Assembly (NCBI GenBank): GCA_964057225.1
Contig: OZ059895.1
Location: 10,106,001 to 10,170,000 of the forward strand
Source: Auanema rhodensis
Taxonomy: Eukaryota; Animalia; Nematoda
Reading direction: 5' to 3'
DNA: 64,000 bases
Made by a program: the position numbers and the translations under genes
Notes under the pieces: model-generated
What the model saw: the letters and a program-made list of their open reading frames with translations, nothing else
What the model was told of the DNA's origin: nothing
Databases searched by the model: none
Shown here: in pieces, positions 1 through 64,000 of the stretch
Position numbering within the stretch: the stretch's first letter is position 1
Layout: every line of letters starts with the position of its first letter

Positions 1-1669
1 GTAACAAATGTTTTCAATTTTCAAGCATTTTTACTTAGATAGCTCAACCAAAGGAGAGCAAATTATCTTCATTCTTATTTCTATATTACAGTTATAAACC
101 AGTAGTTATTGAACCTTCATCTTAACTTTACTGTTTCTATCTATTTCCTATCGAAACAAACATTGTTTAAACACTATGCAACTTTGAAACCCTTTTTAAT
201 TTATTGTTTTTGGAGCTCATAAGATTTGATATCATCGAGGGATCCTGATGGAACGTGGAAAATTACATAACTAACATCAAATTGGAAAAAAAACTGAAAC
301 GAGGATAAGTATGTTAACCATTGAATATCAGATATTTTCGCTTACGACCATACCACGTTAAAAGTACGCCATACAGCTGATTTTTAATTTTATCTCTTCC
401 GTAACAAATGTTTTCAATTTTCAAGCATTTTAACTTAGATAGCTCAACCAAACGAGAGCAAATTATCTTCAATCTTATTTCTATATTGCAGTTATGAACC
501 AGTAGGTAATGAACCTTCGTCTTGACTTCACTGTTTTTATCTTTTTCCTATCGAAACTAACATTGTTTAAACACTATGCAACTGTGAAACCTTTTTTAAT
601 TTATTGTATTTGGAGCTCATAAGATTTGATATCATCGAGGGATCCTGATGGAACGTGGAAAATTACATAACTAACATAAAATTTGAAAAAAAACTATAAC
701 GAGGATAAGTAGGTAAACCATTGAATATCAGATATTTTCGCTTACGACCATACCACGTTGAAAGTACGCCATCCCGTCCGATCTGGCAAGTCAAGCAACG
801 TTGGGCCCGGTTAGTACTTGGATCGGAGACGGCTTGGGAATCCCGGGTGCCGTAAGCTTTTCAAATTTTTTTAACGATCATAACACGTTGAAAGTACGCC
901 ATACAGCTGATTTTCAATTTTATCTCTTCTGTAACAAATTTTTTCAATTTTTAAGCAGTTTTACTTGGATAGCTCAACCGAAGCAGAGCAAAATATCTAC
1001 AATCTTATTTCTATATTACAGTTATAAACCAGTAGTTATTGAACCTTCATCTTAACTTTACTGTTTCTATCTATTTCCTATCGAAACAAACATTGTTTAA
1101 ACACTATGCAACTTTGAAACCCTTTTTAATTTATTGTTTTTGGAGCTCATAAGATTTGATATCATCGAGGGATCCTGATGGAACGTGGAAAATTACATAA
1201 CTAACATCAAATTGGAAAAAAAACTGAAACGAGGATAAGTATGTTAACCATTGAATATCAGATATTTTCGCTTACGACCATACCACGTTAAAAGTACGCC
1301 ATACAGCTGATTTTTAATGTTATCTCTTCCGTAACAAATGTTTTCAATTTTCAAGCATTTTAACTTAGATAGCTCAACCAAACGAGAGCAAATTATCTTC
1401 AATCTTATTTCTATATTGCAGTTATGAACCAGTAGGTAATGAACCTTCGTCTTGACTTCACTGTTTTTATCTTTTTCCTATCGAAACTAACATTGTTTAA
1501 ACACTATGCAACTGTGAAACCTTTTTTAATTTATTGTATTTGGAGCTCATAAGATTTGATATCATCGAGGGATCCTGATGGAACGTGGAAAATTACATAA
1601 CTAACATAAAATTTGAAAAAAAACTATAACGAGGATAAGTAGGTAAACCATTGAATATCAGATATTTTC
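1..1669 (+). repeat. 5S rDNA / 5S-derived satellite array, left part (400-bp and 530-bp units)
   Basis: The 5S 5'-end GCTTACGACCATACCACG recurs at 340, 740, 1270 and 1670 (spacings 400, 530, 400), and the spacers are near-identical. Confidence 0.95.
740..858 (+). rRNA. 5S rRNA gene, full length
   Basis: 119 nt, GCTTACGACCATACC...GGTGCCGTAAGCT, closely resembling C. elegans 5S. The ends pair (GCTTACG/CGTAAGC) and T-runs follow as a Pol III terminator. Confidence 0.97.
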
Positions 1670-1737
1670 GCTTACGACCATACCACGTTGAAAGTACGCC
1701 ATCCCGTCCGATCTGGCAAGTCAAGCAACGTTGGGCC
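1670..1737 (+). pseudogene. 5S rRNA gene, 5' half (nt 1-68), interrupted by the LTR element
   Basis: Identical to 740-807, then switches to LTR sequence TGTCG at 1738. Confidence 0.95.
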
Positions 1738-2067
1738 TGTCGTTTGACAACTGGACTATTACCTCCAAGTATCAGTCCAAGTATGGAGTCGGTTCGTATG
1801 AGTGCGGTATTATGCGTTAAGACAAGTTAAATGAAGAAAGGTTTATTCAACAAAATGCAACAATAGTAAATTGAACAAGTGGATTGATTTAAGAATTTCC
1901 AAGAAATTCCTAAAATCAAAACAAAATTGGTGAGACATAAAAATTTTAACCATTTGGTTCTCCCTTTTATAGGGAGGCACCAGATGGTTAAAGGGGGTGG
2001 AGTTAATACAAAAAATACAACAAAACGTTAACACAATAAAGTTCGTATTTTCACGTTGACCGTGACA
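1738..2067 (-). repeat. 3' LTR (330 bp)
   Basis: No difference from 11616-11945 seen by eye. AATAAA on the minus strand at 1842-1847. Preceded on the minus strand by GCCGGGAA, a short PPT-like tract. Confidence 0.96.
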
Positions 2068-2076
2068 TTCCCGGCA

Positions 2077-2538
2077 TTATGTATGTCTTTTACGTTTGAC
2101 GTCACCACAGACCACCCCATGGTGAGTATCGGCCTTGCACTTATAGCAGGACACTTCGCACATTGCTGAATGTTTTGGGTTCAAACATTTTATGCATAGT
2201 CCCAATTCGTGTAAGCGTATGGTACGCTCTGGGGACGAGGGGTAAATCGGACAAGCAGCTGTACGATGGCCATCAGCTGTAGGCTTGTTGCAGAATATGC
2301 AGGAGGCTTTAGGAGCCGTCTGAACAGCTAAATTATCGAGCTTTAGATTCAGTGTGTTGTTGATGTTATCCAGGCGCGCGGAAATGTGGTTGACAGCGCT
2401 GGCGAGGTTATCATAAAACCTTTTCTCTAGAACCATTAGCTGCCTTAGGTTGGCAGTGGTGTTGGGTAGATGAGAATAATTTTTGAGATCTTCCTCAAAG
2501 GAAGTGTTCTCACTTAAATTGGACGTTATTTCATCCAT
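2077..2538 (-). CDS. Accessory protein, 153 aa: coiled-coil + three Cys/His knuckles + basic tail (CERV/Rev-like candidate)
   Basis: ATG lies 5 nt after the acceptor TTTTTCTCAATTCAG (AG at 2545-2544). Motifs CIFC-x7-H-x4-C, CIKC-x4-H-x3-C, CYKC-x4-HH-x3-C and a KRKRH tail. The stop lies 9 nt from the 3' LTR. Function is inferred. Confidence 0.8.
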   Translation of the reverse strand: MDEITSNLSENTSFEEDLKNYSHLPNTTANLRQLMVLEKRFYDNLASAVNHISARLDNINNTLNLKLDNLAVQTAPKASCIFCNKPTADGHRTAACPIYPSSPERTIRLHELGLCIKCLNPKHSAMCEVSCYKCKADTHHGVVCGDVKRKRHT

Positions 2539-2658
2539 TAGCACTGAATTGAGAAAAACAATGGTTTCCCTCTTTATATATTTGTTCGCATCTGTGGGTT
2601 GACCTATGATAAACGTCCCTTAGTTTATTGTAGAATAGTATGTGTTTACGGATACAAT

Positions 2659-2668
2659 GTATAAAAAG
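2659..2668 (+). promoter_or_regulatory. Candidate TATA box for the antisense gene
   Basis: GTATAAAAAG, ~320 bp upstream of the first ATG, followed by a very T-rich outron-like tract. Confidence 0.4.
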
Positions 2669-2984
2669 CCTGTACAAAGGATTACTTTTTATGTATATTA
2701 TTCGGATAAATAAACTTGATGTTATCAAAGATTGAAGATCTTGATAAAAAGATTTGTTTGTTTATAACTGTTGCATTTGTTTCTATATGTAGTGATTTTC
2801 TTTTGTTTATATTATTTTATGACCTATTTTTGCTTTGTTTATATTTTTTACTATTGTACTACGTGTGATTAGTAATTTAATTTTTATTGTATTCGTGAAG
2901 TTTTTGTACTTCCCTCTTGACTTTATTTTTATTTTTTATTTTTTATTTTTTTTTTTTTTATTTTTATAGTTGTAATTGTTGCAG

Positions 2985-3412
2985 ATGTCACAATTACAGT
3001 ATCAGGTTGAAGAGGAGATTGGAGAAGACGAGCTCGGTCCATATGAACTATGCGAACGATGCAAGGCGCAAGATACTCATCGCATACGGGAGGGCCCGGT
3101 AAGCTTATTATTTTTTTTTTTAATTTAATTTAATTTATTTATTTATTTGTTTATTTTATTTTATCTCAGTATTGTTGCAGATGACAGACGATGAGCTTTA
3201 TCCGGAGGATGGAGTCGAGCCAACTCGGGAGCAGCTCATCTACATGTTCTCGAGGATGCCGTTGCCTCCCAACTGCAGATTCTGCAGGGCAAAGAACCCC
3301 CGCCACCACGAACGTGAGGAGGTAAGCTTATATATTTTAACTGTGAATGTAAGTATTGTTGTAGATGTCAGACGATGATGGTGAGGGGTATCCAGATATT
3401 TCACGTATATAG
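2985..3412 (+). CDS. Antisense three-exon gene inside the LTR element, 100 aa (exons 2985-3098, 3181-3321, 3365-3412)
   Basis: GC-richer exons amid T-rich DNA. Donors G|GTAAGC at 3099 and 3322, acceptors TTGCAG/TTGCAG/TTGTAG, and both introns (82 and 43 nt) are phase 0. The spliced frame is open to TAG at 3410-3412, with AATAAA at 3478. Confidence 0.8.
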
Positions 3413-3477
3413 TGTTTTTGTTTTGTTTTTGTTTTTTTTTTTTTTTTTTTGTTTTTAAACTGTTCTTATAGCTAATT

Positions 3478-3483
3478 AATAAA
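3478..3483 (+). terminator. Polyadenylation signal of the antisense gene
   Basis: AATAAA 65 nt after the stop, followed by a long T tract. Confidence 0.55.
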
Positions 3484-3534
3484 GTTTTTTTTTTTTTTTT
3501 TTTTTTTTTTTATTACTACAGTAAGATTAGTGTT

Positions 3535-5055
3535 TTAATTTTTATTTGTGCTAGACTCAGCTCTGTGTCTAGGATTCCTGAGCATTTTTCTCAGTAATGA
3601 TGTAATGATCATTACAATTTTTATCATCTGAACGATTAATTTTTGTATGATTATGATGATTACAATTATTGCTTGTACTCCTATTATATAAGATAATACT
3701 GGTATAAAAACAGTTATCAGGAGGAAGCATAATGATAATGCCCAATTTGTTTTAATTACATCCAAAATGTTTCTCCAGGTGTTAGCATTTGTCACAATGT
3801 TGATGATTGTTTTTTCAACATCTGGGATTTTACTATCCCATTGTAATGTTCCTTGTATGATCACGCGGTGTTTTTCATTAGCACATGTTACGAAGCATTC
3901 TTCATAGATTTCAGAATGTTCTGAGTAATATTCCACAGCAGTAAGTGGCATGTGTGGGGCGCATTCAATCATGTATATGTTCTCACTACATTGCATTGTG
4001 ATCCAAGAATCCTTTTGTGATATACACATAAACTCGGCAACAGCCGTTCTTCTACAGCTGTGACACCCGGAAAGTTTTTTAAATTCCGGTCGACAAGGAA
4101 AGTCGTACAGGAAGGTACGAGACGACACATTCCCTTGTAGTTGAAGAACAACAGTTGATTCATCAGTTTGAGGAATAAGTGTTAATTTGTTTTCTTTCAT
4201 GGTAATTAGGGTGTTCTTGGTGTTCATTGGTAATAAGTTTGCCTGATTGAAAATATTATCAGATGGACAGGTACATGTTAGCTCTTCCCTTTTTGATATT
4301 TTACAGTTACATAACTTCAGTATTTTACAAGAGTTAAATTCATTTGTAGTTTGATCTTTGGTTTTGCATGCTACTTCACTCATAGTATGAGGTTCCATGT
4401 AATAACTGTTTATGGTTGATAATGCATATTTGGTGTTTAAATATCGGGTTGGTGGTACAATATGGGAGATTGAGCTTATATTAAAGTTTGGAAAATTAAC
4501 AGTGTCGTATGGTTTTAAAAGAATATTAATATTGGCTTTGTGTTTAAATAGATCATACTTTACCTCTAATGGTATATTCATTTCCCAAGAATCACATTCT
4601 ACTATTTCATAAACTATTTCATTGATTGGTTTAAATTCAGTTTGATAGAATGAGCAACCGTCTTCTAGAGACCAACATCCGCAGAAAAGAGAGCCACATC
4701 GCCTAGCACAACCAACTTGTGTTGGTCCTTCTTCTTTATCAAATTCTTGTAATTGTCCAATAGGATTTATAGCTTCACAAGTGTGATTACAAGATCCTGT
4801 TCCATAACAGGAATATCGAGTTTTGTATTGAATTGTGCTTTCTCGAGTATAATATAGCGTACTTTTCTGGCAAATGTATTCTGTTGGTTTTTTCGTTATT
4901 TCTATTTTACCGATAGATTTATTTTGGTAAATGAATTCTAAGCAAGCGTCTCTTATGCCTTTATTGAAATTGATTTCATTATCGTATTCTTGATAACAAT
5001 TTGTCCGATTAATGCAAATTATATTTATTGAATGCTTAATATGTGAGTTTGAACA
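3535..5055 (-). other. Env domain: phlebovirus Gc (G2)-like class II fusion glycoprotein
   Basis: Internal signal LSIALMVLLITVES/C, Cys-rich ectodomain with CYGTGSC and a fusion-loop-like CARRCGSLFCGCWSLEDGCSFY, and a C-terminal hydrophobic anchor. This env type is known from nematode BEL/Pao elements such as Cer7 and Atlas. Confidence 0.88.
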
Positions 5056-8000
5056 AGATTCCACTGTTATTAATAATACCATGAGTGCTATCGATAATTG
5101 TAATGAAGTGAATGATGATGTTCTCATGTAATTTGGAATTTTAATAGTTTCTGGAATATCATTTTTCCATTTTGGAGTTACATTGTCAATTTTCGTGGCT
5201 ACTGTGTTTTCCTTTTGTACGGCTACATCGTCTGAACTTGTTAATATTTTTGAATTAGGTTTTCCACTTCTAACTTCGGTTTGTATCGTTTGCCAATTAT
5301 CATTTAAAAATTTATACCAATATTGGTCATTTTTATGAGCTTTCAATACTCTTTTACAAATTGCTAATATAGTAAATAATAGTATAATTGGTATGAAAAA
5401 TGTTATCAAAGTCGTTAATGGATTACATTGTGGGAAATATAATGCTTCCGCTGTAAGCAATTCAGAGGATTGGCATGTAGCCTCAATCGTTGGAATTATT
5501 CCAAGAAGAGCTACTTTTGGAACATTTGTTTTTATTTTATTTTTCTTAAAATAACTTCTTACCGCTGCTTGACTACCCTGTGTTTTTGTTCTGAACCATC
5601 TATTTAGATTTGAAGGTTTGGATTCATTTTCGGTTTGAAGAGTTATCTCATTTGTTTGATCTTCCTCTTGTTCTAAGTTCGTATTATTAGCATCATTTTC
5701 GTCTCCTGCGTCGTTGATGATATTCATGTTGGGTGTATAGATTTCGAGTGGTATTACATTGTTACTTTGTTCACTTTCTTGAGTATTTTCAATAATTTCA
5801 ATATTTTCCACCCGATTTCCTTTTTGTGTTACCGTCCCGGTGATTAAAAATGGATTCACTTGGTATTTTTTATTGTATCTCATTGAGTGAGGTTCTGACG
5901 CAAACGGTGCTGCTTCTGCGTTTCTCACTTCTAGTGGATATATGTGATTTAATGAACGAGTTGTTATTAGACCAGTGCCAGTTATTAGTTTTGCAGATCT
6001 AACTTCCCCATCTGCACTTTTTATTAGTTCTATTATGCGTCCTAATTTCCATTTACCTCTACTTGAATCCTCATTTTGTATTATAATAACTTCGCCTTCT
6101 TGTGGTTTCTTAGCGTTCGTTGCAGGTTGTTTTCTGTTGTGTTTGTAAATATCTCTAAGATACAGTAAATACTCTGAATAGAATTTTTTCCAGAATAATT
6201 GAGTTACATCGTTAGATAACTCTATTGCTTCAATGGCTTGCTCTATAGTTTGTATTGTCCTGCTATTGATAGTTTTATCATAAATTCGGGTATTCGATAC
6301 GTTTGAAGAAAGTGTAAACCTGATGGAACGGTTTAAAAAATCACAAGGTCTGATAGGCAAAATGTTCAGGTTGGATGGGTTCGGATGTGTAAGCGGGCGA
6401 GTATTCAAAATTGTTTCGATTTTTACAATTACTGTATGTATATCATCAATTGACATTAATCTATTTCCAATTGTTTTGTATAGTGCTAACTTTGTTAGTC
6501 CTACTAGTCTTTCCCATGTTCCACCTTTCCATGGAGCCTGTGGTGTGTTGAAGTACCATTTAATATTCTTTTCGGCAAGATAATTGGTTAATGTTTTTTC
6601 ATTTTTAGATTCATGGTTTTCTGTGTAAAATTCTATTACTTTAGCACTTAATAAGAAATTTCCTCCATTATCGCTTCGTATTATTTCTGGAATACCTCTT
6701 CTTCCAATGAACCTTTCGAAAGCGTTTAAGAATGCCTTTGTTGATTGGTCAAAAACTATTTCTAAGTGTATAGCTCTTATAGCTAAACAAGTAAAGAGAC
6801 ATATAAATATCTTTTTACCATCCTTTATGGTTATTGGACCTAATAAGTCACAACCTGTACTCATGAATGGTTTTGTTAGAATTACTCTATCCTTAGGCAA
6901 TGCTGGCATTAAGGACGTTCCAAACGGCAAAGCGTTGTATCTATTGCAGATTGTGCATGTTTTGAGAACTGATCTGACTATGCTTGATGGTTTATTTAAA
7001 AAGTATTTTTGACGCAAGAGTGTTAGAACAAAATCTCTTCCTTGGTGCATGCATTCTCTGTGTAAATGCATAATTATGTGTTCTGTGTACGGAGAATCCC
7101 TTGGAAGATATATGGGATTTTGAGTTTCAAACGGTAATTCCGAGTTGTTCAATCTACTACGAACTCTGATTATTTCTTCATCGAGAAAAAATACAAAACC
7201 TTCATGTTTTTTCGTGAGGAGATCTATTGTTACATGCTGTTGTGCTTTACTTATTAGTAGTTTGGTTATAATCTCAATATCATTAGCTGTAGTTTGCCAG
7301 TTTTCATCTAATTGCATTACTTTATTTAACCTTGTTATAGCTGTGGGATGTACTTTTATGATCCAATGTCTCAAGAATTTACTTACTTTAACTATAGTTT
7401 TCAGTAAGGTATAGTTGTTGCTACGTAATTTGAATATATCTTCAACTGGTATTTGTGTTATTTGTTGTTGTTCAACGGTATCGATCAAGGTTGTTATATT
7501 CCAAATAGGCTCATATTCAATTTCTTCAATGTGTGACTTTGTTTGGGTTAACCATTGTGGTCCTTTAATCCACATAGAATCACTTAGTTCTTGGAGACAA
7601 GCTCCTCGAGAACCAATATCGGCTGGGTTATAATCACCATTCACATGAAAAAGTTTGATTTTAATGTTATTTTCCTTCAATTTATCTATATACTTCCTTA
7701 CATTGTCGACGCGACAGCCTACATATGGTGGTAAAGTTTTCTGATGGTTAGCTATCCAATGTAAGGCTACCTTACTGTCACTGGCTACGTGTACAGTTTT
7801 AAGGTGATTGGTTGTAGATGTGATATTATCAGCTAACATAATACCTAATAGTATGGCAATGAGTTCTAGTCTTGGGATAGTTAGATTTCCCTTTTTTGCA
7901 ATTTTCGACTTTCCGCTTACAAGTTGGCTTATTTTACCATTGGTTTCAATGTATGTGCAGGCAGCAATGGCTAGTTTACTAGCATCAGTAAATACCCATA

Positions 8001-11000
8001 ATATAGAGTCATTCAGGTTTAACTTTCTTTCAAGTCTCAATTCCTTTTCATTTAATAATTCATTTATGACTAAATTCCATTTATGTGTTATTTCTTGGGG
8101 TAATTCAACATCCCAACCCTTGAATTGATCACTTGATTCTCTTAATAATAATTTTAATGGTAAAATCAATGGGCTTGCCATGCCTAATGGATCAAATATT
8201 GAATGTATTTGACTTAACATGTTCCTGTGCGTATTGATTTCAAATTTCTTTAATTTGAGTATAAGAACGAATAAATCTAATTTTGTATCATAATTTAAAC
8301 CCAAAATTTTGGTAGTATTATGTGGGTATTTGTCTTCATTGTTCATATCTTCAGTAACTTTTGGATTGTTGCTCATAAATTCTCTTAAATTCATAGAAAT
8401 GCCTTGTAAGATTTTCTTGGCTTTTTCGCATTTTATCTTAGCTTCTTCAACACTGTTTGCATATAAAATTATATTGTCAACATATAAAGAATCGAGCAAG
8501 TGACTAGCGTAAGGGTCGGTATGATTATTGAGGTACCAAGCTAAGCTCATGCTTAATATACCCGGGGACGCTGTTATACCAAATGGTAGCCGTTTGAATT
8601 GGTATGTCATGACGTTATATTTATTTACCGATTCATTTTCGTTTCTGATCCAGAAAAATTTACAATATTTTCTGTGCTCTTCTTTAATACTTATTTGTAA
8701 AAATGCTGACTCAATGTCGCAGGTTATTATTATTGGACTTTTTCTACATTTTATTAATATATCATGAATTTTGTGAATAAATGTTTGGCCTGAATGCATA
8801 ACTTGGTTCAACGATGGACTATTTTTTTGTTTTGCTGAAGCATCAAACACGATTCTTAAAGGTCGAGCTTTTTCTTTTCTCCACACTCCATGATGTGGTA
8901 AGAAAAATCCATCTTCGGCTGATTCATCAACAATTGGCTCGATAATTCCCTTTTGAATGTATTCATTTATTAATTTTTTATACCATTCTAGTTGTTCTTT
9001 ATTAGAGTGTAGATTTTTCCATAATGTCATGAATCTATGAAAAGCTGGCCATTTATTATTTTTCAATTTATTCAAATAATTTTTAAATGGAAACGGAGCT
9101 TCAATTCTCCCGGCTTTAATGGATAGTTCTTTACTATATTCTTTAAGATAATTCTCTGCTTCTGCATTGTTATCTACTATGGTGCTTATTCCAATAGTAT
9201 CGATAAGGAAAAGTTCTTTCAGTTTTGTTTCTGGAGGTGGTTCATGACTTTGTTCCTCTTCAATGCTACACAGAGTTACAATTTTTTCAAGTTTAGTTTC
9301 TCCATTTATAAGAGTTCCAAATACAGATCCTTTACATAAAAGATCAGAGGGAAGTCTGAATTCTTCATTGTCTTTTACAAACAATTTTAATCTATCTTGT
9401 CCAATTAAAACATCCGGTTCAAAAACTTCCCCATTTGTATCGGTTTTGGCTAATATAATATTGTTTTCTTTAATGAAACTCAAATCCTTTCTTGAAAGAT
9501 AAGGACTATATATGTGGGAACTGATTTTTGGTTTAGTGAGCATTTCAGTTACAATTAAATTTTTCTCTTTAGTATAGAATATTGTGTTAACTATACTTGA
9601 AACATGAGAATGTTTCATTCCTCCAATACCATGAAATGTTTTTTTATGTTTGGATTTAACTGGTAGTTTCATCCTTTTTGCTAGATCTTCTCTGATAAAA
9701 GATCGTTGAGAACAATCATCAAAGATAATGTTAACTTTCTCATAACTATCGCTATTGTAATTGAACAAATTTGCTTTTGCTGTTCGTAAAATTATTTGGC
9801 CTTTTTCTACGTCATGATTACCAACAATTGTGGTTAAACTTGTGGGTTCTTCATGTGCTTTCTTTGGAATAATTGTTTGATTATTTCTGGTCTTTTCTTC
9901 ATCATTATCCCTTTGTAAAGAAATGTTGGTGATGACTCCATTTCTATTCTGATTTCTTTTATTTTGGTAACAAACTGAAATGTTGTGATCATCATGACAG
10001 CTGTTGCATTTAAACTTTGGCCATGTGCAGTTTTTGCTTTGATGATTGTCTGCAAAGCATACATAACATAGCCTTTTTTCTCTTAAAATTTTCCTTTTTT
10101 CCGTTGTTTCAACAGGACACATATGGCTATTGTGTGAATTGTTCGCGCAAAAAACGCAATTCCTTCTTTGTTTCAAATCTTTAACTTCATTCAATCGAAA
10201 TTGTTTTTTAGTTTGATCACCATCTGGATTTTTTCTTTTTTCATTGTTACTGAGATACAGTGTTTCAGTGTTTTCAGTCATCTGTAGTAGTTTTACTTGC
10301 GCCGAAATATGTTCAATGATTTTCTCGTGGGACCATTCAAAATTTTGTTTGATGTGAATATCTTTGATTATTTCAAATGGGAATTTATTGAGTACGGTAG
10401 CAACATAAAGCTCTTTGGTTAATGATCCTCCCGCCGCTTGAATCTGTCGCAGCAGAGCTTTTATCTCTCTTAGCGTTTGAGCACAACTATCGGCTCGTCT
10501 TGAAGCTTTTGGCACCTTATTCAACTTGTTGATCAGCGTTGCTGTATCAACAGCGTATGAGGAATATTCTTCCTTCAAACAATTTTTCATAAACTCATAG
10601 TTTTCTTCGGTACCGGGAATTCCCCTAAGAAGATATTCGGCTTCACCTGATAAGGACTCACATAGGAAGTTCACTTTTTCACTTATAGAGAAAGATTCAT
10701 TGTTATCAATCATTCTCATGAATCTATCCCAGAATAAAGGGAATTTTTCCGGAGTACCGTCAAAGGTTGGAGTTTTTAATACGGGTCTTTGCAGTATTTG
10801 GTTAATCAGTCTTACTTCATTAACATGCTGATCATGCACTACCTGATCGGGTAAACTGTTTTGTTTTTCTTGTACCTCGTTTGTACAATTTTCATATTCT
10901 TTTTCTTCTGTATATTCAACTCTTTCCCGAAGTTGTTGTAATTCAAGTTGTATTTCCATATCTTTGATTTTTTCTTTATTTTTATCAATGAGGTTTTTTA

Positions 11001-11367
11001 AGAATATCAACTTGTCATTTAATTCCAGAATTATTAACGTGGCATTGCCACGGATGTCTCCTTTTTCACCTTCTTCGATTTTTGTAAATTTTTTGTTTAA
11101 TTCTTTTTGGAGCTCTTCTTCTAAAAGCTCACAAACTCTTTGAAAATTTATTTCAATGGTTTCAATTGATTGGAGTTTATTCTCCAAAATATTCAAGTAA
11201 TTTTTAACTCTTGCACATTCATTCTCTTGCGCAATAATTTGATTTACCGGCTCAGACAATTCTGAGTAATCGGTCATTTTCTTATAGTTTTCAACTTTAG
11301 AATTCAGTTTATTCAAAAATTCTAATTCTCTCCCCATTTGGAGAATATATCTTTGAGCGGAGGACAT
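3535..11367 (-). CDS. Gag-Pol-Env polyprotein (2610 aa from first ATG)
   Basis: Uninterrupted ORF. Gag motif PTFDG..F..FW..F, knuckles CVFC/CYVC/CNSC, protease-position FDDCSQRSFI, RT LRIVFDAS..DIESAFLQI..RLPFG..YVDN (8473-8484), RNase H VFTDAS..TIPRLEL, integrase H..H..CTIC + SDNG + GGTWERLV, then glycoprotein. Confidence 0.96.
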   Translation of the reverse strand: MSSAQRYILQMGRELEFLNKLNSKVENYKKMTDYSELSEPVNQIIAQENECARVKNYLNILENKLQSIETIEINFQRVCELLEEELQKELNKKFTKIEEGEKGDIRGNATLIILELNDKLIFLKNLIDKNKEKIKDMEIQLELQQLRERVEYTEEKEYENCTNEVQEKQNSLPDQVVHDQHVNEVRLINQILQRPVLKTPTFDGTPEKFPLFWDRFMRMIDNNESFSISEKVNFLCESLSGEAEYLLRGIPGTEENYEFMKNCLKEEYSSYAVDTATLINKLNKVPKASRRADSCAQTLREIKALLRQIQAAGGSLTKELYVATVLNKFPFEIIKDIHIKQNFEWSHEKIIEHISAQVKLLQMTENTETLYLSNNEKRKNPDGDQTKKQFRLNEVKDLKQRRNCVFCANNSHNSHMCPVETTEKRKILREKRLCYVCFADNHQSKNCTWPKFKCNSCHDDHNISVCYQNKRNQNRNGVITNISLQRDNDEEKTRNNQTIIPKKAHEEPTSLTTIVGNHDVEKGQIILRTAKANLFNYNSDSYEKVNIIFDDCSQRSFIREDLAKRMKLPVKSKHKKTFHGIGGMKHSHVSSIVNTIFYTKEKNLIVTEMLTKPKISSHIYSPYLSRKDLSFIKENNIILAKTDTNGEVFEPDVLIGQDRLKLFVKDNEEFRLPSDLLCKGSVFGTLINGETKLEKIVTLCSIEEEQSHEPPPETKLKELFLIDTIGISTIVDNNAEAENYLKEYSKELSIKAGRIEAPFPFKNYLNKLKNNKWPAFHRFMTLWKNLHSNKEQLEWYKKLINEYIQKGIIEPIVDESAEDGFFLPHHGVWRKEKARPLRIVFDASAKQKNSPSLNQVMHSGQTFIHKIHDILIKCRKSPIIITCDIESAFLQISIKEEHRKYCKFFWIRNENESVNKYNVMTYQFKRLPFGITASPGILSMSLAWYLNNHTDPYASHLLDSLYVDNIILYANSVEEAKIKCEKAKKILQGISMNLREFMSNNPKVTEDMNNEDKYPHNTTKILGLNYDTKLDLFVLILKLKKFEINTHRNMLSQIHSIFDPLGMASPLILPLKLLLRESSDQFKGWDVELPQEITHKWNLVINELLNEKELRLERKLNLNDSILWVFTDASKLAIAACTYIETNGKISQLVSGKSKIAKKGNLTIPRLELIAILLGIMLADNITSTTNHLKTVHVASDSKVALHWIANHQKTLPPYVGCRVDNVRKYIDKLKENNIKIKLFHVNGDYNPADIGSRGACLQELSDSMWIKGPQWLTQTKSHIEEIEYEPIWNITTLIDTVEQQQITQIPVEDIFKLRSNNYTLLKTIVKVSKFLRHWIIKVHPTAITRLNKVMQLDENWQTTANDIEIITKLLISKAQQHVTIDLLTKKHEGFVFFLDEEIIRVRSRLNNSELPFETQNPIYLPRDSPYTEHIIMHLHRECMHQGRDFVLTLLRQKYFLNKPSSIVRSVLKTCTICNRYNALPFGTSLMPALPKDRVILTKPFMSTGCDLLGPITIKDGKKIFICLFTCLAIRAIHLEIVFDQSTKAFLNAFERFIGRRGIPEIIRSDNGGNFLLSAKVIEFYTENHESKNEKTLTNYLAEKNIKWYFNTPQAPWKGGTWERLVGLTKLALYKTIGNRLMSIDDIHTVIVKIETILNTRPLTHPNPSNLNILPIRPCDFLNRSIRFTLSSNVSNTRIYDKTINSRTIQTIEQAIEAIELSNDVTQLFWKKFYSEYLLYLRDIYKHNRKQPATNAKKPQEGEVIIIQNEDSSRGKWKLGRIIELIKSADGEVRSAKLITGTGLITTRSLNHIYPLEVRNAEAAPFASEPHSMRYNKKYQVNPFLITGTVTQKGNRVENIEIIENTQESEQSNNVIPLEIYTPNMNIINDAGDENDANNTNLEQEEDQTNEITLQTENESKPSNLNRWFRTKTQGSQAAVRSYFKKNKIKTNVPKVALLGIIPTIEATCQSSELLTAEALYFPQCNPLTTLITFFIPIILLFTILAICKRVLKAHKNDQYWYKFLNDNWQTIQTEVRSGKPNSKILTSSDDVAVQKENTVATKIDNVTPKWKNDIPETIKIPNYMRTSSFTSLQLSIALMVLLITVESCSNSHIKHSINIICINRTNCYQEYDNEINFNKGIRDACLEFIYQNKSIGKIEITKKPTEYICQKSTLYYTRESTIQYKTRYSCYGTGSCNHTCEAINPIGQLQEFDKEEGPTQVGCARRCGSLFCGCWSLEDGCSFYQTEFKPINEIVYEIVECDSWEMNIPLEVKYDLFKHKANINILLKPYDTVNFPNFNISSISHIVPPTRYLNTKYALSTINSYYMEPHTMSEVACKTKDQTTNEFNSCKILKLCNCKISKREELTCTCPSDNIFNQANLLPMNTKNTLITMKENKLTLIPQTDESTVVLQLQGNVSSRTFLYDFPCRPEFKKLSGCHSCRRTAVAEFMCISQKDSWITMQCSENIYMIECAPHMPLTAVEYYSEHSEIYEECFVTCANEKHRVIIQGTLQWDSKIPDVEKTIINIVTNANTWRNILDVIKTNWALSLCFLLITVFIPVLSYIIGVQAIIVIIIIIQKLIVQMIKIVMIITSLLRKMLRNPRHRAESSTNKN

Positions 11368-11595
11368 TATTTTAGCCTTCCTCAATGGATATTTCAGATT
11401 CAGCGATATTTTTATCGTCTTATTGTTTCTTGACAAGTGATTTCTTGTCAACTCGGATTTTCTACGAGTTCTTCGGAATTTTATTTCTCCGGCGGTTCTA
11501 TATAACCTTTAACACAATGTTCTTCGGAATTTATTTTTCCGGCGGTTCTATATAACCTTTGTTTTAAACTTTCCTTATCAGTAAGCAACTGAAAT

Positions 11596-11613
11596 ATCCT
11601 GCCGTGGTCGCCA
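11596..11613 (-). promoter_or_regulatory. Primer binding site, tRNA-Arg
   Basis: Minus strand TGGCGACCACGGCAGGAT starts 2 nt after the 5' LTR and is complementary to the tRNA-Arg 3' end ...ATCCTGCCGTGGTCGCCA (recalled sequence). Confidence 0.85.
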
Positions 11614-11615
11614 AA

Positions 11616-11945
11616 TGTCGTTTGACAACTGGACTATTACCTCCAAGTATCAGTCCAAGTATGGAGTCGGTTCGTATGAGTGCGGTATTATGCGTTAAGA
11701 CAAGTTAAATGAAGAAAGGTTTATTCAACAAAATGCAACAATAGTAAATTGAACAAGTGGATTGATTTAAGAATTTCCAAGAAATTCCTAAAATCAAAAC
11801 AAAATTGGTGAGACATAAAAATTTTAACCATTTGGTTCTCCCTTTTATAGGGAGGCACCAGATGGTTAAAGGGGGTGGAGTTAATACAAAAAATACAACA
11901 AAACGTTAACACAATAAAGTTCGTATTTTCACGTTGACCGTGACA
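11616..11945 (-). repeat. 5' LTR (330 bp)
   Basis: TGTCA...CGACA on the minus strand, TATA-like CTATAAAAG at 11842-11850, and AATAAA at 11720-11725. Confidence 0.96.
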
Positions 11946-12001
11946 GGGCCCGGTTAGTACTTGGATCGGAGACGGCTTGGGAATCCCGGGTGCCGTAAGC
12001 T
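11946..12001 (+). pseudogene. 5S rRNA gene, 3' half (nt 64-119)
   Basis: GGGCCCGGTTAGTAC...GTAAGCT resumes right after the LTR, with GGGCC duplicated. Confidence 0.95.
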
Positions 12002-13210
12002 TTTCAAATTTTTTTAACGATCATAACACGTTGAAAGTACGCCATACAGCTGATTTTCAATTTTATCTCTTCTGTAACAAATTTTTTCAATTTTTAAGCA
12101 GTTTTACTTGGATAGCTCAACCGAAGCAGAGCAAAATATCTACAATCTTATTTCTATATTACAGTTATAAACCAGTAGTTATTGAACCTTCATCTTAACT
12201 TTACTGTTTCTATCTATTTCCTATCGAAACAAACATTGTTTAAACACTATGCAACTGTGAAACCTCTTCAATTTATTGCATTTGGAGCTCATAAGATTTG
12301 ATATCATCGAGGGATCCTGATGGAACGTGGAAAATTACATAACTAACATGAAATTGGAAAAAAAACTAAAACGAGGATAAGTATGTTAACCATTGAATAT
12401 CAGATATTTTCGCTTACGACCATACTACGTTAAACGTACGCCATACAGCTGATTTTTAATTTTATCTCTTCCGTAACAAATGTTTTCAATTTTCAAGCCT
12501 TTTTACTTAGATAGCTCAACCAAAGGAGAGCAAATTATCTTCATTCTTATTTCTATATTACAGTTATAAACCAGTAGTTATTGAACCTTCATCTTAACTT
12601 TACTGTTTCTATCTATTTCCTATCGGAACAAACATTGTTTAAACACTATGCAACTTTGAAACCCTTTTTAATTTATTGTTTTTGGAGCTCATAAGATTTG
12701 ATATCATCGAGGGATCCTGATGGAACGTGGAAAATTACATAACTAACATTAAGTTGGAAAAAAAACTGAAACGAGGATAAGTATGTTAACCATTGAATAT
12801 CAGATATTTTCGCTTACGACCATACCACGTTAAAAGTACGCCATACAGCTGATTTTTAATTTTATCTCTTCCGTAACAAATGTTTTCAATTTTCAAGCAT
12901 TTTAACTTAGATAGCTCAACCAAACGAGAGCAAATTATCTTCAATCTTATTTCTATATTGCAGTTATGAACCAGTAGGTAATGAACCTTCGTCTTGACTT
13001 CACTGTTTTTATCTTTTTCCTATCGAAACTAACATTGTTTAAACACTATGCAACTGTGAAACCTTTTTTAATTTATTGTATTTGGAGCTCATAAGATTTG
13101 ATATCATCGAGGGATCCTGATGGAACGTGGAAAATTACATAACTAACATGAGATTGCAAAAAAACTAAAACGAGGATAAGTATGTTAACTATTGAATATC
13201 AGATATTTTC

Positions 13211-13329
13211 GCTTATGACCATACCACGTTGAAAGTACGCCATCCCGTCCGATCTGGCAAGTCAAGCAACGTTGGGCCCGGTTAGTACTTGGATCGGAGA
13301 CGGCTTGGGAATCCCGGGTGCCGTAAGCT
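13211..13329 (+). rRNA. 5S rRNA gene (C6T variant)
   Basis: Same as 740-858 except GCTTAT. Confidence 0.92.
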
Positions 13330-14935
13330 TTTCAAATTTTTTTAACGATCATAACACGTTGAAAGTACGCCATACAGCTGATTTTCAATTTTATCTCTTC
13401 TGTAACAAATTTTTTCAATTTTTAAGCAGTTTTACTTGGATAGCTCAACCGAAGCAGAGCAAAATATCTACAATCTTATTTCTATATTACAGTTATAAAC
13501 CAGTAGTTATTGAACCTTCATCTTAACTTTACTGTTTCTATCTATTTCCTATCGAAACAAACATTGTTTAAACACTATGCAACTGTGAAACCTCTTCAAT
13601 TTATTGCATTTGGAGCTCATAAGATTTGATATCATCGAGGGATCCTGATGGAACGTGGAAAATTACATAACTAACATGAAATTGGAAAAAAAACTAAAAC
13701 GAGGATAAGTATGTTAACCATTGAATATCAGATATTTTCGCTTACGACCATACTACGTTAAACGTACGCCATACAGCTGATTTTTAATTTTATCTCTTCC
13801 GTAACAAATGTTTTCAATTTTCAAGCATTTTTACTTAGATAGCTCAACCAAACGAGAGCAAATTATCTTCAATCTTATTTCTATATTGCAGTTATGAACC
13901 AGTAGGTAATGAACCTTCGTCTTGACTTCACTGTTTTTATCTTTTTCCTATCGAAACTAACATTGTTTAAACACTATGCAACTGTGAAACCTTTTTTAAT
14001 TTATTGTATTTGGAGCTCATAAGATTTGATATCATCGAGGGATCCTGATGGAACGTGGAAAATTACATAACTAACATGAGATTGCAAAAAAACTAAAACG
14101 AGGATAAGTATGTTAACTATTGAATGTCAGATATTTTCGCTTACGACCATACCACGTTAAAAGTACGCCACACAGCTGATTTTTAATTTTATCTCCGTAA
14201 CAAATGTTTTCAATTTTCAAGCATTTTAACTTAGATAGCTCAACCAAAGGAAAGCAAATTATCTTCAATCTTATTTCTATATTACAGTTATAAACCAGTA
14301 GTTATTGAACCTTCGTCTAGACTTTAGTGTTTTTATCTATTTCCTATCAAAACAAACATTGTTTAAACACTATACAACTATGAAAACTTTTTTAATTTAT
14401 TGTATTTGGAGCTCATAAGATTTGATATCATCGAGGGATCCTGATGGAACGTGGAAAATTACATAACTAACATAAAATTTGAAAAAAAACTAAAACGAGG
14501 ATAAATAGGTAAACCATTGAATATCAGATATTTTCGCTTACGACCATACCACGTTGAAAGTACGCCATACAGCTGATTTTTAATTTTATCTCTTCCGTAA
14601 CAAATGTTTTCAATTTTCAAGCATTTTTACTTAGATAGCTCAACCAAAGGAGAGCAAATTATCTTCAATCTTATTTCTATATTACAGTTATAAACCAGTA
14701 GTTATTAAACCTTCATCTTAACTTTACTGTTTCTATCTATTTCCTATCGAAACAAACATTGTTTAAACACTATGCAACTTTGAAACCCTTTTTAATTTAT
14801 TGTTTTTGGAGCTCATAAGATTTGATATCATCGAGGGATCCTGTCGGAACGTGGAAAATTACATAACTAACATTAAATTGGAAAAAAAACTAAAACGAGG
14901 ATAAGTATGTTAACCATTGACAATCAGATATTTTC

Positions 14936-15054
14936 GCTTACGACCATACCACGTTGAAAGTAAGCCATCCCGTCCGATCTAGCAAGTCAAGCAACGTTGG
15001 GCCCGGTTAGTACTTGGATCGGAGACGGCTTGGGAATCCCGGGTGCCGTAAGCT
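14936..15054 (+). rRNA. 5S rRNA gene (two substitutions)
   Basis: Same as 740-858 except GTAAGCC and ATCTAGC. Confidence 0.88.
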
Positions 15055-16264
15055 TTTCAAATTTTTTTAACGATCATAACACGTTGAAAGTACGCCATAC
15101 AGCTGATTTTCAATTTTATCTCTTCTGTAACAAATTTTTTCAACTTTTAAGCAGTTTTACTTGGATAGCTCAACCGAAGCAGAGCAAAATATCTACAATC
15201 TAATTTCTATATTACAGTTATAAACCAGTAGTTATTGAACCTTCTTCTTAACTTTACTGTTTCTATCTATTTCCTATCGAAACAAACATTGTTTAAACAC
15301 TATGCAACTGTGAAACCTCTTCAATTTATTGCATTTGGAGCTCATAAGATTTGATATCATCGAGGGATCCTGATGGAACGTGGAAAATTACATAACTAAC
15401 ATGAAATTGGAAAAAAAACTAAAACGAGGATAAGTATGTTAACCATTGAATATCAGATATTTTCGCTTACGACCATACTACGTTAAACGTACGCCATACA
15501 GCTGATTTTTAATTTTATCTCTTCCGTAACAAATGTTTTCAATTTTCAAGCATTTTTACTTAGATAGCTCAACCAAAGGAGAGCAAATTATCTTCATTCT
15601 TATTTCTATATTACAGTTATAAACCAGTAGTTAATGAACCTTCATCTTAACTTTACTGTTTCTATCTATTTCCTATCGAAACAAACATTGTTTAAACACT
15701 ATGCAACTTTGAAACCCTTTTTAATTTATTGTTTTTGGAGCTCATAAGATTTGATATCATCGAGGGATCCTGATGGAACGTGGAAAATTACATAACTAAC
15801 ATCAAATTGGAAAAAAAACTGAAACGAGGATAAGTATGTTAACCATTGAATATCAGATATTTTCGCTTACGACCATACCACGTTAAAAGTACGCCATACA
15901 GCTGATTTTTAATTTTATCTCTTCCGTAACAAATGTTTTCAATTTTCAAGCATTTTAACTTAGATAGCTCAACCAAACGAGAGCAAATTATCTTCAATCT
16001 TATTTCTATATTGCAGTTATGAACCAGTAGGTAATGAACCTTCGTCTTGACTTCACTGTTTTTATCTTTTTCCTATCGAAACTAACATTGTTTAAACACT
16101 ATGCAACTGTGAAACCTTTTTTAATTTATTGTATTTGGAGCTCATAAGATTTGATATCATCGAGGGATCCTGATGGAACGTGGAAAATTACATAACTAAC
16201 ATAAAATTTGAAAAAAAACTATAACGAGGATAAGTAGGTAAACCATTGAATATCAGATATTTTC

Positions 16265-16383
16265 GCTTACGACCATACCACGTTGAAAGTACGCCATCCC
16301 GTCCGATCTGGCAAGTCAAGCAACGTTGGGCCCGGTTAGTACTTGGATCGGAGACGGCTTGGGAATCCCGGGTGCCGTAAGCT
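16265..16383 (+). rRNA. 5S rRNA gene, full length
   Basis: Identical to 740-858. Confidence 0.96.
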
Positions 16384-18334
16384 TTTCAAATTTTTTTAAC
16401 GATCATAACACGTTGAAAGTACGCCATACAGCTGATTTTCAATTTTATCTCTTCTGTAACAAATTTTTTCAATTTTTAAGCAGTTTTACTTGGATAGCTC
16501 AACCGAAGCAGAGCAAAATATCTACAATCTTATTTCTATATTACAGTTATAAACCAGTAGTTATTGAACCTTCATCTTAACTTTACTGTTTCTATCTATT
16601 TCCTATCGAAACAAACATTGTTTAAACACTATGCAACTTTGAAACCCTTTTTAATTTATTGTTTTTGGAGCTCATAAGATTTGATATCATCGAGGGATCC
16701 TGAAGGAACGTGGAAAATTACATAACTAACATAAAATTTGAAAAAAAACTATAACGAGGATAAGTATGTTAACTATTGAATGTCAGATAATTTCGCTTAC
16801 GACCATACCACGTTAAAAGTACGCCACACAGCTGATTTTTAATTTTATCTCCGTAACAAATGTTTTCAATTTTCAAGCATTTTAACTTAGATAGCTCAAC
16901 CAAAGGAAAGCAAACTATCTTCAATCTTATTTCTATATTACAGTTATAAACCAGTAGTTATTGAACCTTCGTCTAGACTTTACTGTTTTTATCTATTTCC
17001 TATCAAAACAAACATTGTTTAAACACTATACAACTATGAAAACTTTTTTAATTTATTGTATTTGGAGCTCATAAGATTTGATATCATCGAGGGATCCTGA
17101 TGGAACGTGGAAAATTACATAACTAACATAAAATTTGAAAAAAAACTAAAACGAGGATAAGTAGGTAAACCATTGAATATCAGATATTTTCGCTTACGAC
17201 CATACCACGTTGAAAGTACGCCATACAGCTGATTTTTAATTTTATCTCTTCTGTAACAAATGTTTTCAATTTTCAAGTATTTTAACTTAGATAGCTCAAC
17301 CAAACGAGAGCAAATTATCTTCAATCTTATTTCTATATTACAGTTATAAACCAGTAGTTATTGAACCTTCATCTTAACTTTACTGTTTTTATCTATTTCC
17401 TATCGTAACAAACATTGTTTGAACACTATGCAATTTTGAAACCTCTTCAATATATTGCATTTGGAGCTCATAAAATTTGATATTATCGAGGGTTCCAGAT
17501 GGAACGTGGAAAATTACATAACTAACATAAAATTGGAAAAAAAACTATAACGAGGATAAGTAGGTAAACCATTTAATATCAGATATTTTTGCTTACGACC
17601 ATACCACGTTCAAAGTACTCCATGCAGCTGATTTTCAATTTTATCTTTTAAGTAACAAATGTTTTCAATTTTCAAGCAGTTTTATTTAAATAGCTCAACC
17701 AAAGGAGAGCAAATTATCTTCAATCTTATTTCTATATCACAGTTATAAACCAGTAGGTAATGAACCTTCGTCTTGACTTTACTGTTTTTATATATTTCCT
17801 ATCAAAACAAACATTGTTTAAACACTATACAACTATGAAACCTTTTTTAATTCATTGTATTTGGAGCTCATAAGATTTGATATCATCGAGGGATCCTGAC
17901 GGAACGTGGAAAATTACATAACTGACATGAAATTGAAAAAAAAACTAAAACGAGTATAAGTATGTTAACCATTGAATATCAGATATTTTCTCTTACGACC
18001 ATACTACGTTGAAAGTACGCCATACAGCTGAATTTCAATTTTATCTTTTCCGTAACAAATGTTTCCAATTTTCAAGCAGTTTTACTTAGATAGCTCAACC
18101 AAAGGAAAGCAAATTATCTTCAATCTTATTTCTATATTACAGTTAAAAAGCAGTAGTTAATGAACCTTCATCTTACCTTCACTTTTTCTATCTATGTCCT
18201 ATCAAAATAAACATTGTTTAATCACTATATATTTGTGAAATCTTTTTTATTTTATTGAATTTGGAACTCATAAGATTTGATATCATTGATGAATCCAGAT
18301 GGAACGTGGAAAATTACATAACTAACATGGAATT

Positions 18335-20570
18335 TGTAACATACATGTCTCAAAGGAAAGCAGCTGACCATGGCAGCTGCTATTATAAAACTAATGCAGA
18401 TAGTTTTAAGACATTCTGAGAATATTCTAGATGTTTTTTTTATAAGCTTTCTAACATTTTGTGTGAACTGAGTGGGAGTTGCATGGATATATAAACCTGA
18501 GTCTTCAACACTCAGGCATCTCATTTTCTCTTTATCTCATCATCATCTCTTCATCTTCTCTTTCTTTTCTAGCTTAAATCTTTGTATAATTATATCATAA
18601 TGCAAACAATAAACCTTTATATGTTTTATCTCTTCTTTCTTATTTCCCCATACATTATACACTTATAGTTTAAATCATACTCAACCTCTCATAGTCTGTT
18701 TGGACTTCTCAACTTAAAACCATTAAGAATCTAAATAGAACGTGGAGGTTTCACCGAGATCCTTCCATTTGGACAGGATCTCGTAAAGAAACTCAAGCGC
18801 TACCTTCTACAACTCTTATTCAATTAAAAATCTTTTCTCTCTAAAACAGTTAGCTTATAATATTTTTATTAAAAAATTCTAAAACTTTTCTACTAAAAAT
18901 TATATCCAAAAACTCAGTTTTCTATTCATTATGTTATTCTCATAAATCATTTTCATTTATTCATAAAAGTACCTATTTATCATTCTCTCTACCCAAAATC
19001 CTAGATACGAAAAATTATTCAAATTCAATAAATAACTTTTCAAAGAATTATCAGTTTATTTTCACATTTTTTTGAACAAATATAGTTAATTTCTTTATAA
19101 AATTATTTTCGAATTAAGAAATAAAAAGGAATATTGATTCTATACCTCTCAATTTTGATCATCTTATCATACTATCTTTTTATTTTCTTTATGTTCGTTC
19201 ATAAAACTATTATTCTACTACACTGTATTCTCATAAACCCACCCCTTCGCCTCCCATAATTTAATAAGCAAGAAATCCCGTGTTAAACACGACAGCAAAA
19301 ATTTTTATTAGGCGCAGCGTTTCCGAATTCCGATTACCTTAGCACCTGAAAAAGGCGAAAAATAATTAAATTAATCAATAAGTTTTAAACACCCGCAGTA
19401 AGCTCATCCCCACCCCTACTAAACTCACCTTCATCCATTGATCATTCTACATCTGGGCATTCTCTATCTCCGTCTCTTCCATCGCAAACTAATCAAGCAA
19501 ATACTTTTGTTGCAGAAAACCAGAGAACTAACCCAAGAATGGACCCAATGGACGAAGGCGCTCCACTTACGCAAACCTCGGGAAGGGCACCTGTTCTAAC
19601 ACCTACAATCATTCCTCAACCAGCAGCGATTCGGTCCGCCATACGCGATATAAAAGCTTCACGCTACGATGGAAAAACACCATTCAACCGCTATTTACTA
19701 TACCTAGACGAACACTTCAACAGGTAGTGGAACTCTAATCTCCTTCAACTCAACCTCAATCTTAGGACGATCAAGAAGACATGCAATCACGGAATACCCT
19801 AAAGGATTCTCGACAGTTCATCAATACCCCTAGCTAAGATATTCAGCTAGCAAAACTGGAACTATTCTACTATATACAACCTATATTCAACGGAAAAGAC
19901 TTGACATCCATTACATCCTCAATAACATAACAAATATGTTACCTAAATATATCGCAATCTTCAACTACCTAGGTATAAATTTTGATGTTATCTAAAATCG
20001 TCTTATATGGCACAAATATGAAGACGTCAATATAGCCATTCTACACGCCCTAAGAGAAGCAGAAATAAGAGAAGCAACAAAAATTGCGATCGATAATCTA
20101 TCGTATAAGGAACTTACGCATAAACTTAGCAAACGGACCACAATTAAGGATTTTAAGAAGACATTACCAACCAAAACAGGAGTACTATGAAATCGCAAAA
20201 GAAATTGCTTACTCACTTGCGGAAATACCTACTACGTTAGCTACAGAAGAAACAACATCATCTTTAGAAGAATACTTATATCAACTCATGCCACCAAGAA
20301 AACCAAGACTCAGCAAGACACGAAACGATTTAGAATTGTACGAACAACTAGCACAAGCAAAAATATTCCTGAACGCAATAAACAATCCAAAGAAGCTACA
20401 TTAAAAAAAAGAATACAAAGCAGAAATGAAGAAATGGATCAAATATGAAAAAGAACTAAACTTACAACCATTACAACTGCCAAACTACACAGTTATCTTC
20501 AATGGCGACGATATACATATTCTATGGTTTCCGGAAAAGAAATCCTACAAATTATAACATTACACAAGAG
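18335..20570 (+). mobile_element. Degenerate Ty3/gypsy-like LTR element, copy 1 (5' LTR ~18335-18742, deleted gag/env)
   Basis: TGTAAC start interrupts the satellite. TATATAAA and AATAAA precede the PBS, and there is a deletion junction at ~19721. The right boundary is approximate. Confidence 0.75.
18743..18760 (+). promoter_or_regulatory. Primer binding site, tRNA-Gln (also at 22602-22619 and 27888-27905)
   Basis: TGGAGGTTTCACCGAGAT matches the complement of the tRNA-Gln 3' end (TGGAGGTTCCACCGAGAT, recalled) at 17/18. Confidence 0.75.
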
Positions 20571-20574
20571 AATA

Positions 20575-20878
20575 GTGAAAAATTTTTAACTAGAAAATAT
20601 CTTTCTTGCCCTGCAACAAGTTCGGAAGTTGAGAGAGTTTTTAGCGGTAGCGGCTTAATTTTAAATGACTTGAAATCGTCTATGTCCGACTCAACGCTTT
20701 CAATGTTAACATTTTTGAAATGTAACATTCCTTTGTTTGATTACAAATAAAATGTTCTGAGAAATCGCCTTGACAACGTATGTCTCTAAAAGAGGTCCGG
20801 GTCCGGTCCGGGATCCGCTCGGGTATTGCCTCAAAAAATGCGGCCCGGTCCGAAAAATTCTCGGTCCGAGCAGCCCTG
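20575..20878 (+). mobile_element. hAT DNA transposon 3' end (dimerisation domain + terminus)
   Basis: RKYLSCPATSSEVERVFSGSG...LTFLKCN is the hAT C-terminal motif. Subterminal GGTCCG repeats are present and the segment ends GCAGCCCTG (CAGGG-type TIR). Confidence 0.85.
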
Positions 20879-21121
20879 ATGCGTATCAATTGTATTTTTC
20901 CAGAAGTAATAAGGATGTGAACTATTGATACCAAGTGTGTCATATCTATCAATTTCCTTCAAAAATTGTAGTATTATTAAAAAAAGAGGAATCATTAATT
21001 TCTAACCGATTCTTCTATGTTTTGCGATATTGTGCTACTGGTCCATTCTTCAGAAATATTGTAGCTTGATTTTGTTGTATTTATGTTAACTGGTATTGGC
21101 CCTAGTTCATTTTGAATTTGT

Positions 21122-21495
21122 TTAAGAACTATGTCCTAAACTCAGTTCATTTTCAAGTTTTATTGAAGAAAAAACTACTTTCTGTTCTTGTGTAAAGAAC
21201 TTGTCTTTAAAACGGGGGTCCAGATAAGTTGCCACTGAGGAGTGAGGTGAGTTCAAAAAGTATGAATCTATTATTCGTTTTAATGAAGCGAGCAGGTTTT
21301 TTTTTGCATTTTTCATAGTTGTGGTTGAGAGCTCTAGGTTCCGGATTTTTTCGATCAAAAATTTGGTCATAGGCAAAACCTATATTGATAAAAACACATA
21401 AAGTAGCATAATAAAATGGTTACTAGTCCAGATATACTTGCATCCCGCGCTTGAAACTTGATTGTAATTTCGTTAAATGGATCAAGCAATTTAAT
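21122..21495 (-). pseudogene. hAT transposase internal fragment with a 44-nt intron (21380-21423)
   Basis: IKLLDPFNEITIKFQARDASISGL|VLPMTKFL...VATYLDPRFK are hAT motifs, joined in frame by a GT..AG intron. Confidence 0.8.
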
Positions 21496-21720
21496 CCTAA
21501 CATCTTGCCTTTACTGTTTCTATCTATGTCCAATCAAAATAAACATTGTTTAACCACTATACAACTGTGAAACCTTTCTTATTTTATTGAATTTGGATCT
21601 CATAAGATTTGATATCATTGATGGATACCGATGAAACGTTGAAAATTACATAACTAACATGGAATTGGAAAAAACTTTAATGAGGTCAAGTATGTAAACT
21701 ATTAAAAATCATTTATTTCC

Positions 21721-21839
21721 GCTTACGACCATATCGCGTTGAAAGTACGCCATCACGTTCAATCTGGCAAGTCAAGCAACGTTGGGCCCGGTTAGTACTT
21801 GGATCGGACACGGCTTGGGATTCCCGGGTGCCGTAAGCT
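21721..21839 (+). pseudogene. Divergent 5S rRNA copy (7 substitutions)
   Basis: Full length, but with CCCGTCCGA>CACGTTCAA, GGAGAC>GGACAC and others. The upstream flank is also diverged. Confidence 0.8.
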
Positions 21840-23397
21840 TTTCAAATTTTTTTAACGATCATGACACGTTGAAAGTACGCCATGCAGCTGATTTTCAATT
21901 TTAACTCTTCCGTAACAAATGTTTTCAAGTTTCAAGAAGTTTAACTCAGATAGCTCAACCCAAGGTAGCAAATTATCTTCAATCTTATTTCTATATTGCA
22001 GTTAAAAAGCAGTAGTTAATGAACCTTCATCTTACCTTCACTTTTTCTATCTATGTCCTATCAAAATAAACATTGTTTAATCACTATATATTTGTGAAAT
22101 CTTTTTTATTTTATTGAATTTGGAACTCATAAGATTTGATATCATTGATGAATCCAGATGAAACGTTGAAAATTACATAACTAACATGGAATTTGTAACA
22201 TACATGTCTCAAAGGAAAGCAGCTGACCATGGCAGCTGCTATTATAAAACTAATGCAGATAGTTTTAAGACATTTTGAGAATATTCTAGATGTTTTTTTT
22301 ATAAGCTTTCTAACATTTTGTGTGAACTGAGTGGGAGTTGCATGGATATATAAACCTGAGTCTTCAACACTCAGGCATCTCATTTTCTCTTTATCTCATC
22401 ATCATCTCTTCATCTTCTCTTTCTTTTCTAGCTTAAATCTTTGTATAATTATATCATAATGCAAACAATAAACCTTTATATATTTTATCTCTTGTTTCTT
22501 ATTGCACCATACATTACACACTTATAGTTTAAATCATACTCAACCTCTCATAGTCTGTTGGGACTTCTCAACTTAAAACCATTAAGAATCTAAATAGAAC
22601 GTGGAGGTTTCACCGAGATCCTTCCATTTGGACAGGATCTCGTAAAGAAACTCAAGCGCTACCTTCTACAACTCTTATTCAATTAAAAATCTTATCTCTC
22701 TAAAACAGTTAGCTTATAATATTTTTATTAAAAAATTCTAAAACTTTTCTATTAAAATCTATATCCAAAAACTCAGTTTTCTATTCATTATGTTATTCTC
22801 ATAAATCATTTTCATTTATTCATAAAAGTACCTATTTATCATTCTCTCTACCCAAAATCCTATATACGAAAAATTATTCAAATTCAATAAATAACTTTTC
22901 AAAGAATTATCAGTTTATTTTCACATTTTTTTGAACAAATATAGTTAATTTCTTTATAAAATTATATTCGAATTAAGAAATAAAAAGGAATATTGATTCT
23001 ATACCTCTCAATTTTGATCATCTTATCATACTATCTTTTCATTTTCTTTATGTTCGTTCATAAAACTATTATTCTACTACACTGTATTCTCATAAACCCA
23101 CCCCTTCGCCCCCCATAATTTAATAAGCAAGAAATCCCGTGTTAAACACGACAGCAAAAATTTTTATTAGGCGCAGCGTATCCGAATTCCGATTACCTTA
23201 GCACCTGAAAAAGGCGAAAAATAATTAAATTAATCAATAAGTTTTAAACACCCGCAGTAAGCTCATCCCCACCCCTACTAAACTCACCTTCATCCATTGA
23301 TCATTCTACATCTGGGCATTCTCTATCTCCGTCTCTTCCATCGCAAACTAATCAAGCAAATACTTTTGTTGCAGAAAACCAGAGAACTAACCCAAGA

Positions 23398-24258
23398 ATG
23401 GACCCAATGGACAAAGGCGCTCCACTTACGCAAACCTCGGGAAGGGCACCTGTTCTAACACCTACAATCATTCCTCAACCAGCAGCGATTCGGTCCGCTA
23501 TACGCGATATAAAAGCTTCACGCTACGATGGAAAAACACCATTCAACCGCTATTTGCTATACCTAGACGAATACTTCAACGGTACAAGAACAATTATGCC
23601 CAAACACCTTCAAAGCATACAATTATTCCTAGAGCATAACATGCTTCGGTCCACTTTCACCTGGGGGCTAATACCCAAAATAAGCAAACACGTTAGCCGT
23701 CTAGACCCACCAGACTTTGAGGAAGCTTACGAAATGGCCTTACGAGAAGAACTCTTTATACAAAATAAACCACCATCGTTTGTCAACAATAAGGAAAAGT
23801 CGTTCAATAACCTCAACATTCGAGACTCAAAGGACAACAACCAGTACCAGAGAAACAAATCCAAAGATTTCAAAGGAACCAAACCGATATATAATGGCAA
23901 ACCACAAAACCGATATCCGGACAGATACAACAACCAATATCGGCCTCATCAACACCACTACAAGAATCATAATTCACGATTCCCTCAAAATAAGGGATCA
24001 AGACAAAATTACTTCGACAGATCACGGAACAGAAGCCAGGAAAGACCATACTATCGAAACCGCGACCAGAACTATAGCGGACACAACAACCGGCGACAAT
24101 CGAATAATCACGAACAATACCCATCTCAATACAATCGAAGCCAATACAACAATTATAAAAGTCGCCCGCGCAGCCCCTCCAATGAACCAGAACGGTATAA
24201 AGAACGCACACAGAGCCCAAGAGTACGTTTTCAAGTCAATAACGTCACAGAAAACTAA
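23398..24258 (+). CDS. Gag-like protein (probably internally deleted)
   Basis: RYDGKTPF and F..GL...I...V....P.DFEEAYEMALREE are gypsy-Gag-like motifs, followed by an R/N/Y/Q-rich basic tail. Confidence 0.65.
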   Translation: MDPMDKGAPLTQTSGRAPVLTPTIIPQPAAIRSAIRDIKASRYDGKTPFNRYLLYLDEYFNGTRTIMPKHLQSIQLFLEHNMLRSTFTWGLIPKISKHVSRLDPPDFEEAYEMALREELFIQNKPPSFVNNKEKSFNNLNIRDSKDNNQYQRNKSKDFKGTKPIYNGKPQNRYPDRYNNQYRPHQHHYKNHNSRFPQNKGSRQNYFDRSRNRSQERPYYRNRDQNYSGHNNRRQSNNHEQYPSQYNRSQYNNYKSRPRSPSNEPERYKERTQSPRVRFQVNNVTEN

Positions 24259-25856
24259 GTACCGAACAACAACAAAAGCACCATTCTTTTACCTTTACCC
24301 CTCTTTATCACCATTATCGCATTCATCATAAACACATGCAGTGCAGAAACAACGTACCAGTTATGTGCAGAAAACAGAGGAGGAATATATGTCAAGCCAC
24401 CATCTCCAACAGCTTGTCGATCCATCGCACCAACTAATAACCATATCCAGAAGACTACAGCAGAAAAGTTCATCCAGAACCTACAACCAAAAGAATGGGA
24501 AGCATGGAAATGTGCAATCGAAACTTACCAACTCTGCATTCACGACGTTTTCTTCATCAGAGAAACTAATGTCTCACTAGCTAAAATTTCACCAACAACA
24601 CTGCAAGAATGTTTGTCAGCTTTTAAAGAAAGAATATTCAACGGTACCAACCTCCAAAGAGAAGCACCATTACTAATTGTATATGGAAACAAGAATGCGA
24701 ACAACGTACCAGATTCATAGCTGAACGAGGACACATGACCAGTCTACAATACAGTACTCTCAGATATATTCATAAACGACAACGGATGCACCCGTGACAA
24801 AGAACAATGCCTAACCAACAACGCTCTTATCATATGGACACCACCATCACAAAAACATAGTTGCTCTTACACTTCATTAGGCTCTCACGAAGTTTTTATA
24901 TTAAAAGACACCATATTGATTCCCGGAATTCAAAGTGCTTTTATCCTAAACAATAAAACATCGGAAAAAGAAGCCACCTCATGCTTACAAAAAGATATAT
25001 TTACTACAAGTAGTGGAACTCTAATCTCCTTCAACTCAACCTCAATCTTAGGACGATCAAGAAGACATGCAATCACGGAATACCCTAAAGGATTCTCGAC
25101 AGTTCATCAATACCCCTCGCTAAGATATTCAGCTAGCAAAACTGGAACTATTCTACTATATACAACCTATATTCAACGGAAAAGACTTGACATCCATTAC
25201 ATCCTCAATAACATAACAAATATGTTACCTAAGTATATCGCAATCTTCAACTACCTAGGTATAAATTTTGATGTTATCTAAAATCGTCTTATATGGCACA
25301 AATATGAAGACGTCAATATAGCCATTCTACACGCCCTAAGAGAAGCAGAAATAAGAGAAGCAACAAAAATTGCGATCGATAATCTATCGTATAAGGAACT
25401 TACGCATAAACTTAGCAAACGGACCACAATTAAGGATTTTAAGAAGACATTACCAACCAAAACAGGAGTACTATGAAATCGCAAAAGAAATTGCTTACTC
25501 ACTTGCGGAAATACCTACTACGTTAGCTACAGAAGAAACAACATCATCTTTAGAAGAATACTTATATCAACTCATGCCACCAAGAAAACCAAGACTCAGC
25601 AAGACACGAAACGATTTAGAATTGTACGAACAACTAGCACAAGCAAAAATATTCCTGAACGCAATAAACAATCCAAAGAAGCTACATTAAAAAAAAGAAT
25701 ACAAAGCAGAAATGAAGAAATGGATCAAATATGAAAAAGAACTAAACTTACAACCATTACAACTGCCAAACTACACAGTTATCTTCAATGGCGACGATAT
25801 ACATATTCTATGGTTTCCGGAAAAGAAATCCTACAAATTATAACATTACACAAGAG
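24259..25856 (+). pseudogene. Env-like glycoprotein remnant with in-frame stops
   Basis: Same frame as gag: ILLPLPLFITIIAFIINTCSA/ETTYQLCAENRGG..P..C..AWKC..C..CTRDKEQC...IIW...CSY, with a furin-like RSRR. Stops occur near 24718, 24736 and 25279. Confidence 0.65.
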
Positions 25857-25860
25857 AATA

Positions 25861-26164
25861 GTGAAAAATTTTTAACTAGAAAATATCTTTCTTGCCCTGC
25901 AACAAGTTCGGAAGTTGAGAGAGTTTTTAGCGGTAGCGGCTTAATTTTAAATGACTTGAAATCGTCTATGTCCGACTCAACGCTTTCAATGTTAACATTT
26001 TTGAAATGTAACATTCCTTTGTTTGATTACAAATAAAATGTTCTGAGAAATCGCCTTGACAACGTATGTCTCTAAAAGAGGTCCGGGTCCGGTCCGGGAT
26101 CCGCTCGGGTATTGCCTCAAAAAATGCGGCCCGGTCCGAAAAATTCTCGGTCCGAGCAGCCCTG
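25861..26164 (+). mobile_element. hAT 3' end, copy 2
   Basis: Duplicate of 20575-20878. Confidence 0.85.
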
Positions 26165-26407
26165 ATGCGTATCAATTGTATTTTTCCAGAAGTAATAAGG
26201 ATGTGAACTATTGATACCAAGTGTGTCATATCTATCAATTTCCTTCAAAAATTGTAGTATTATTAAAAAAAGAGGAATCATTAATTTCTAACCGATTCTT
26301 CTATGTTTTGCGATATTGTGCTACTGGTCCATTCTTCAGAAATATTGTAGCTTGATTTTGTTGTATTTATGTTAACTGGTATTGGCCCTAGTTCATTTTG
26401 AATTTGT

Positions 26408-26781
26408 TTAAGAACTATGTCCTAAACTCAGTTCATTTTCAAGTTTTATTGAAGAAAAAACTACTTTCTGTTCTTGTGTAAAGAACTTGTCTTTAAAACG
26501 GGGGTCCAGATAAGTTGCCACTGAGGAGTGAGGTGAGTTCAAAAAGTATGAATCTATTATTCGTTTTAATGAAGCGAGCAGGTTTTTTTTTGCATTTTTC
26601 ATAGTTGTGGTTGAGAGCTCTAGGTTCCGGATTTTTTCGATCAAAAATTTGGTCATAGGCAAAACCTATATTGATAAAAACACATAAAGTAGCATAATAA
26701 AATGGTTACTAGTCCAGATATACTTGCATCCCGCGCTTGAAACTTGATTGTAATTTCGTTAAATGGATCAAGCAATTTAAT
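26408..26781 (-). pseudogene. hAT transposase internal fragment, copy 2
   Basis: Duplicate of 21122-21495. Confidence 0.8.
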
Positions 26782-27006
26782 CCTAACATCTTGCCTTTAC
26801 TGTTTCTATCTATGTCCAATCAAAATAAACATTGTTTAACCACTATACAACTGTGAAACCTTTCTTATTTTATTGAATTTGGATCTCATAAGATTTGATA
26901 TCATTGATGGATACCGATGAAACGTTGAAAATTACATAACTAACATGGAATTGGAAAAAACTTTAATGAGGTCAAGTATGTAAACTATTAAAAATCATTT
27001 ATTTCC

Positions 27007-27125
27007 GCTTACGACCATATCGCGTTAAAAGTACGCCATCACGTTCAATCTGGCAAGTCAAGCAACGTTGGGCCCGGTTAGTACTTGGATCGGACACGGC
27101 TTGGGATTCCCGGGTGCCGTAAGCT
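27007..27125 (+). pseudogene. Divergent 5S rRNA copy (8 substitutions)
   Basis: As 21721-21839 plus GTTGAAA>GTTAAAA. Confidence 0.8.
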
Positions 27126-27479
27126 TTTCAAATTTTTTTAACGATCATGACACGTTGAAAGTACGCCATGCAGCTGATTTTCAATTTTAACTCTTCCGTA
27201 ACAAATGTTTTCAAGTTTCAAGCAGTTTAACTCAGATAGCTCAACCCAAGGTAGCAAATTATCTTCAATCTTATTTCTATATTGCAGTTAAAAAGCAGTA
27301 GTTAATGAACCTTCATCTTACCTTCACTTTTTCTATCTATGTCCTATCAAAATAAACATTGTTTAATCACTATATATTTGTGAAATCTTTTTTATTTTAT
27401 TGAATTTGGAACTCATAAGATTTGATATCATTGATGAATCCAGATGAAACGTTGAAAATTACATAACTAACATGGAATT

Positions 27480-30400
27480 TGTAACATACATGTCTCAAAG
27501 GAAAGCAGCTGACCATGGCAGCTGCTATTATAAAACTAATGCAGATAGTTTTAAGACATTTTGAGAATATTCTAGATGTTTTTTTTATAAGCTTTCTAAC
27601 ATTTTGTGTGAACTGAGTGGGAGTTGCATGGATATATAAACCTGAGTCTTCAACACTCAGGCATCTCATTTTCTCTTTATCTCATCATCATCTCTTCATC
27701 TTCTCTTTCTTTTCTAGCTTAAATCTTTGTATAATTATATCATAATGCAAACAATAAACCTTTATATATTTTATCTCTTGTTTCTTATTGCACCATACAT
27801 TACACACTTATAGTTTAAATCATACTCAACCTCTCATAGTCTGTTGGGACTTCTCAACTTAAAACCATTAAGAATCTAAATAGAACGTGGAGGTTTCACC
27901 GAGATCCTTCCATTTGGACAGGATCTCGTAAAGAAACTCAAGCGCTACCTTCTACAACTCTTATTCAATTAAAAATCTTATCTCTCTAAAACAGTTAGCT
28001 TATAATATTTTTATTAAAAAATTCTAAAACTTTTCTATTAAAATCTATATCCAAAAACTCAGTTTTCTATTCATTATGTTATTCTCATAAATCATTTTCA
28101 TTTATTCATAAAAGTACCTATTTATCATTCTCTCTACCCAAAATCCTATATACGAAAAATTATTCAAATTCAATAAATAACTTTTCAAAGAATTATCAGT
28201 TTATTTTCACATTTTTTTGAACAAATATAGTTAATTTCTTTATAAAATTATATTCGAATTAAGAAATAAAAAGGAATATTGATTCTATACCTCTCAATTT
28301 TGATCATCTTATCATACTATCTTTTCATTTTCTTTATGTTCGTTCATAAAACTATTATTCTACTACACTGTATTCTCATAAACCCACCCCTTCGCCCCCC
28401 ATAATTTAATAAGCAAGAAATCCCGTGTTAAACACGACAGCAAAAATTTTTATTAGGCGCAGCGTATCCGAATTCCGATTACCTTAGCACCTGAAAAAGG
28501 CGAAAAATAATTAAATTAATCAATAAGTTTTAAACACCCGCAGTAAGCTCATCCCCACCCCTACTAAACTCACCTTCATCCATTGATCATTCTACATCTG
28601 GGCATTCTCTATCTCCGTCTCTTCCATCGCAAACTAATCAAGCAAATACTTTTGTTGCAGAAAACCAGAGAACTAACCCAAGAATGGACCCAATGGACAA
28701 AGGCGCTCCACTTACGCAAACCTCGGGAAGGGCACCTGTTCTAACACCTACAATCATTCCTCAACCAGCAGCGATTCGGTCCGCCATACGCGATATAAAA
28801 GCTTCACGCTACGATGGAAAAACACCATTCAACCGCTATTTACTATACCTAGACGAACACTTCAACGGTACAAGAACAATTATGCCCAAACACCTTCAAA
28901 GCATACAATTATTCCTAGAGCATAACATGCTTCGGTCCACTTTCACCTGGGGGCTAAGATCCAAAATAAGCAAACACGTTAGCCGTCTAGACCCACCAGA
29001 CTTTGAGGAAGCTTACGAAATGGCCTTACGAGAAGAACTCTTTATACAAAATAAACCACCATCGTTTGTCAACAATAAGGAAAAGTCGTTCAATAACCTC
29101 AACATTCGAGACTCAAAGGACAACAACCAGTACCAGAGAAACAAATCCAAAGATTTCAAAGGAACCAAACCGATATATAATGGCAAACGACACAACCAAT
29201 ATCCGGACAGATACAACAACCAATATCGGCCTCATCAACACCACTACAAGAATCATAATTCACGATTCCCTCAAAATAAGGGATCAAGACAAAATTACTT
29301 CGACAGATCACGGAACAGAAGCCAGGAAAGACCATACTATCGAAACCGCGACCAGAACTATAGCGGACACAACAACCGGCGACAATCGAATAATCACGAA
29401 CAATACCCATCTCAATACAATCGAAGCCAATACAACAATTATAAAAGTCGCCCGCGCAGCCCCTCCAATGAACCAGAACGGTATAAAGAACGCACACAGA
29501 GCCCAAGAGTACGTTTTCAAGTCAATAACGTCACAGAAAACTAAGTACCGAACAACAACAAAAGCACCATTCTTTTACCTTTACCCCTCTTTATCACCAT
29601 TATCGCATTCATCATAAACACATGCAGTGCAGAAACAACGTACCAGTTATGTGCAGAAAACAGAGGAGGAATATATGTCAAGCCACCATCTCCAACAGCT
29701 TGTCGATCCATCGCACCAACTAATAACCATATCCAGAAGACTACAGCAGAAAAGTTCATCCAGAACCTACAACCAAAAGAATGGGAAGCATGGAAATGTG
29801 CAATCGAAACTTACCAACTCTGCATTCACGACGTTTTCTTCATCAGAGAAACTAATGTCTCACTAGCTAAAATTTCACCAACAACACTGCAAGAATGTTT
29901 GTCAGCTTTTAAAGAAAGAATATTCAACGGTACCAACCTCCAAAGAGAAGCACCATTACTAATTGTATATGGAAACAAGAATGCGAACAACGTACCAGAT
30001 TCATAGCTGAACGAGGACACATGACCAGTCTACAATACAGTACTCTCAGATATATTCATAAACGACAACGGATGCACCCGTGACAAAGAACAATGCCTAA
30101 CCAACAACGCTCTTATCATATGGACACCACCATCACAAAAACATAGTTGCTCTTACACTTCATTAGGCTCTCACGAAGTTTTTATATTAAAAGACACCAT
30201 ATTGATTCCCGGAATTCAAAGTGCTTTTATCCTAAACAATAAAACATCGGAAAAAGAAGCCACCTCATGCTTACAAAAAGATATATTTACTACAAGTAGT
30301 GGAACTCTAATCTCCTTCAACTCAACCTCAATCTTAGGACGATCAAGAAGACATGCAATCACGGAATACCCTAAAGGATTCTCGACAGTTCATCAATACC

Positions 30401-30936
30401 CCTCGCTAAGATATTCAGCTAGCAAAACTGGAACTATTCTACTATATACAACCTATATTCAACGGAAAAGACTTGACATCCATTACATCCTCAATAACAT
30501 AACAAATATGTTACCTAAGTATATCGCAATCTTCAACTACCTAGGTATAAATTTTGATGTTATCTAAAATCGTCTTATATGGCACAAATATGAAGACGTC
30601 AATATAGCCATTCTACACGCCCTAAGAGAAGCAGAAATAAGAGAAGCAACAAAAATTGCGATCGATAATCTATCGTATAAGGAACTTACGCATAAACTTA
30701 GCAAACGGACCACAATTAAGGATTTTAAGAAGACATTACCAACCAAAACAGGAGTACTATGAAATCGCAAAAGAAATTGCTTACTCACTTGCGGAAATAC
30801 CTACTACGTTAGCTACAGAAGAAACAACATCATCTTTAGAAGAATACTTATATCAACTCATGCCACCAAGAAAACCAAGACTCAGCAAGACACGAAACGA
30901 TTTAGAATTGTACGAACAACTAGCACAAGCAAAAAT
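27480..30936 (+). mobile_element. Degenerate gypsy-like element, copy 3 (gag 28684-29544, env remnant truncated)
   Basis: Duplicate of copy 2 at +5286. Similarity stops at 30936. Confidence 0.75.
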
Positions 30937-32667
30937 GTTTATTTTTAAATATAAGAACCGATATAACTGATGCTCTCTCTAATTCAGACAGTTTCACGAC
31001 TACGGATATCCTAAACCAATTATATAATTTTTGAAACATTTTTAACTTACTTATGAACACACAGCTCAAATTTCTTTTTCCGCTGGAGCACTTATACTTT
31101 CACAAAATAGTTTATAATCTTTGATATTAGCCACACAACAACTGAAAAATCAATAGTATTATATATCGTAATTCAGTTTGACATATATATAACCTATGAT
31201 TTTTTTTCACAATATTTAAGTTTTGAAAAAAAGTACACTGAGTATGTTTTTTTTATCAATTTTTTTAGGTGAAGCGTGTTTGAATTATTATAGTTATTGA
31301 AGAGTGTTTCATTCCAAATAGAACTTTCTCAATTATAAACCTGGAATCAGCCACTTAGGAATACAATCGAAAACATCATGAGGCATCAAATCTTCTAGCC
31401 CAAATATCTAAAGATGGTGTCGCTTTTCAGCGGATAAGAATGTAGATCATATTTCAAAAGTAACAGAATGATTGGATTGATATCTAGAAGTCTGTCCGGA
31501 TATACAGCGCAAACAATCATTTATTTCGTCTGTTAAACATATTATAAAAAATAATACGATAAAAACCTACTTTTGTGTAAATTCAAAAAATCATCCATTA
31601 GTTTTTTAGCAGGTTTCCGAGCGTTAACAATCATCTTTATATGCGCGTTTTTATTTTTGATAATGTTAGAGCTAACGTATTGGGCCGGCCAACCCGTTTT
31701 TAATTTTGTTATCATGCTGTTGTGCTCAAAAAGATCATTGAAATTATCAGTTAGCCTAAACAAATTAAAAAAAAATTTATCTTTTTATTGAATAGGACCA
31801 TTTTTTTGATTAACATTTTTCCATAGTAGATATTAATCAAATCATTTTTTCGGAATATTCACTTCTTTGAAGAGTTTGTACAACTCCTTTTTTTAGGACA
31901 GTAGCTCAAAGTAACTATTATGAATATAAAAAGTACTTAGAATCTAATAGAAATATACGTTAATTTTTTCACCCCAAATAATTTTTTTCAAGTCGGCAAC
32001 ATTATGATCTCCAGCACACGCTTCTTTCAAATTGTTAATGCGATAAACATCGCAACGTAAAAGAAGGGCATTTTTGAAAAACGTCCCCTGAAACCAATAT
32101 CTCAAAAACGAATATGGTTGAATTTAGTCAAGGTTTATTGTTCTTTATCACAGGTTATAACAATAGCAGTTTTGAAAGAAGAAAGTGAATAAAAGAAGTT
32201 CCTTACAATATGAACATAATTATATAAATTGATTGACATGAAAACATTAATTGTATAGAGATAAGAATAATTATTGAATCAATTATGTCAGTTGAAAATA
32301 TATATTCTAAATAAGTAAATCTATGTGTCATAGTTGTCAACCCATTCTTAATAAACAAGGGATTTGTTCAGTTCAAAAAATATGACCTGACCTCATTTTT
32401 ACTTTTACCAGGTGCGGTGGAACTTAGAGAAAAAGTCGAGCCCGTTCTGGTAATCAGAGGTAACTATCACCAGATTCGTATGGCTAATGCCTATAGAGTT
32501 CATGGTGAAGTAACATTGTAGCAAAGGGAACAAGGATGTGGTTGAAAACAAAAAATGATACATGAAGAACATAGTTTGCATAGATATTTGTAGAAGACAT
32601 ATTGAAATAATAATTAGAGAACAAAATACCATAAGCAGACAAAAAACATTAATAATGAAAGTGCAAG

Positions 32668-35498
32668 CTAATCGCTAAGGAAAAGTTGAAGATGTTTGCG
32701 AAATTTGGGAGCTTTTTCAAGACTCACAATGTTTGATGGTATTGAATTCCAGAGTTCTATGGCTCTGTACTCGATACCTCTTCTAGTTTGAGTCTTCTGG
32801 ACGTTTGGAAAATCCACAGTCCATTCGTGCCGCCTTAGTGAGTGTGTGAATTTTTTGAGCTTAAAAATTTTCAAAGTATTCTCTGAAATTGGTTGTTTTA
32901 TTTGGTTAAAATAAAAAATTAAATCGAAAACTAGTCTTCTGAAAAATAACTTTTGCCCCCCTAACAAAGACAGTTGATCTTCATAGCTCATTTTAAATCC
33001 TGAGCGCATGAAAACTGCGCGCAGAAATTTTTTTTGAACATATTCAATCCGGTCTTTGTCTTTGGAATCTTGTGGGGACCAGATAATAGAAGCATATTCC
33101 AATATTGGTCTTATGTAAGTACAGAATAAGTTGTACATAAGAGAAGGCGATTTAGAGTAGAAACAACGTAAAATTATTTTACATTTTTTTGCTGCTTCAC
33201 TTGTGATTTTGTTTATGTGGTTTGAGAAGGAGAGAATGTAATCTGTGAATACTCCAAGATCTTTGTAACAATCTACTGAAGATAAGTTAAAGTTACCAAA
33301 AGTGAAAGCGAAGTTTTCAGGATTACTAATTGGTTTATTTGACATAACCATTATTTTAGATTTAGAAATGTTGACGGCCATCCCGTTTGAGTCGCACCAT
33401 AATTTTAATTGATCAAGAGCACGCTGTAAACTAGTGGGGTTTTTGCTGTAGAGCTTCAAATCATCTGCATAGAGAATGGAGCTGACATCATTAGAAAAAT
33501 TGGATGTTATGTCATTTATGTAAAATAAAAACAACAGAGGACCAAGCACTGTACCTTGTGGTACACCACAAGTGAGTTGTTCAGGTGGTGATAAGGAATT
33601 ATTGACCATAACTGAGAAAAACCTACCAGAAATGAAACTTTGGAGAAAGGAATGAAGTGGGCCTTGAATACCAATGGAATTGAGTTTTGAAAAAAGAGTA
33701 GAATGTTGTATAAGATCGAAGGCTTTTGAAAAGTCGATATAAGCTACAAAAACCGGAGTATTACAGTCCAATGATGATCTGAAAGAGATGTGGCTACTAA
33801 GAATTGCAGAAATAGTGCTTCTTTTAGGAAGGAAGGCGTGTTGATTTTGAGATATGGCACCATTGGAAATACCAAAATTAAGAAGTGGAGTACGTATTAT
33901 ACGTTCAAAGATTTTTGAAAGACTGGAAGTGAGTGAAATTGGGCGGTAGTTACTTGGATTTTCAGGTCGGCCCGTTTTGAAAATGGGACGAATCCAGGCT
34001 AACTTCCAATCAGGAGGACAAGTTGAGCTAACTAACAAATTGTGAAAAATAAAAGCTAATGGATTAGCCACAGTAAAAGCACATTGTTTAAGAAAGTAAT
34101 ATGGAATACCATCTGGAGATGTGGAAACCCTGAGTGGAAGACTATGAAGAGTTTTGTAGACCAATTCAGGTGTTATATCCATGAAATCAATGGTATGACT
34201 GGAAGAAGTATGACTAGAAGACAATGGTATGACTGGAGACGGAGACATGAGTGTTTTTCTGAGAGACAAGAGGAGAAAGAGGAGAAACCGTGAAAACCTC
34301 GGCAAATGCTGACACTTTATCAATATCTGAAGAAACTGACACATTGTTGACAGTGAGGTTTGGAATGTCAGATGTTTTACCATTTAATCGGGCCTTACAA
34401 AAACGATAAAAAAGCTTGGAGTTTTTTAAAGCAGCAATACGCTCTTCCTCTGAAGCACATTTGATTTTTATTAGTTTGTCCAATTTTACTGAAAGATTTT
34501 TACGGCGAATCTCGTCAGATAGATATAAAGAGCAACTTAGCCTGTTAATTTGATTTCTGAGTTTTGCAATGTTCCTATCCGCTTTTTTATTTTTCCTCGG
34601 TTGTTTTTTAGGAACATAAATGTCAATGATTGAATGTAGAATAGAGATAAACTTTGAATACGATTGGAGTGGAGTAAGACCTGAAAGTTCAGAACAGAAG
34701 TCGATGTTGACCAGTTGCCTATTGATACGTTCATAATCAGCCAAAAGGAAATTGCGGTCTGATAAAATGGAGAGAGATGTGGATTCAGCACTATGTAAAT
34801 CTTGTAGATGAAAATTTTCAGATTTGAAAGTATATGAAAGGTGATGGAAAAAATGATCCGAAGCTCCAAGTGGACCAGATCGCTTGATATTGTTGACACA
34901 ACGAACGTTATTTGTAATTATATAGTCAAGAATATTTTCACCTCTAGTAGGAAAATTTACTAGCTGGTTTAGACAATTGTGATTGAGAAATTGGAGTAAA
35001 ATTCTACTAGAAGGAGTAGGTTGAGAACATATACCAAGATCCCAGTTTATTTTAGGGAAATTAAGATCACCAGTGAGATAGAGAGACCGATTAACTAAAT
35101 GATTTTGTAGGTCACAAAGATAGTTTGAGAAATCTAAGCTAGATGATGATGGAGAACGGTAACAAACAGAAAAAATAGAATTGGAAGATGTGATGAGAAT
35201 ATTTATAAACTGTATGGTAGATGAATTACAAGAGCAGGAAAGAAGACGAAAAGTAATATGTTTTTTGATGAAAAGTAGTACACCACCACCCCGTGGTGAA
35301 CATCTATCAGCCCTGAGGATATTATAGATGTCACCTAACGGAAGAAGATTAGTGTTAAATTGAGAATAAAGCCAGGACTCTGATATAGCAATTATATCAG
35401 GAGAATTGGGAGAGATGATAACTGGGAGAAGATGAAGTTTGTTGAGAATTGAGCGTGCATTGTAACAGTGAACAGAAATGTAAGTGTGGTTAGAGACG
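32668..35498 (-). pseudogene. LINE ORF2: APE endonuclease + reverse transcriptase, frameshifted
   Basis: APE motifs YNARS, ISESWL, GGGV, GDLNFP, LDY, SDH. RT motifs PDGIP, NYRPISLT, DFSKAFD, GVPQG, YADD. Split between ORFs 34214-35533 and 32668-34383. Confidence 0.92.
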
Positions 35499-35745
35499 TC
35501 AGTTGACCTCCCACTCGTCAGTTGACCTCCCACTCGTCAGTTGACCTCCGCTGTTTGGATCCGGATCCGTTTCTGTCAAGGAAATTTTCGTCGGACTGGC
35601 TTTGTCAAGGTGCGCTCTCTTTCGTATCGCATTTTAGTTTTATCATTATTTCCTTTCTCTCGTATTTGTTTCTTTTTTATTTTCCACTTCAGTGTTTATT
35701 CTTATTCTTTCTTACTTCCCTTCTTTTACTCCCTCGTTTTTCAAT

Positions 35746-36594
35746 ATGTCTTTCGTGACTAATGATTTTCTTACAAATGCTCTTCAAAATTTCTTCTCTT
35801 TCTCAAAATTGTCAAATGATATAAAAAATGAGCTTAACTGTATGAAAATTAGTATCACATCGCATGAGGCTCGCTTAAAAACTATCGAAACGGATTTCAA
35901 ATCCCGCTTAGATAAGTTAGAGCAAACTTTTAACTCATTTCAAACCATTAGCAACCCTAATTCTACCTGTGTTCCAACTTTTTCCCCACTCAATGTAGCA
36001 TGTCATTTTCAAAAATTACGATCAGAGGAGACAAAGTACCTCTACCGTGCCAAAAGAGCCCTTTGGTTTCGAGTGCCATTAACGTCAACAGAATTTCCAA
36101 CTGAACCTCTGTTGTTATTAAAACTTATTATCGAGAAATCTCAGGACACCACTTTGTCTTCTTTGATCGATAGCAATCAAATTACTATTGCACGTTCAAC
36201 TCTCAAATCTAATTCCCCTGGCCCTCTCATAATTACGTGTCCATCGGTAGATTTACGTGACAAGATTATCCAAGTTATCAAATTCAATAAATCAAAATGC
36301 TTCGATTCCCTTTCAAAAACGTTTTTGCGACGAGATTATCTCCCCTTCGAAATTGAACTGGAGAAAAACTTGCGAAAAGAAGCTAAAATCAAGAATGAAA
36401 ATAACACTGAAAAGATTTTTCTTGTACGGGATCTCAAAATTATTGAAGTCCCCCGTAAATCTACCAATGTTACTTCGCATGCCATCAACACTCTCTCTGT
36501 CACTGTGGACACTCAACCAGCTGAAACCCCTTCAGAAGTTGATGCCGTTTGCAGTTCAATCTTAAAACCAATTTCTTTTCTCATCTCCAGCCCC
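35746..36594 (+). pseudogene. LINE ORF1, 3'-truncated (inverted segment of copy A)
   Basis: Matches 38337-39185, then runs into satellite. Confidence 0.85.
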
Positions 36595-37128
36595 ACTATA
36601 CAACTGTGCAACCACACTATACAACTGTGCAACCTTTTTTAATTTATTATATCTGGAGCTCATAAAATTTGATATCATCGAGGGATCCAGATGGAACGTG
36701 GAAAAATACATAACTAACATGAAATTGGAAAAAAATCTAAAACGAGGATAAGTATGTTAACCATTGAATATCAGATAATTTCGCTTACGACCATACTACG
36801 TTGAAAATACGGCATGCAGCTGATTTTCAATTTTAACTCTTCTGTAACAAATTTTTTCAATTTTCAAGCAGTTTTACTTGGATAGCTCAACCAAAGCAGA
36901 GCAAAATATCTACAATCTTAGTTTTATATTACAGTTATAAACCAGTAGTTATTGAACCTTCATCTTAACTTTACTGTTTCTATCTATTTCCTATCGAAAC
37001 AAACATTGTTTAAACACTATGCAACTGTGAAACCTTTTTTAATTCATTTAATTAAAATTGAAGACATTATAACACGTTGAAAATACGGCATGCAGCTGAT
37101 TTTCACTTTTAACTCTTCCGTATCAAAT
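36594..37128 (+). repeat. Short patch of 5S-derived satellite
   Basis: One 400-bp-type unit plus a deleted unit. Confidence 0.9.
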
Positions 37129-37976
37129 AACAAATAACCACTACCATTCACTCTAGTCAGATATTTATCTAAATAAAACTGTATAAAAGTTGTTAAATTT
37201 ACATTTCAATACTGAATTCAGCATTTAAATTTTCATTTGGTTCGTGCAAGAGATTCTCAACATGTCTTCTATGATCATTATATCTTCCATGGTGGGTAAG
37301 CTAGTAGCGAAGCATTTTATCGCCATCGGATAACAAACCATAATTCGAACATTAATCGCACCATCAACTGAAAATTATTATGTTTATTCGAGATAGATAA
37401 ATTTTGCTACCCTGCTTTTCAATGAATGGTTGCTCCAACTTCTCCGAATTATCAATCGTTGCAATAAATCTATCCATTAGTTTGTGAAAATTGAGTGGAG
37501 CTTTTCTGCCTTGACAACTTTTGACATGAGATGGAACGGATCTACTAAGGCTACTTGACTGAAATAAAAGTTTTACCATAGGCAAATATAAAACTTGAAT
37601 ACTCTTTGGGTGTCGATTCGGATACCTTGATCAGCCAGAAATGTTTTAGTTATCTTTTGTAGATTGATAATTAAGGGCACTTTTTAACACAGCAGCCTCA
37701 AAAGGAAGCATTGGTTTAGGTGAATATGAATGTTCAAAATTAAACTAAACATCAAATTATACGAAAAAATTATTATCACTTACTCCAGCCCGATATGCAT
37801 ATAACATGTGCAAAAATAGTGCGCCATTATCTAAAATGAAATAAATCTATAACATTTAGATTTTTTATAAAAAAAGAAAAATCCACCTCGTGATAAAATT
37901 CTTGAATATCAGGGTGTCATACTACAATAGTACATGATGAAAAAGAGTCGTTTCGCATTTATAATACTGTATAATC

Positions 37977-38140
37977 CAGTTGACCTCCCACTCGTCAGTT
38001 GACCTCCCACTCGTCAGTTGACCTCCCACTCGTCAGTTGACCTCCCACTCGTCAGTTGACCTCCCACTCGTCAGTTGACCTCCCACTCGTCAGTTGACCT
38101 CCCACTCGTCAGTTGACCTCCCACTCGTCAGTTGACCTCC
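37977..38140 (+). repeat. 19-bp tandem repeat (CAGTTGACCTCCCACTCGT) x8.6 at the LINE 5' end
   Basis: Perfect repeats. Mirror copy at 42479-42642, and ~2 units at 35497-35549. Confidence 0.97.
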
Positions 38141-38336
38141 GCTGTTTGGATCCGGATCCGTTTCTGTCAAGGAAATTTTCGTCGGACTGGCTTTGTCAAG
38201 GTGCGCTCTCTTTCGTATCGCATTTTAGTTTTATCATTATTTCCTTTCTCTCGTATTTGTTTCTTTTTTATTTTCCACTTCAGTGTTTATTCTTATTCTT
38301 TCTTACTTCCCTTCTTTTACTCCCTCGTTTTTCAAT

Positions 38337-39383
38337 ATGTCTTTCGTGACTAATGATTTTCTTACAAATGCTCTTCAAAATTTTTTCTCTTTCTCAAAAT
38401 TGTCAAATGATATAAAAAATGAGCTTAACTGTATGAAAATTAGTATCACATCGCATGAGGCTCGCTTAAAAACTATCGAAACGGATTTCAAATCCCGCTT
38501 AGATAAGTTAGAGCAAACTTTTAACTCATTTCAAACCATTAGCAACCCTAATTCTACCTGTGTTCCAACTTTTTCCCCACTCAATGTAGCATGTCATTTT
38601 CAAAAATTACGATCAGAGGAGACAAAGTACCTCTACCGTGCCAAAAGAGCCCTTTGGTTTCGAGTGCCATTAACGTCAACAGAATTCCCAACTGAACCTC
38701 TGTTGTTATTAAAACTTATTATCGAGAAATCTCAGGACACCACTTTGTCTTCTTTGATCGATAGCAATCAAATTACTATTGCACGTTCAACTCTCAAATC
38801 TAATTCCCCTGGCCCTCTCATAACTACGTGTCCATCGGTAGATTTACGTGACAAGATTATCCAAGTTATCAAATTCAATAAATCAAAATGCTTCGATTCC
38901 CTTTCAAAAACGTTTTTGCGACGAGATTATCTCCCCTTCGAAATTGAACTGGAGAAAAACTTGCGAAAAGAAGCTAAAATCAAGAATGAAAATAACACTG
39001 AAAAGATTTTTCTTGTACGGGATCTCAAAATTATTGAAGTCCCCCGTAAATCTACCAATGTTACTTCGCATGCCATCAACACTCTCTCTGTCACTGTGGA
39101 CACTCAACCAGCTGAAACCCCTTCAGAAGTTGATGCCGTTTGCAGTTCAATCTTAAAACCAATTTCTTTTCTCATCTCCAGCCCCCCTCGTAAATCTGGT
39201 AGACCCAGTCGGTCTAACAATAGGCAGGTGTCTGTACCAACAGATAAAAATCATTCAATAAGCCCAAGAAGGAGAAAAAATCCGCCTCGGGTAGTTAAAC
39301 CAACTGGACCTAATACCAGATCTATGAGTAGTCCTTCTGCATCATCCTCTGTTGTTTTGTCCAATAACGGGTCCTTTCGTTGA
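38337..39383 (+). CDS. LINE ORF1 protein, 348 aa
   Basis: N-terminal heptad/coiled-coil region, central domain ending FLRRDY...FLVRDLKIIE, and an S/P/R-rich tail, located upstream of APE-RT. Confidence 0.85.
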   Translation: MSFVTNDFLTNALQNFFSFSKLSNDIKNELNCMKISITSHEARLKTIETDFKSRLDKLEQTFNSFQTISNPNSTCVPTFSPLNVACHFQKLRSEETKYLYRAKRALWFRVPLTSTEFPTEPLLLLKLIIEKSQDTTLSSLIDSNQITIARSTLKSNSPGPLITTCPSVDLRDKIIQVIKFNKSKCFDSLSKTFLRRDYLPFEIELEKNLRKEAKIKNENNTEKIFLVRDLKIIEVPRKSTNVTSHAINTLSVTVDTQPAETPSEVDAVCSSILKPISFLISSPPRKSGRPSRSNNRQVSVPTDKNHSISPRRRKNPPRVVKPTGPNTRSMSSPSASSSVVLSNNGSFR

Positions 39384-40883
39384 TCCAATGTTATCGTCAA
39401 CACCTGTTCTCGTCTCTAACCACACTTACATTTCTGTTCACTGTTACAATGCACGCTCAATTCTCAACAAACTTCATCTTCTCCCAGTTATCATCTCTCC
39501 CAATTCTCCTGATATAATTGCTATATCAGAGTCCTGGCTTTACCCTCAATTTAACACTAATCTTCTTCCGTTAGGTGACATCTATAATATCCTCAGGGCT
39601 GATAGATGTTCATCACGGGGTGGTGGTGTACTACTTTTCATCAAAAAACATATTACTTTTCGTCTTCTTTCCTGCTCTTGTAATTCATCTACCATACAGT
39701 TTATAAATATTCTCATCACATCTTCCAATTCTATTTTTTCTGTTTGTTACCGTTCTCCATCATCATCTAGCTTAGATTTCTCAAACTATCTTTGTGATCT
39801 ACAAAATCATTTAGTTAATCGGTCTCTCTATCTCACTGGTGATCTTAATTTCCCTAAAATAAACTGGGATCTTGGAATATGTTCTCAACCTACTCCTTCT
39901 AGTAGAATTTTACTCCAATTTCTCAATCACAATTGTCTAAACCAGCTAGTAAATTTTCCTACTAGAGGTGAAAATATTCTTGACTATATAATTACAAATA
40001 ACGTTCGTTGTGTCAACAATATCAAGCGATCTGGTCCACTTGGAGCTTCGGATCATTTTTCCATCACCTTTCATATACTTTCAAATCTGAAAATTTTCAT
40101 CTACAAGATTTACATAGTGCTGAATCCACATCTCTCTCCATTTTATCAGACCGCAATTTCCTTTTGGCTGATTATGAACGTATCAATAGGCAACTGGTCA
40201 ACATCGACTTCTGTTCTGAACTTTCAGGTCTTACTCCACTCCAATCGTATTCAAAGTTTATCTCTATTCTACATTCAATCATTGACATTTATGTTCCTAA
40301 AAAACAACCGAGGAAAAATAAAAAAGCGGATCGGAACATTGCAAAACTCAGAAATCAAATTAACAGGCTAAGTTGCTCTTTATATCTATCTGACGAGATT
40401 CGCCGTAAAAATCTTTCAGTAAAATTGGACAAACTAATAAAAATCAAATGTGCTTCAGAGGAAGAGCGTATTGCTGCTTTAAAAAACTCCAAGCTTTTTT
40501 ATCGTTTTTGTAAGGCCCGATTAAATGGTAAAACATCTGACATTCCAAACCTCACTGTCAACAATGTGTCAGTTTCTTCAGATATTGATAAAGTGTCAGC
40601 ATTTGCCGAGGTTTTCACGGTTTCTCCTCTTTCTCCTCTTGTCTCTCAGAAAAACACTCATGTCTCCGTCTCCAGTCATACCATTGTCTTCTAGTCATAC
40701 TTCTTCCAGTCATACCATTGATTTCATGGATATAACACCTGAATTGGTCTACAAAACTCTTCATAGTCTTCCACTCAGGGTTTTCACATCTCCAGATGGT
40801 ATTCCATATTACTTTCTTAAACAATGTGCTTTTACTCTGGCTAATCCATTAGCTTTTATTTTTCACAATTTGTTAGTTAGCTC

Positions 40884-42642
40884 AATAGAATTGGAAGATG
40901 TGATGAGAATATTTATAAACTGTATGGTAGATGAATTACAAGAGCAGGAAAGAAGACGAAAAGTAATATGTTTTTTGATGAAAAGTAGTACACCACCACC
41001 CCGTGATGAACATCTATCAGCCCTGAGGATATTATAGATGTCACCTAACGGAAGAAGATTAGTGTTAAATTGAGGGTAAAGCCAGGACTCTGATATAGCA
41101 ATTATATCAGGAGAATTGGGAGAGATGATAACTGGGAGAAGATGAAGTTTGTTGAGAATTGAGCGTGCATTGTAACAGTGAACAGAAATGTAAGTGTGGT
41201 TAGAGACGAGAACAGGTGTTGACGATAACATTGGATCAACGAAAGGACCCGTTATTGGACAAAACAACAGAGGATGATGCAGAAGGACTACTCATAGATC
41301 TGGTATTAGGTCCAGTTGGTTTAACTACCCGAGGCGGATTTTTTCTCCTTCTTGGGCTTATTGAATGATTTTTATCTGTTGGTACAGACACCTGCCTATT
41401 GTTAGACCGACTGGGTCTACCAGATTTACGAGGGGGGCTGGAGATGAGAAAAGAAATTGGTTTTAAGATTGAACTGCAAACGGCATCAACTTCTGAAGGG
41501 GTTTCAGCTGGTTGAGTGTCCACAGTGACAGAGAGAGTGTTGATGGCATGCGAAGTAACATTGGTAGATTTACGGGGGACTTCAATAATTTTGAGATCCC
41601 GTACAAGAAAAATCTTTTCAGTGTTATTTTCATTCTTGATTTTAGCTTCTTTTCGCAAGTTTTTCTCCAGTTCAATTTCGAAGGGGAGATAATCTCGTCG
41701 CAAAAACGTTTTTGAAAGGGAATCGAAGCATTTTGATTTATTGAATTTGATAACTTGGATAATCTTGTCACGTAAATCTACCGATGGACACGTAGTTATG
41801 AGAGGGCCAGGGGAATTAGATTTGAGAGTTGAACGTGCAATAGTAATTTGATTGCTATCGATCAAAGAAGACAAAGTGGTGTCCTGAGATTTCTCGATAA
41901 TAAGTTTTAATAACAACAGAGGTTCAGTTGGGAATTCGGTTGACGTTAATGGCACTCGAAACCAAAGGGCTCTTTTGGCACGGTAGAGGTACTTTGTCTC
42001 CTCTGATCGTAATTTTTGAAAATGACATGCTACATTGAGTGGGGAAAAAGTTGGAACACAGGTAGAATTAGGGTTGCTAATGGTTTGAAATGAGTTAAAA
42101 GTTTGCTCTAACTTATCTAAGCGGGATTTGAAATCCGTTTCGATAGTTTTTAAGCGAGCCTCATGCGATGTGATACTAATTTTCATACAGTTAAGCTCAT
42201 TTTTTATATCATTTGACAATTTTGAGAAAGAGAAAAAATTTTGAAGAGCATTTGTAAGAAAATCATTAGTCACGAAAGACATATTGAAAAACGAGGGAGT
42301 AAAAGAAGGGAAGTAAGAAAGAATAAGAATAAACACTGAAGTGGAAAATAAAAAAGAAACAAATACGAGAGAAAGGAAATAATGATAAAACTAAAATGCG
42401 ATACGAAAGAGAGCGCACCTTGACAAAGCCAGTCCGACGAAAATTTCCTTGACAGAAACGGATCCGGATCCAAACAGCGGAGGTCAACTGACGAGTGGGA
42501 GGTCAACTGACGAGTGGGAGGTCAACTGACGAGTGGGAGGTCAACTGACGAGTGGGAGGTCAACTGACGAGTGGGAGGTCAACTGACGAGTGGGAGGTCA
42601 ACTGACGAGTGGGAGGTCAACTGACGAGTGGGAGGTCAACTG
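40884..42642 (-). mobile_element. CR1-type LINE copy C (inverted duplicate of the 5' part of copy B)
   Basis: Reverse complement of 37977-39735. Confidence 0.92.
41236..42282 (-). CDS. LINE ORF1 protein, duplicate
   Basis: Same translation as 38337-39383. Confidence 0.85.
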   Translation of the reverse strand: MSFVTNDFLTNALQNFFSFSKLSNDIKNELNCMKISITSHEARLKTIETDFKSRLDKLEQTFNSFQTISNPNSTCVPTFSPLNVACHFQKLRSEETKYLYRAKRALWFRVPLTSTEFPTEPLLLLKLIIEKSQDTTLSSLIDSNQITIARSTLKSNSPGPLITTCPSVDLRDKIIQVIKFNKSKCFDSLSKTFLRRDYLPFEIELEKNLRKEAKIKNENNTEKIFLVRDLKIIEVPRKSTNVTSHAINTLSVTVDTQPAETPSEVDAVCSSILKPISFLISSPPRKSGRPSRSNNRQVSVPTDKNHSISPRRRKNPPRVVKPTGPNTRSMSSPSASSSVVLSNNGSFR

Positions 42643-43400
42643 GATTATACAGTATTATAAATGCGAAACGACTCTTTTTCATCATGTACTATTGTAGTAT
42701 GACACCCTGATATTCAAGAATTTTATCACGAGGTGGATTTTTCTTTTTTTATAAAAAATCTAAATGTTATAGATTTATTTCATTTTAGATAATGGCGCAC
42801 TATGTTTGCACATATTATATGCATATCGGGCTGGAGTAAGTGATAATAATTTTTTCGTATAATTTGATGTTTAGTTTAATTTTGAACATTCATATTCACC
42901 TAAACCAATGCTTCCTTTTGAGGCTGCTGTGTTAAAAAGTGCCCTTAATTATCAATCTACAAAAGATAACTAAAACATTTCTGGCTGATCAAGGTATCCG
43001 AATCGACACCCAAAGAGTATTCAAGTTTTATATTTGCCTCTGGTAAAACTTTTATTTCAGTCAAGTAGCCTTACTAGATCCGTTCCATCTCATGTCAAAA
43101 GTTGTCAAGGCAGAAAAGCTCCACTCAATTTTCACAAACTAATGGATAGATTTATTGCAACGATTGATAATTCGGAGAAGTTGGAGCAACCATTCATTGA
43201 AAAGCAGGGTAGCAAAATTTATCTATCTCGAATAAACATAATAATTTTCAGTTGATGGTGCGATTAATGTTCGAATTATGGTTTGTTATCCGATGGCGAT
43301 AAAATGCTTCGCTACTAGCTTACCCACCATGGAAGATATAATGATCATAGAAGACATGTTGAGAATCTCTTGCACGAACCAAATGAAAATTTAAATGCTG
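42643..43400 (+). pseudogene. Possible degenerate intron-containing gene fragment (mirror at ~37220-37976, minus)
   Basis: Several GT...TTTTAG/TTTCAG short-intron patterns between more complex segments, but no clean spliced ORF and no recognisable product. Confidence 0.3.
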
Positions 43401-43490
43401 AATTCAGTATTGAAATGTAAATTTAACAACTTTTATACAGTTTTATTTAGATAAATATCTGACTAGAGTGAATGGTAGTGGTTATTTGTT

Positions 43491-46400
43491 ATTTGTTACG
43501 GAAGAGTTAAAAGTGAAAATCAGCTGCATGCCGTATTTTCAACGTGTTATAATGTCTTCAATTTTAATTAAATGAATTAAAAAAGGTTTCACAGTTGCAT
43601 AGTGTTTAAACAATGTTTGTTTCGATAGGAAATAGATAGAAACAGTAAAGTTAAGATGAAGGTTCAATAACTACTGGTTTATAACTGTAATATAAAACTA
43701 AGATTGTAGATATTTTGCTCTGCTTTGGTTGAGCTATCCAAGTAAAACTGCTTGAAAATTGAAAAAATTTGTTACAGAAGAGTTAAAATTGAAAATCAGC
43801 TGCATGCCGTATTTTCAACGTAGTATGGTCGTAAGCGAAATTATCTGATATTCAATGGTTAACATACTTATCCTCGTTTTAGATTTTTTTCCAATTTTAT
43901 GTTAGTTATGTAATTTTCCACGTTCCATCTGGAATCCTCGATGATATCAAATTTTATGAGCTCCAAATGCAATAAATTGAAAAGGTTTTACAGTTGTATA
44001 GTGTTTATACAATGTTTGTTTTGATAGGAAATAGATAAAAACAGTAAAGTCAAGACGAAGGTTCATTACCTACTGGTTTATAACTGTAATATAGAAATAA
44101 GATTGAAGATAATTTGCTCTCCTTTGGTTGAGCTATCTTAGTTAAAATGCTTGAAAATTGAAAACATTTGTTACGGAAGAGATAAAATTGAAAATCAGCT
44201 GTATGGCGTACTTTCAACGTAGTATTGTCGTAAGAGAAAATATCTGATATTAAATGGTTAACATACTTATCCTCGTTTTAGTTTTTTTTCCAATTTCATG
44301 TTAGTTATGTAATTTTCCACGTTTCATCAGGATCCCTCGATGATATCAAATCTTATGAGCTCCAAATACAATAAATTGAAAAAGGTTTCACAGTTGCATA
44401 GTGTTTAAACAATTTTTGTTTCGATAGGAAAAAAATAAAAACAATAAAGTCAAGACGAAGGTTCATTACCTTCTGGTTTATAACTGCAATATAGAAATAA
44501 GATTGAAGATAATTTGCTCTCGTTTGGTTGAGCTATCTAAGTTAAAATGCTTGAAAATTGAAAACATTTGTTACGGAAGAGATAAAATTAAAAATCAGCT
44601 GTATGGCGTACTTTCAACGTAGTATGGTCATAAGAGAAAATATCTGATATTCAATGGTTAACATACTTATCCTCGTTATAATTTTTTTCCAATTTTATGT
44701 TAGTTATGTAATTTTCCACGTTTCATCTGGAACCCTCAATGATATCAAATCTTATGAGCTCCAAATACAATAAATTAAAAAAGGTTTCACAGTTGCTTAG
44801 TGTTTAAACAATGTTTGTTTCGATAGGAAATAGATAGAAACAGTAAAGTTAAGATGAAGGTTCAATAACTACTGGTTTAAAACTGTAATATAGAAATAAG
44901 ATTGAAGATAATTTGCTTTCCTTTGGTTGAGCTATCTAAGTAAAACTGCTTGAAAATTGAAAACATTTGTTACGGAAGAGATAAAATTAAAAATCAGCTG
45001 TATGGCGTACTTTCAACAAAGTATGGTCGTAAGAGAAAATATCTGATATTCAATGGTTAACATACTTATCCTCGTTATAGTTTTTTTTCCAATTTTATGT
45101 TAGTTATGTAATTTTCCACGTTCCATCTGGAACCCTCGATGATATCAAATCTTATGAGCTCCAAATACAATAAATTGAGAAAGGTTTCACAGTTGCATAG
45201 TGTTTAAACAATGTTTGTTTCGATAGGAAAAAGATAAAAACAGTAAATTCAAGACGAAGGTTCATTACCTACTCGTTTATAACTGCAATATAGAAATAAG
45301 ATTGAATATAATTTGCTTTCCTTTGGTTGAGCTATCTAAGTAAAACTGCTTGAAAATTGAAAACATTTGTTACGGTAGAGATAAAAATGAAAATCAGCTG
45401 TATGGCGTACTTTCAACGTAGTATGGTCGTAAGAGAAATTATCTGATATTCAATGGTTAACATACTTATCCCCGTTATAGTTTTTTTTCCAATTTCATGT
45501 TAGTTATGTATTTTTCCACGTTCCATCTGGATCCCTCGATGATATCAAATTTTATGAGCTCCAAATATAATAAATTAAAAAAGGTTTCACAGTTGTATAG
45601 TGTTTAAACAATGTTTGTTTCGATAGGAAAAAAATAAAAACAATAAAGTCAAGACGAAGGTTCATTACCTACTGGTTTATAACTGCAATATAGAAATAAG
45701 ATTAAAGATAATTTGCTCTCGTTTGGTTGAGCTATCTAAGTTAAAATGCTTGAAAATTGAAAACATTTGTTACGGAAGAGATAAAATTAAAAATCAGCTG
45801 TATGGCGTACTTTCAACGTAGTATGGTCATAAGAGAAAATATCTGATATTCAATGGTTAACATACTTATCCTCGTTATAATTTTTTTTCCAATTTTATGT
45901 TAGTTATGTAATTTTCCACGTTTAATCTGGAACCCTCGATGATATCAAATCTTATGAGCTCCAAATACAATAAATTGAAAAAGGTTTCACAGTTGCATAG
46001 TGTTTAAACAATGTTGTTTCGATAGGAAATAGATAGAAACAGTAAAGTTAAGATGAAGGTTCAATAACTACTGGTTTAAAACTGTAATATAGAAATAAGA
46101 TTGAAGATAATTTGCTTTCCTTTAATTGAGCTATCTAAGTGAAACTGCTTGAAAATTGAAAACATTTGTTACGGAAGAGATAAATTTGAAAATCAGCTGT
46201 ATGGCGTACTTTCAACGTAGTATGGTCGTAAGAGAAATTATCTGATATTTAATGGTTAACATACTTATCCTCGTTTTGGTTTTTTTTCCAATTTCATGTT
46301 AGTTATGTAATTTTCCACGTTTCATCAGGATCCCTCGATGATATCAAATCTCATGAGCTCCAAATACAGTAAATTGAAAAAGGTTTCACAGTTGCATAGT

Positions 46401-49400
46401 GTTTAAACAATGTTTGTTTCGATAGGAAAAAGATAAAAACAGTAAAGTCAAGACGAAGGTTCATTACCTACTCGTTTATAACTGCAATATAGAAATAAGA
46501 TTGAAGATAATTTGCTCTCGTTTGGTTGAGCTATCTAAGTTAAAATGCTTGAAAATTGAAAACATTTGTTACGGTAGAGATAAAAATGAAAATCAGCTGT
46601 ATGGCGTACTTTCAACGTAGTATGGTCGTAAGAGAAATTATCTGATATTCAATGGTTAACATACTTATCCCCGTTATAGTTTTTTTTCCAATTTCATGTT
46701 AGTTATGTATTTTTCCACGTTCCATCTGGATCCCTCGATGATATCAAATTTTATGAGCTCCAAATATAATAAATTAAAAAAGGTTTCACAGTTGTATAGT
46801 GTTTAAACAATGTTTGTTTCGATAGGAAATAGATAGAAACAGTAAAGTTAAGATGAAGGATCAATAACTACTGGTTAATAACTGTAATATAGAAATAAGA
46901 TTGAAGATAATTTGCTTTCCTTTGGTTGAGCTATCTAAGTAAAACTGCTTGAAAATTGAAAACACTTGTTACGGAAGCGATAAAATTGAAATTCAGCTGT
47001 ATGGCGTACTTTCAACGTAGTATGGTCATAAGAGAAAATATCTGATATTCAATGGTTAACATACTTATCCTAGTTATAGTTTTTTTTCCAATTTTATGTT
47101 AGTTATGTAATTTTCCACGTTCCATATGGAACCCTCGATGATATCAAATTTTATGAGCTCCAAATGCAATAAATTAAGAAGGTTTCACAGTTGCATAGTG
47201 TTTAAACAATGTTTGTTTCGATAGGAAATAGATAGAAACAGTAAAGTTAAGATGAAGGTTCAATAAGTACTGGTTTATAACTGTAACATAGAAATAAGAT
47301 TGAAGATAATTTGCTTTCCTTTGGTTGAGCTATCTAAGTAAAACTGCTTGAAAATTGGAAACATTTGTTACGGAAAAGATAAAATTGAAATTCAGCTGTA
47401 TGGCGTACTTTCAACGTAGTATGGTCGTAAGAGAAAATATCTGATATTCAATGGTTAACATACTTATCCTCGTTTTAGTTTTTTTTCCAATTTCATGTTA
47501 GTTATGTAATTTTCCACGTTCCATCAGGATCCCTCGATGATATCAAATCTTATGAGCTCCAAATACAATAAATTAAAAAAGGTTTCACAGTTGCATAGTG
47601 TTTAAACAATGTTTGTTTCGATAGGAAAAAGATAAAAACAGTAAAGTCAAGACGAAGGTTCATTACCTACTCGTTTATAACTGCAATATAGAAATAAGAT
47701 TGAATATAATTTGCTTTCTTTTGGTTGAGCTATCTAAGTAAAACTGCTTGAAAATTGAAAACATTTGTTACGGAAGAGATAAATTTGAAAATCAGCTGTA
47801 TGGCGTACTTTCAACGTAGTATTGTCGTAAGAGAAAATATCTGATATTCAATGGTTAACATACTTATCCTCGTTTTAGTTTTTTTTCCAATTCCATGTTA
47901 GTTATGTAATTTTCCACGTTCCATATGGAACCCTCGATGATATCAAATTTTATGAGCTCCAAATGCAATAAATTAAGAAGGTTTCACAGTTGCATAGTGT
48001 TTAAACAATGTTTGTTTCGATAGGAAATAGATAGAAACAGTAAAGTTAAGATGAAGGTTCAATAAGTACTGGTTTATAACTGTAACATAGAAATAAGATT
48101 GAAGATAATTTGCTTTCCTTTGGTTGAGCTATCTAAGTAAAACTGCTTGAAAATTGGAAACATTTGTTACGGAAAAGATAAAATTGAAATTCAGCTGTAT
48201 GGCGTACTTTCAACGTAGTATGGTCGTAAGAGAAAATATCTGATATTCAATGGTTAACATACTTATCCTCGTTTTAGTTTTTTTTCCAATTTCATGTTAG
48301 TTATGTAATTTTCCACGTTCCATCAGGATCCCTCGATGATATCAAATCTTATGAGCTCCAAATACAATAAATTAAAAAAGGTTTCACAGTTGCATAGTGT
48401 TTAAACAATGTTTGTTTCGATAGGAAAAAGATAAAAACAGTAAAGTCAAGACGAAGGTTCATTACCTACTCGTTTATAACTGCAATATAGAAATAAGATT
48501 GAATATAATTTGCTTTCTTTTGGTTGAGCTATCTAAGTAAAACTGCTTGAAAATTGAAAACATTTGTTACGGAAGAGATAAATTTGAAAATCAGCTGTAT
48601 GGCGTACTTTCAACGTAGTATTGTCGTAAGAGAAAATATCTGATATTCAATGGTTAACATACTTATCCTCGTTTTAGTTTTTTTTCCAATTCCATGTTAG
48701 TTATGTAATTTTCCACGTTTCATCAGGATCCCTCGTTGATATCAAATCTTATGAGCTCCAAATACAATAAATTGAAAAAGGTTTCACAGTTGCATAGTGT
48801 TTGAACAATGTTTGTTTCGATAGGAAAAAAATAAAAACAATGAAGTCAAGACAAAGGTTCATTACCCACTGGTTTATAACTGCAATATAGAAATAAGATT
48901 GAAGATAATTTGCTCTCGTTTGGTTCAGCTATCTAAGTTAAAATGCTTGAAAATTGAAAACATTTGTTACGGAAGAGATAAAATCAAAAATCAGCTGTAT
49001 GGCGTACTTTCAACAAAGTATGGTCGTAAGAGAAAATATCTGATATTCAATGGTTAACATACTTATTCTCGTTATAGTTTTTTTTCCAATTTTATGTTAG
49101 TTATGTAATTTTTCACGTTCCATCTGGAACCCTCGATGATATCAAATCTTATGAGCTCCAAATACAATAAATTGAGAAAGGTTTCACAGTTGCATAGTGT
49201 TTAAACAATGTTTGTTTCGATAGGAAAAAGATAAAAACAGTAAATTCAAGACGAAGGTTCATTACCTACTCGTTTATAACTGCAATATAGAAATAAGATT
49301 GAATATAATTTGCTTTCCTTTGGTTGAGCTATCTAAGTAAAACTGCTTGAAAATTGAAAACATTTGTTACGGTAGAGATAAAAATGAAAATCAGCTGTAT

Positions 49401-52400
49401 GGCGTACTTTCAACGTAGTATGGTCGTAAGAGAAATTATCTGATATTCAATAGTTAACATACTTATCCCCGTTATAGTTTTTTTTCCAATTTCATGTTAG
49501 TTATGTATTTTTCCACGTTCCATCTGGATCCCTCGATGATATCAAATTTTATGAGCTCCAAATATAATAAATTAAAAAAGGTTTCACAGTTGTATAGTGT
49601 TTAAACAATGTTTGTTTCGATAGGAAATAGATAGAAACAGTAAAGTTAAGATGAAGGATCAATAACTACTGGTTAATAACTGTAATATAGAAATAAGATT
49701 GAAGATAATTTGCTTTCCTTTGGTTGAGCTGTCTAAGTAAAACTGCTTGAAAATTGAAAACATTTGTTACGGAACAGATAAAAATGAAAATCAGCTGTAT
49801 GGCGTACTTTCAACGTAGTATGGTCGTAAGAGAAATTATCTGATATTTAATGGTTAACATACTTATCCCCGTTATAGTTTTTTTTCCAATTTCATGTTAG
49901 TTATGTATTTTTTCACGTTCCATCTGGATCCCTCGATGATATCAAATTTTATGAGCTCCAAATATAAGAAATTAAAAAAGGTTTCACAGTTGTATAGTGT
50001 TTAAACAATGTTTGTTTTGATAGGAAATAGATAGAAACAGTAAAGTCAAGACGAAGGTTCATTACCTAATGGTTTATAACTGTAATATAGAAATAAGATT
50101 AAAGATAATTTGCTTTCCTTTGGTTGAGCTATCTAAGTAAAACTGCTTGAAAATTGAAAACATTTGTTACGGAAGAGATAAATTTGAAAATCAGCTGTAT
50201 GGCGTACTTTCAACGTAGTATTGTCGTAAGAGAAAATATCTGATATTCAATGGTTAACATACTTATCCTCGTTTTAGTTTTTTTTCCAATTCCATGTTAG
50301 TTATGTAATTTTCCACGTTTCATCAGGATCCCTCGTTGATATCAAATCATATGAGCTCCAAGTACAATAAATTGAAAAAGGTTTCACAGTTGCATAGTGT
50401 TTGAACAATGTTTGTTTCGATAGGAAAAAAATAAAAACAATGAAGTCAAGACAAAGGTTCATTACCCACTGGTTTATAACTGCAATATAGAAATAAGATT
50501 GAAGATAATTTGCTCTCGTTTGGTTCAGTTATCTAAGTTAAAATGCTTGAAAATTGAAAACATTTGTTACGGAAGAGATAAAATCAGAAATCAGCTGTAT
50601 GGCGTACTTTCAACAAAGTATGGTCGTAAGAGAAAATATCTGATATTCAATGGTTAACATACTTATCCTCGTTATAGTTTTTTTTCCAATTTTATGTTAG
50701 TTATGTAATTTTCCACGTTCCATCTGGATCCCTCGATGATATCAAATCTCATGAGCTCCAAATACAGTAAATTGAAAAAGGTTTCACAGTTGCATAGTGT
50801 TTAAACAATGTTTGTTTCGATAGGAAAAAGATAAAAACAGTAAAGTCAAGACGAAGGTTCATTACCTACTCGTTTATAACTGCAATATAGAAATAAGATT
50901 GAAGATAATTTGCTCTCGTTTGGTTGAGCTATCTAAGTGAAACTGCTTGAAAATTGAAAACATTTGTTACGGAAGAGATAAATTTGAAAATCAGCTGTAT
51001 GGCGTACTTTCAACGTAGTATGGTCGTAAGAGAAAATATCTGATATTCAATGGTTAACATACTTATCCTCGTTATAGTTTTTTTTCCAATTTTATGTTAG
51101 TTATGTAATTTTCCACGTTCCATCTGGATCCCTCGATGATATCAAATCTCATGAGCTCCAAATACAGTAAATTGAAAAAGGTTTCACAGTTGCATAGTGT
51201 TTAAACAATGTTTGTTTCGATAGGAAAAAGATAAAAACAGTAAAGTCAAGACGAAGGTTCATTACCTACTCGTTTATAACTGCAATATAGAAATAAGATT
51301 GAAGATAATTTGCTCTCGTTTGGTTGAGCTATCTAAGTGAAACTGCTTGAAAATTGAAAACATTTGTTACGGAAGAGATAAATTTGAAAATCAGCTGTAT
51401 GGCGTACTTTCAACGTAGTATGGTCGTAAGAGAAATTATCTGATATTTAATGGTTAACATACTTATCCTCGTTTTGGTTTTTTTTCCAATTTCATGTTAG
51501 TTATGTAATTTTCCACGTTTCATCAGGATCCCTCGATGATATCAAATCTCATGAGCTCCAAATACAGTAAATTGAAAAAGGTTTCACAGTTGCATAGTGT
51601 TTAAACAATGTTTGTTTCGATAGGAAAAAGATAAAAACAGTAAAGTCAAGACGAAGGTTCATTACCTACTCGTTTATAACTGCAATATAGAAATAAGATT
51701 GAAGATAATTTGCTCTCGTTTGGTTGAGCTATCTAAGTTAAAATGCTTGAAAATTGAAAACATTTGTTACGGTAGAGATAAAAATGAAAATCAGCTGTAT
51801 GGCGTACTTTCAACGTAGTATGGTCGTAAGAGAAATTATCTGATATTCAATGGTTAACATACTTATCCCCGTTATAGTTTTTTTTCCAATTTCATGTTAG
51901 TTATGTATTTTTCCACGTTCCATCTAGATCCCTCGATGATATCAAATTTTATGAGCTCCAAATATAATAAATTAAAAAAGGTTTCACAGTTGTATAGTGT
52001 TTAAACAATGTTTGTTTCGATAGGAAAAAAATAAAAACAATAAAGTCAAGACGAAGGTTCATTACCTACTGGTTTATAACTGCAATATAGAAATAAGATT
52101 AAAGATAATTTGCTCTCGTTTGGTTGAGCTATCTAAGTTAAAATGCTTGAAAATTGAAAACATTTGTTACGGTAGAGATAAAAATGAAAATCAGCTGTAT
52201 GGCGTACTTTCAACGTAGTATGGTCATAAGAGAAAATATCTGATATTCAATGGTTAACATACTTATCCTCGTTATAATTTTTTTTCCAATTTTATGTTAG
52301 TTATGTAATTTTCCACGTTTAATCTGGAACCCTCGATGATATCAAATCTTATGAGCTCCAAATACAATAAATTGAAAAAGGTTTCACAGTTGCATAGTGT

Positions 52401-55400
52401 TTGAACAATGTTTGTTTCGATAGGAAAAAAATAAAAACAATGAAGTCAAGACAAAGGTTCATTACCCACTGGTTTATAACTGCAATATAGAAATAAGATT
52501 GAAGATAATTTGCTCTCGTTTGGTTCAGCTATCTAAGTTAAAATGCTTGAAAATTGAAAACATTTGTTACGGAAGAGATAAAATCAAAAATCAGCTGTAT
52601 GGCGTACTTTCAACAAAGTATGGTCGTAAGAGAAAATATCTGATATTCAATGGTTAACATACTTATTCTCGTTATAGTTTTTTTTCCAATTTTATGTTAG
52701 TTATGTAATTTTTCACGTTCCATCTGGAACCCTCGATGATATCAAATCTTATGAGCTCCAAATACAATAAATTGAGAAAGGTTTCACAGTTGCATAGTGT
52801 TTAAACAATGTTTGTTTCGATAGGAAAAAGATAAAAACAGTAAATTCAAGACGAAGGTTCATTACCTACTCGTTTATAACTGCAATATAGAAATAAGATT
52901 GAAAATAATTTGCTTTCCTTTGGTTGAGCTATCTAAGTAAAACTGCTTGAAAATTGAAAACATTTGTTACGGTAGAGATAAAAATGAAAATCAGCTGTAT
53001 GGCGTACTTTCAACGTAGTATGGTCGTAAGAGAAATTATCTGATATTCAATGGTTAACATACTTATCCCCGTTATAGTTTTTTTTCCAATTTCATGTTAG
53101 TTATGTATTTTTCCACGTTCCATCTGGATCCCTCGATGATATCAAATTTTATGAGCTCCAAATATAATAAATTAAAAAAGGTTTCACAGTTGTATAGTGT
53201 TTAAACAATGTTTGTTTCGATAGGAAATAGATAGAAACAGTAAAGTTAAGATGAAGGATCAATAACTACTGGTTAATAACTGTAATATAGAAATAAGATT
53301 GAAGATAATTTGCTTTCCTTTGGTTGAGCTGTCTAAGTAAAACTGCTTGAAAATTGAAAACATTTGTTACGGAACAGATAAAAATGAAAATCAGCTGTAT
53401 GGCGTACTTTCAACGTAGTATGGTCGTAAGAGAAATTATCTGATATTTAATGGTTAACATACTTATCCCCGTTATAGTTTTTTTTCCAATTTCATGTTAG
53501 TTATGTATTTTTTCACGTTCCATCTGGATCCCTCGATGATATCAAATTTTATGAGCTCCAAATATAAGAAATTAAAAAAGGTTTCACAGTTGTATAGTGT
53601 TTAAACAATGTTTGTTTTGATAGGAAATAGATAGAAACAGTAAAGTCAAGACGAAGGTTCATTACCTAATGGTTTATAACTGTAATATAGAAATAAGATT
53701 AAAGATAATTTGCTTTCCTTTGGTTGAGCTATCTAAGTAAAACTGCTTGAAAATTGAAAACATTTGTTACGGAAGAGATAAATTTGAAAATCAGCTGTAT
53801 GGCGTACTTTCAACGTAGTATTGTCGTAAGAGAAAATATCTGATATTCAATGGTTAACATACTTATCCTCGTTTTAGTTTTTTTTCCAATTCCATGTTAG
53901 TTATGTAATTTTCCACGTTTCATCAGGATCCCTCGTTGATATCAAATCATATGAGCTCCAAGTACAATAAATTGAAAAAGGTTTCACAGTTGCATAGTGT
54001 TTGAACAATGTTTGTTTCGATAGGAAAAAAATAAAAACAATGAAGTCAAGACAAAGGTTCATTACCCACTGGTTTATAACTGCAATATAGAAATAAGATT
54101 GAAGATAATTTGCTCTCGTTTGGTTCAGCTATCTAAGTTAAAATGCTTGAAAATTGAAAACATTTGTTACGGAAGAGATAAAATCAAAAATCAGCTGTAT
54201 GGCGTACTTTCAACAAAGTATGGTCGTAAGAGAAAATATCTGATATTCAATGGTTAACATACTTATCCTCGTTATAGTTTTTTTTCCAATTTTATGTTAG
54301 TTATGTAATTTTCCACGTTCCATCTGGATCCCTCGATGATATCAAATCTCATGAGCTCCAAATACAGTAAATTGAAAAAGGTTTCACAGTTGCATAGTGT
54401 TTAAACAATGTTTGTTTCGATAGGAAAAAGATAAAAACAGTAAAGTCAAGACGAAGGTTCATTACCTACTCGTTTATAACTGCAATATAGAAATAAGATT
54501 GAAGATAATTTGCTCTCGTTTGGTTGAGCTATCTAAGTGAAACTGCTTGAAAATTGAAAACATTTGTTACGGAAGAGATAAATTTGAAAATCAGCTGTAT
54601 GGCGTACTTTCAACGTAGTATGGTCGTAAGAGAAATTATCTGATATTTAATGGTTAACATACTTATCCTCGTTTTGGTTTTTTTTCCAATTTCATGTTAG
54701 TTATGTAATTTTCCACGTTTCATCAGGATCCCTCGATGATATCAAATCTCATGAGCTCCAAATACAGTAAATTGAAAAAGGTTTCACAGTTGCATAGTGT
54801 TTAAACAATGTTTGTTTCGATAGGAAAAAGATAAAAACAGTAAAGTCAAGACGAAGGTTCATTACCTACTCGTTTATAACTGCAATATAGAAATAAGATT
54901 GAAGATAATTTGCTCTCGTTTGGTTGAGCTATCTAAGTTAAAATGCTTGAAAATTGAAAACATTTGTTACGGTAGAGATAAAAATGAAAATCAGCTGTAT
55001 GGCGTACTTTCAACGTAGTATGGTCGTAAGAGAAATTATCTGATATTCAATGGTTAACATACTTATCCCCGTTATAGTTTTTTTTCCAATTTCATGTTAG
55101 TTATGTATTTTTCCACGTTCCATCTGGATCCCTCGATGATATCAAATTTTATGAGCTCCAAATATAATAAATTAAAAAAGGTTTCACAGTTGCATAGTGT
55201 TTAAACAATGTTTGTTTCGATAGGAAATAGATAGAAACAGTAAAGTTAAGATGAAGGTTTATTACCTACTCGTTTATAACTGCAATATAGAAATAAGATT
55301 GAATATAATTTGCTTTCCTTTGGTTGAGCTATCTAAGTAAAACTGCTTGAAAATTGAAAACATTTGTTACGGTAGAGATAAAAATGAAAATCAGCTGTAT

Positions 55401-58400
55401 GGCGTACTTTCAACGTAGTATGGTCGTAAGAGAAATTATCTGATATTCAATGGTTAACATACTTATCCCCGTTATAGTTTTTTTTCCAATTTCATGTTAG
55501 TTATGTATTTTTCCACGTTCCATCTGGATCCCTCGATGATATCAAATTTTATGAGCTCCAAATATAATAAATTAAAAAAGGTTTCACAGTTGTATAGTGT
55601 TTAAACAATGTTTGTTTCGATAGGAAATAGATAGAAACAGTAAAGTTAAGATGAAGGATCAATAACTACTGGTTAATAACTGTAATATAGAAATAAGATT
55701 GAAGATAATTTGCTTTCCTTTGGTTGAGCTGTCTAAGTAAAACTGCTTGAAAATTGAAAACATTTGTTACGGAACAGATAAAAATGAAAATCAGCTGTAT
55801 GGCGTACTTTCAACGTAGTATGGTCGTAAGAGAAATTATCTGATATTTAATGGTTAACATACTTATCCCCGTTATAGTTTTTTTTCCAATTTCATGTTAG
55901 TTATGTATTTTTTCACGTTCCATCTGGATCCCTCGATGATATCAAATTTTATGAGCTCCAAATATAAGAAATTAAAAAAGGTTTCACAGTTGTATAGTGT
56001 TTAAACAATGTTTGTTTTGATAGGAAATAGATAGAAACAGTAAAGTCAAGACGAAGGTTCATTACCTAATGGTTTATAACTGTAATATAGAAATAAGATT
56101 AAAGATAATTTGCTTTCCTTTGGTTGAGCTATCTAAGTAAAACTGCTTGAAAATTGAAAACATTTGTTACGGAAGAGATAAATTTGAAAATCAGCTGTAT
56201 GGCGTACTTTCAACGTAGTATTGTCGTAAGAGAAAATATCTGATATTCAATGGTTAACATACTTATCCTCGTTTTAGTTTTTTTTCCAATTCCATGTTAG
56301 TTATGTAATTTTCCACGTTTCATCAGGATCCCTCGTTGATATCAAATCATATGAGCTCCAAGTACAATAAATTGAAAAAGGTTTCACAGTTGCATAGTGT
56401 TTGAACAATGTTTGTTTCGATAGGAAAAAAATAAAAACAATGAAGTCAAGACAAAGGTTCATTACCCACTGGTTTATAACTGCAATATAGAAATAAGATT
56501 GAAGATAATTTGCTCTCGTTTGGTTCAGCTATCTAAGTTAAAATGCTTGAAAATTGAAAACATTTGTTACGGAAGAGATAAAATCAAAAATCAGCTGTAT
56601 GGCGTACTTTCAACAAAGTATGGTCGTAAGAGAAAATATCTGATATTCAATGGTTAACATACTTATCCTCGTTATAGTTTTTTTTCCAATTTTATGTTAG
56701 TTATGTAATTTTCCACGTTCCATCTGGATCCCTCGATGATATCAAATCTCATGAGCTCCAAATACAGTAAATTGAAAAAGGTTTCACAGTTGCATAGTGT
56801 TTAAACAATGTTTGTTTCGATAGGAAAAAGATAAAAACAGTAAAGTCAAGACGAAGGTTCATTACCTACTCGTTTATAACTGCAATATAGAAATAAGATT
56901 GAAGATAATTTGCTCTCGTTTGGTTGAGCTATCTAAGTGAAACTGCTTGAAAATTGAAAACATTTGTTACGGAAGAGATAAATTTGAAAATCAGCTGTAT
57001 GGCGTACTTTCAACGTAGTATGGTCGTAAGAGAAATTATCTGATATTTAATGGTTAACATACTTATCCTCGTTTTGGTTTTTTTTCCAATTTCATGTTAG
57101 TTATGTAATTTTCCACGTTTCATCAGGATCCCTCGATGATATCAAATCTCATGAGCTCCAAATACAGTAAATTGAAAAAGGTTTCACAGTTGCATAGTGT
57201 TTAAACAATGTTTGTTTCGATAGGAAAAAGATAAAAACAGTAAAGTCAAGACGAAGGTTCATTACCTACTCGTTTATAACTGCAATATAGAAATAAGATT
57301 GAAGATAATTTGCTCTCGTTTGGTTGAGCTATCTAAGTTAAAATGCTTGAAAATTGAAAACATTTGTTACGGTAGAGATAAAAATGAAAATCAGCTGTAT
57401 GGCGTACTTTCAACGTAGTATGGTCGTAAGAGAAATTATCTGATATTCAATGGTTAACATACTTATCCCCGTTATAGTTTTTTTTCCAATTTCATGTTAG
57501 TTATGTATTTTTCCACGTTCCATCTGGATCCCTCGATGATATCAAATTTTATGAGCTCCAAATATAATAAATTAAAAAAGGTTTCACAGTTGTATAGTGT
57601 TTAAACAATGTTTGTTTCGATAGGAAAAAAATAAAAACAATAAAGTCAAGACGAAGGTTCATTACCTACTGGTTTATAACTGCAATATAGAAATAAGATT
57701 AAAGATAATTTGCTCTCGTTTGGTTGAGCTATCTAAGTTAAAATGCTTGAAAATTGAAAACATTTGTTACGGTAGAGATAAAAATGAAAATCAGCTGTAT
57801 GGCGTACTTTCAACGTAGTATGGTCATAAGAGAAAATATCTGATATTCAATGGTTAACATACTTATCCTCGTTATAATTTTTTTTCCAATTTTATGTTAG
57901 TTATGTAATTTTCCACGTTTAATCTGGAACCCTCGATGATATCAAATCTTATGAGCTCCAAATACAATAAATTGAAAAAGGTTTCACAGTTGCATAGTGT
58001 TTAAACAATGTTGTTTCGATAGGAAATAGATAGAAACAGTAAAGTTAAGATGAAGGTTCAATAACTACTGGTTTAAAACTGTAATATAGAAATAAGATTG
58101 AAGATAATTTGCTTTCCTTTAATTGAGCTATCTAAGTGAAACTGCTTGAAAATTGAAAACATTTGTTACGGAAGAGATAAATTTGAAAATCAGCTGTATG
58201 GCGTACTTTCAACGTAGTATGGTCGTAAGAGAAATTATCTGATATTTAATGGTTAACATACTTATCCTCGTTTTGGTTTTTTTTCCAATTTCATGTTAGT
58301 TATGTAATTTTCCACGTTTCATCAGGATCCCTCGATGATATCAAATCTCATGAGCTCCAAATACAGTAAATTGAAAAAGGTTTCACAGTTGCATAGTGTT

Positions 58401-61400
58401 TAAACAATGTTTGTTTCGATAGGAAATAGATAGAAACAGTAAAGTTAAGATGAAGGTTCATTACCTACTCGTTTATAACTGCAATATAGAAATAAGATTG
58501 AAGATAATTTGCTCTCGTTTGGTTGAGCTATCTAAGTAAAACTGCTTGAAAATTGAAAACATTTGTTACGGTAGAGATAAAAATGAAAATCAGCTGTATG
58601 GCGTACTTTCAACGTGGTATGGTCGTAAGCGAAAATATCTGATATTCAATGGTTTACCTACTTATCCTCGTTTTAGTTTTTTTTCAAATTTTATGTTAGT
58701 TATGTAATTTTCCACGTTCCATCAGGATCCCTCGATGATATCAAATCTTATGAGCTCCAAATACAATAAATTAAAAAAGTTTTCATAGTTGTATAGTGTT
58801 TAAACAATGTTTGTTTCGATAGGAAATAGATAGAAACAGTAAAGTTAAGATGAAGGATCAATAACTACTGGTTAATAACTGTAATATAGAAATAAGATTG
58901 AAGATAATTTGCTTTCCTTTGGTTGAGCTATCTAAGTAAAACTGCTTGAAAATTGAAAACATTTGTTACGGAAGAGATAAAATTGAAATTCAGCTGTATG
59001 GCGTACTTTCAACGTAGTATGGTCATAAGAGAAAATATCTGATATTCAATGGTTAACATACTTATCCTCGTTATAATTTTTTTTCCAATTTTATGTTAGT
59101 TATGTAATTTTCCACGTTCCATATGGAACCCTCGATGATATCAAATTTTATGAGCTCCAAATGCAATAAATTAAGAAGGTTTCACAGTTGCATAGTGTTT
59201 AAACAATGTTTGTTTCGATAGGAAATAGATAGAAACAGTAAAGTTAAGATGAAGGTTCAATAAGTACTGGTTTATAACTGTAACATAGAAATAAGATTGA
59301 AGATAATTTGCTTTCCTTTGGTTGAGCTATCTAAGTAAAACTGCTTGAAAATTGGAAACATTTGTTACGGAAAAGATAAAATTGAAATTCAGCTGTATGG
59401 CGTACTTTCAACGTAGTATGGTCGTAAGAGAAAATATCTGATATTCAATGGTTAACATACTTATCCTCGTTTTAGTTTTTTTTCCAATTTCATGTTAGTT
59501 ATGTAATTTTCCACGTTCCATATGGAACCCTCGATGATATCAAATTTTATGAGCTCCAAATGCAATAAATTAAGAAGGTTTCACAGTTGCATAGTGTTTA
59601 AACAATGTTTGTTTCGATAGGAAATAGATAGAAACAGTAAAGTTAAGATGAAGGTTCAATAAGTACTGGTTTATAACTGTAACATAGAAATAAGATTGAA
59701 GATAATTTGCTTTCCTTTGGTTGAGCTATCTAAGTAAAACTGCTTGAAAATTGGAAACATTTGTTACGGAAAAGATAAAATTGAAATTCAGCTGTATGGC
59801 GTACTTTCAACGTAGTATGGTCGTAAGAGAAAATATCTGATATTCAATGGTTAACATACTTATCCTCGTTTTAGTTTTTTTTCCAATTTCATGTTAGTTA
59901 TGTAATTTTCCACGTTCCATCAGGATCCCTCGATGATATCAAATCTTATGAGCTCCAAATACAATAAATTAAAAAAGGTTTCACAGTTGCATAGTGTTTA
60001 AACAATGTTTGTTTCGATAGGAAAAAGATAAAAACAGTAAAGTCAAGACGAAGGTTCATTACCTACTCGTTTATAACTGCAATATAGAAATAAGATTGAA
60101 TATAATTTGCTTTCTTTTGGTTGAGCTATCTAAGTAAAACTGCTTGAAAATTGAAAACATTTGTTACGGAAGAGATAAATTTTAAAATCAGCTGTATGGC
60201 GTACTTTCAACGTAGTATTGTCGTAAGAGAAAATATCTGATATTCAATGGTTAACATACTTATCCTCGTTTTAGTTTTTTTTCCAATTCCATGTTAGTTA
60301 TGTAATTTTCCACGTTTCATCAGGATCCCTCGTTGATATCAAATCTTATGAGCTCCAAATACAATAAATTGAAAAAGGTTTCACAGTTGCATAGTGTTTG
60401 AACAATGTTTGTTTCGATAGGAAAAAAATAAAAACAATGAAGTCAAGACAAAGGTTCATTACCCACTGGTTTATAACTGCAATATAGAAATAAGATTGAA
60501 GATAATTTGCTCTCGTTTGGTTCAGCTATCTAAGTTAAAATGCTTGAAAATTGAAAACATTTGTTACGGAAGAGATAAAATCAAAAATCAGCTGTATGGC
60601 GTACTTTCAACAAAGTATGGTCGTAAGAGAAAATATCTGATATTCAATGGTTAACATACTTATTCTCGTTATAGTTTTTTTTCCAATTTTATGTTAGTTA
60701 TGTAATTTTTCACGTTCCATCTGGAACCCTCGATGATATCAAATCTTATGAGCTCCAAATACAATAAATTGAGAAAGGTTTCACAGTTGCATAGTGTTTA
60801 AACAATGTTTGTTTCGATAGGAAAAAGATAAAAACAGTAAATTCAAGACGAAGGTTCATTACCTACTCGTTTATAACTGCAATATAGAAATAAGATTGAA
60901 TATAATTTGCTTTCCTTTGGTTGAGCTATCTAAGTAAAACTGCTTGAAAATTGAAAACATTTGTTACGGTAGAGATAAAAATGAAAATCAGCTGTATGGC
61001 GTACTTTCAACGTAGTATGGTCGTAAGAGAAATTATCTGATATTCAATGGTTAACATACTTATCCCCGTTATAGTTTTTTTTCCAATTTCATGTTAGTTA
61101 TGTATTTTTCCACGTTCCATCTGGATCCCTCGATGATATCAAATTTTATGAGCTCCAAATATAATAAATTAAAAAAGGTTTCACAGTTGTATAGTGTTTA
61201 AACAATGTTTGTTTCGATAGGAAATAGATAGAAACAGTAAAGTTAAGATGAAGGATCAATAACTACTGGTTAATAACTGTAATATAGAAATAAGATTGAA
61301 GATAATTTGCTTTCCTTTGGTTGAGCTATCTAAGTAAAACTGCTTGTAAATTGAAAACATTTGTTACAGAACAGATAAAAATGAAAATCAGCTGTATGGC

Positions 61401-64000
61401 GTACTTTCAACGTAGTATGGTCGTAAGAGAAATTATCTGATATTTAATGGTTAACATACTTATCCCCGTTATAGTTTTTTTTCCAATTTCATGTTAGTTA
61501 TGTATTTTTTCACGTTCCATCTGGATCCCTCGATGACATCAAATTTTATGAGCTCCAAATATAAGAAATTAAAAAAGGTTTCACAGTTGTATAGTGTTTA
61601 AACAATGTTTGTTTTGATAGGAAATAGATAGAAACAGTAAAGTCAAGACGAAGGTTCATTACCTAATGGTTTATAACTGTAATATAGAAATAAGATTAAA
61701 GATAATTTGCTTTCCTTTGGTTGAGCTATCTAAGTAAAACTGCTTGAAAATTGAAAACATTTGTTACGGAAGAGATAAATTTGAAAATCAGCTGTATGGC
61801 GTACTTTCAACGTAGTATTGTCGTAAGAGAAAATATCTGATATTCAATGGTTAACATACTTATCCTCGTTTTAGTTTTTTTTCCAATTCCATGTTAGTTA
61901 TGTAATTTTCCACGTTTCATCAGGATCCCTCGTTGATATCAAATCATATGAGCTCCAAGTACAATAAATTGAAAAAGGTTTCACAGTTGCATAGTGTTTG
62001 AACAATGTTTGTTTCGATAGGAAAAAAATAAAAACAATGAAGTCAAGACAAAGGTTCATTACCCACTGGTTTATAACTGCAATATAGAAATAAGATTGAA
62101 GATAATTTGCTCTCGTTTGGTTCAGCTATCTAAGTTAAAATGCTTGAAAATTGAAAACATTTGTTACGGAAGAGATAAAATCAAAAATCAGCTGTATGGC
62201 GTACTTTCAACAAAGTATGGTCGTAAGAGAAAATATCTGATATTCAATGGTTAACATACTTATTCTCGTTATAGTTTTTTTTCCAATTTTATGTTAGTTA
62301 TGTAATTTTTCACGTTCCATCTGGAACCCTCGATGATATCAAATCTTATGAGCTCCAAATACAATGAATTGAGAAAGGTTTCACAGTTGCATAGTGTTTA
62401 AACAATGTTTGTTTCGATAGGAAAAAGATAAAAACAGTAAATTCAAGACGAAGGTTCATTACCTACTCGTTTATAACTGCAATATAGAAATAAGATTGAA
62501 TATAATTTGCTTTCCTTTGGTTGAGCTATCTAAGTAAAACTGCTTGAAAATTGAAAACATTTGTTACGGTAGAGATAAAAATGAAAATCAGCTGTATGGC
62601 GTACTTTCAACGTAGTATGGTCGTAAGAGAAATTATCTGATATTCAATGGTTAACATACTTATCCCCGTTATAGTTTTTTTTCCAATTTCATGTTAGTTA
62701 TGTATTTTTCCACGTTCCATCTGGATCCCTCGATGATATCAAATTTTATGAGCTCCAAATATAATAAATTAAAAAAGGTTTCACAGTTGTATAGTGTTTA
62801 AACAATGTTTGTTTCGATAGGAAATAGATAGAAACAGTAAAGTTAAGATGAAGGATCAATAACTACTGGTTAATAACTGTAATATAGAAATAAGATTGAA
62901 GATAATTTGCTTTCCTTTGGTTGAGCTATCTAAGTAAAACTGCTTGAAAATTGAAAACATTTGTTACGGAACAGATAAAAATGAAAATCAGCTGTATGGC
63001 GTACTTTCAACGTAGTATGGTCGTAAGAGAAATTATCTGATATTTAATGGTTAACATACTTATCCCCGTTATAGTTTTTTTTCCAATTTCATGTTAGTTA
63101 TGTATTTTTTCACGTTCCATCTGGATCCCTCGATGATATCAAATTTTATGAGCTCCAAATATAAGAAATTAAAAAAGGTTTCACAGTTGTATAGTGTTTA
63201 AACAATGTTTGTTTTGATAGGAAATAGATAGAAACAGTAAAGTCAAGACGAAGGTTCATTACCTAATGGTTTATAACTGTAATATAGAAATAAGATTAAA
63301 GATAATTTGCTTTCCTTTGGTTGAGCTATCTAAGTAAAACTGCTTGAAAATTGAAAACATTTGTTACGGAAGAGATAAATTTGAAAATCAGCTGTATGGC
63401 GTACTTTCAACGTAGTATTGTCGTAAGAGAAAATATCTGATATTCAATGGTTAACATACTTATCCTCGTTTTAGTTTTTTTTCCAATTCCATGTTAGTTA
63501 TGTAATTTTCCACGTTTCATCAGGATCCCTCGTTGATATCAAATCATATGAGCTCCAAGTACAATAAATTGAAAAAGGTTTCACAGTTGCATAGTGTTTG
63601 AACAATGTTTGTTTCGATAGGAAAAAAATAAAAACAATGAAGTCAAGACAAAGGTTCATTACCCACTGGTTTATAACTGCAATATAGAAATAAGATTGAA
63701 GATAATTTGCTCTCGTTTGGTTCAGCTATCTAAGTTAAAATGCTTGAAAATTGAAAACATTTGTTACGGAAGAGATAAAATCAAAAATCAGCTGTATGGC
63801 GTACTTTCAACAAAGTATGGTCGTAAGAGAAAATATCTGATATTCAATGGTTAACATACTTATCCTCGTTATAGTTTTTTTCCAATTTTATGTTAGTTAT
63901 GTAATTTTCCACGTTCCATCTGGAACCCTCGATGATATCAAATCTTATGAGCTCCAAATACAATAAATTGAGAAAGGTTTCACAGTTGCATAGTGTTTAA
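43491..64000 (-). repeat. 400-bp 5S-derived satellite, ~51 units, inverted relative to the left array, no intact 5S
   Basis: Exact 400-bp period (e.g. TGATATTCAA at 48241, 48641, 49041). Each unit has only the reverse complement of 5S nt 1-33. Confidence 0.97.

What the first reader, a model, noticed from the sequence alone, without database searches (positions are those of the whole stretch)
2077..2560. Second accessory gene: CERV/Rev-like zinc-knuckle protein abutting the 3' LTR of a BEL/Pao element
Seen: a sense ORF separate from the polyprotein, preceded by a 3' splice site (TTTTTCTCAATTCAG|TGCTAATG), with a heptad-rich segment (LASAVNHISARLDNINNTLNLKLDNL), three Cys/His knuckles spaced like BEL Gag's, an NLS-like KRKRH, and a stop 9 nt from the LTR. 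Established (from memory): the C. elegans gypsy element Cer1 makes CERV from a spliced mRNA, a coiled-coil/Cys-His protein needed to export unspliced genomic RNA. Inference: this BEL/Pao element has an analogous or homologous Rev-like factor, possibly derived from a duplicated nucleocapsid domain.
Basis: partly seen in the sequence, partly recalled or inferred. Interest (0 to 1): 0.82.

Follow-up and report, generated by a model that had tools for sequence, protein, structure and literature searches.

The report
Small nucleocapsid-like gene after env
A nematode endogenous retrovirus-like element (BEL/Pao, Atlas-like) carries, between env and its 3' LTR, a real small gene copied long ago from its own nucleocapsid; related worms have the same gene, the papers searched do not describe it, and it is not related to CERV.

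Summary
On the minus strand, ORF 2544..2077 (153 codons from the ATG at 2538) lies between env and the 3' LTR. It sits in an intact 10.2-kb BEL/Pao element (1738-11945) with identical LTRs, inserted in a 5S rRNA gene.

- **Shape:** acidic N-terminus, one long amphipathic helix, three CCHC knuckles, and a basic tail at the C-terminus.
- **Origin:** the knuckles align with the element's own Gag nucleocapsid (29% identity, E 6e-6). No capsid remnant lies nearby, so it is not a decayed gag.
- **Family:** an exhaustive search found about 40-50 stand-alone proteins of the same layout in rhabditid nematodes (Auanema, Diploscapter, Heterorhabditis, strongylids). All are unnamed and none is in Pfam. 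The Auanema protein aligns from Met1 (E 2e-32).
- **Position:** one Ostertagia gene model joins a Phlebovirus-G2 env tail to this domain, so the position after env recurs.
- **CERV:** homology is not supported. CERV has 517 aa, five exons, H/M/G domains and no CCHC knuckles.
- **Function:** a Rev-like role is only an inference. Use of the splice acceptor could not be tested.

The parts
1738..11945 (-). Whole LTR element (10,208 bp), BEL/Pao (Belpaoviridae), Atlas/Cer13-like. It is inserted in a 5S rRNA gene with a 5-bp target duplication GGGCC (1733-1737 and 11946-11950). No broken genes were seen: 0 stops and 0 frameshifts in the polyprotein ORF.
   Evidence: LTRs 330 bp, 100% identical; 5S gene cut at the insertion; Pfam
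1738..2067 (-). 3' LTR (TG..CA). On the sense strand it starts 9 nt after the stop of the small ORF.
11616..11945 (-). 5' LTR. It has a TATA-like box near 11853-11845 and an AATAAA at 11726-11721. A primer-binding site starting TGG lies at 11613-11598.
3535..11451 (-). Single Gag-Pol-Env reading frame, 2638 codons as listed; the first ATG is at 11367. Pfam stretches: DUF1759 capsid 10363-10764, RT 8398-8790, Peptidase_A17 7774-8232, integrase zinc domain 6931-7086, DUF5641 5935-6219, Phlebovirus_G2 4150-5055. The YVDN motif of nematode belpaoviruses is present.
   Evidence: the hallmark list is from PMC9094657
9955..10167 (-). Gag nucleocapsid with three CCHC knuckles. This is the paralogue of the small ORF's C-terminal half.
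   Evidence: 29% identity over 76 aa, E 6e-6; Gag-type profile 42.5 bits against small-type profile 24.9 bits
2545..3534 (-). Spacer between env and the small ORF: very AT-rich with GC-rich islands. AATAAA (3514-3509) and a run of 27 A (3511-3485) directly follow the env stop. There is no gag-like remnant in any frame.
2572..2580 (-). TATA-like box about 35 nt upstream of the ATG. Its surroundings resemble the TATA region of the LTR. This is a candidate internal promoter and only a lead.
2544..2558 (-). Pyrimidine run followed by TTCAG: a 3' splice-site-like string (AG at 2545-2544, putative exon start 2543). Whether it is used is untested.
2077..2538 (-). The small ORF from ATG to stop: 153 aa plus TAA. 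GC3 is 0.48, against 0.27 for the polyprotein.
2461..2538 (-). Residues 1-26: N-terminal segment with two short helices. Residues 1-76 together have pI 4.9. It aligns with the N-terminus of the Auanema homologue starting from Met1.
2317..2460 (-). Residues 27-74: one long amphipathic helix, a candidate coiled coil for oligomerisation.
2107..2301 (-). Residues 80-144: three CCHC zinc knuckles (2251-2301, 2158-2196, 2107-2148) with a short helix between knuckles 1 and 2 (2206-2235). pLDDT is above 90.
   Evidence: (invariant C83 H91 C96 C115 C118 C131 C134 H139)
2080..2097 (-). Residues 148-153: C-terminal basic tail, an NLS-like K[KR]x[KR] motif.
   Evidence: the motif is in the tail of 18 of 29 intact family members, and in 0 of 21 Gag-type nucleocapsids at the same place

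Best explanation
**What it is.** The ORF is a genuine, element-encoded accessory gene of a lineage of nematode belpaoviruses (Atlas/Cer13-like: Gag-Pol-Env in one frame, phlebovirus-type env). It arose by duplication of the three-knuckle nucleocapsid (NC) part of Gag. It then gained its own acidic N-terminus, a long amphipathic helix and a C-terminal K[KR]x[KR] tail.

**Shown here.**
- It lies inside an LTR-bounded, intact element.
- Its knuckles are homologous to Gag NC.
- A family of stand-alone proteins with the same layout exists across rhabditid nematodes.
- In one Ostertagia gene model the same domain follows a G2 env.

**Inferred mechanism.**
- The helix makes the protein oligomeric.
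- The knuckles bind single-stranded nucleic acid with a specificity close to that of Gag NC, so probably the element's own unspliced RNA.
- The basic tail takes the protein into the nucleus.
- There it marks the full-length RNA for export and hands it to Gag for translation or packaging. This would be a Rev/CERV-like job reached by a different protein: analogy, not homology.

**Inferred expression.** A subgenomic mRNA, made either by cis- or spliced-leader trans-splicing at 2544/2543, or from the TATA-like box at 2580-2572.

**How sure.** About 0.9 that it is a real, conserved, NC-derived accessory gene. About 0.35 that its role is the nuclear RNA-export or hand-over role described; the confidence figure given is for that whole mechanism.
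For: - **Element anatomy:**
- **NC homology:** (E 6e-6, all knuckles aligned; Gag proteins of other belpaoviruses hit only 2107-2322, occasionally extending further).
- **Family:** (82 hits, most 105-185 aa).
  - Sequences read.
  - Names: Auanema, Ostertagia, Haemonchus, Ancylostoma, Nippostrongylus, Heligmosomoides, Heterorhabditis, Diploscapter, Cylicocyclus.
- **Full-length homology:** the Auanema protein aligns from Met1 (E 2e-32).
- **Profile test without the window's sequence:** the small-type profile scores the ORF's domain 74.6 bits against 53.8 for the Gag-type profile. The element's own Gag NC scores the reverse, 24.9 against 42.5.
- **Position after env:** P0004 has Phlebovirus_G2 (E 6e-29) followed by this domain in one gene model.
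- **Structure:** mean pLDDT 86.7, helix 27-74, well-ordered knuckles.
- **Basic tail:** specific to the small family, 18 of 29 against 0 of 21.
- **Charge split:** acidic N-part and basic C-part are conserved, with median pI 4.9 and 9.0.
- **Why an export factor is plausible:** a single Gag-Pol-Env frame implies subgenomic RNAs. In the nematode element Cer1, unspliced RNA needs an element-encoded factor for export (PMC10309623).
Against: - No RNA or protein data of any kind. Acceptor use, promoter use and localisation are all untested.
- The acceptor string is low in information.
- An export-signal-like hydrophobic pattern before knuckle 1 is only weakly enriched: 16 of 39 members against 9.3 expected from shuffles.
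- A basic tail can simply add RNA affinity rather than act as an import signal.
- Atlas virus itself has only about 175 non-coding nt by the paper's numbers. It has no room for this ORF, so the gene is not essential to every member of the clade.
- Conservation of position rests on one fused gene model, because I did not fetch DNA of sister elements.
- GC3 of 0.48 against 0.27 shows a different history or constraint from the rest of the element, and I cannot explain it.
Confidence: 0.35

Rival explanations
1. Cytoplasmic assembly cofactor: a second, free nucleocapsid-like chaperone. It would coat or anneal the genomic RNA (primer placement, dimerisation, packaging) or link capsid to Env, with no nuclear role.
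For: The knuckle domain scores highly against Gag-type NC profiles (53.8 bits), so NC-like chaperone activity is the most conservative inference. The layout of helix plus CCHC knuckles resembles the ORF1 proteins of some non-LTR elements (from memory, not tested here). The ORF co-occurs with env in P0004.
Against: Gag already supplies NC in large amounts. The K[KR]x[KR] tail is specific to the small family and absent after Gag knuckle 3 (18 of 29 against 0 of 21), which points to a property Gag NC lacks.
Confidence: 0.2
2. Self-limiting factor: a truncated-Gag-like decoy that competes with Gag for genomic RNA and holds copy number down. This would work like Ty1 p22, a short Gag form made from an internal start (from memory).
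For: It is a Gag-derived fragment with a possible internal promoter (TATA-like box). It is not universal in the clade, since Atlas has no room for it, as expected for a modulator.
Against: The family has its own N-terminal helix and tail, conserved across genera. It is not just a shortened Gag: no capsid part is present, whereas p22 acts through capsid contacts.
Confidence: 0.13
3. Nuclear regulator or counter-defence protein. It would either activate LTR transcription, or blunt the host's nuclear small-RNA silencing. The second would resemble the small cysteine-rich, nucleic-acid-binding proteins encoded at the 3' end of some plant RNA viruses (from memory).
For: It is small, sits at the 3' end of the genome, is cysteine-rich, and has an NLS-like tail and an oligomerising helix. 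Nematodes restrain these elements chiefly by RNA silencing (title and abstract of PMC7084138).
Against: No similarity to any known suppressor or activator. Foldseek found nothing at E<0.5 in the viral library or at E<4 in PDB.
Confidence: 0.15
4. Not a gene: a decayed, nested gag fragment, or a chance ORF kept open only because the insertion is young.
For: The LTRs are identical, so an intact frame in this copy alone proves nothing. The NJ tree of the 70-aa domain does not separate small-type from Gag-type cleanly.
Against: There is no capsid remnant, nested LTR or other gag trace in 2545-3534. Stand-alone homologues of the same length and layout occur in at least nine nematode genera. The Auanema protein aligns from Met1 to the last knuckle. 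The family has features Gag lacks.
Confidence: 0.03
5. A host gene (or a domesticated NC-like gene) captured by this element, rather than an element gene found in hosts.
For: GC3 is 0.48 against 0.27 for the polyprotein, outside the range of any 77-codon window of the polyprotein (maximum 0.416). The neighbouring antisense exon-like blocks are also GC-rich. Many homologues are annotated as ordinary host genes.
Against: Homologues are multi-copy within species and often have degenerate tails, as transposon-borne ORFs do. One is fused to a G2 env. The knuckles are typical belpaovirus NC.
Confidence: 0.07

Closest known systems
Gag nucleocapsid of belpaoviruses (for example Atlas virus NC, with three CCHC knuckles)
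   Same: Three CCHC knuckles of the same spacing with a linker helix. Detectable homology to the element's own NC and to other NCs. Three knuckles are described as a belpaovirus hallmark (bioRxiv 10.64898/2026.03.22.711591).
   Different: It is a stand-alone 153-aa protein encoded after env. It is not preceded by a capsid domain or followed by protease. It has its own acidic N-terminus, long helix and terminal K[KR]x[KR] tail.
CERV of the C. elegans gypsy-type element Cer1
   Same: An extra protein of a nematode LTR element, encoded (in part) between the polyprotein and the 3' LTR. Both have a helical multimerising part, cysteines thought to hold zinc, and a short basic NLS-like motif (PMC10309623). 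This makes it a possible functional analogue.
   Different: CERV has 517 aa, comes from five exons of which three share the gag frame, and has H, M and G domains with a possible C4-type Cys loop and no CCHC knuckles. It belongs to a different element family (Ty3/gypsy). No CERV-like protein came back from the exhaustive search. I did not fetch CERV itself, because of the bar on animal-virus comparators.
Rev / Rex / Rem / Rec of complex retroviruses (from memory)
   Same: Small, 3'-encoded proteins made from subgenomic mRNA. They are basic, oligomeric and enter the nucleus.
   Different: They bind RNA through an arginine-rich helix and carry a defined export signal. Here the RNA-binding part would be zinc knuckles, and the export-signal test was inconclusive. 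There is no sequence or fold match.
Ty1 p22 restriction factor and ORF1 proteins of non-LTR elements that combine a coiled coil with CCHC knuckles (from memory)
   Same: p22 is a Gag-derived short protein from an internal start. The ORF1 proteins combine a coiled coil with CCHC knuckles and act as nucleic-acid chaperones.
   Different: p22 is the capsid half of Gag, not the NC half. ORF1 proteins belong to a different class of element. The non-LTR ORFs in this same window show no similarity to the small ORF.

Membership tests
CERV (Cer1) | Detectable sequence relationship to CERV | tested here: not met
   The exhaustive phmmer search gave 82 hits. All near-full-length domain matches run through the three-knuckle module that CERV lacks, and none of the 20 hits whose names I looked up is a Caenorhabditis protein or CERV. 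CERV itself was not fetched.
CERV (Cer1) | About 517 aa with H (helix hairpin with leucine zipper shared with GAG), M (ring-forming, Cys loop) and G domains | tested here: not met
   The ORF has 153 aa: two short helices, one long helix and three knuckles. The CERV description is from PMC10309623.
CERV (Cer1) | Made from a multi-exon mRNA whose first exons share the gag frame | tested here: inconclusive
   The Auanema homologue aligns from its Met1 to this ORF's Met1, which suggests a self-contained ORF. Only the ORF's own frame stays open across the acceptor (read). No RNA data were available.
CERV (Cer1) | Needed for nuclear export of unspliced element RNA | not testable with these tools
   No expression or localisation data are available here.
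Belpaovirus Gag nucleocapsid | Three CCHC knuckles homologous to NC | tested here: met
Belpaovirus Gag nucleocapsid | Part of the Gag polyprotein, after the capsid (DUF1759) and before protease | tested here: not met
   It is a separate ORF after env, with no capsid-like sequence upstream in any frame.
Rev-type export factors | Arginine-rich RNA-binding helix | tested here: not met
   None is present. The basic residues sit in the knuckle domain and a 5-residue tail.
Rev-type export factors | Leucine-rich nuclear export signal | tested here: inconclusive
   The pattern is present (residues 56-65 and an overlapping one), but across the family only 16 of 39 members have it against 9.3 expected from shuffles.
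Rev-type export factors | Nuclear import signal and oligomerisation | tested here: inconclusive
   A K[KR]x[KR] tail is conserved and there is a long amphipathic helix. Both are sequence-level indications only.
Small post-env NC-like proteins of rhabditid nematodes (family defined in this report) | Stand-alone protein of about 105-185 aa with an acidic N-part, a helix, three knuckles, and an end within 20 aa of knuckle 3 that usually carries K[KR]x[KR] | tested here: met
   (74.6 bits against a profile built without the window's sequence).
Atlas/Cer13-like belpaovirus (the host element) | Gag-Pol-Env in one frame, phlebovirus G2-type env, three-knuckle NC, YVDN in RT | tested here: met
   The criteria are from PMC9094657 and the 2026 preprint. 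The closest indexed polyproteins are only 25-28% identical, so this is a distant member.

The most novel reading that the evidence does not exclude
Belpaoviruses with an env have evolved their own export or hand-over factor for unspliced RNA by duplicating the Gag nucleocapsid and sending the copy to the nucleus. That would be a third, independent invention of a Rev-like function (after complex retroviruses and Cer1/CERV), possibly expressed through nematode spliced-leader trans-splicing.
Probability: 0.2. Interest if true: 0.8.

Novelty: new variant of a known kind. Interest (0 to 1): 0.6.

Why it matters
Accessory genes are the mark of 'complex' retroviruses. Outside vertebrates only a few have been characterised; CERV in Cer1 is the main nematode example.

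This report shows a compact, NC-derived accessory gene family in the third great lineage of LTR elements (BEL/Pao, Belpaoviridae). It is spread over free-living and parasitic rhabditid nematodes, including hookworms and Haemonchus. It is absent from Pfam. Neither of the two Atlas-virus papers in the held library mentions a post-env ORF or an accessory gene.

It gives a concrete candidate for how elements with a single Gag-Pol-Env frame sort their RNAs. It is also a clean case of a new gene born from a structural domain of the same element.

Tried and rejected
**Searches that found nothing useful**
- Pfam found no family for the ORF or for 25 family members.
- The word-index protein search with the single sequence found nothing. 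With the alignment it found only 4 proteins, because of word-index limits.
- The profile search of PDB sequences gave only influenza HA2 matches at E 0.003-1. They lie over the long helix and a few cysteines, and I take them for coiled-coil bias.
- Foldseek found nothing significant in PDB (best E 4.2, with Lin28 knuckles among the weak hits) or in BFVD (best E 0.59).
- A tblastn control against the phage collection was empty.
- No close relative of the polyprotein is indexed (25-28% identity at best), so the host species stays unknown.
- Literature searches found no description of a post-env ORF in belpaoviruses. That covers the held library only.

**Ideas tested and dropped**
- A nested or decayed gag: no capsid trace.
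- An RNA structure as the cause of the GC-rich 3' half: z-score -1.12.
- Kinship with the non-LTR ORFs of the same window: none.
- An NJ tree of the 70-aa domain did not separate small-type from Gag-type cleanly. Whether there was one duplication or several is open.

Full report
**1. Where it sits**

The finding lies on the minus strand of an LTR element spanning 1738-11945 (10,208 bp).
- The LTRs (1738-2067 and 11616-11945) are 330 bp, TG..CA, and 100% identical.
- The element interrupts a 5S rRNA gene inside a 5S array, with a 5-bp duplication GGGCC on both sides.
- One uninterrupted frame (11451..3535, first ATG at 11367) carries several domains in turn:
  - a DUF1759 capsid;
  - three Gag knuckles;
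  - an aspartic protease-like stretch (weak Asp_protease_2 match);
  - RT (with YVDN);
  - Peptidase_A17;
  - the integrase zinc domain;
  - DUF5641;
  - a Phlebovirus_G2 env (E 1.2e-48).
- That is the organisation published for Atlas virus and its nematode relatives (PMC9094657; bioRxiv 10.64898/2026.03.22.711591).
- I counted no breaks in the element's genes.
- Only one copy is in the window.
- The nearest indexed polyproteins are 25-28% identical, so the host species remains unknown.

**2. The observation**

The ORF runs 2544..2077, 155 codons from a GTG, with the ATG as codon 3 (2538), giving 153 aa.
- The stop is 9 nt from the LTR.
- The quoted acceptor-like string is present, with AG at 2545-2544. 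TTCAG occurs 12 times on the element's sense strand, and only two of those sites have a pyrimidine run close upstream. The site is therefore suggestive but weak, and its use cannot be tested here.
- A TATA-like box at 2580-2572, in a context resembling the LTR's own TATA region, offers an alternative route of expression. This too is only a lead.

**3. What the protein looks like**

AlphaFold2, run with a 25-sequence alignment, gives mean pLDDT 86.7. It shows two short N-terminal helices, one helix over residues 27-74, then a well-ordered three-knuckle domain with a linker helix at 102-111.
- One heptad register puts L/I/V/M/F at 64% of a/d positions, against 33% overall.
- The N-part is acidic (pI 4.9) and the C-part basic (pI 9.1).
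- The last six residues carry a K[KR]x[KR] motif.

**4. Origin from the nucleocapsid**

- The C-terminal half aligns with the element's own Gag knuckles: 29% identity over 76 aa, E 6e-6, with every Cys and His in register.
- Gag proteins of other belpaoviruses hit only this part of the 3' region by tblastn. Nothing capsid-like lies in 2545-3534. I therefore reject a decayed nested gag.

**5. Relatives**

Pfam has nothing and the word search was blank. It returned 82 proteins at E<=1e-3, seven of them at E<=1e-10.
- Most are 105-185 aa and share the whole layout.
- Source names are all 'hypothetical' or spurious. They come from these species:
  - Auanema sp. JU1783 (best hit, E 1.4e-22);
  - Ostertagia ostertagi;
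  - Haemonchus contortus and H. placei;
  - Ancylostoma duodenale and A. ceylanicum;
  - Nippostrongylus brasiliensis;
  - Heligmosomoides polygyrus;
  - Cylicocyclus nassatus;
  - Heterorhabditis bacteriophora;
  - Diploscapter pachys.
- The Auanema protein aligns from Met1 to the last knuckle (35% identity, E 2e-32). This supports the ATG at 2538 as the start and shows that the N-terminal part is conserved too.
- In alignment A2 the invariant columns are M1, C83, H91, C96, C115, C118, C131, C134 and H139.

**6. A family distinct from Gag NC**

- A domain profile separates the hits into two groups: small proteins at 63-104 bits, and Gag or polyprotein NCs at 11-52 bits, with three short proteins also in the lower range.
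- With the window's sequences left out, the small-type profile scores the ORF's domain 74.6 bits and the Gag-type profile 53.8 bits. The element's own NC behaves the other way, 24.9 against 42.5.
- The K[KR]x[KR] tail is found in 18 of 29 intact small proteins and after knuckle 3 of 0 of 21 Gag-type proteins.
- The NJ tree of the 70-aa domain is not clean. The window's ORF groups with the Auanema protein and a Logan protein, and sits closer to Gag NCs than the strongylid proteins do. I therefore cannot say whether the duplication happened once.

**7. Position in other elements**

I have one piece of protein-level evidence. P0004 (Ostertagia, 389 aa) is a gene model with a Phlebovirus_G2 domain (E 6e-29; aligned with this element's env at E 2e-12). 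A membrane segment follows, and then the small protein's knuckle half. That half nearly repeats the stand-alone P0002 of the same species.

Atlas virus itself has no room for such an ORF by the paper's numbers: 9204 - 2x271 - 8487 = 175 nt. The gene therefore marks a subset of the clade.

**8. CERV**

According to PMC10309623, CERV has these features:
- 517 aa, from a five-exon mRNA whose first exons share the gag frame;
- H, M and G domains;
- a leucine zipper shared with GAG;
- a possible C4-type Cys loop;
- a KRKK motif;
- no recognised RNA-binding motif.

None of that architecture is here, and no CERV-like protein came back from the searches. The likeness is one of position and possibly of role, not of descent. 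I did not fetch CERV: it is a protein of an animal virus-like element, and the bar forbids it.

**9. Mechanism**

The committed reading is an oligomeric, nucleus-entering, NC-like RNA binder that marks the element's unspliced RNA for export or hand-over to Gag.
- I put about 0.35 on this role and about 0.9 on the gene being real and NC-derived.
- The steps from 'binds RNA' onward are inference.
- Rivals are a cytoplasmic chaperone, a self-limiting decoy, and a regulator or counter-defence protein.

**10. Unexplained**

- GC3 of the ORF is 0.48, against 0.27 for the polyprotein and a maximum of 0.416 in any 77-codon window of it.
- No significant RNA structure explains this (z -1.12).

**11. 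Steps left out and disclosures**

- **(a) Sister-element DNA not fetched.**
  - As a result there is no DNA-level synteny survey and no dN/dS.
  - I also made no check of the roughly 1-kb contigs for leader or SL junctions.
- **(b) Cluster look-ups.**
  - The listing of cluster members is itself an exact look-up. I used it twice, only to obtain names for proteins the protein search had already returned.
  - It also returned five further member proteins (P0083, P0084, P0086-P0088). These were in the protein set scanned in my local domain analysis.
  - If that counts as a look-up fetch, it is a slip, and I report it here.
- **(c) Plus-strand model.** The three-exon model in the spacer was searched exon by exon only. 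The joined product was not built or searched.
- **(d) No consensus.**
  - The profile HMMs made in scratch were used for scores only, and no consensus line was used.
- **(e) Report hand-in.** This is the same report with that field filled in.

Noticed in passing
window 2985-3098, 3181-3321, 3365-3412 (+ strand), AATAAA at 3478-3483: Antisense to the element, inside the spacer between env and the small ORF, lie three GC-rich blocks. Each starts with ATG right after a TTGTTG(C/T)AG acceptor-like string. The first two end before GTAAGCTTA, all are in phase 0, and the third ends in a stop followed by a poly(A) signal. This looks like a small three-exon gene of about 100 codons, built from a triplicated unit. 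The first two blocks each contain a CxxC...H motif. Pfam finds nothing exon by exon. The joined model was not searched, as the rule requires.
   Followed up: partly
window 3485-3514 (- strand): Directly after the env stop the sense strand has AATAAA and a run of 27 A encoded in the DNA. It might be an internal polyadenylation site. It might also be the scar of a polyadenylated template onto which the 3' module (small ORF and antisense blocks) was joined. Together with the GC3 jump (0.27 to 0.48) it hints that the 3' module has a separate history.
   Followed up: no
window 1-1737 and 11946-27125: The element sits in a 5S rDNA array built of 400- and 530-bp units, of which only some carry a full 5S gene (Rfam finds 6 complete copies plus the interrupted one). 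The insertion splits a 5S gene. Whether this lineage targets 5S genes is unknown.
   Followed up: no
window 11480-11510 and 11530-11560: A direct repeat of 31 nt (97% identical) with 50-nt spacing lies in the 5' leader between the primer-binding site and the gag ATG. It is a candidate packaging or dimerisation signal.
   Followed up: no
window 32668-35533 (-), 38283-42336 (both strands), 23398-24258 and 28684-29544 (+): There are non-LTR retrotransposon ORFs: an RT-bearing ORF at 32668-34383 (-) and ORFs with an endonuclease-type domain at 34214-35533 (-) and 39352-40371 (+). Two 366-aa ORFs lie in inverted orientation, and a 286-aa ORF is repeated 5,286 bp apart. None resembles the small ORF.
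   Followed up: partly
proteins P0006 (439 aa) and P0037 (264 aa), Logan assemblies: P0006 carries three tandem copies of the three-knuckle module, and the shorter P0037 carries two. They are a multi-module variant of the family, from an unnamed source.
   Followed up: no
protein P0062 (268 aa, JGI metagenome, named 'putative hemolysin' by its source): The knuckle module is followed by a hydrophobic, signal-peptide-like stretch. This may be a different gene order, with the knuckle protein before an env-like protein. The source name looks spurious.
   Followed up: no

Follow-up and report, generated by a model that had tools for sequence, protein, structure and literature searches.

A candidate intron-bearing antisense gene between env and the 3' LTR of a BEL/Pao element in the nematode Auanema rhodensis

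Antisense genes of retroelements and the element at this locus

Antisense protein-coding genes are already known from a few vertebrate retroviruses and from plant Tat-lineage retrotransposons. The retroviral antisense proteins include HBZ, ASP, and APH-2, of which HBZ has a spliced isoform and is expressed from a TATA-less promoter in the 3' LTR (PMC10186651). In plants, antisense ORFs situated between pol and the 3' LTR are known in Retand, Grande, and RIRE2 elements, and that of Grande was reported to be transcribed from its own promoter (PMC11963269). The antisense transcripts of TART, a non-LTR element of Drosophila, contain introns without a significant ORF (PMC1636488). For BEL/Pao elements or nematode endogenous viruses, no antisense protein-coding gene is reported in the survey and papers searched. 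The nematode Belpaoviridae are represented by Atlas virus of Ancylostoma ceylanicum and Cer13 of C. elegans, and the element described here, compared with them by description, shares their identical LTRs, single Gag-Pol-Env frame, Phlebovirus_G2-type fusion domain, and the YVDN variant of the reverse transcriptase motif that characterises their lineage (PMC9094657). Neither the description of Atlas virus (PMC9094657) nor the BEL/Pao survey mentions an accessory or antisense gene.

The locus lies in a 64-kb window of the Auanema rhodensis genome, the window being the whole stretch of DNA that was analysed (64,000 nucleotides of contig OZ059895.1, positions 10,106,001 to 10,170,000, in assembly GCA_964057225.1). 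A single LTR element of 10,208 bp occupies 1738..11945 on the minus strand. It was delimited by its LTR pair and assigned by its Pfam domains, and is an intact-looking, recently inserted BEL/Pao element of belpaovirus-like type with a phlebovirus-type env. The two 330-bp LTRs (3' LTR in element orientation at 1738..2067, with TG...CA ends; 5' LTR at 11616..11945) are identical at 330/330 aligned positions, and the insertion is flanked by a 5-bp target-site duplication (1733..1737 on the left, 11946-11950 on the right) in a 5S rRNA gene. Between the LTRs, a single Gag-Pol-Env ORF of 2638 aa (3535..11451, minus strand), in which no stops or frameshifts were found, matches the Pfam families DUF1759, RVT_1, Peptidase_A17, Integrase_H2C2, DUF5641, and Phlebovirus_G2. 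The BEL/Pao signature domains DUF1759, Peptidase_A17, and DUF5641 were matched with E values of 6e-15 to 3e-33, and the Phlebovirus G2 (Gc) class II fusion glycoprotein domain (PF07245; E 1.2e-48) spans residues 2133-2434 in the same frame as Gag-Pol; the YVDN motif is seen in the translation of this ORF. No second copy of the element was found elsewhere in the 64-kb window. A 31-nt direct repeat, 97% identical between its two units (11480-11510 and 11530-11560), is present in the 5' leader, which separates the LTR from gag.

The surroundings of the element are repetitive. The interrupted 5S rRNA gene is represented by two pieces (1670-1737 and 11946-11998) that share the 5-bp duplication and align end to end with an intact copy at 740-858. 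Arrays of a 400-bp satellite occupy 1-1737, 11946-18336, and 43571-64000, the last with approximately 51 copies at 93% match, and the satellite units of the arrays within 1-18336 begin with a 5' fragment of 5S rRNA. Full 5S genes, at 740, 13211, 14936, 16265, 21721, and 27007, are interspersed with satellite units. Further along, LINE-like ORFs with Exo_endo_phos endonuclease and reverse-transcriptase domains were identified at 32668-35533 (minus strand) and 38283-42336, together with two inverted 366-aa ORFs without a Pfam match (38283-39383, plus strand; 41236-42336, minus strand). A 286-aa ORF, likewise without a Pfam match, occurs twice (23398-24258 and 28684-29544), 5,286 bp apart, in a segment that has been duplicated together with a 5S gene.

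The element differs from Atlas virus downstream of env. Atlas virus measures 9,204 nt, of which approximately 175 nt in total is non-coding (computed from PMC9094657), whereas the present element measures 10,208 bp and has 1,467 bp between the env stop (3535) and the 3' LTR (2067). Given how little of Atlas virus is non-coding, the extra 1.47 kb requires an explanation. Two features are situated in this interval: a sense-strand ORF next to the LTR and, nearer to env, three blocks on the opposite strand that resemble the exons of a spliced gene.

Anatomy and statistics of the antisense blocks

A sequence-only reading of the window had proposed that three exons, richer in GC than their surroundings and inside an intact endogenous virus opposite gag-pol-env, splice in phase 0 to encode a 100-aa protein. 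The blocks do lie between the LTRs of an intact element, antisense to the 11451..3535 ORF, and their plus-strand translations (38, 47, and 15 aa plus a stop) match those given earlier. Predicted exon 1 (2985..3098; 114 nt, 38 codons, GC 0.50) begins with an ATG that abuts a TTGCAG acceptor and encodes a CxxC-x5-H motif. It is followed by predicted intron 1 (3099..3180; 82 nt, GC 0.13), which runs from GTAAGC to TTGCAG, and by predicted exon 2 (3181..3321; 141 nt, 47 codons, GC 0.57), which has ATG as its first codon and encodes CxxC-x6-HH. Predicted intron 2 (3322..3364; 43 nt, GC 0.26) runs from GTAAGC to TTGTAG, and predicted exon 3 (3365..3412; GC 0.42), again with ATG first, contributes 15 codons and the stop. 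The canonical signals claimed for this model, and their phase-0 joining, were all read where they had been placed, with GTAAGC donors at 3099 and 3322 and the acceptors TTGCAG, TTGCAG, and TTGTAG ending at 2984, 3180, and 3364, respectively. Both junctions are in phase 0 because the lengths of exons 1 and 2 (114 and 141 nt) are multiples of three, and removal of intron 1 is needed for a long open frame because an unspliced exon 1 meets a stop at 3126-3128. Intron sizes of 82 and 43 nt are typical of nematodes. The AATAAA that had been noted at 3478 is present (3478..3483, plus strand), 66 nt past the stop codon and 52 nt short of the opposite-strand env stop. Directly after it, at 3486-3512 and 23 nt past the env stop, is a T27 run on the plus strand (A27 on the element sense strand).

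Base composition follows this anatomy closely. In keeping with the earlier description of the exons as GC-richer, GC content reaches 0.50, 0.57, and 0.42 in the three blocks; the two introns stand at 0.13 and 0.26, the flanking sequence ranges over 0.14-0.24, and the polyprotein ORF has 0.33. The plus strand is purine-rich within the blocks and T-rich outside them, and the composition steps coincide with canonical signals at 5/5 boundaries. The locus presents features of a spliced, nematode-type protein-coding gene, namely short GT-AG introns, phase-compatible exons, and a contrast in GC between exons and introns. When the blocks are summed, G makes up 0.35 of codon position 1 and A makes up 0.42 of codon position 2. 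Under a codon model trained on the element polyprotein, the predicted frame scored highest of the six in 3/3 blocks, by small margins. Openness of the reading frame alone says little here: in each block, stops are absent from two or three of the six frames.

The rarity of this arrangement was assessed in two ways. When both strands of the 64-kb window (128 kb) were scanned for units composed of YAG directly followed by ATG, 25-70 open codons, and an in-phase GTAAG, only exon 1 and exon 2 were returned, exon 2 also in a version that uses a donor further on, at 3349. In the whole window, this locus alone has the 10-nt acceptor block, in three copies, and the 10-nt donor block, in two. In a permutation analysis, letters were shuffled within the seven exon and intron compartments, and models with GT[AG]AG donors, YAG acceptors, at most two introns, and at least 101 codons were sought; 15 of 1000 permutations yielded any qualifying model. 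These observations support an antisense gene model that is internally consistent, statistically unusual, and beyond chance. A point against a gene is that the T-rich tracts may in part reflect the A-rich sense strand of the element as a whole.

The statistics should be read with the repeat structure of the blocks in mind. Each exon begins with ATG right after the same 10-nt acceptor block, and the exons are therefore diverged tandem repeats, with start-to-start spacings of 196 and 184 bp. Since the blocks are shared among repeats, the splice signals cannot be counted as separate events. When the repeats are compared, the acceptor block including the ATG is kept at 13/13 positions and the donor block, at whose identical sequence exons 1 and 2 both end, at 11/11 positions. 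The exon interiors have diverged to approximately 45% identity (a hand count on the alignment), and BLASTP detects no similarity between exons. The difference in exon length is a multiple of three, and the sole difference among the acceptors preserves YAG. Identical splice blocks together with lengths that differ by multiples of three suggest constraint on splicing and on reading frame.

The least secure part of the model is exon 3, which is also ambiguous. Over its acceptor and the codons that directly follow, this exon is a close match to exon 2, and it is optional, because retention of intron 2 gives an open model of 104 codons that ends at 3378; the spliced and the intron-2-retaining readings are thus both open, and several alternative 3' ends are possible. 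Moreover, because an ATG follows the acceptor in every exon, alternative trans-splicing could give nested shorter isoforms.

Two other accounts of the blocks were considered and rejected. Read on the minus strand, the blocks have open frames, but splice signals and pyrimidine tracts are absent in that direction and codon scores are poor. As for a retroposed or nested insertion, the homopolymers at the locus are T on the plus strand and are situated at the wrong end for poly(A) in either orientation, and no flanking repeats were found.

The neighbouring sense ORF and the predicted antisense protein

The sense-strand ORF next to the LTR (ORF155; 2077..2544, minus strand) encodes 155 aa, or 153 aa from the first ATG at 2538, and ends 10 nt from the LTR. 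Its C-terminal half contains three Cys/His knuckles that align to the nucleocapsid region of the element's own Gag (E 6e-6; 29% identity over 76 positions), and its N-terminal half is predicted to be helical over residues 2-23 and 30-75 (AlphaFold2 without an alignment, at low confidence). Upstream of the ORF, whose GC content is 0.45, are a TATA-like motif and a T-rich stretch ending in CAG. When the ORF served as a control for the codon model, its own frame scored +6.9, compared to -43 or worse for the other frames. A word-indexed search among candidates of 85-271 aa returned no homologue, and no Pfam family was matched. ORF155 appears to be a second, diverged nucleocapsid-like gene. Judged from its sequence it is clearly coding, so that accessory coding capacity is indeed present downstream of env.

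ORF155 and the antisense exons diverge, pointing apart across an AT-rich spacer of 440 bp (2545..2984; GC 0.24). The spacer contains two opposed TATA-like motifs, 80 nt apart, one at 2660-2668 on the plus strand toward the antisense exons and the other at 2580..2572 on the minus strand toward ORF155; such strings are frequent in the spacer. The earlier claim of a candidate TATA box at 2659 was correct as to the motif and one base early as to its position. The pair of opposed motifs suggests a bidirectional promoter. It should be noted that a promoter call made from TATA motifs carries little weight, because TATA-like strings are common in a spacer of 24% GC.

With 25 acidic (D+E) and 12 basic (K+R) residues among its 100, and 4 Cys, the predicted antisense product bears out its earlier description as acidic. 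Exons 1 and 2 both encode an acidic DEL-x-P motif and both encode CxxC-[KR]-A followed by a His at an equal distance from the donor. The sequence-only reading had seen in these two CxxC..H motifs a potential to bind metal. The motifs are indeed present; as zinc knuckles of the CCHC type (C-x2-C-x3/4-H-x4-C) they are incomplete, since exon 1 and exon 2 each lack the fourth Cys, and the databases lend them no support. The four Cys, as two CxxC pairs, could together hold one zinc ion. The protein is short and acidic and is probably largely disordered; for exon 2 modelled alone, AlphaFold2 returned a pLDDT of 70 and a pTM of 0.33, values of low confidence. As to its role, a small zinc-binding acidic regulator for the element, possibly partnering basic nucleocapsid-like proteins, is a guess made at low confidence, and the silencing-suppressor role suggested earlier is speculation.

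Relatives of this protein were sought exon by exon, with exon 2 as the query of the length-unlimited search. A phmmer search of exon 2 against 1.84 billion representatives recovered no true relative; the sole match (P0001), a Bacteroidetes-type T9SS repeat protein aligned through a reiterated 18-residue motif, was rejected as spurious. Word-indexed searches returned no match for a 68-aa uninterrupted reading across exon 2 (candidates of 37-119 aa) or for a 50-aa reading across exon 1 (candidates of 27-87 aa). Likewise, no Pfam family was matched by exon 1 or exon 2 at E values up to 0.1, with TRP28 (PF04195) and bZIP among the families covered, no match to the exon queries was found among PDB sequences, and a tblastn search of the window found no paralogue. 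The protein, which had not been recognised in the earlier reading, thus has no relative, domain, or solved structure in these exon-by-exon searches. Because queries of 38-47 aa detect only close kin, the failed searches are weak negative evidence. By eye, the CxxC-K-A..D-T-H of exon 1 looks like the third knuckle of ORF155. An origin by inverted duplication of the element's own knuckles was considered and is unsupported, with no BLASTP alignment to ORF155 or to the knuckles, no inverted repeats, and no tblastn paralogue.

Alternative explanations, the preferred reading, and its meaning

The repeat structure admits an explanation without a gene, namely that the interval is a non-coding spacer built from 2.3 copies of an internal repeat of approximately 190 bp, and that the splice-like strings and the ORF are by-products of duplication. 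This would account for the regular spacing of 196 and 184 bp, for an ATG block common to three units and a donor block common to two, for the multiple open frames across the blocks, and for the failure to find homologues; moreover, Retand elements commonly have tandem repeats in this region (PMC11963269). It accounts less well for GC steps that fall sharply and exactly at the GT/AG signals, or for splice blocks that are perfectly kept beside interiors at approximately 45% identity by hand count, since neutral decay should affect both equally. Lengths in multiples of three and a predicted frame that scores best in 3/3 blocks also argue against it, and TRF lists no repeat of approximately 190 bp in the region. 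Fold z-scores of -1.6 to +1.6 gave no sign of a structured cis element. These scores, obtained for both strands, together with the absence of an Rfam match at E <=1, led to the rejection of a further candidate, a structured RNA element in the genomic RNA of the kind formed by CTE-like repeats. Overall, a repeat spacer is considered an unlikely explanation that retains some weight.

Alternatively, the splice signals and the transcript could be real and the ORF incidental, in which case a spliced antisense non-coding RNA might act by pairing with the genomic RNA or through small-RNA pathways. There is precedent in the antisense transcripts of TART, which have many introns and no ORF (PMC1636488), and it is in keeping with such an RNA that the repeats are best conserved in their splice blocks and that the protein is without relatives or a recognisable domain. 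Nevertheless, a non-coding RNA would not require block composition that is GC-rich, purine-rich, and frame-periodic, nor an ATG right after the first acceptor, nor a stop followed by AATAAA at a normal distance, and this alternative is judged distinctly improbable. A slightly poorer prospect still is that this copy or lineage captured part of an unspliced host gene in reverse orientation and now carries it as a passenger without a role. Transduction of genes by LTR elements is known, and captured genes are typically found in one or few copies (PMC11963269); the GC content of the blocks (0.50-0.57) is also far above that of the polyprotein ORF (0.33). However, ORF155 shares a raised GC content (0.45) and yet is clearly of retroelement origin, so that GC is no marker of foreign DNA here. 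In addition, exon 2 has no host-like protein match among the 1.84 billion representatives, and the predicted gene fits the gap without overlapping env or ORF155.

That the three blocks are a real antisense accessory gene of the element is the explanation preferred here; it is plausible and unproven, and its probability is put at somewhat below even. From the anatomy and the statistics, we infer expression, translation, and function along the following lines. The interval between env and the 3' LTR would be an accessory region of two small genes arranged back to back, the sense nucleocapsid-like ORF and the antisense gene. Transcription of the antisense gene would begin within the AT-rich spacer, proposed by inference only to be a promoter and outron region, or at a more distant site inside the 3' LTR. 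The 5' end of the mature RNA would be formed at the acceptor abutting the first ATG (2984/2985), most simply by spliced-leader trans-splicing in the nematode host; intron 1 (82 nt) would be removed, intron 2 (43 nt) usually so, and polyadenylation would occur after the AATAAA at 3478, shortly before the env stop is reached. It is established that genomic RNA does not present antisense-strand introns for splicing. Being antisense in the genomic RNA, the introns of this gene would persist through copying, outlasting each round because the genomic RNA never offers them to the splicing machinery. The survival of antisense introns through retrotransposition, which the sequence-only reading had invoked, is an established principle, and such introns are documented in TART (PMC1636488).

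The preferred gene can be placed among the known systems by layout and by content. Its likeness to HBZ of HTLV-1, taken here by description, is one of layout only, in that both are antisense and sit at the end of the provirus that carries env and the 3' LTR. The HBZ protein, from a vertebrate deltaretrovirus, is an approximately 31-kDa bZIP factor, whereas the product predicted here is of approximately 100 aa and acidic, with no bZIP or other Pfam domain and no PDB match. The loose analogy to HBZ drawn earlier therefore holds for antisense position and fails for domain content, and HBZ is, moreover, driven from the 3' LTR (PMC10186651). The Tat-lineage elements Grande, RIRE2, and Retand share the arrangement of an ORF that is antisense to gag-pol and situated between the last sense gene and the 3' LTR, and the predicted gene occupies that same position. 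Unlike these Ty3/gypsy ORFs, which exceed 600 bp and mostly encode TRP28, it is found in an animal BEL/Pao element, its 300 nt of coding sequence is split by short introns, and it encodes no Pfam domain. With TART, the locus has in common short antisense introns with good splice signals that are kept through retrotransposition (PMC1636488). In contrast to the spliced antisense RNA of that non-LTR element, which has no significant ORF, the model at this locus has a 100-codon ORF with coding-like composition.

A broader claim can be made from the two genes together, and is regarded as rather doubtful: this would be a nematode belpaovirus lineage with a 'complex' genome, in which a divergent two-gene cassette, driven from an internal bidirectional region, would add a second, sense-strand nucleocapsid-like protein and, from an antisense gene with introns, a small, acidic protein that binds zinc. 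This antisense gene would be the first protein-coding one to be described from a BEL/Pao element or from any invertebrate LTR element. Should the gene not be real, the locus would serve as a warning that a multi-exon gene can be imitated by the duplication, within a GC-rich island, of a single splice-like unit. If it is real, the locus would be a natural case of introns preserved through antisense placement, and it would supply a small orphan protein whose partners could illuminate the dealings between element and host. Together with ORF155, it would also mean that invertebrate retrovirus-like elements evolved accessory-gene complexity independently.
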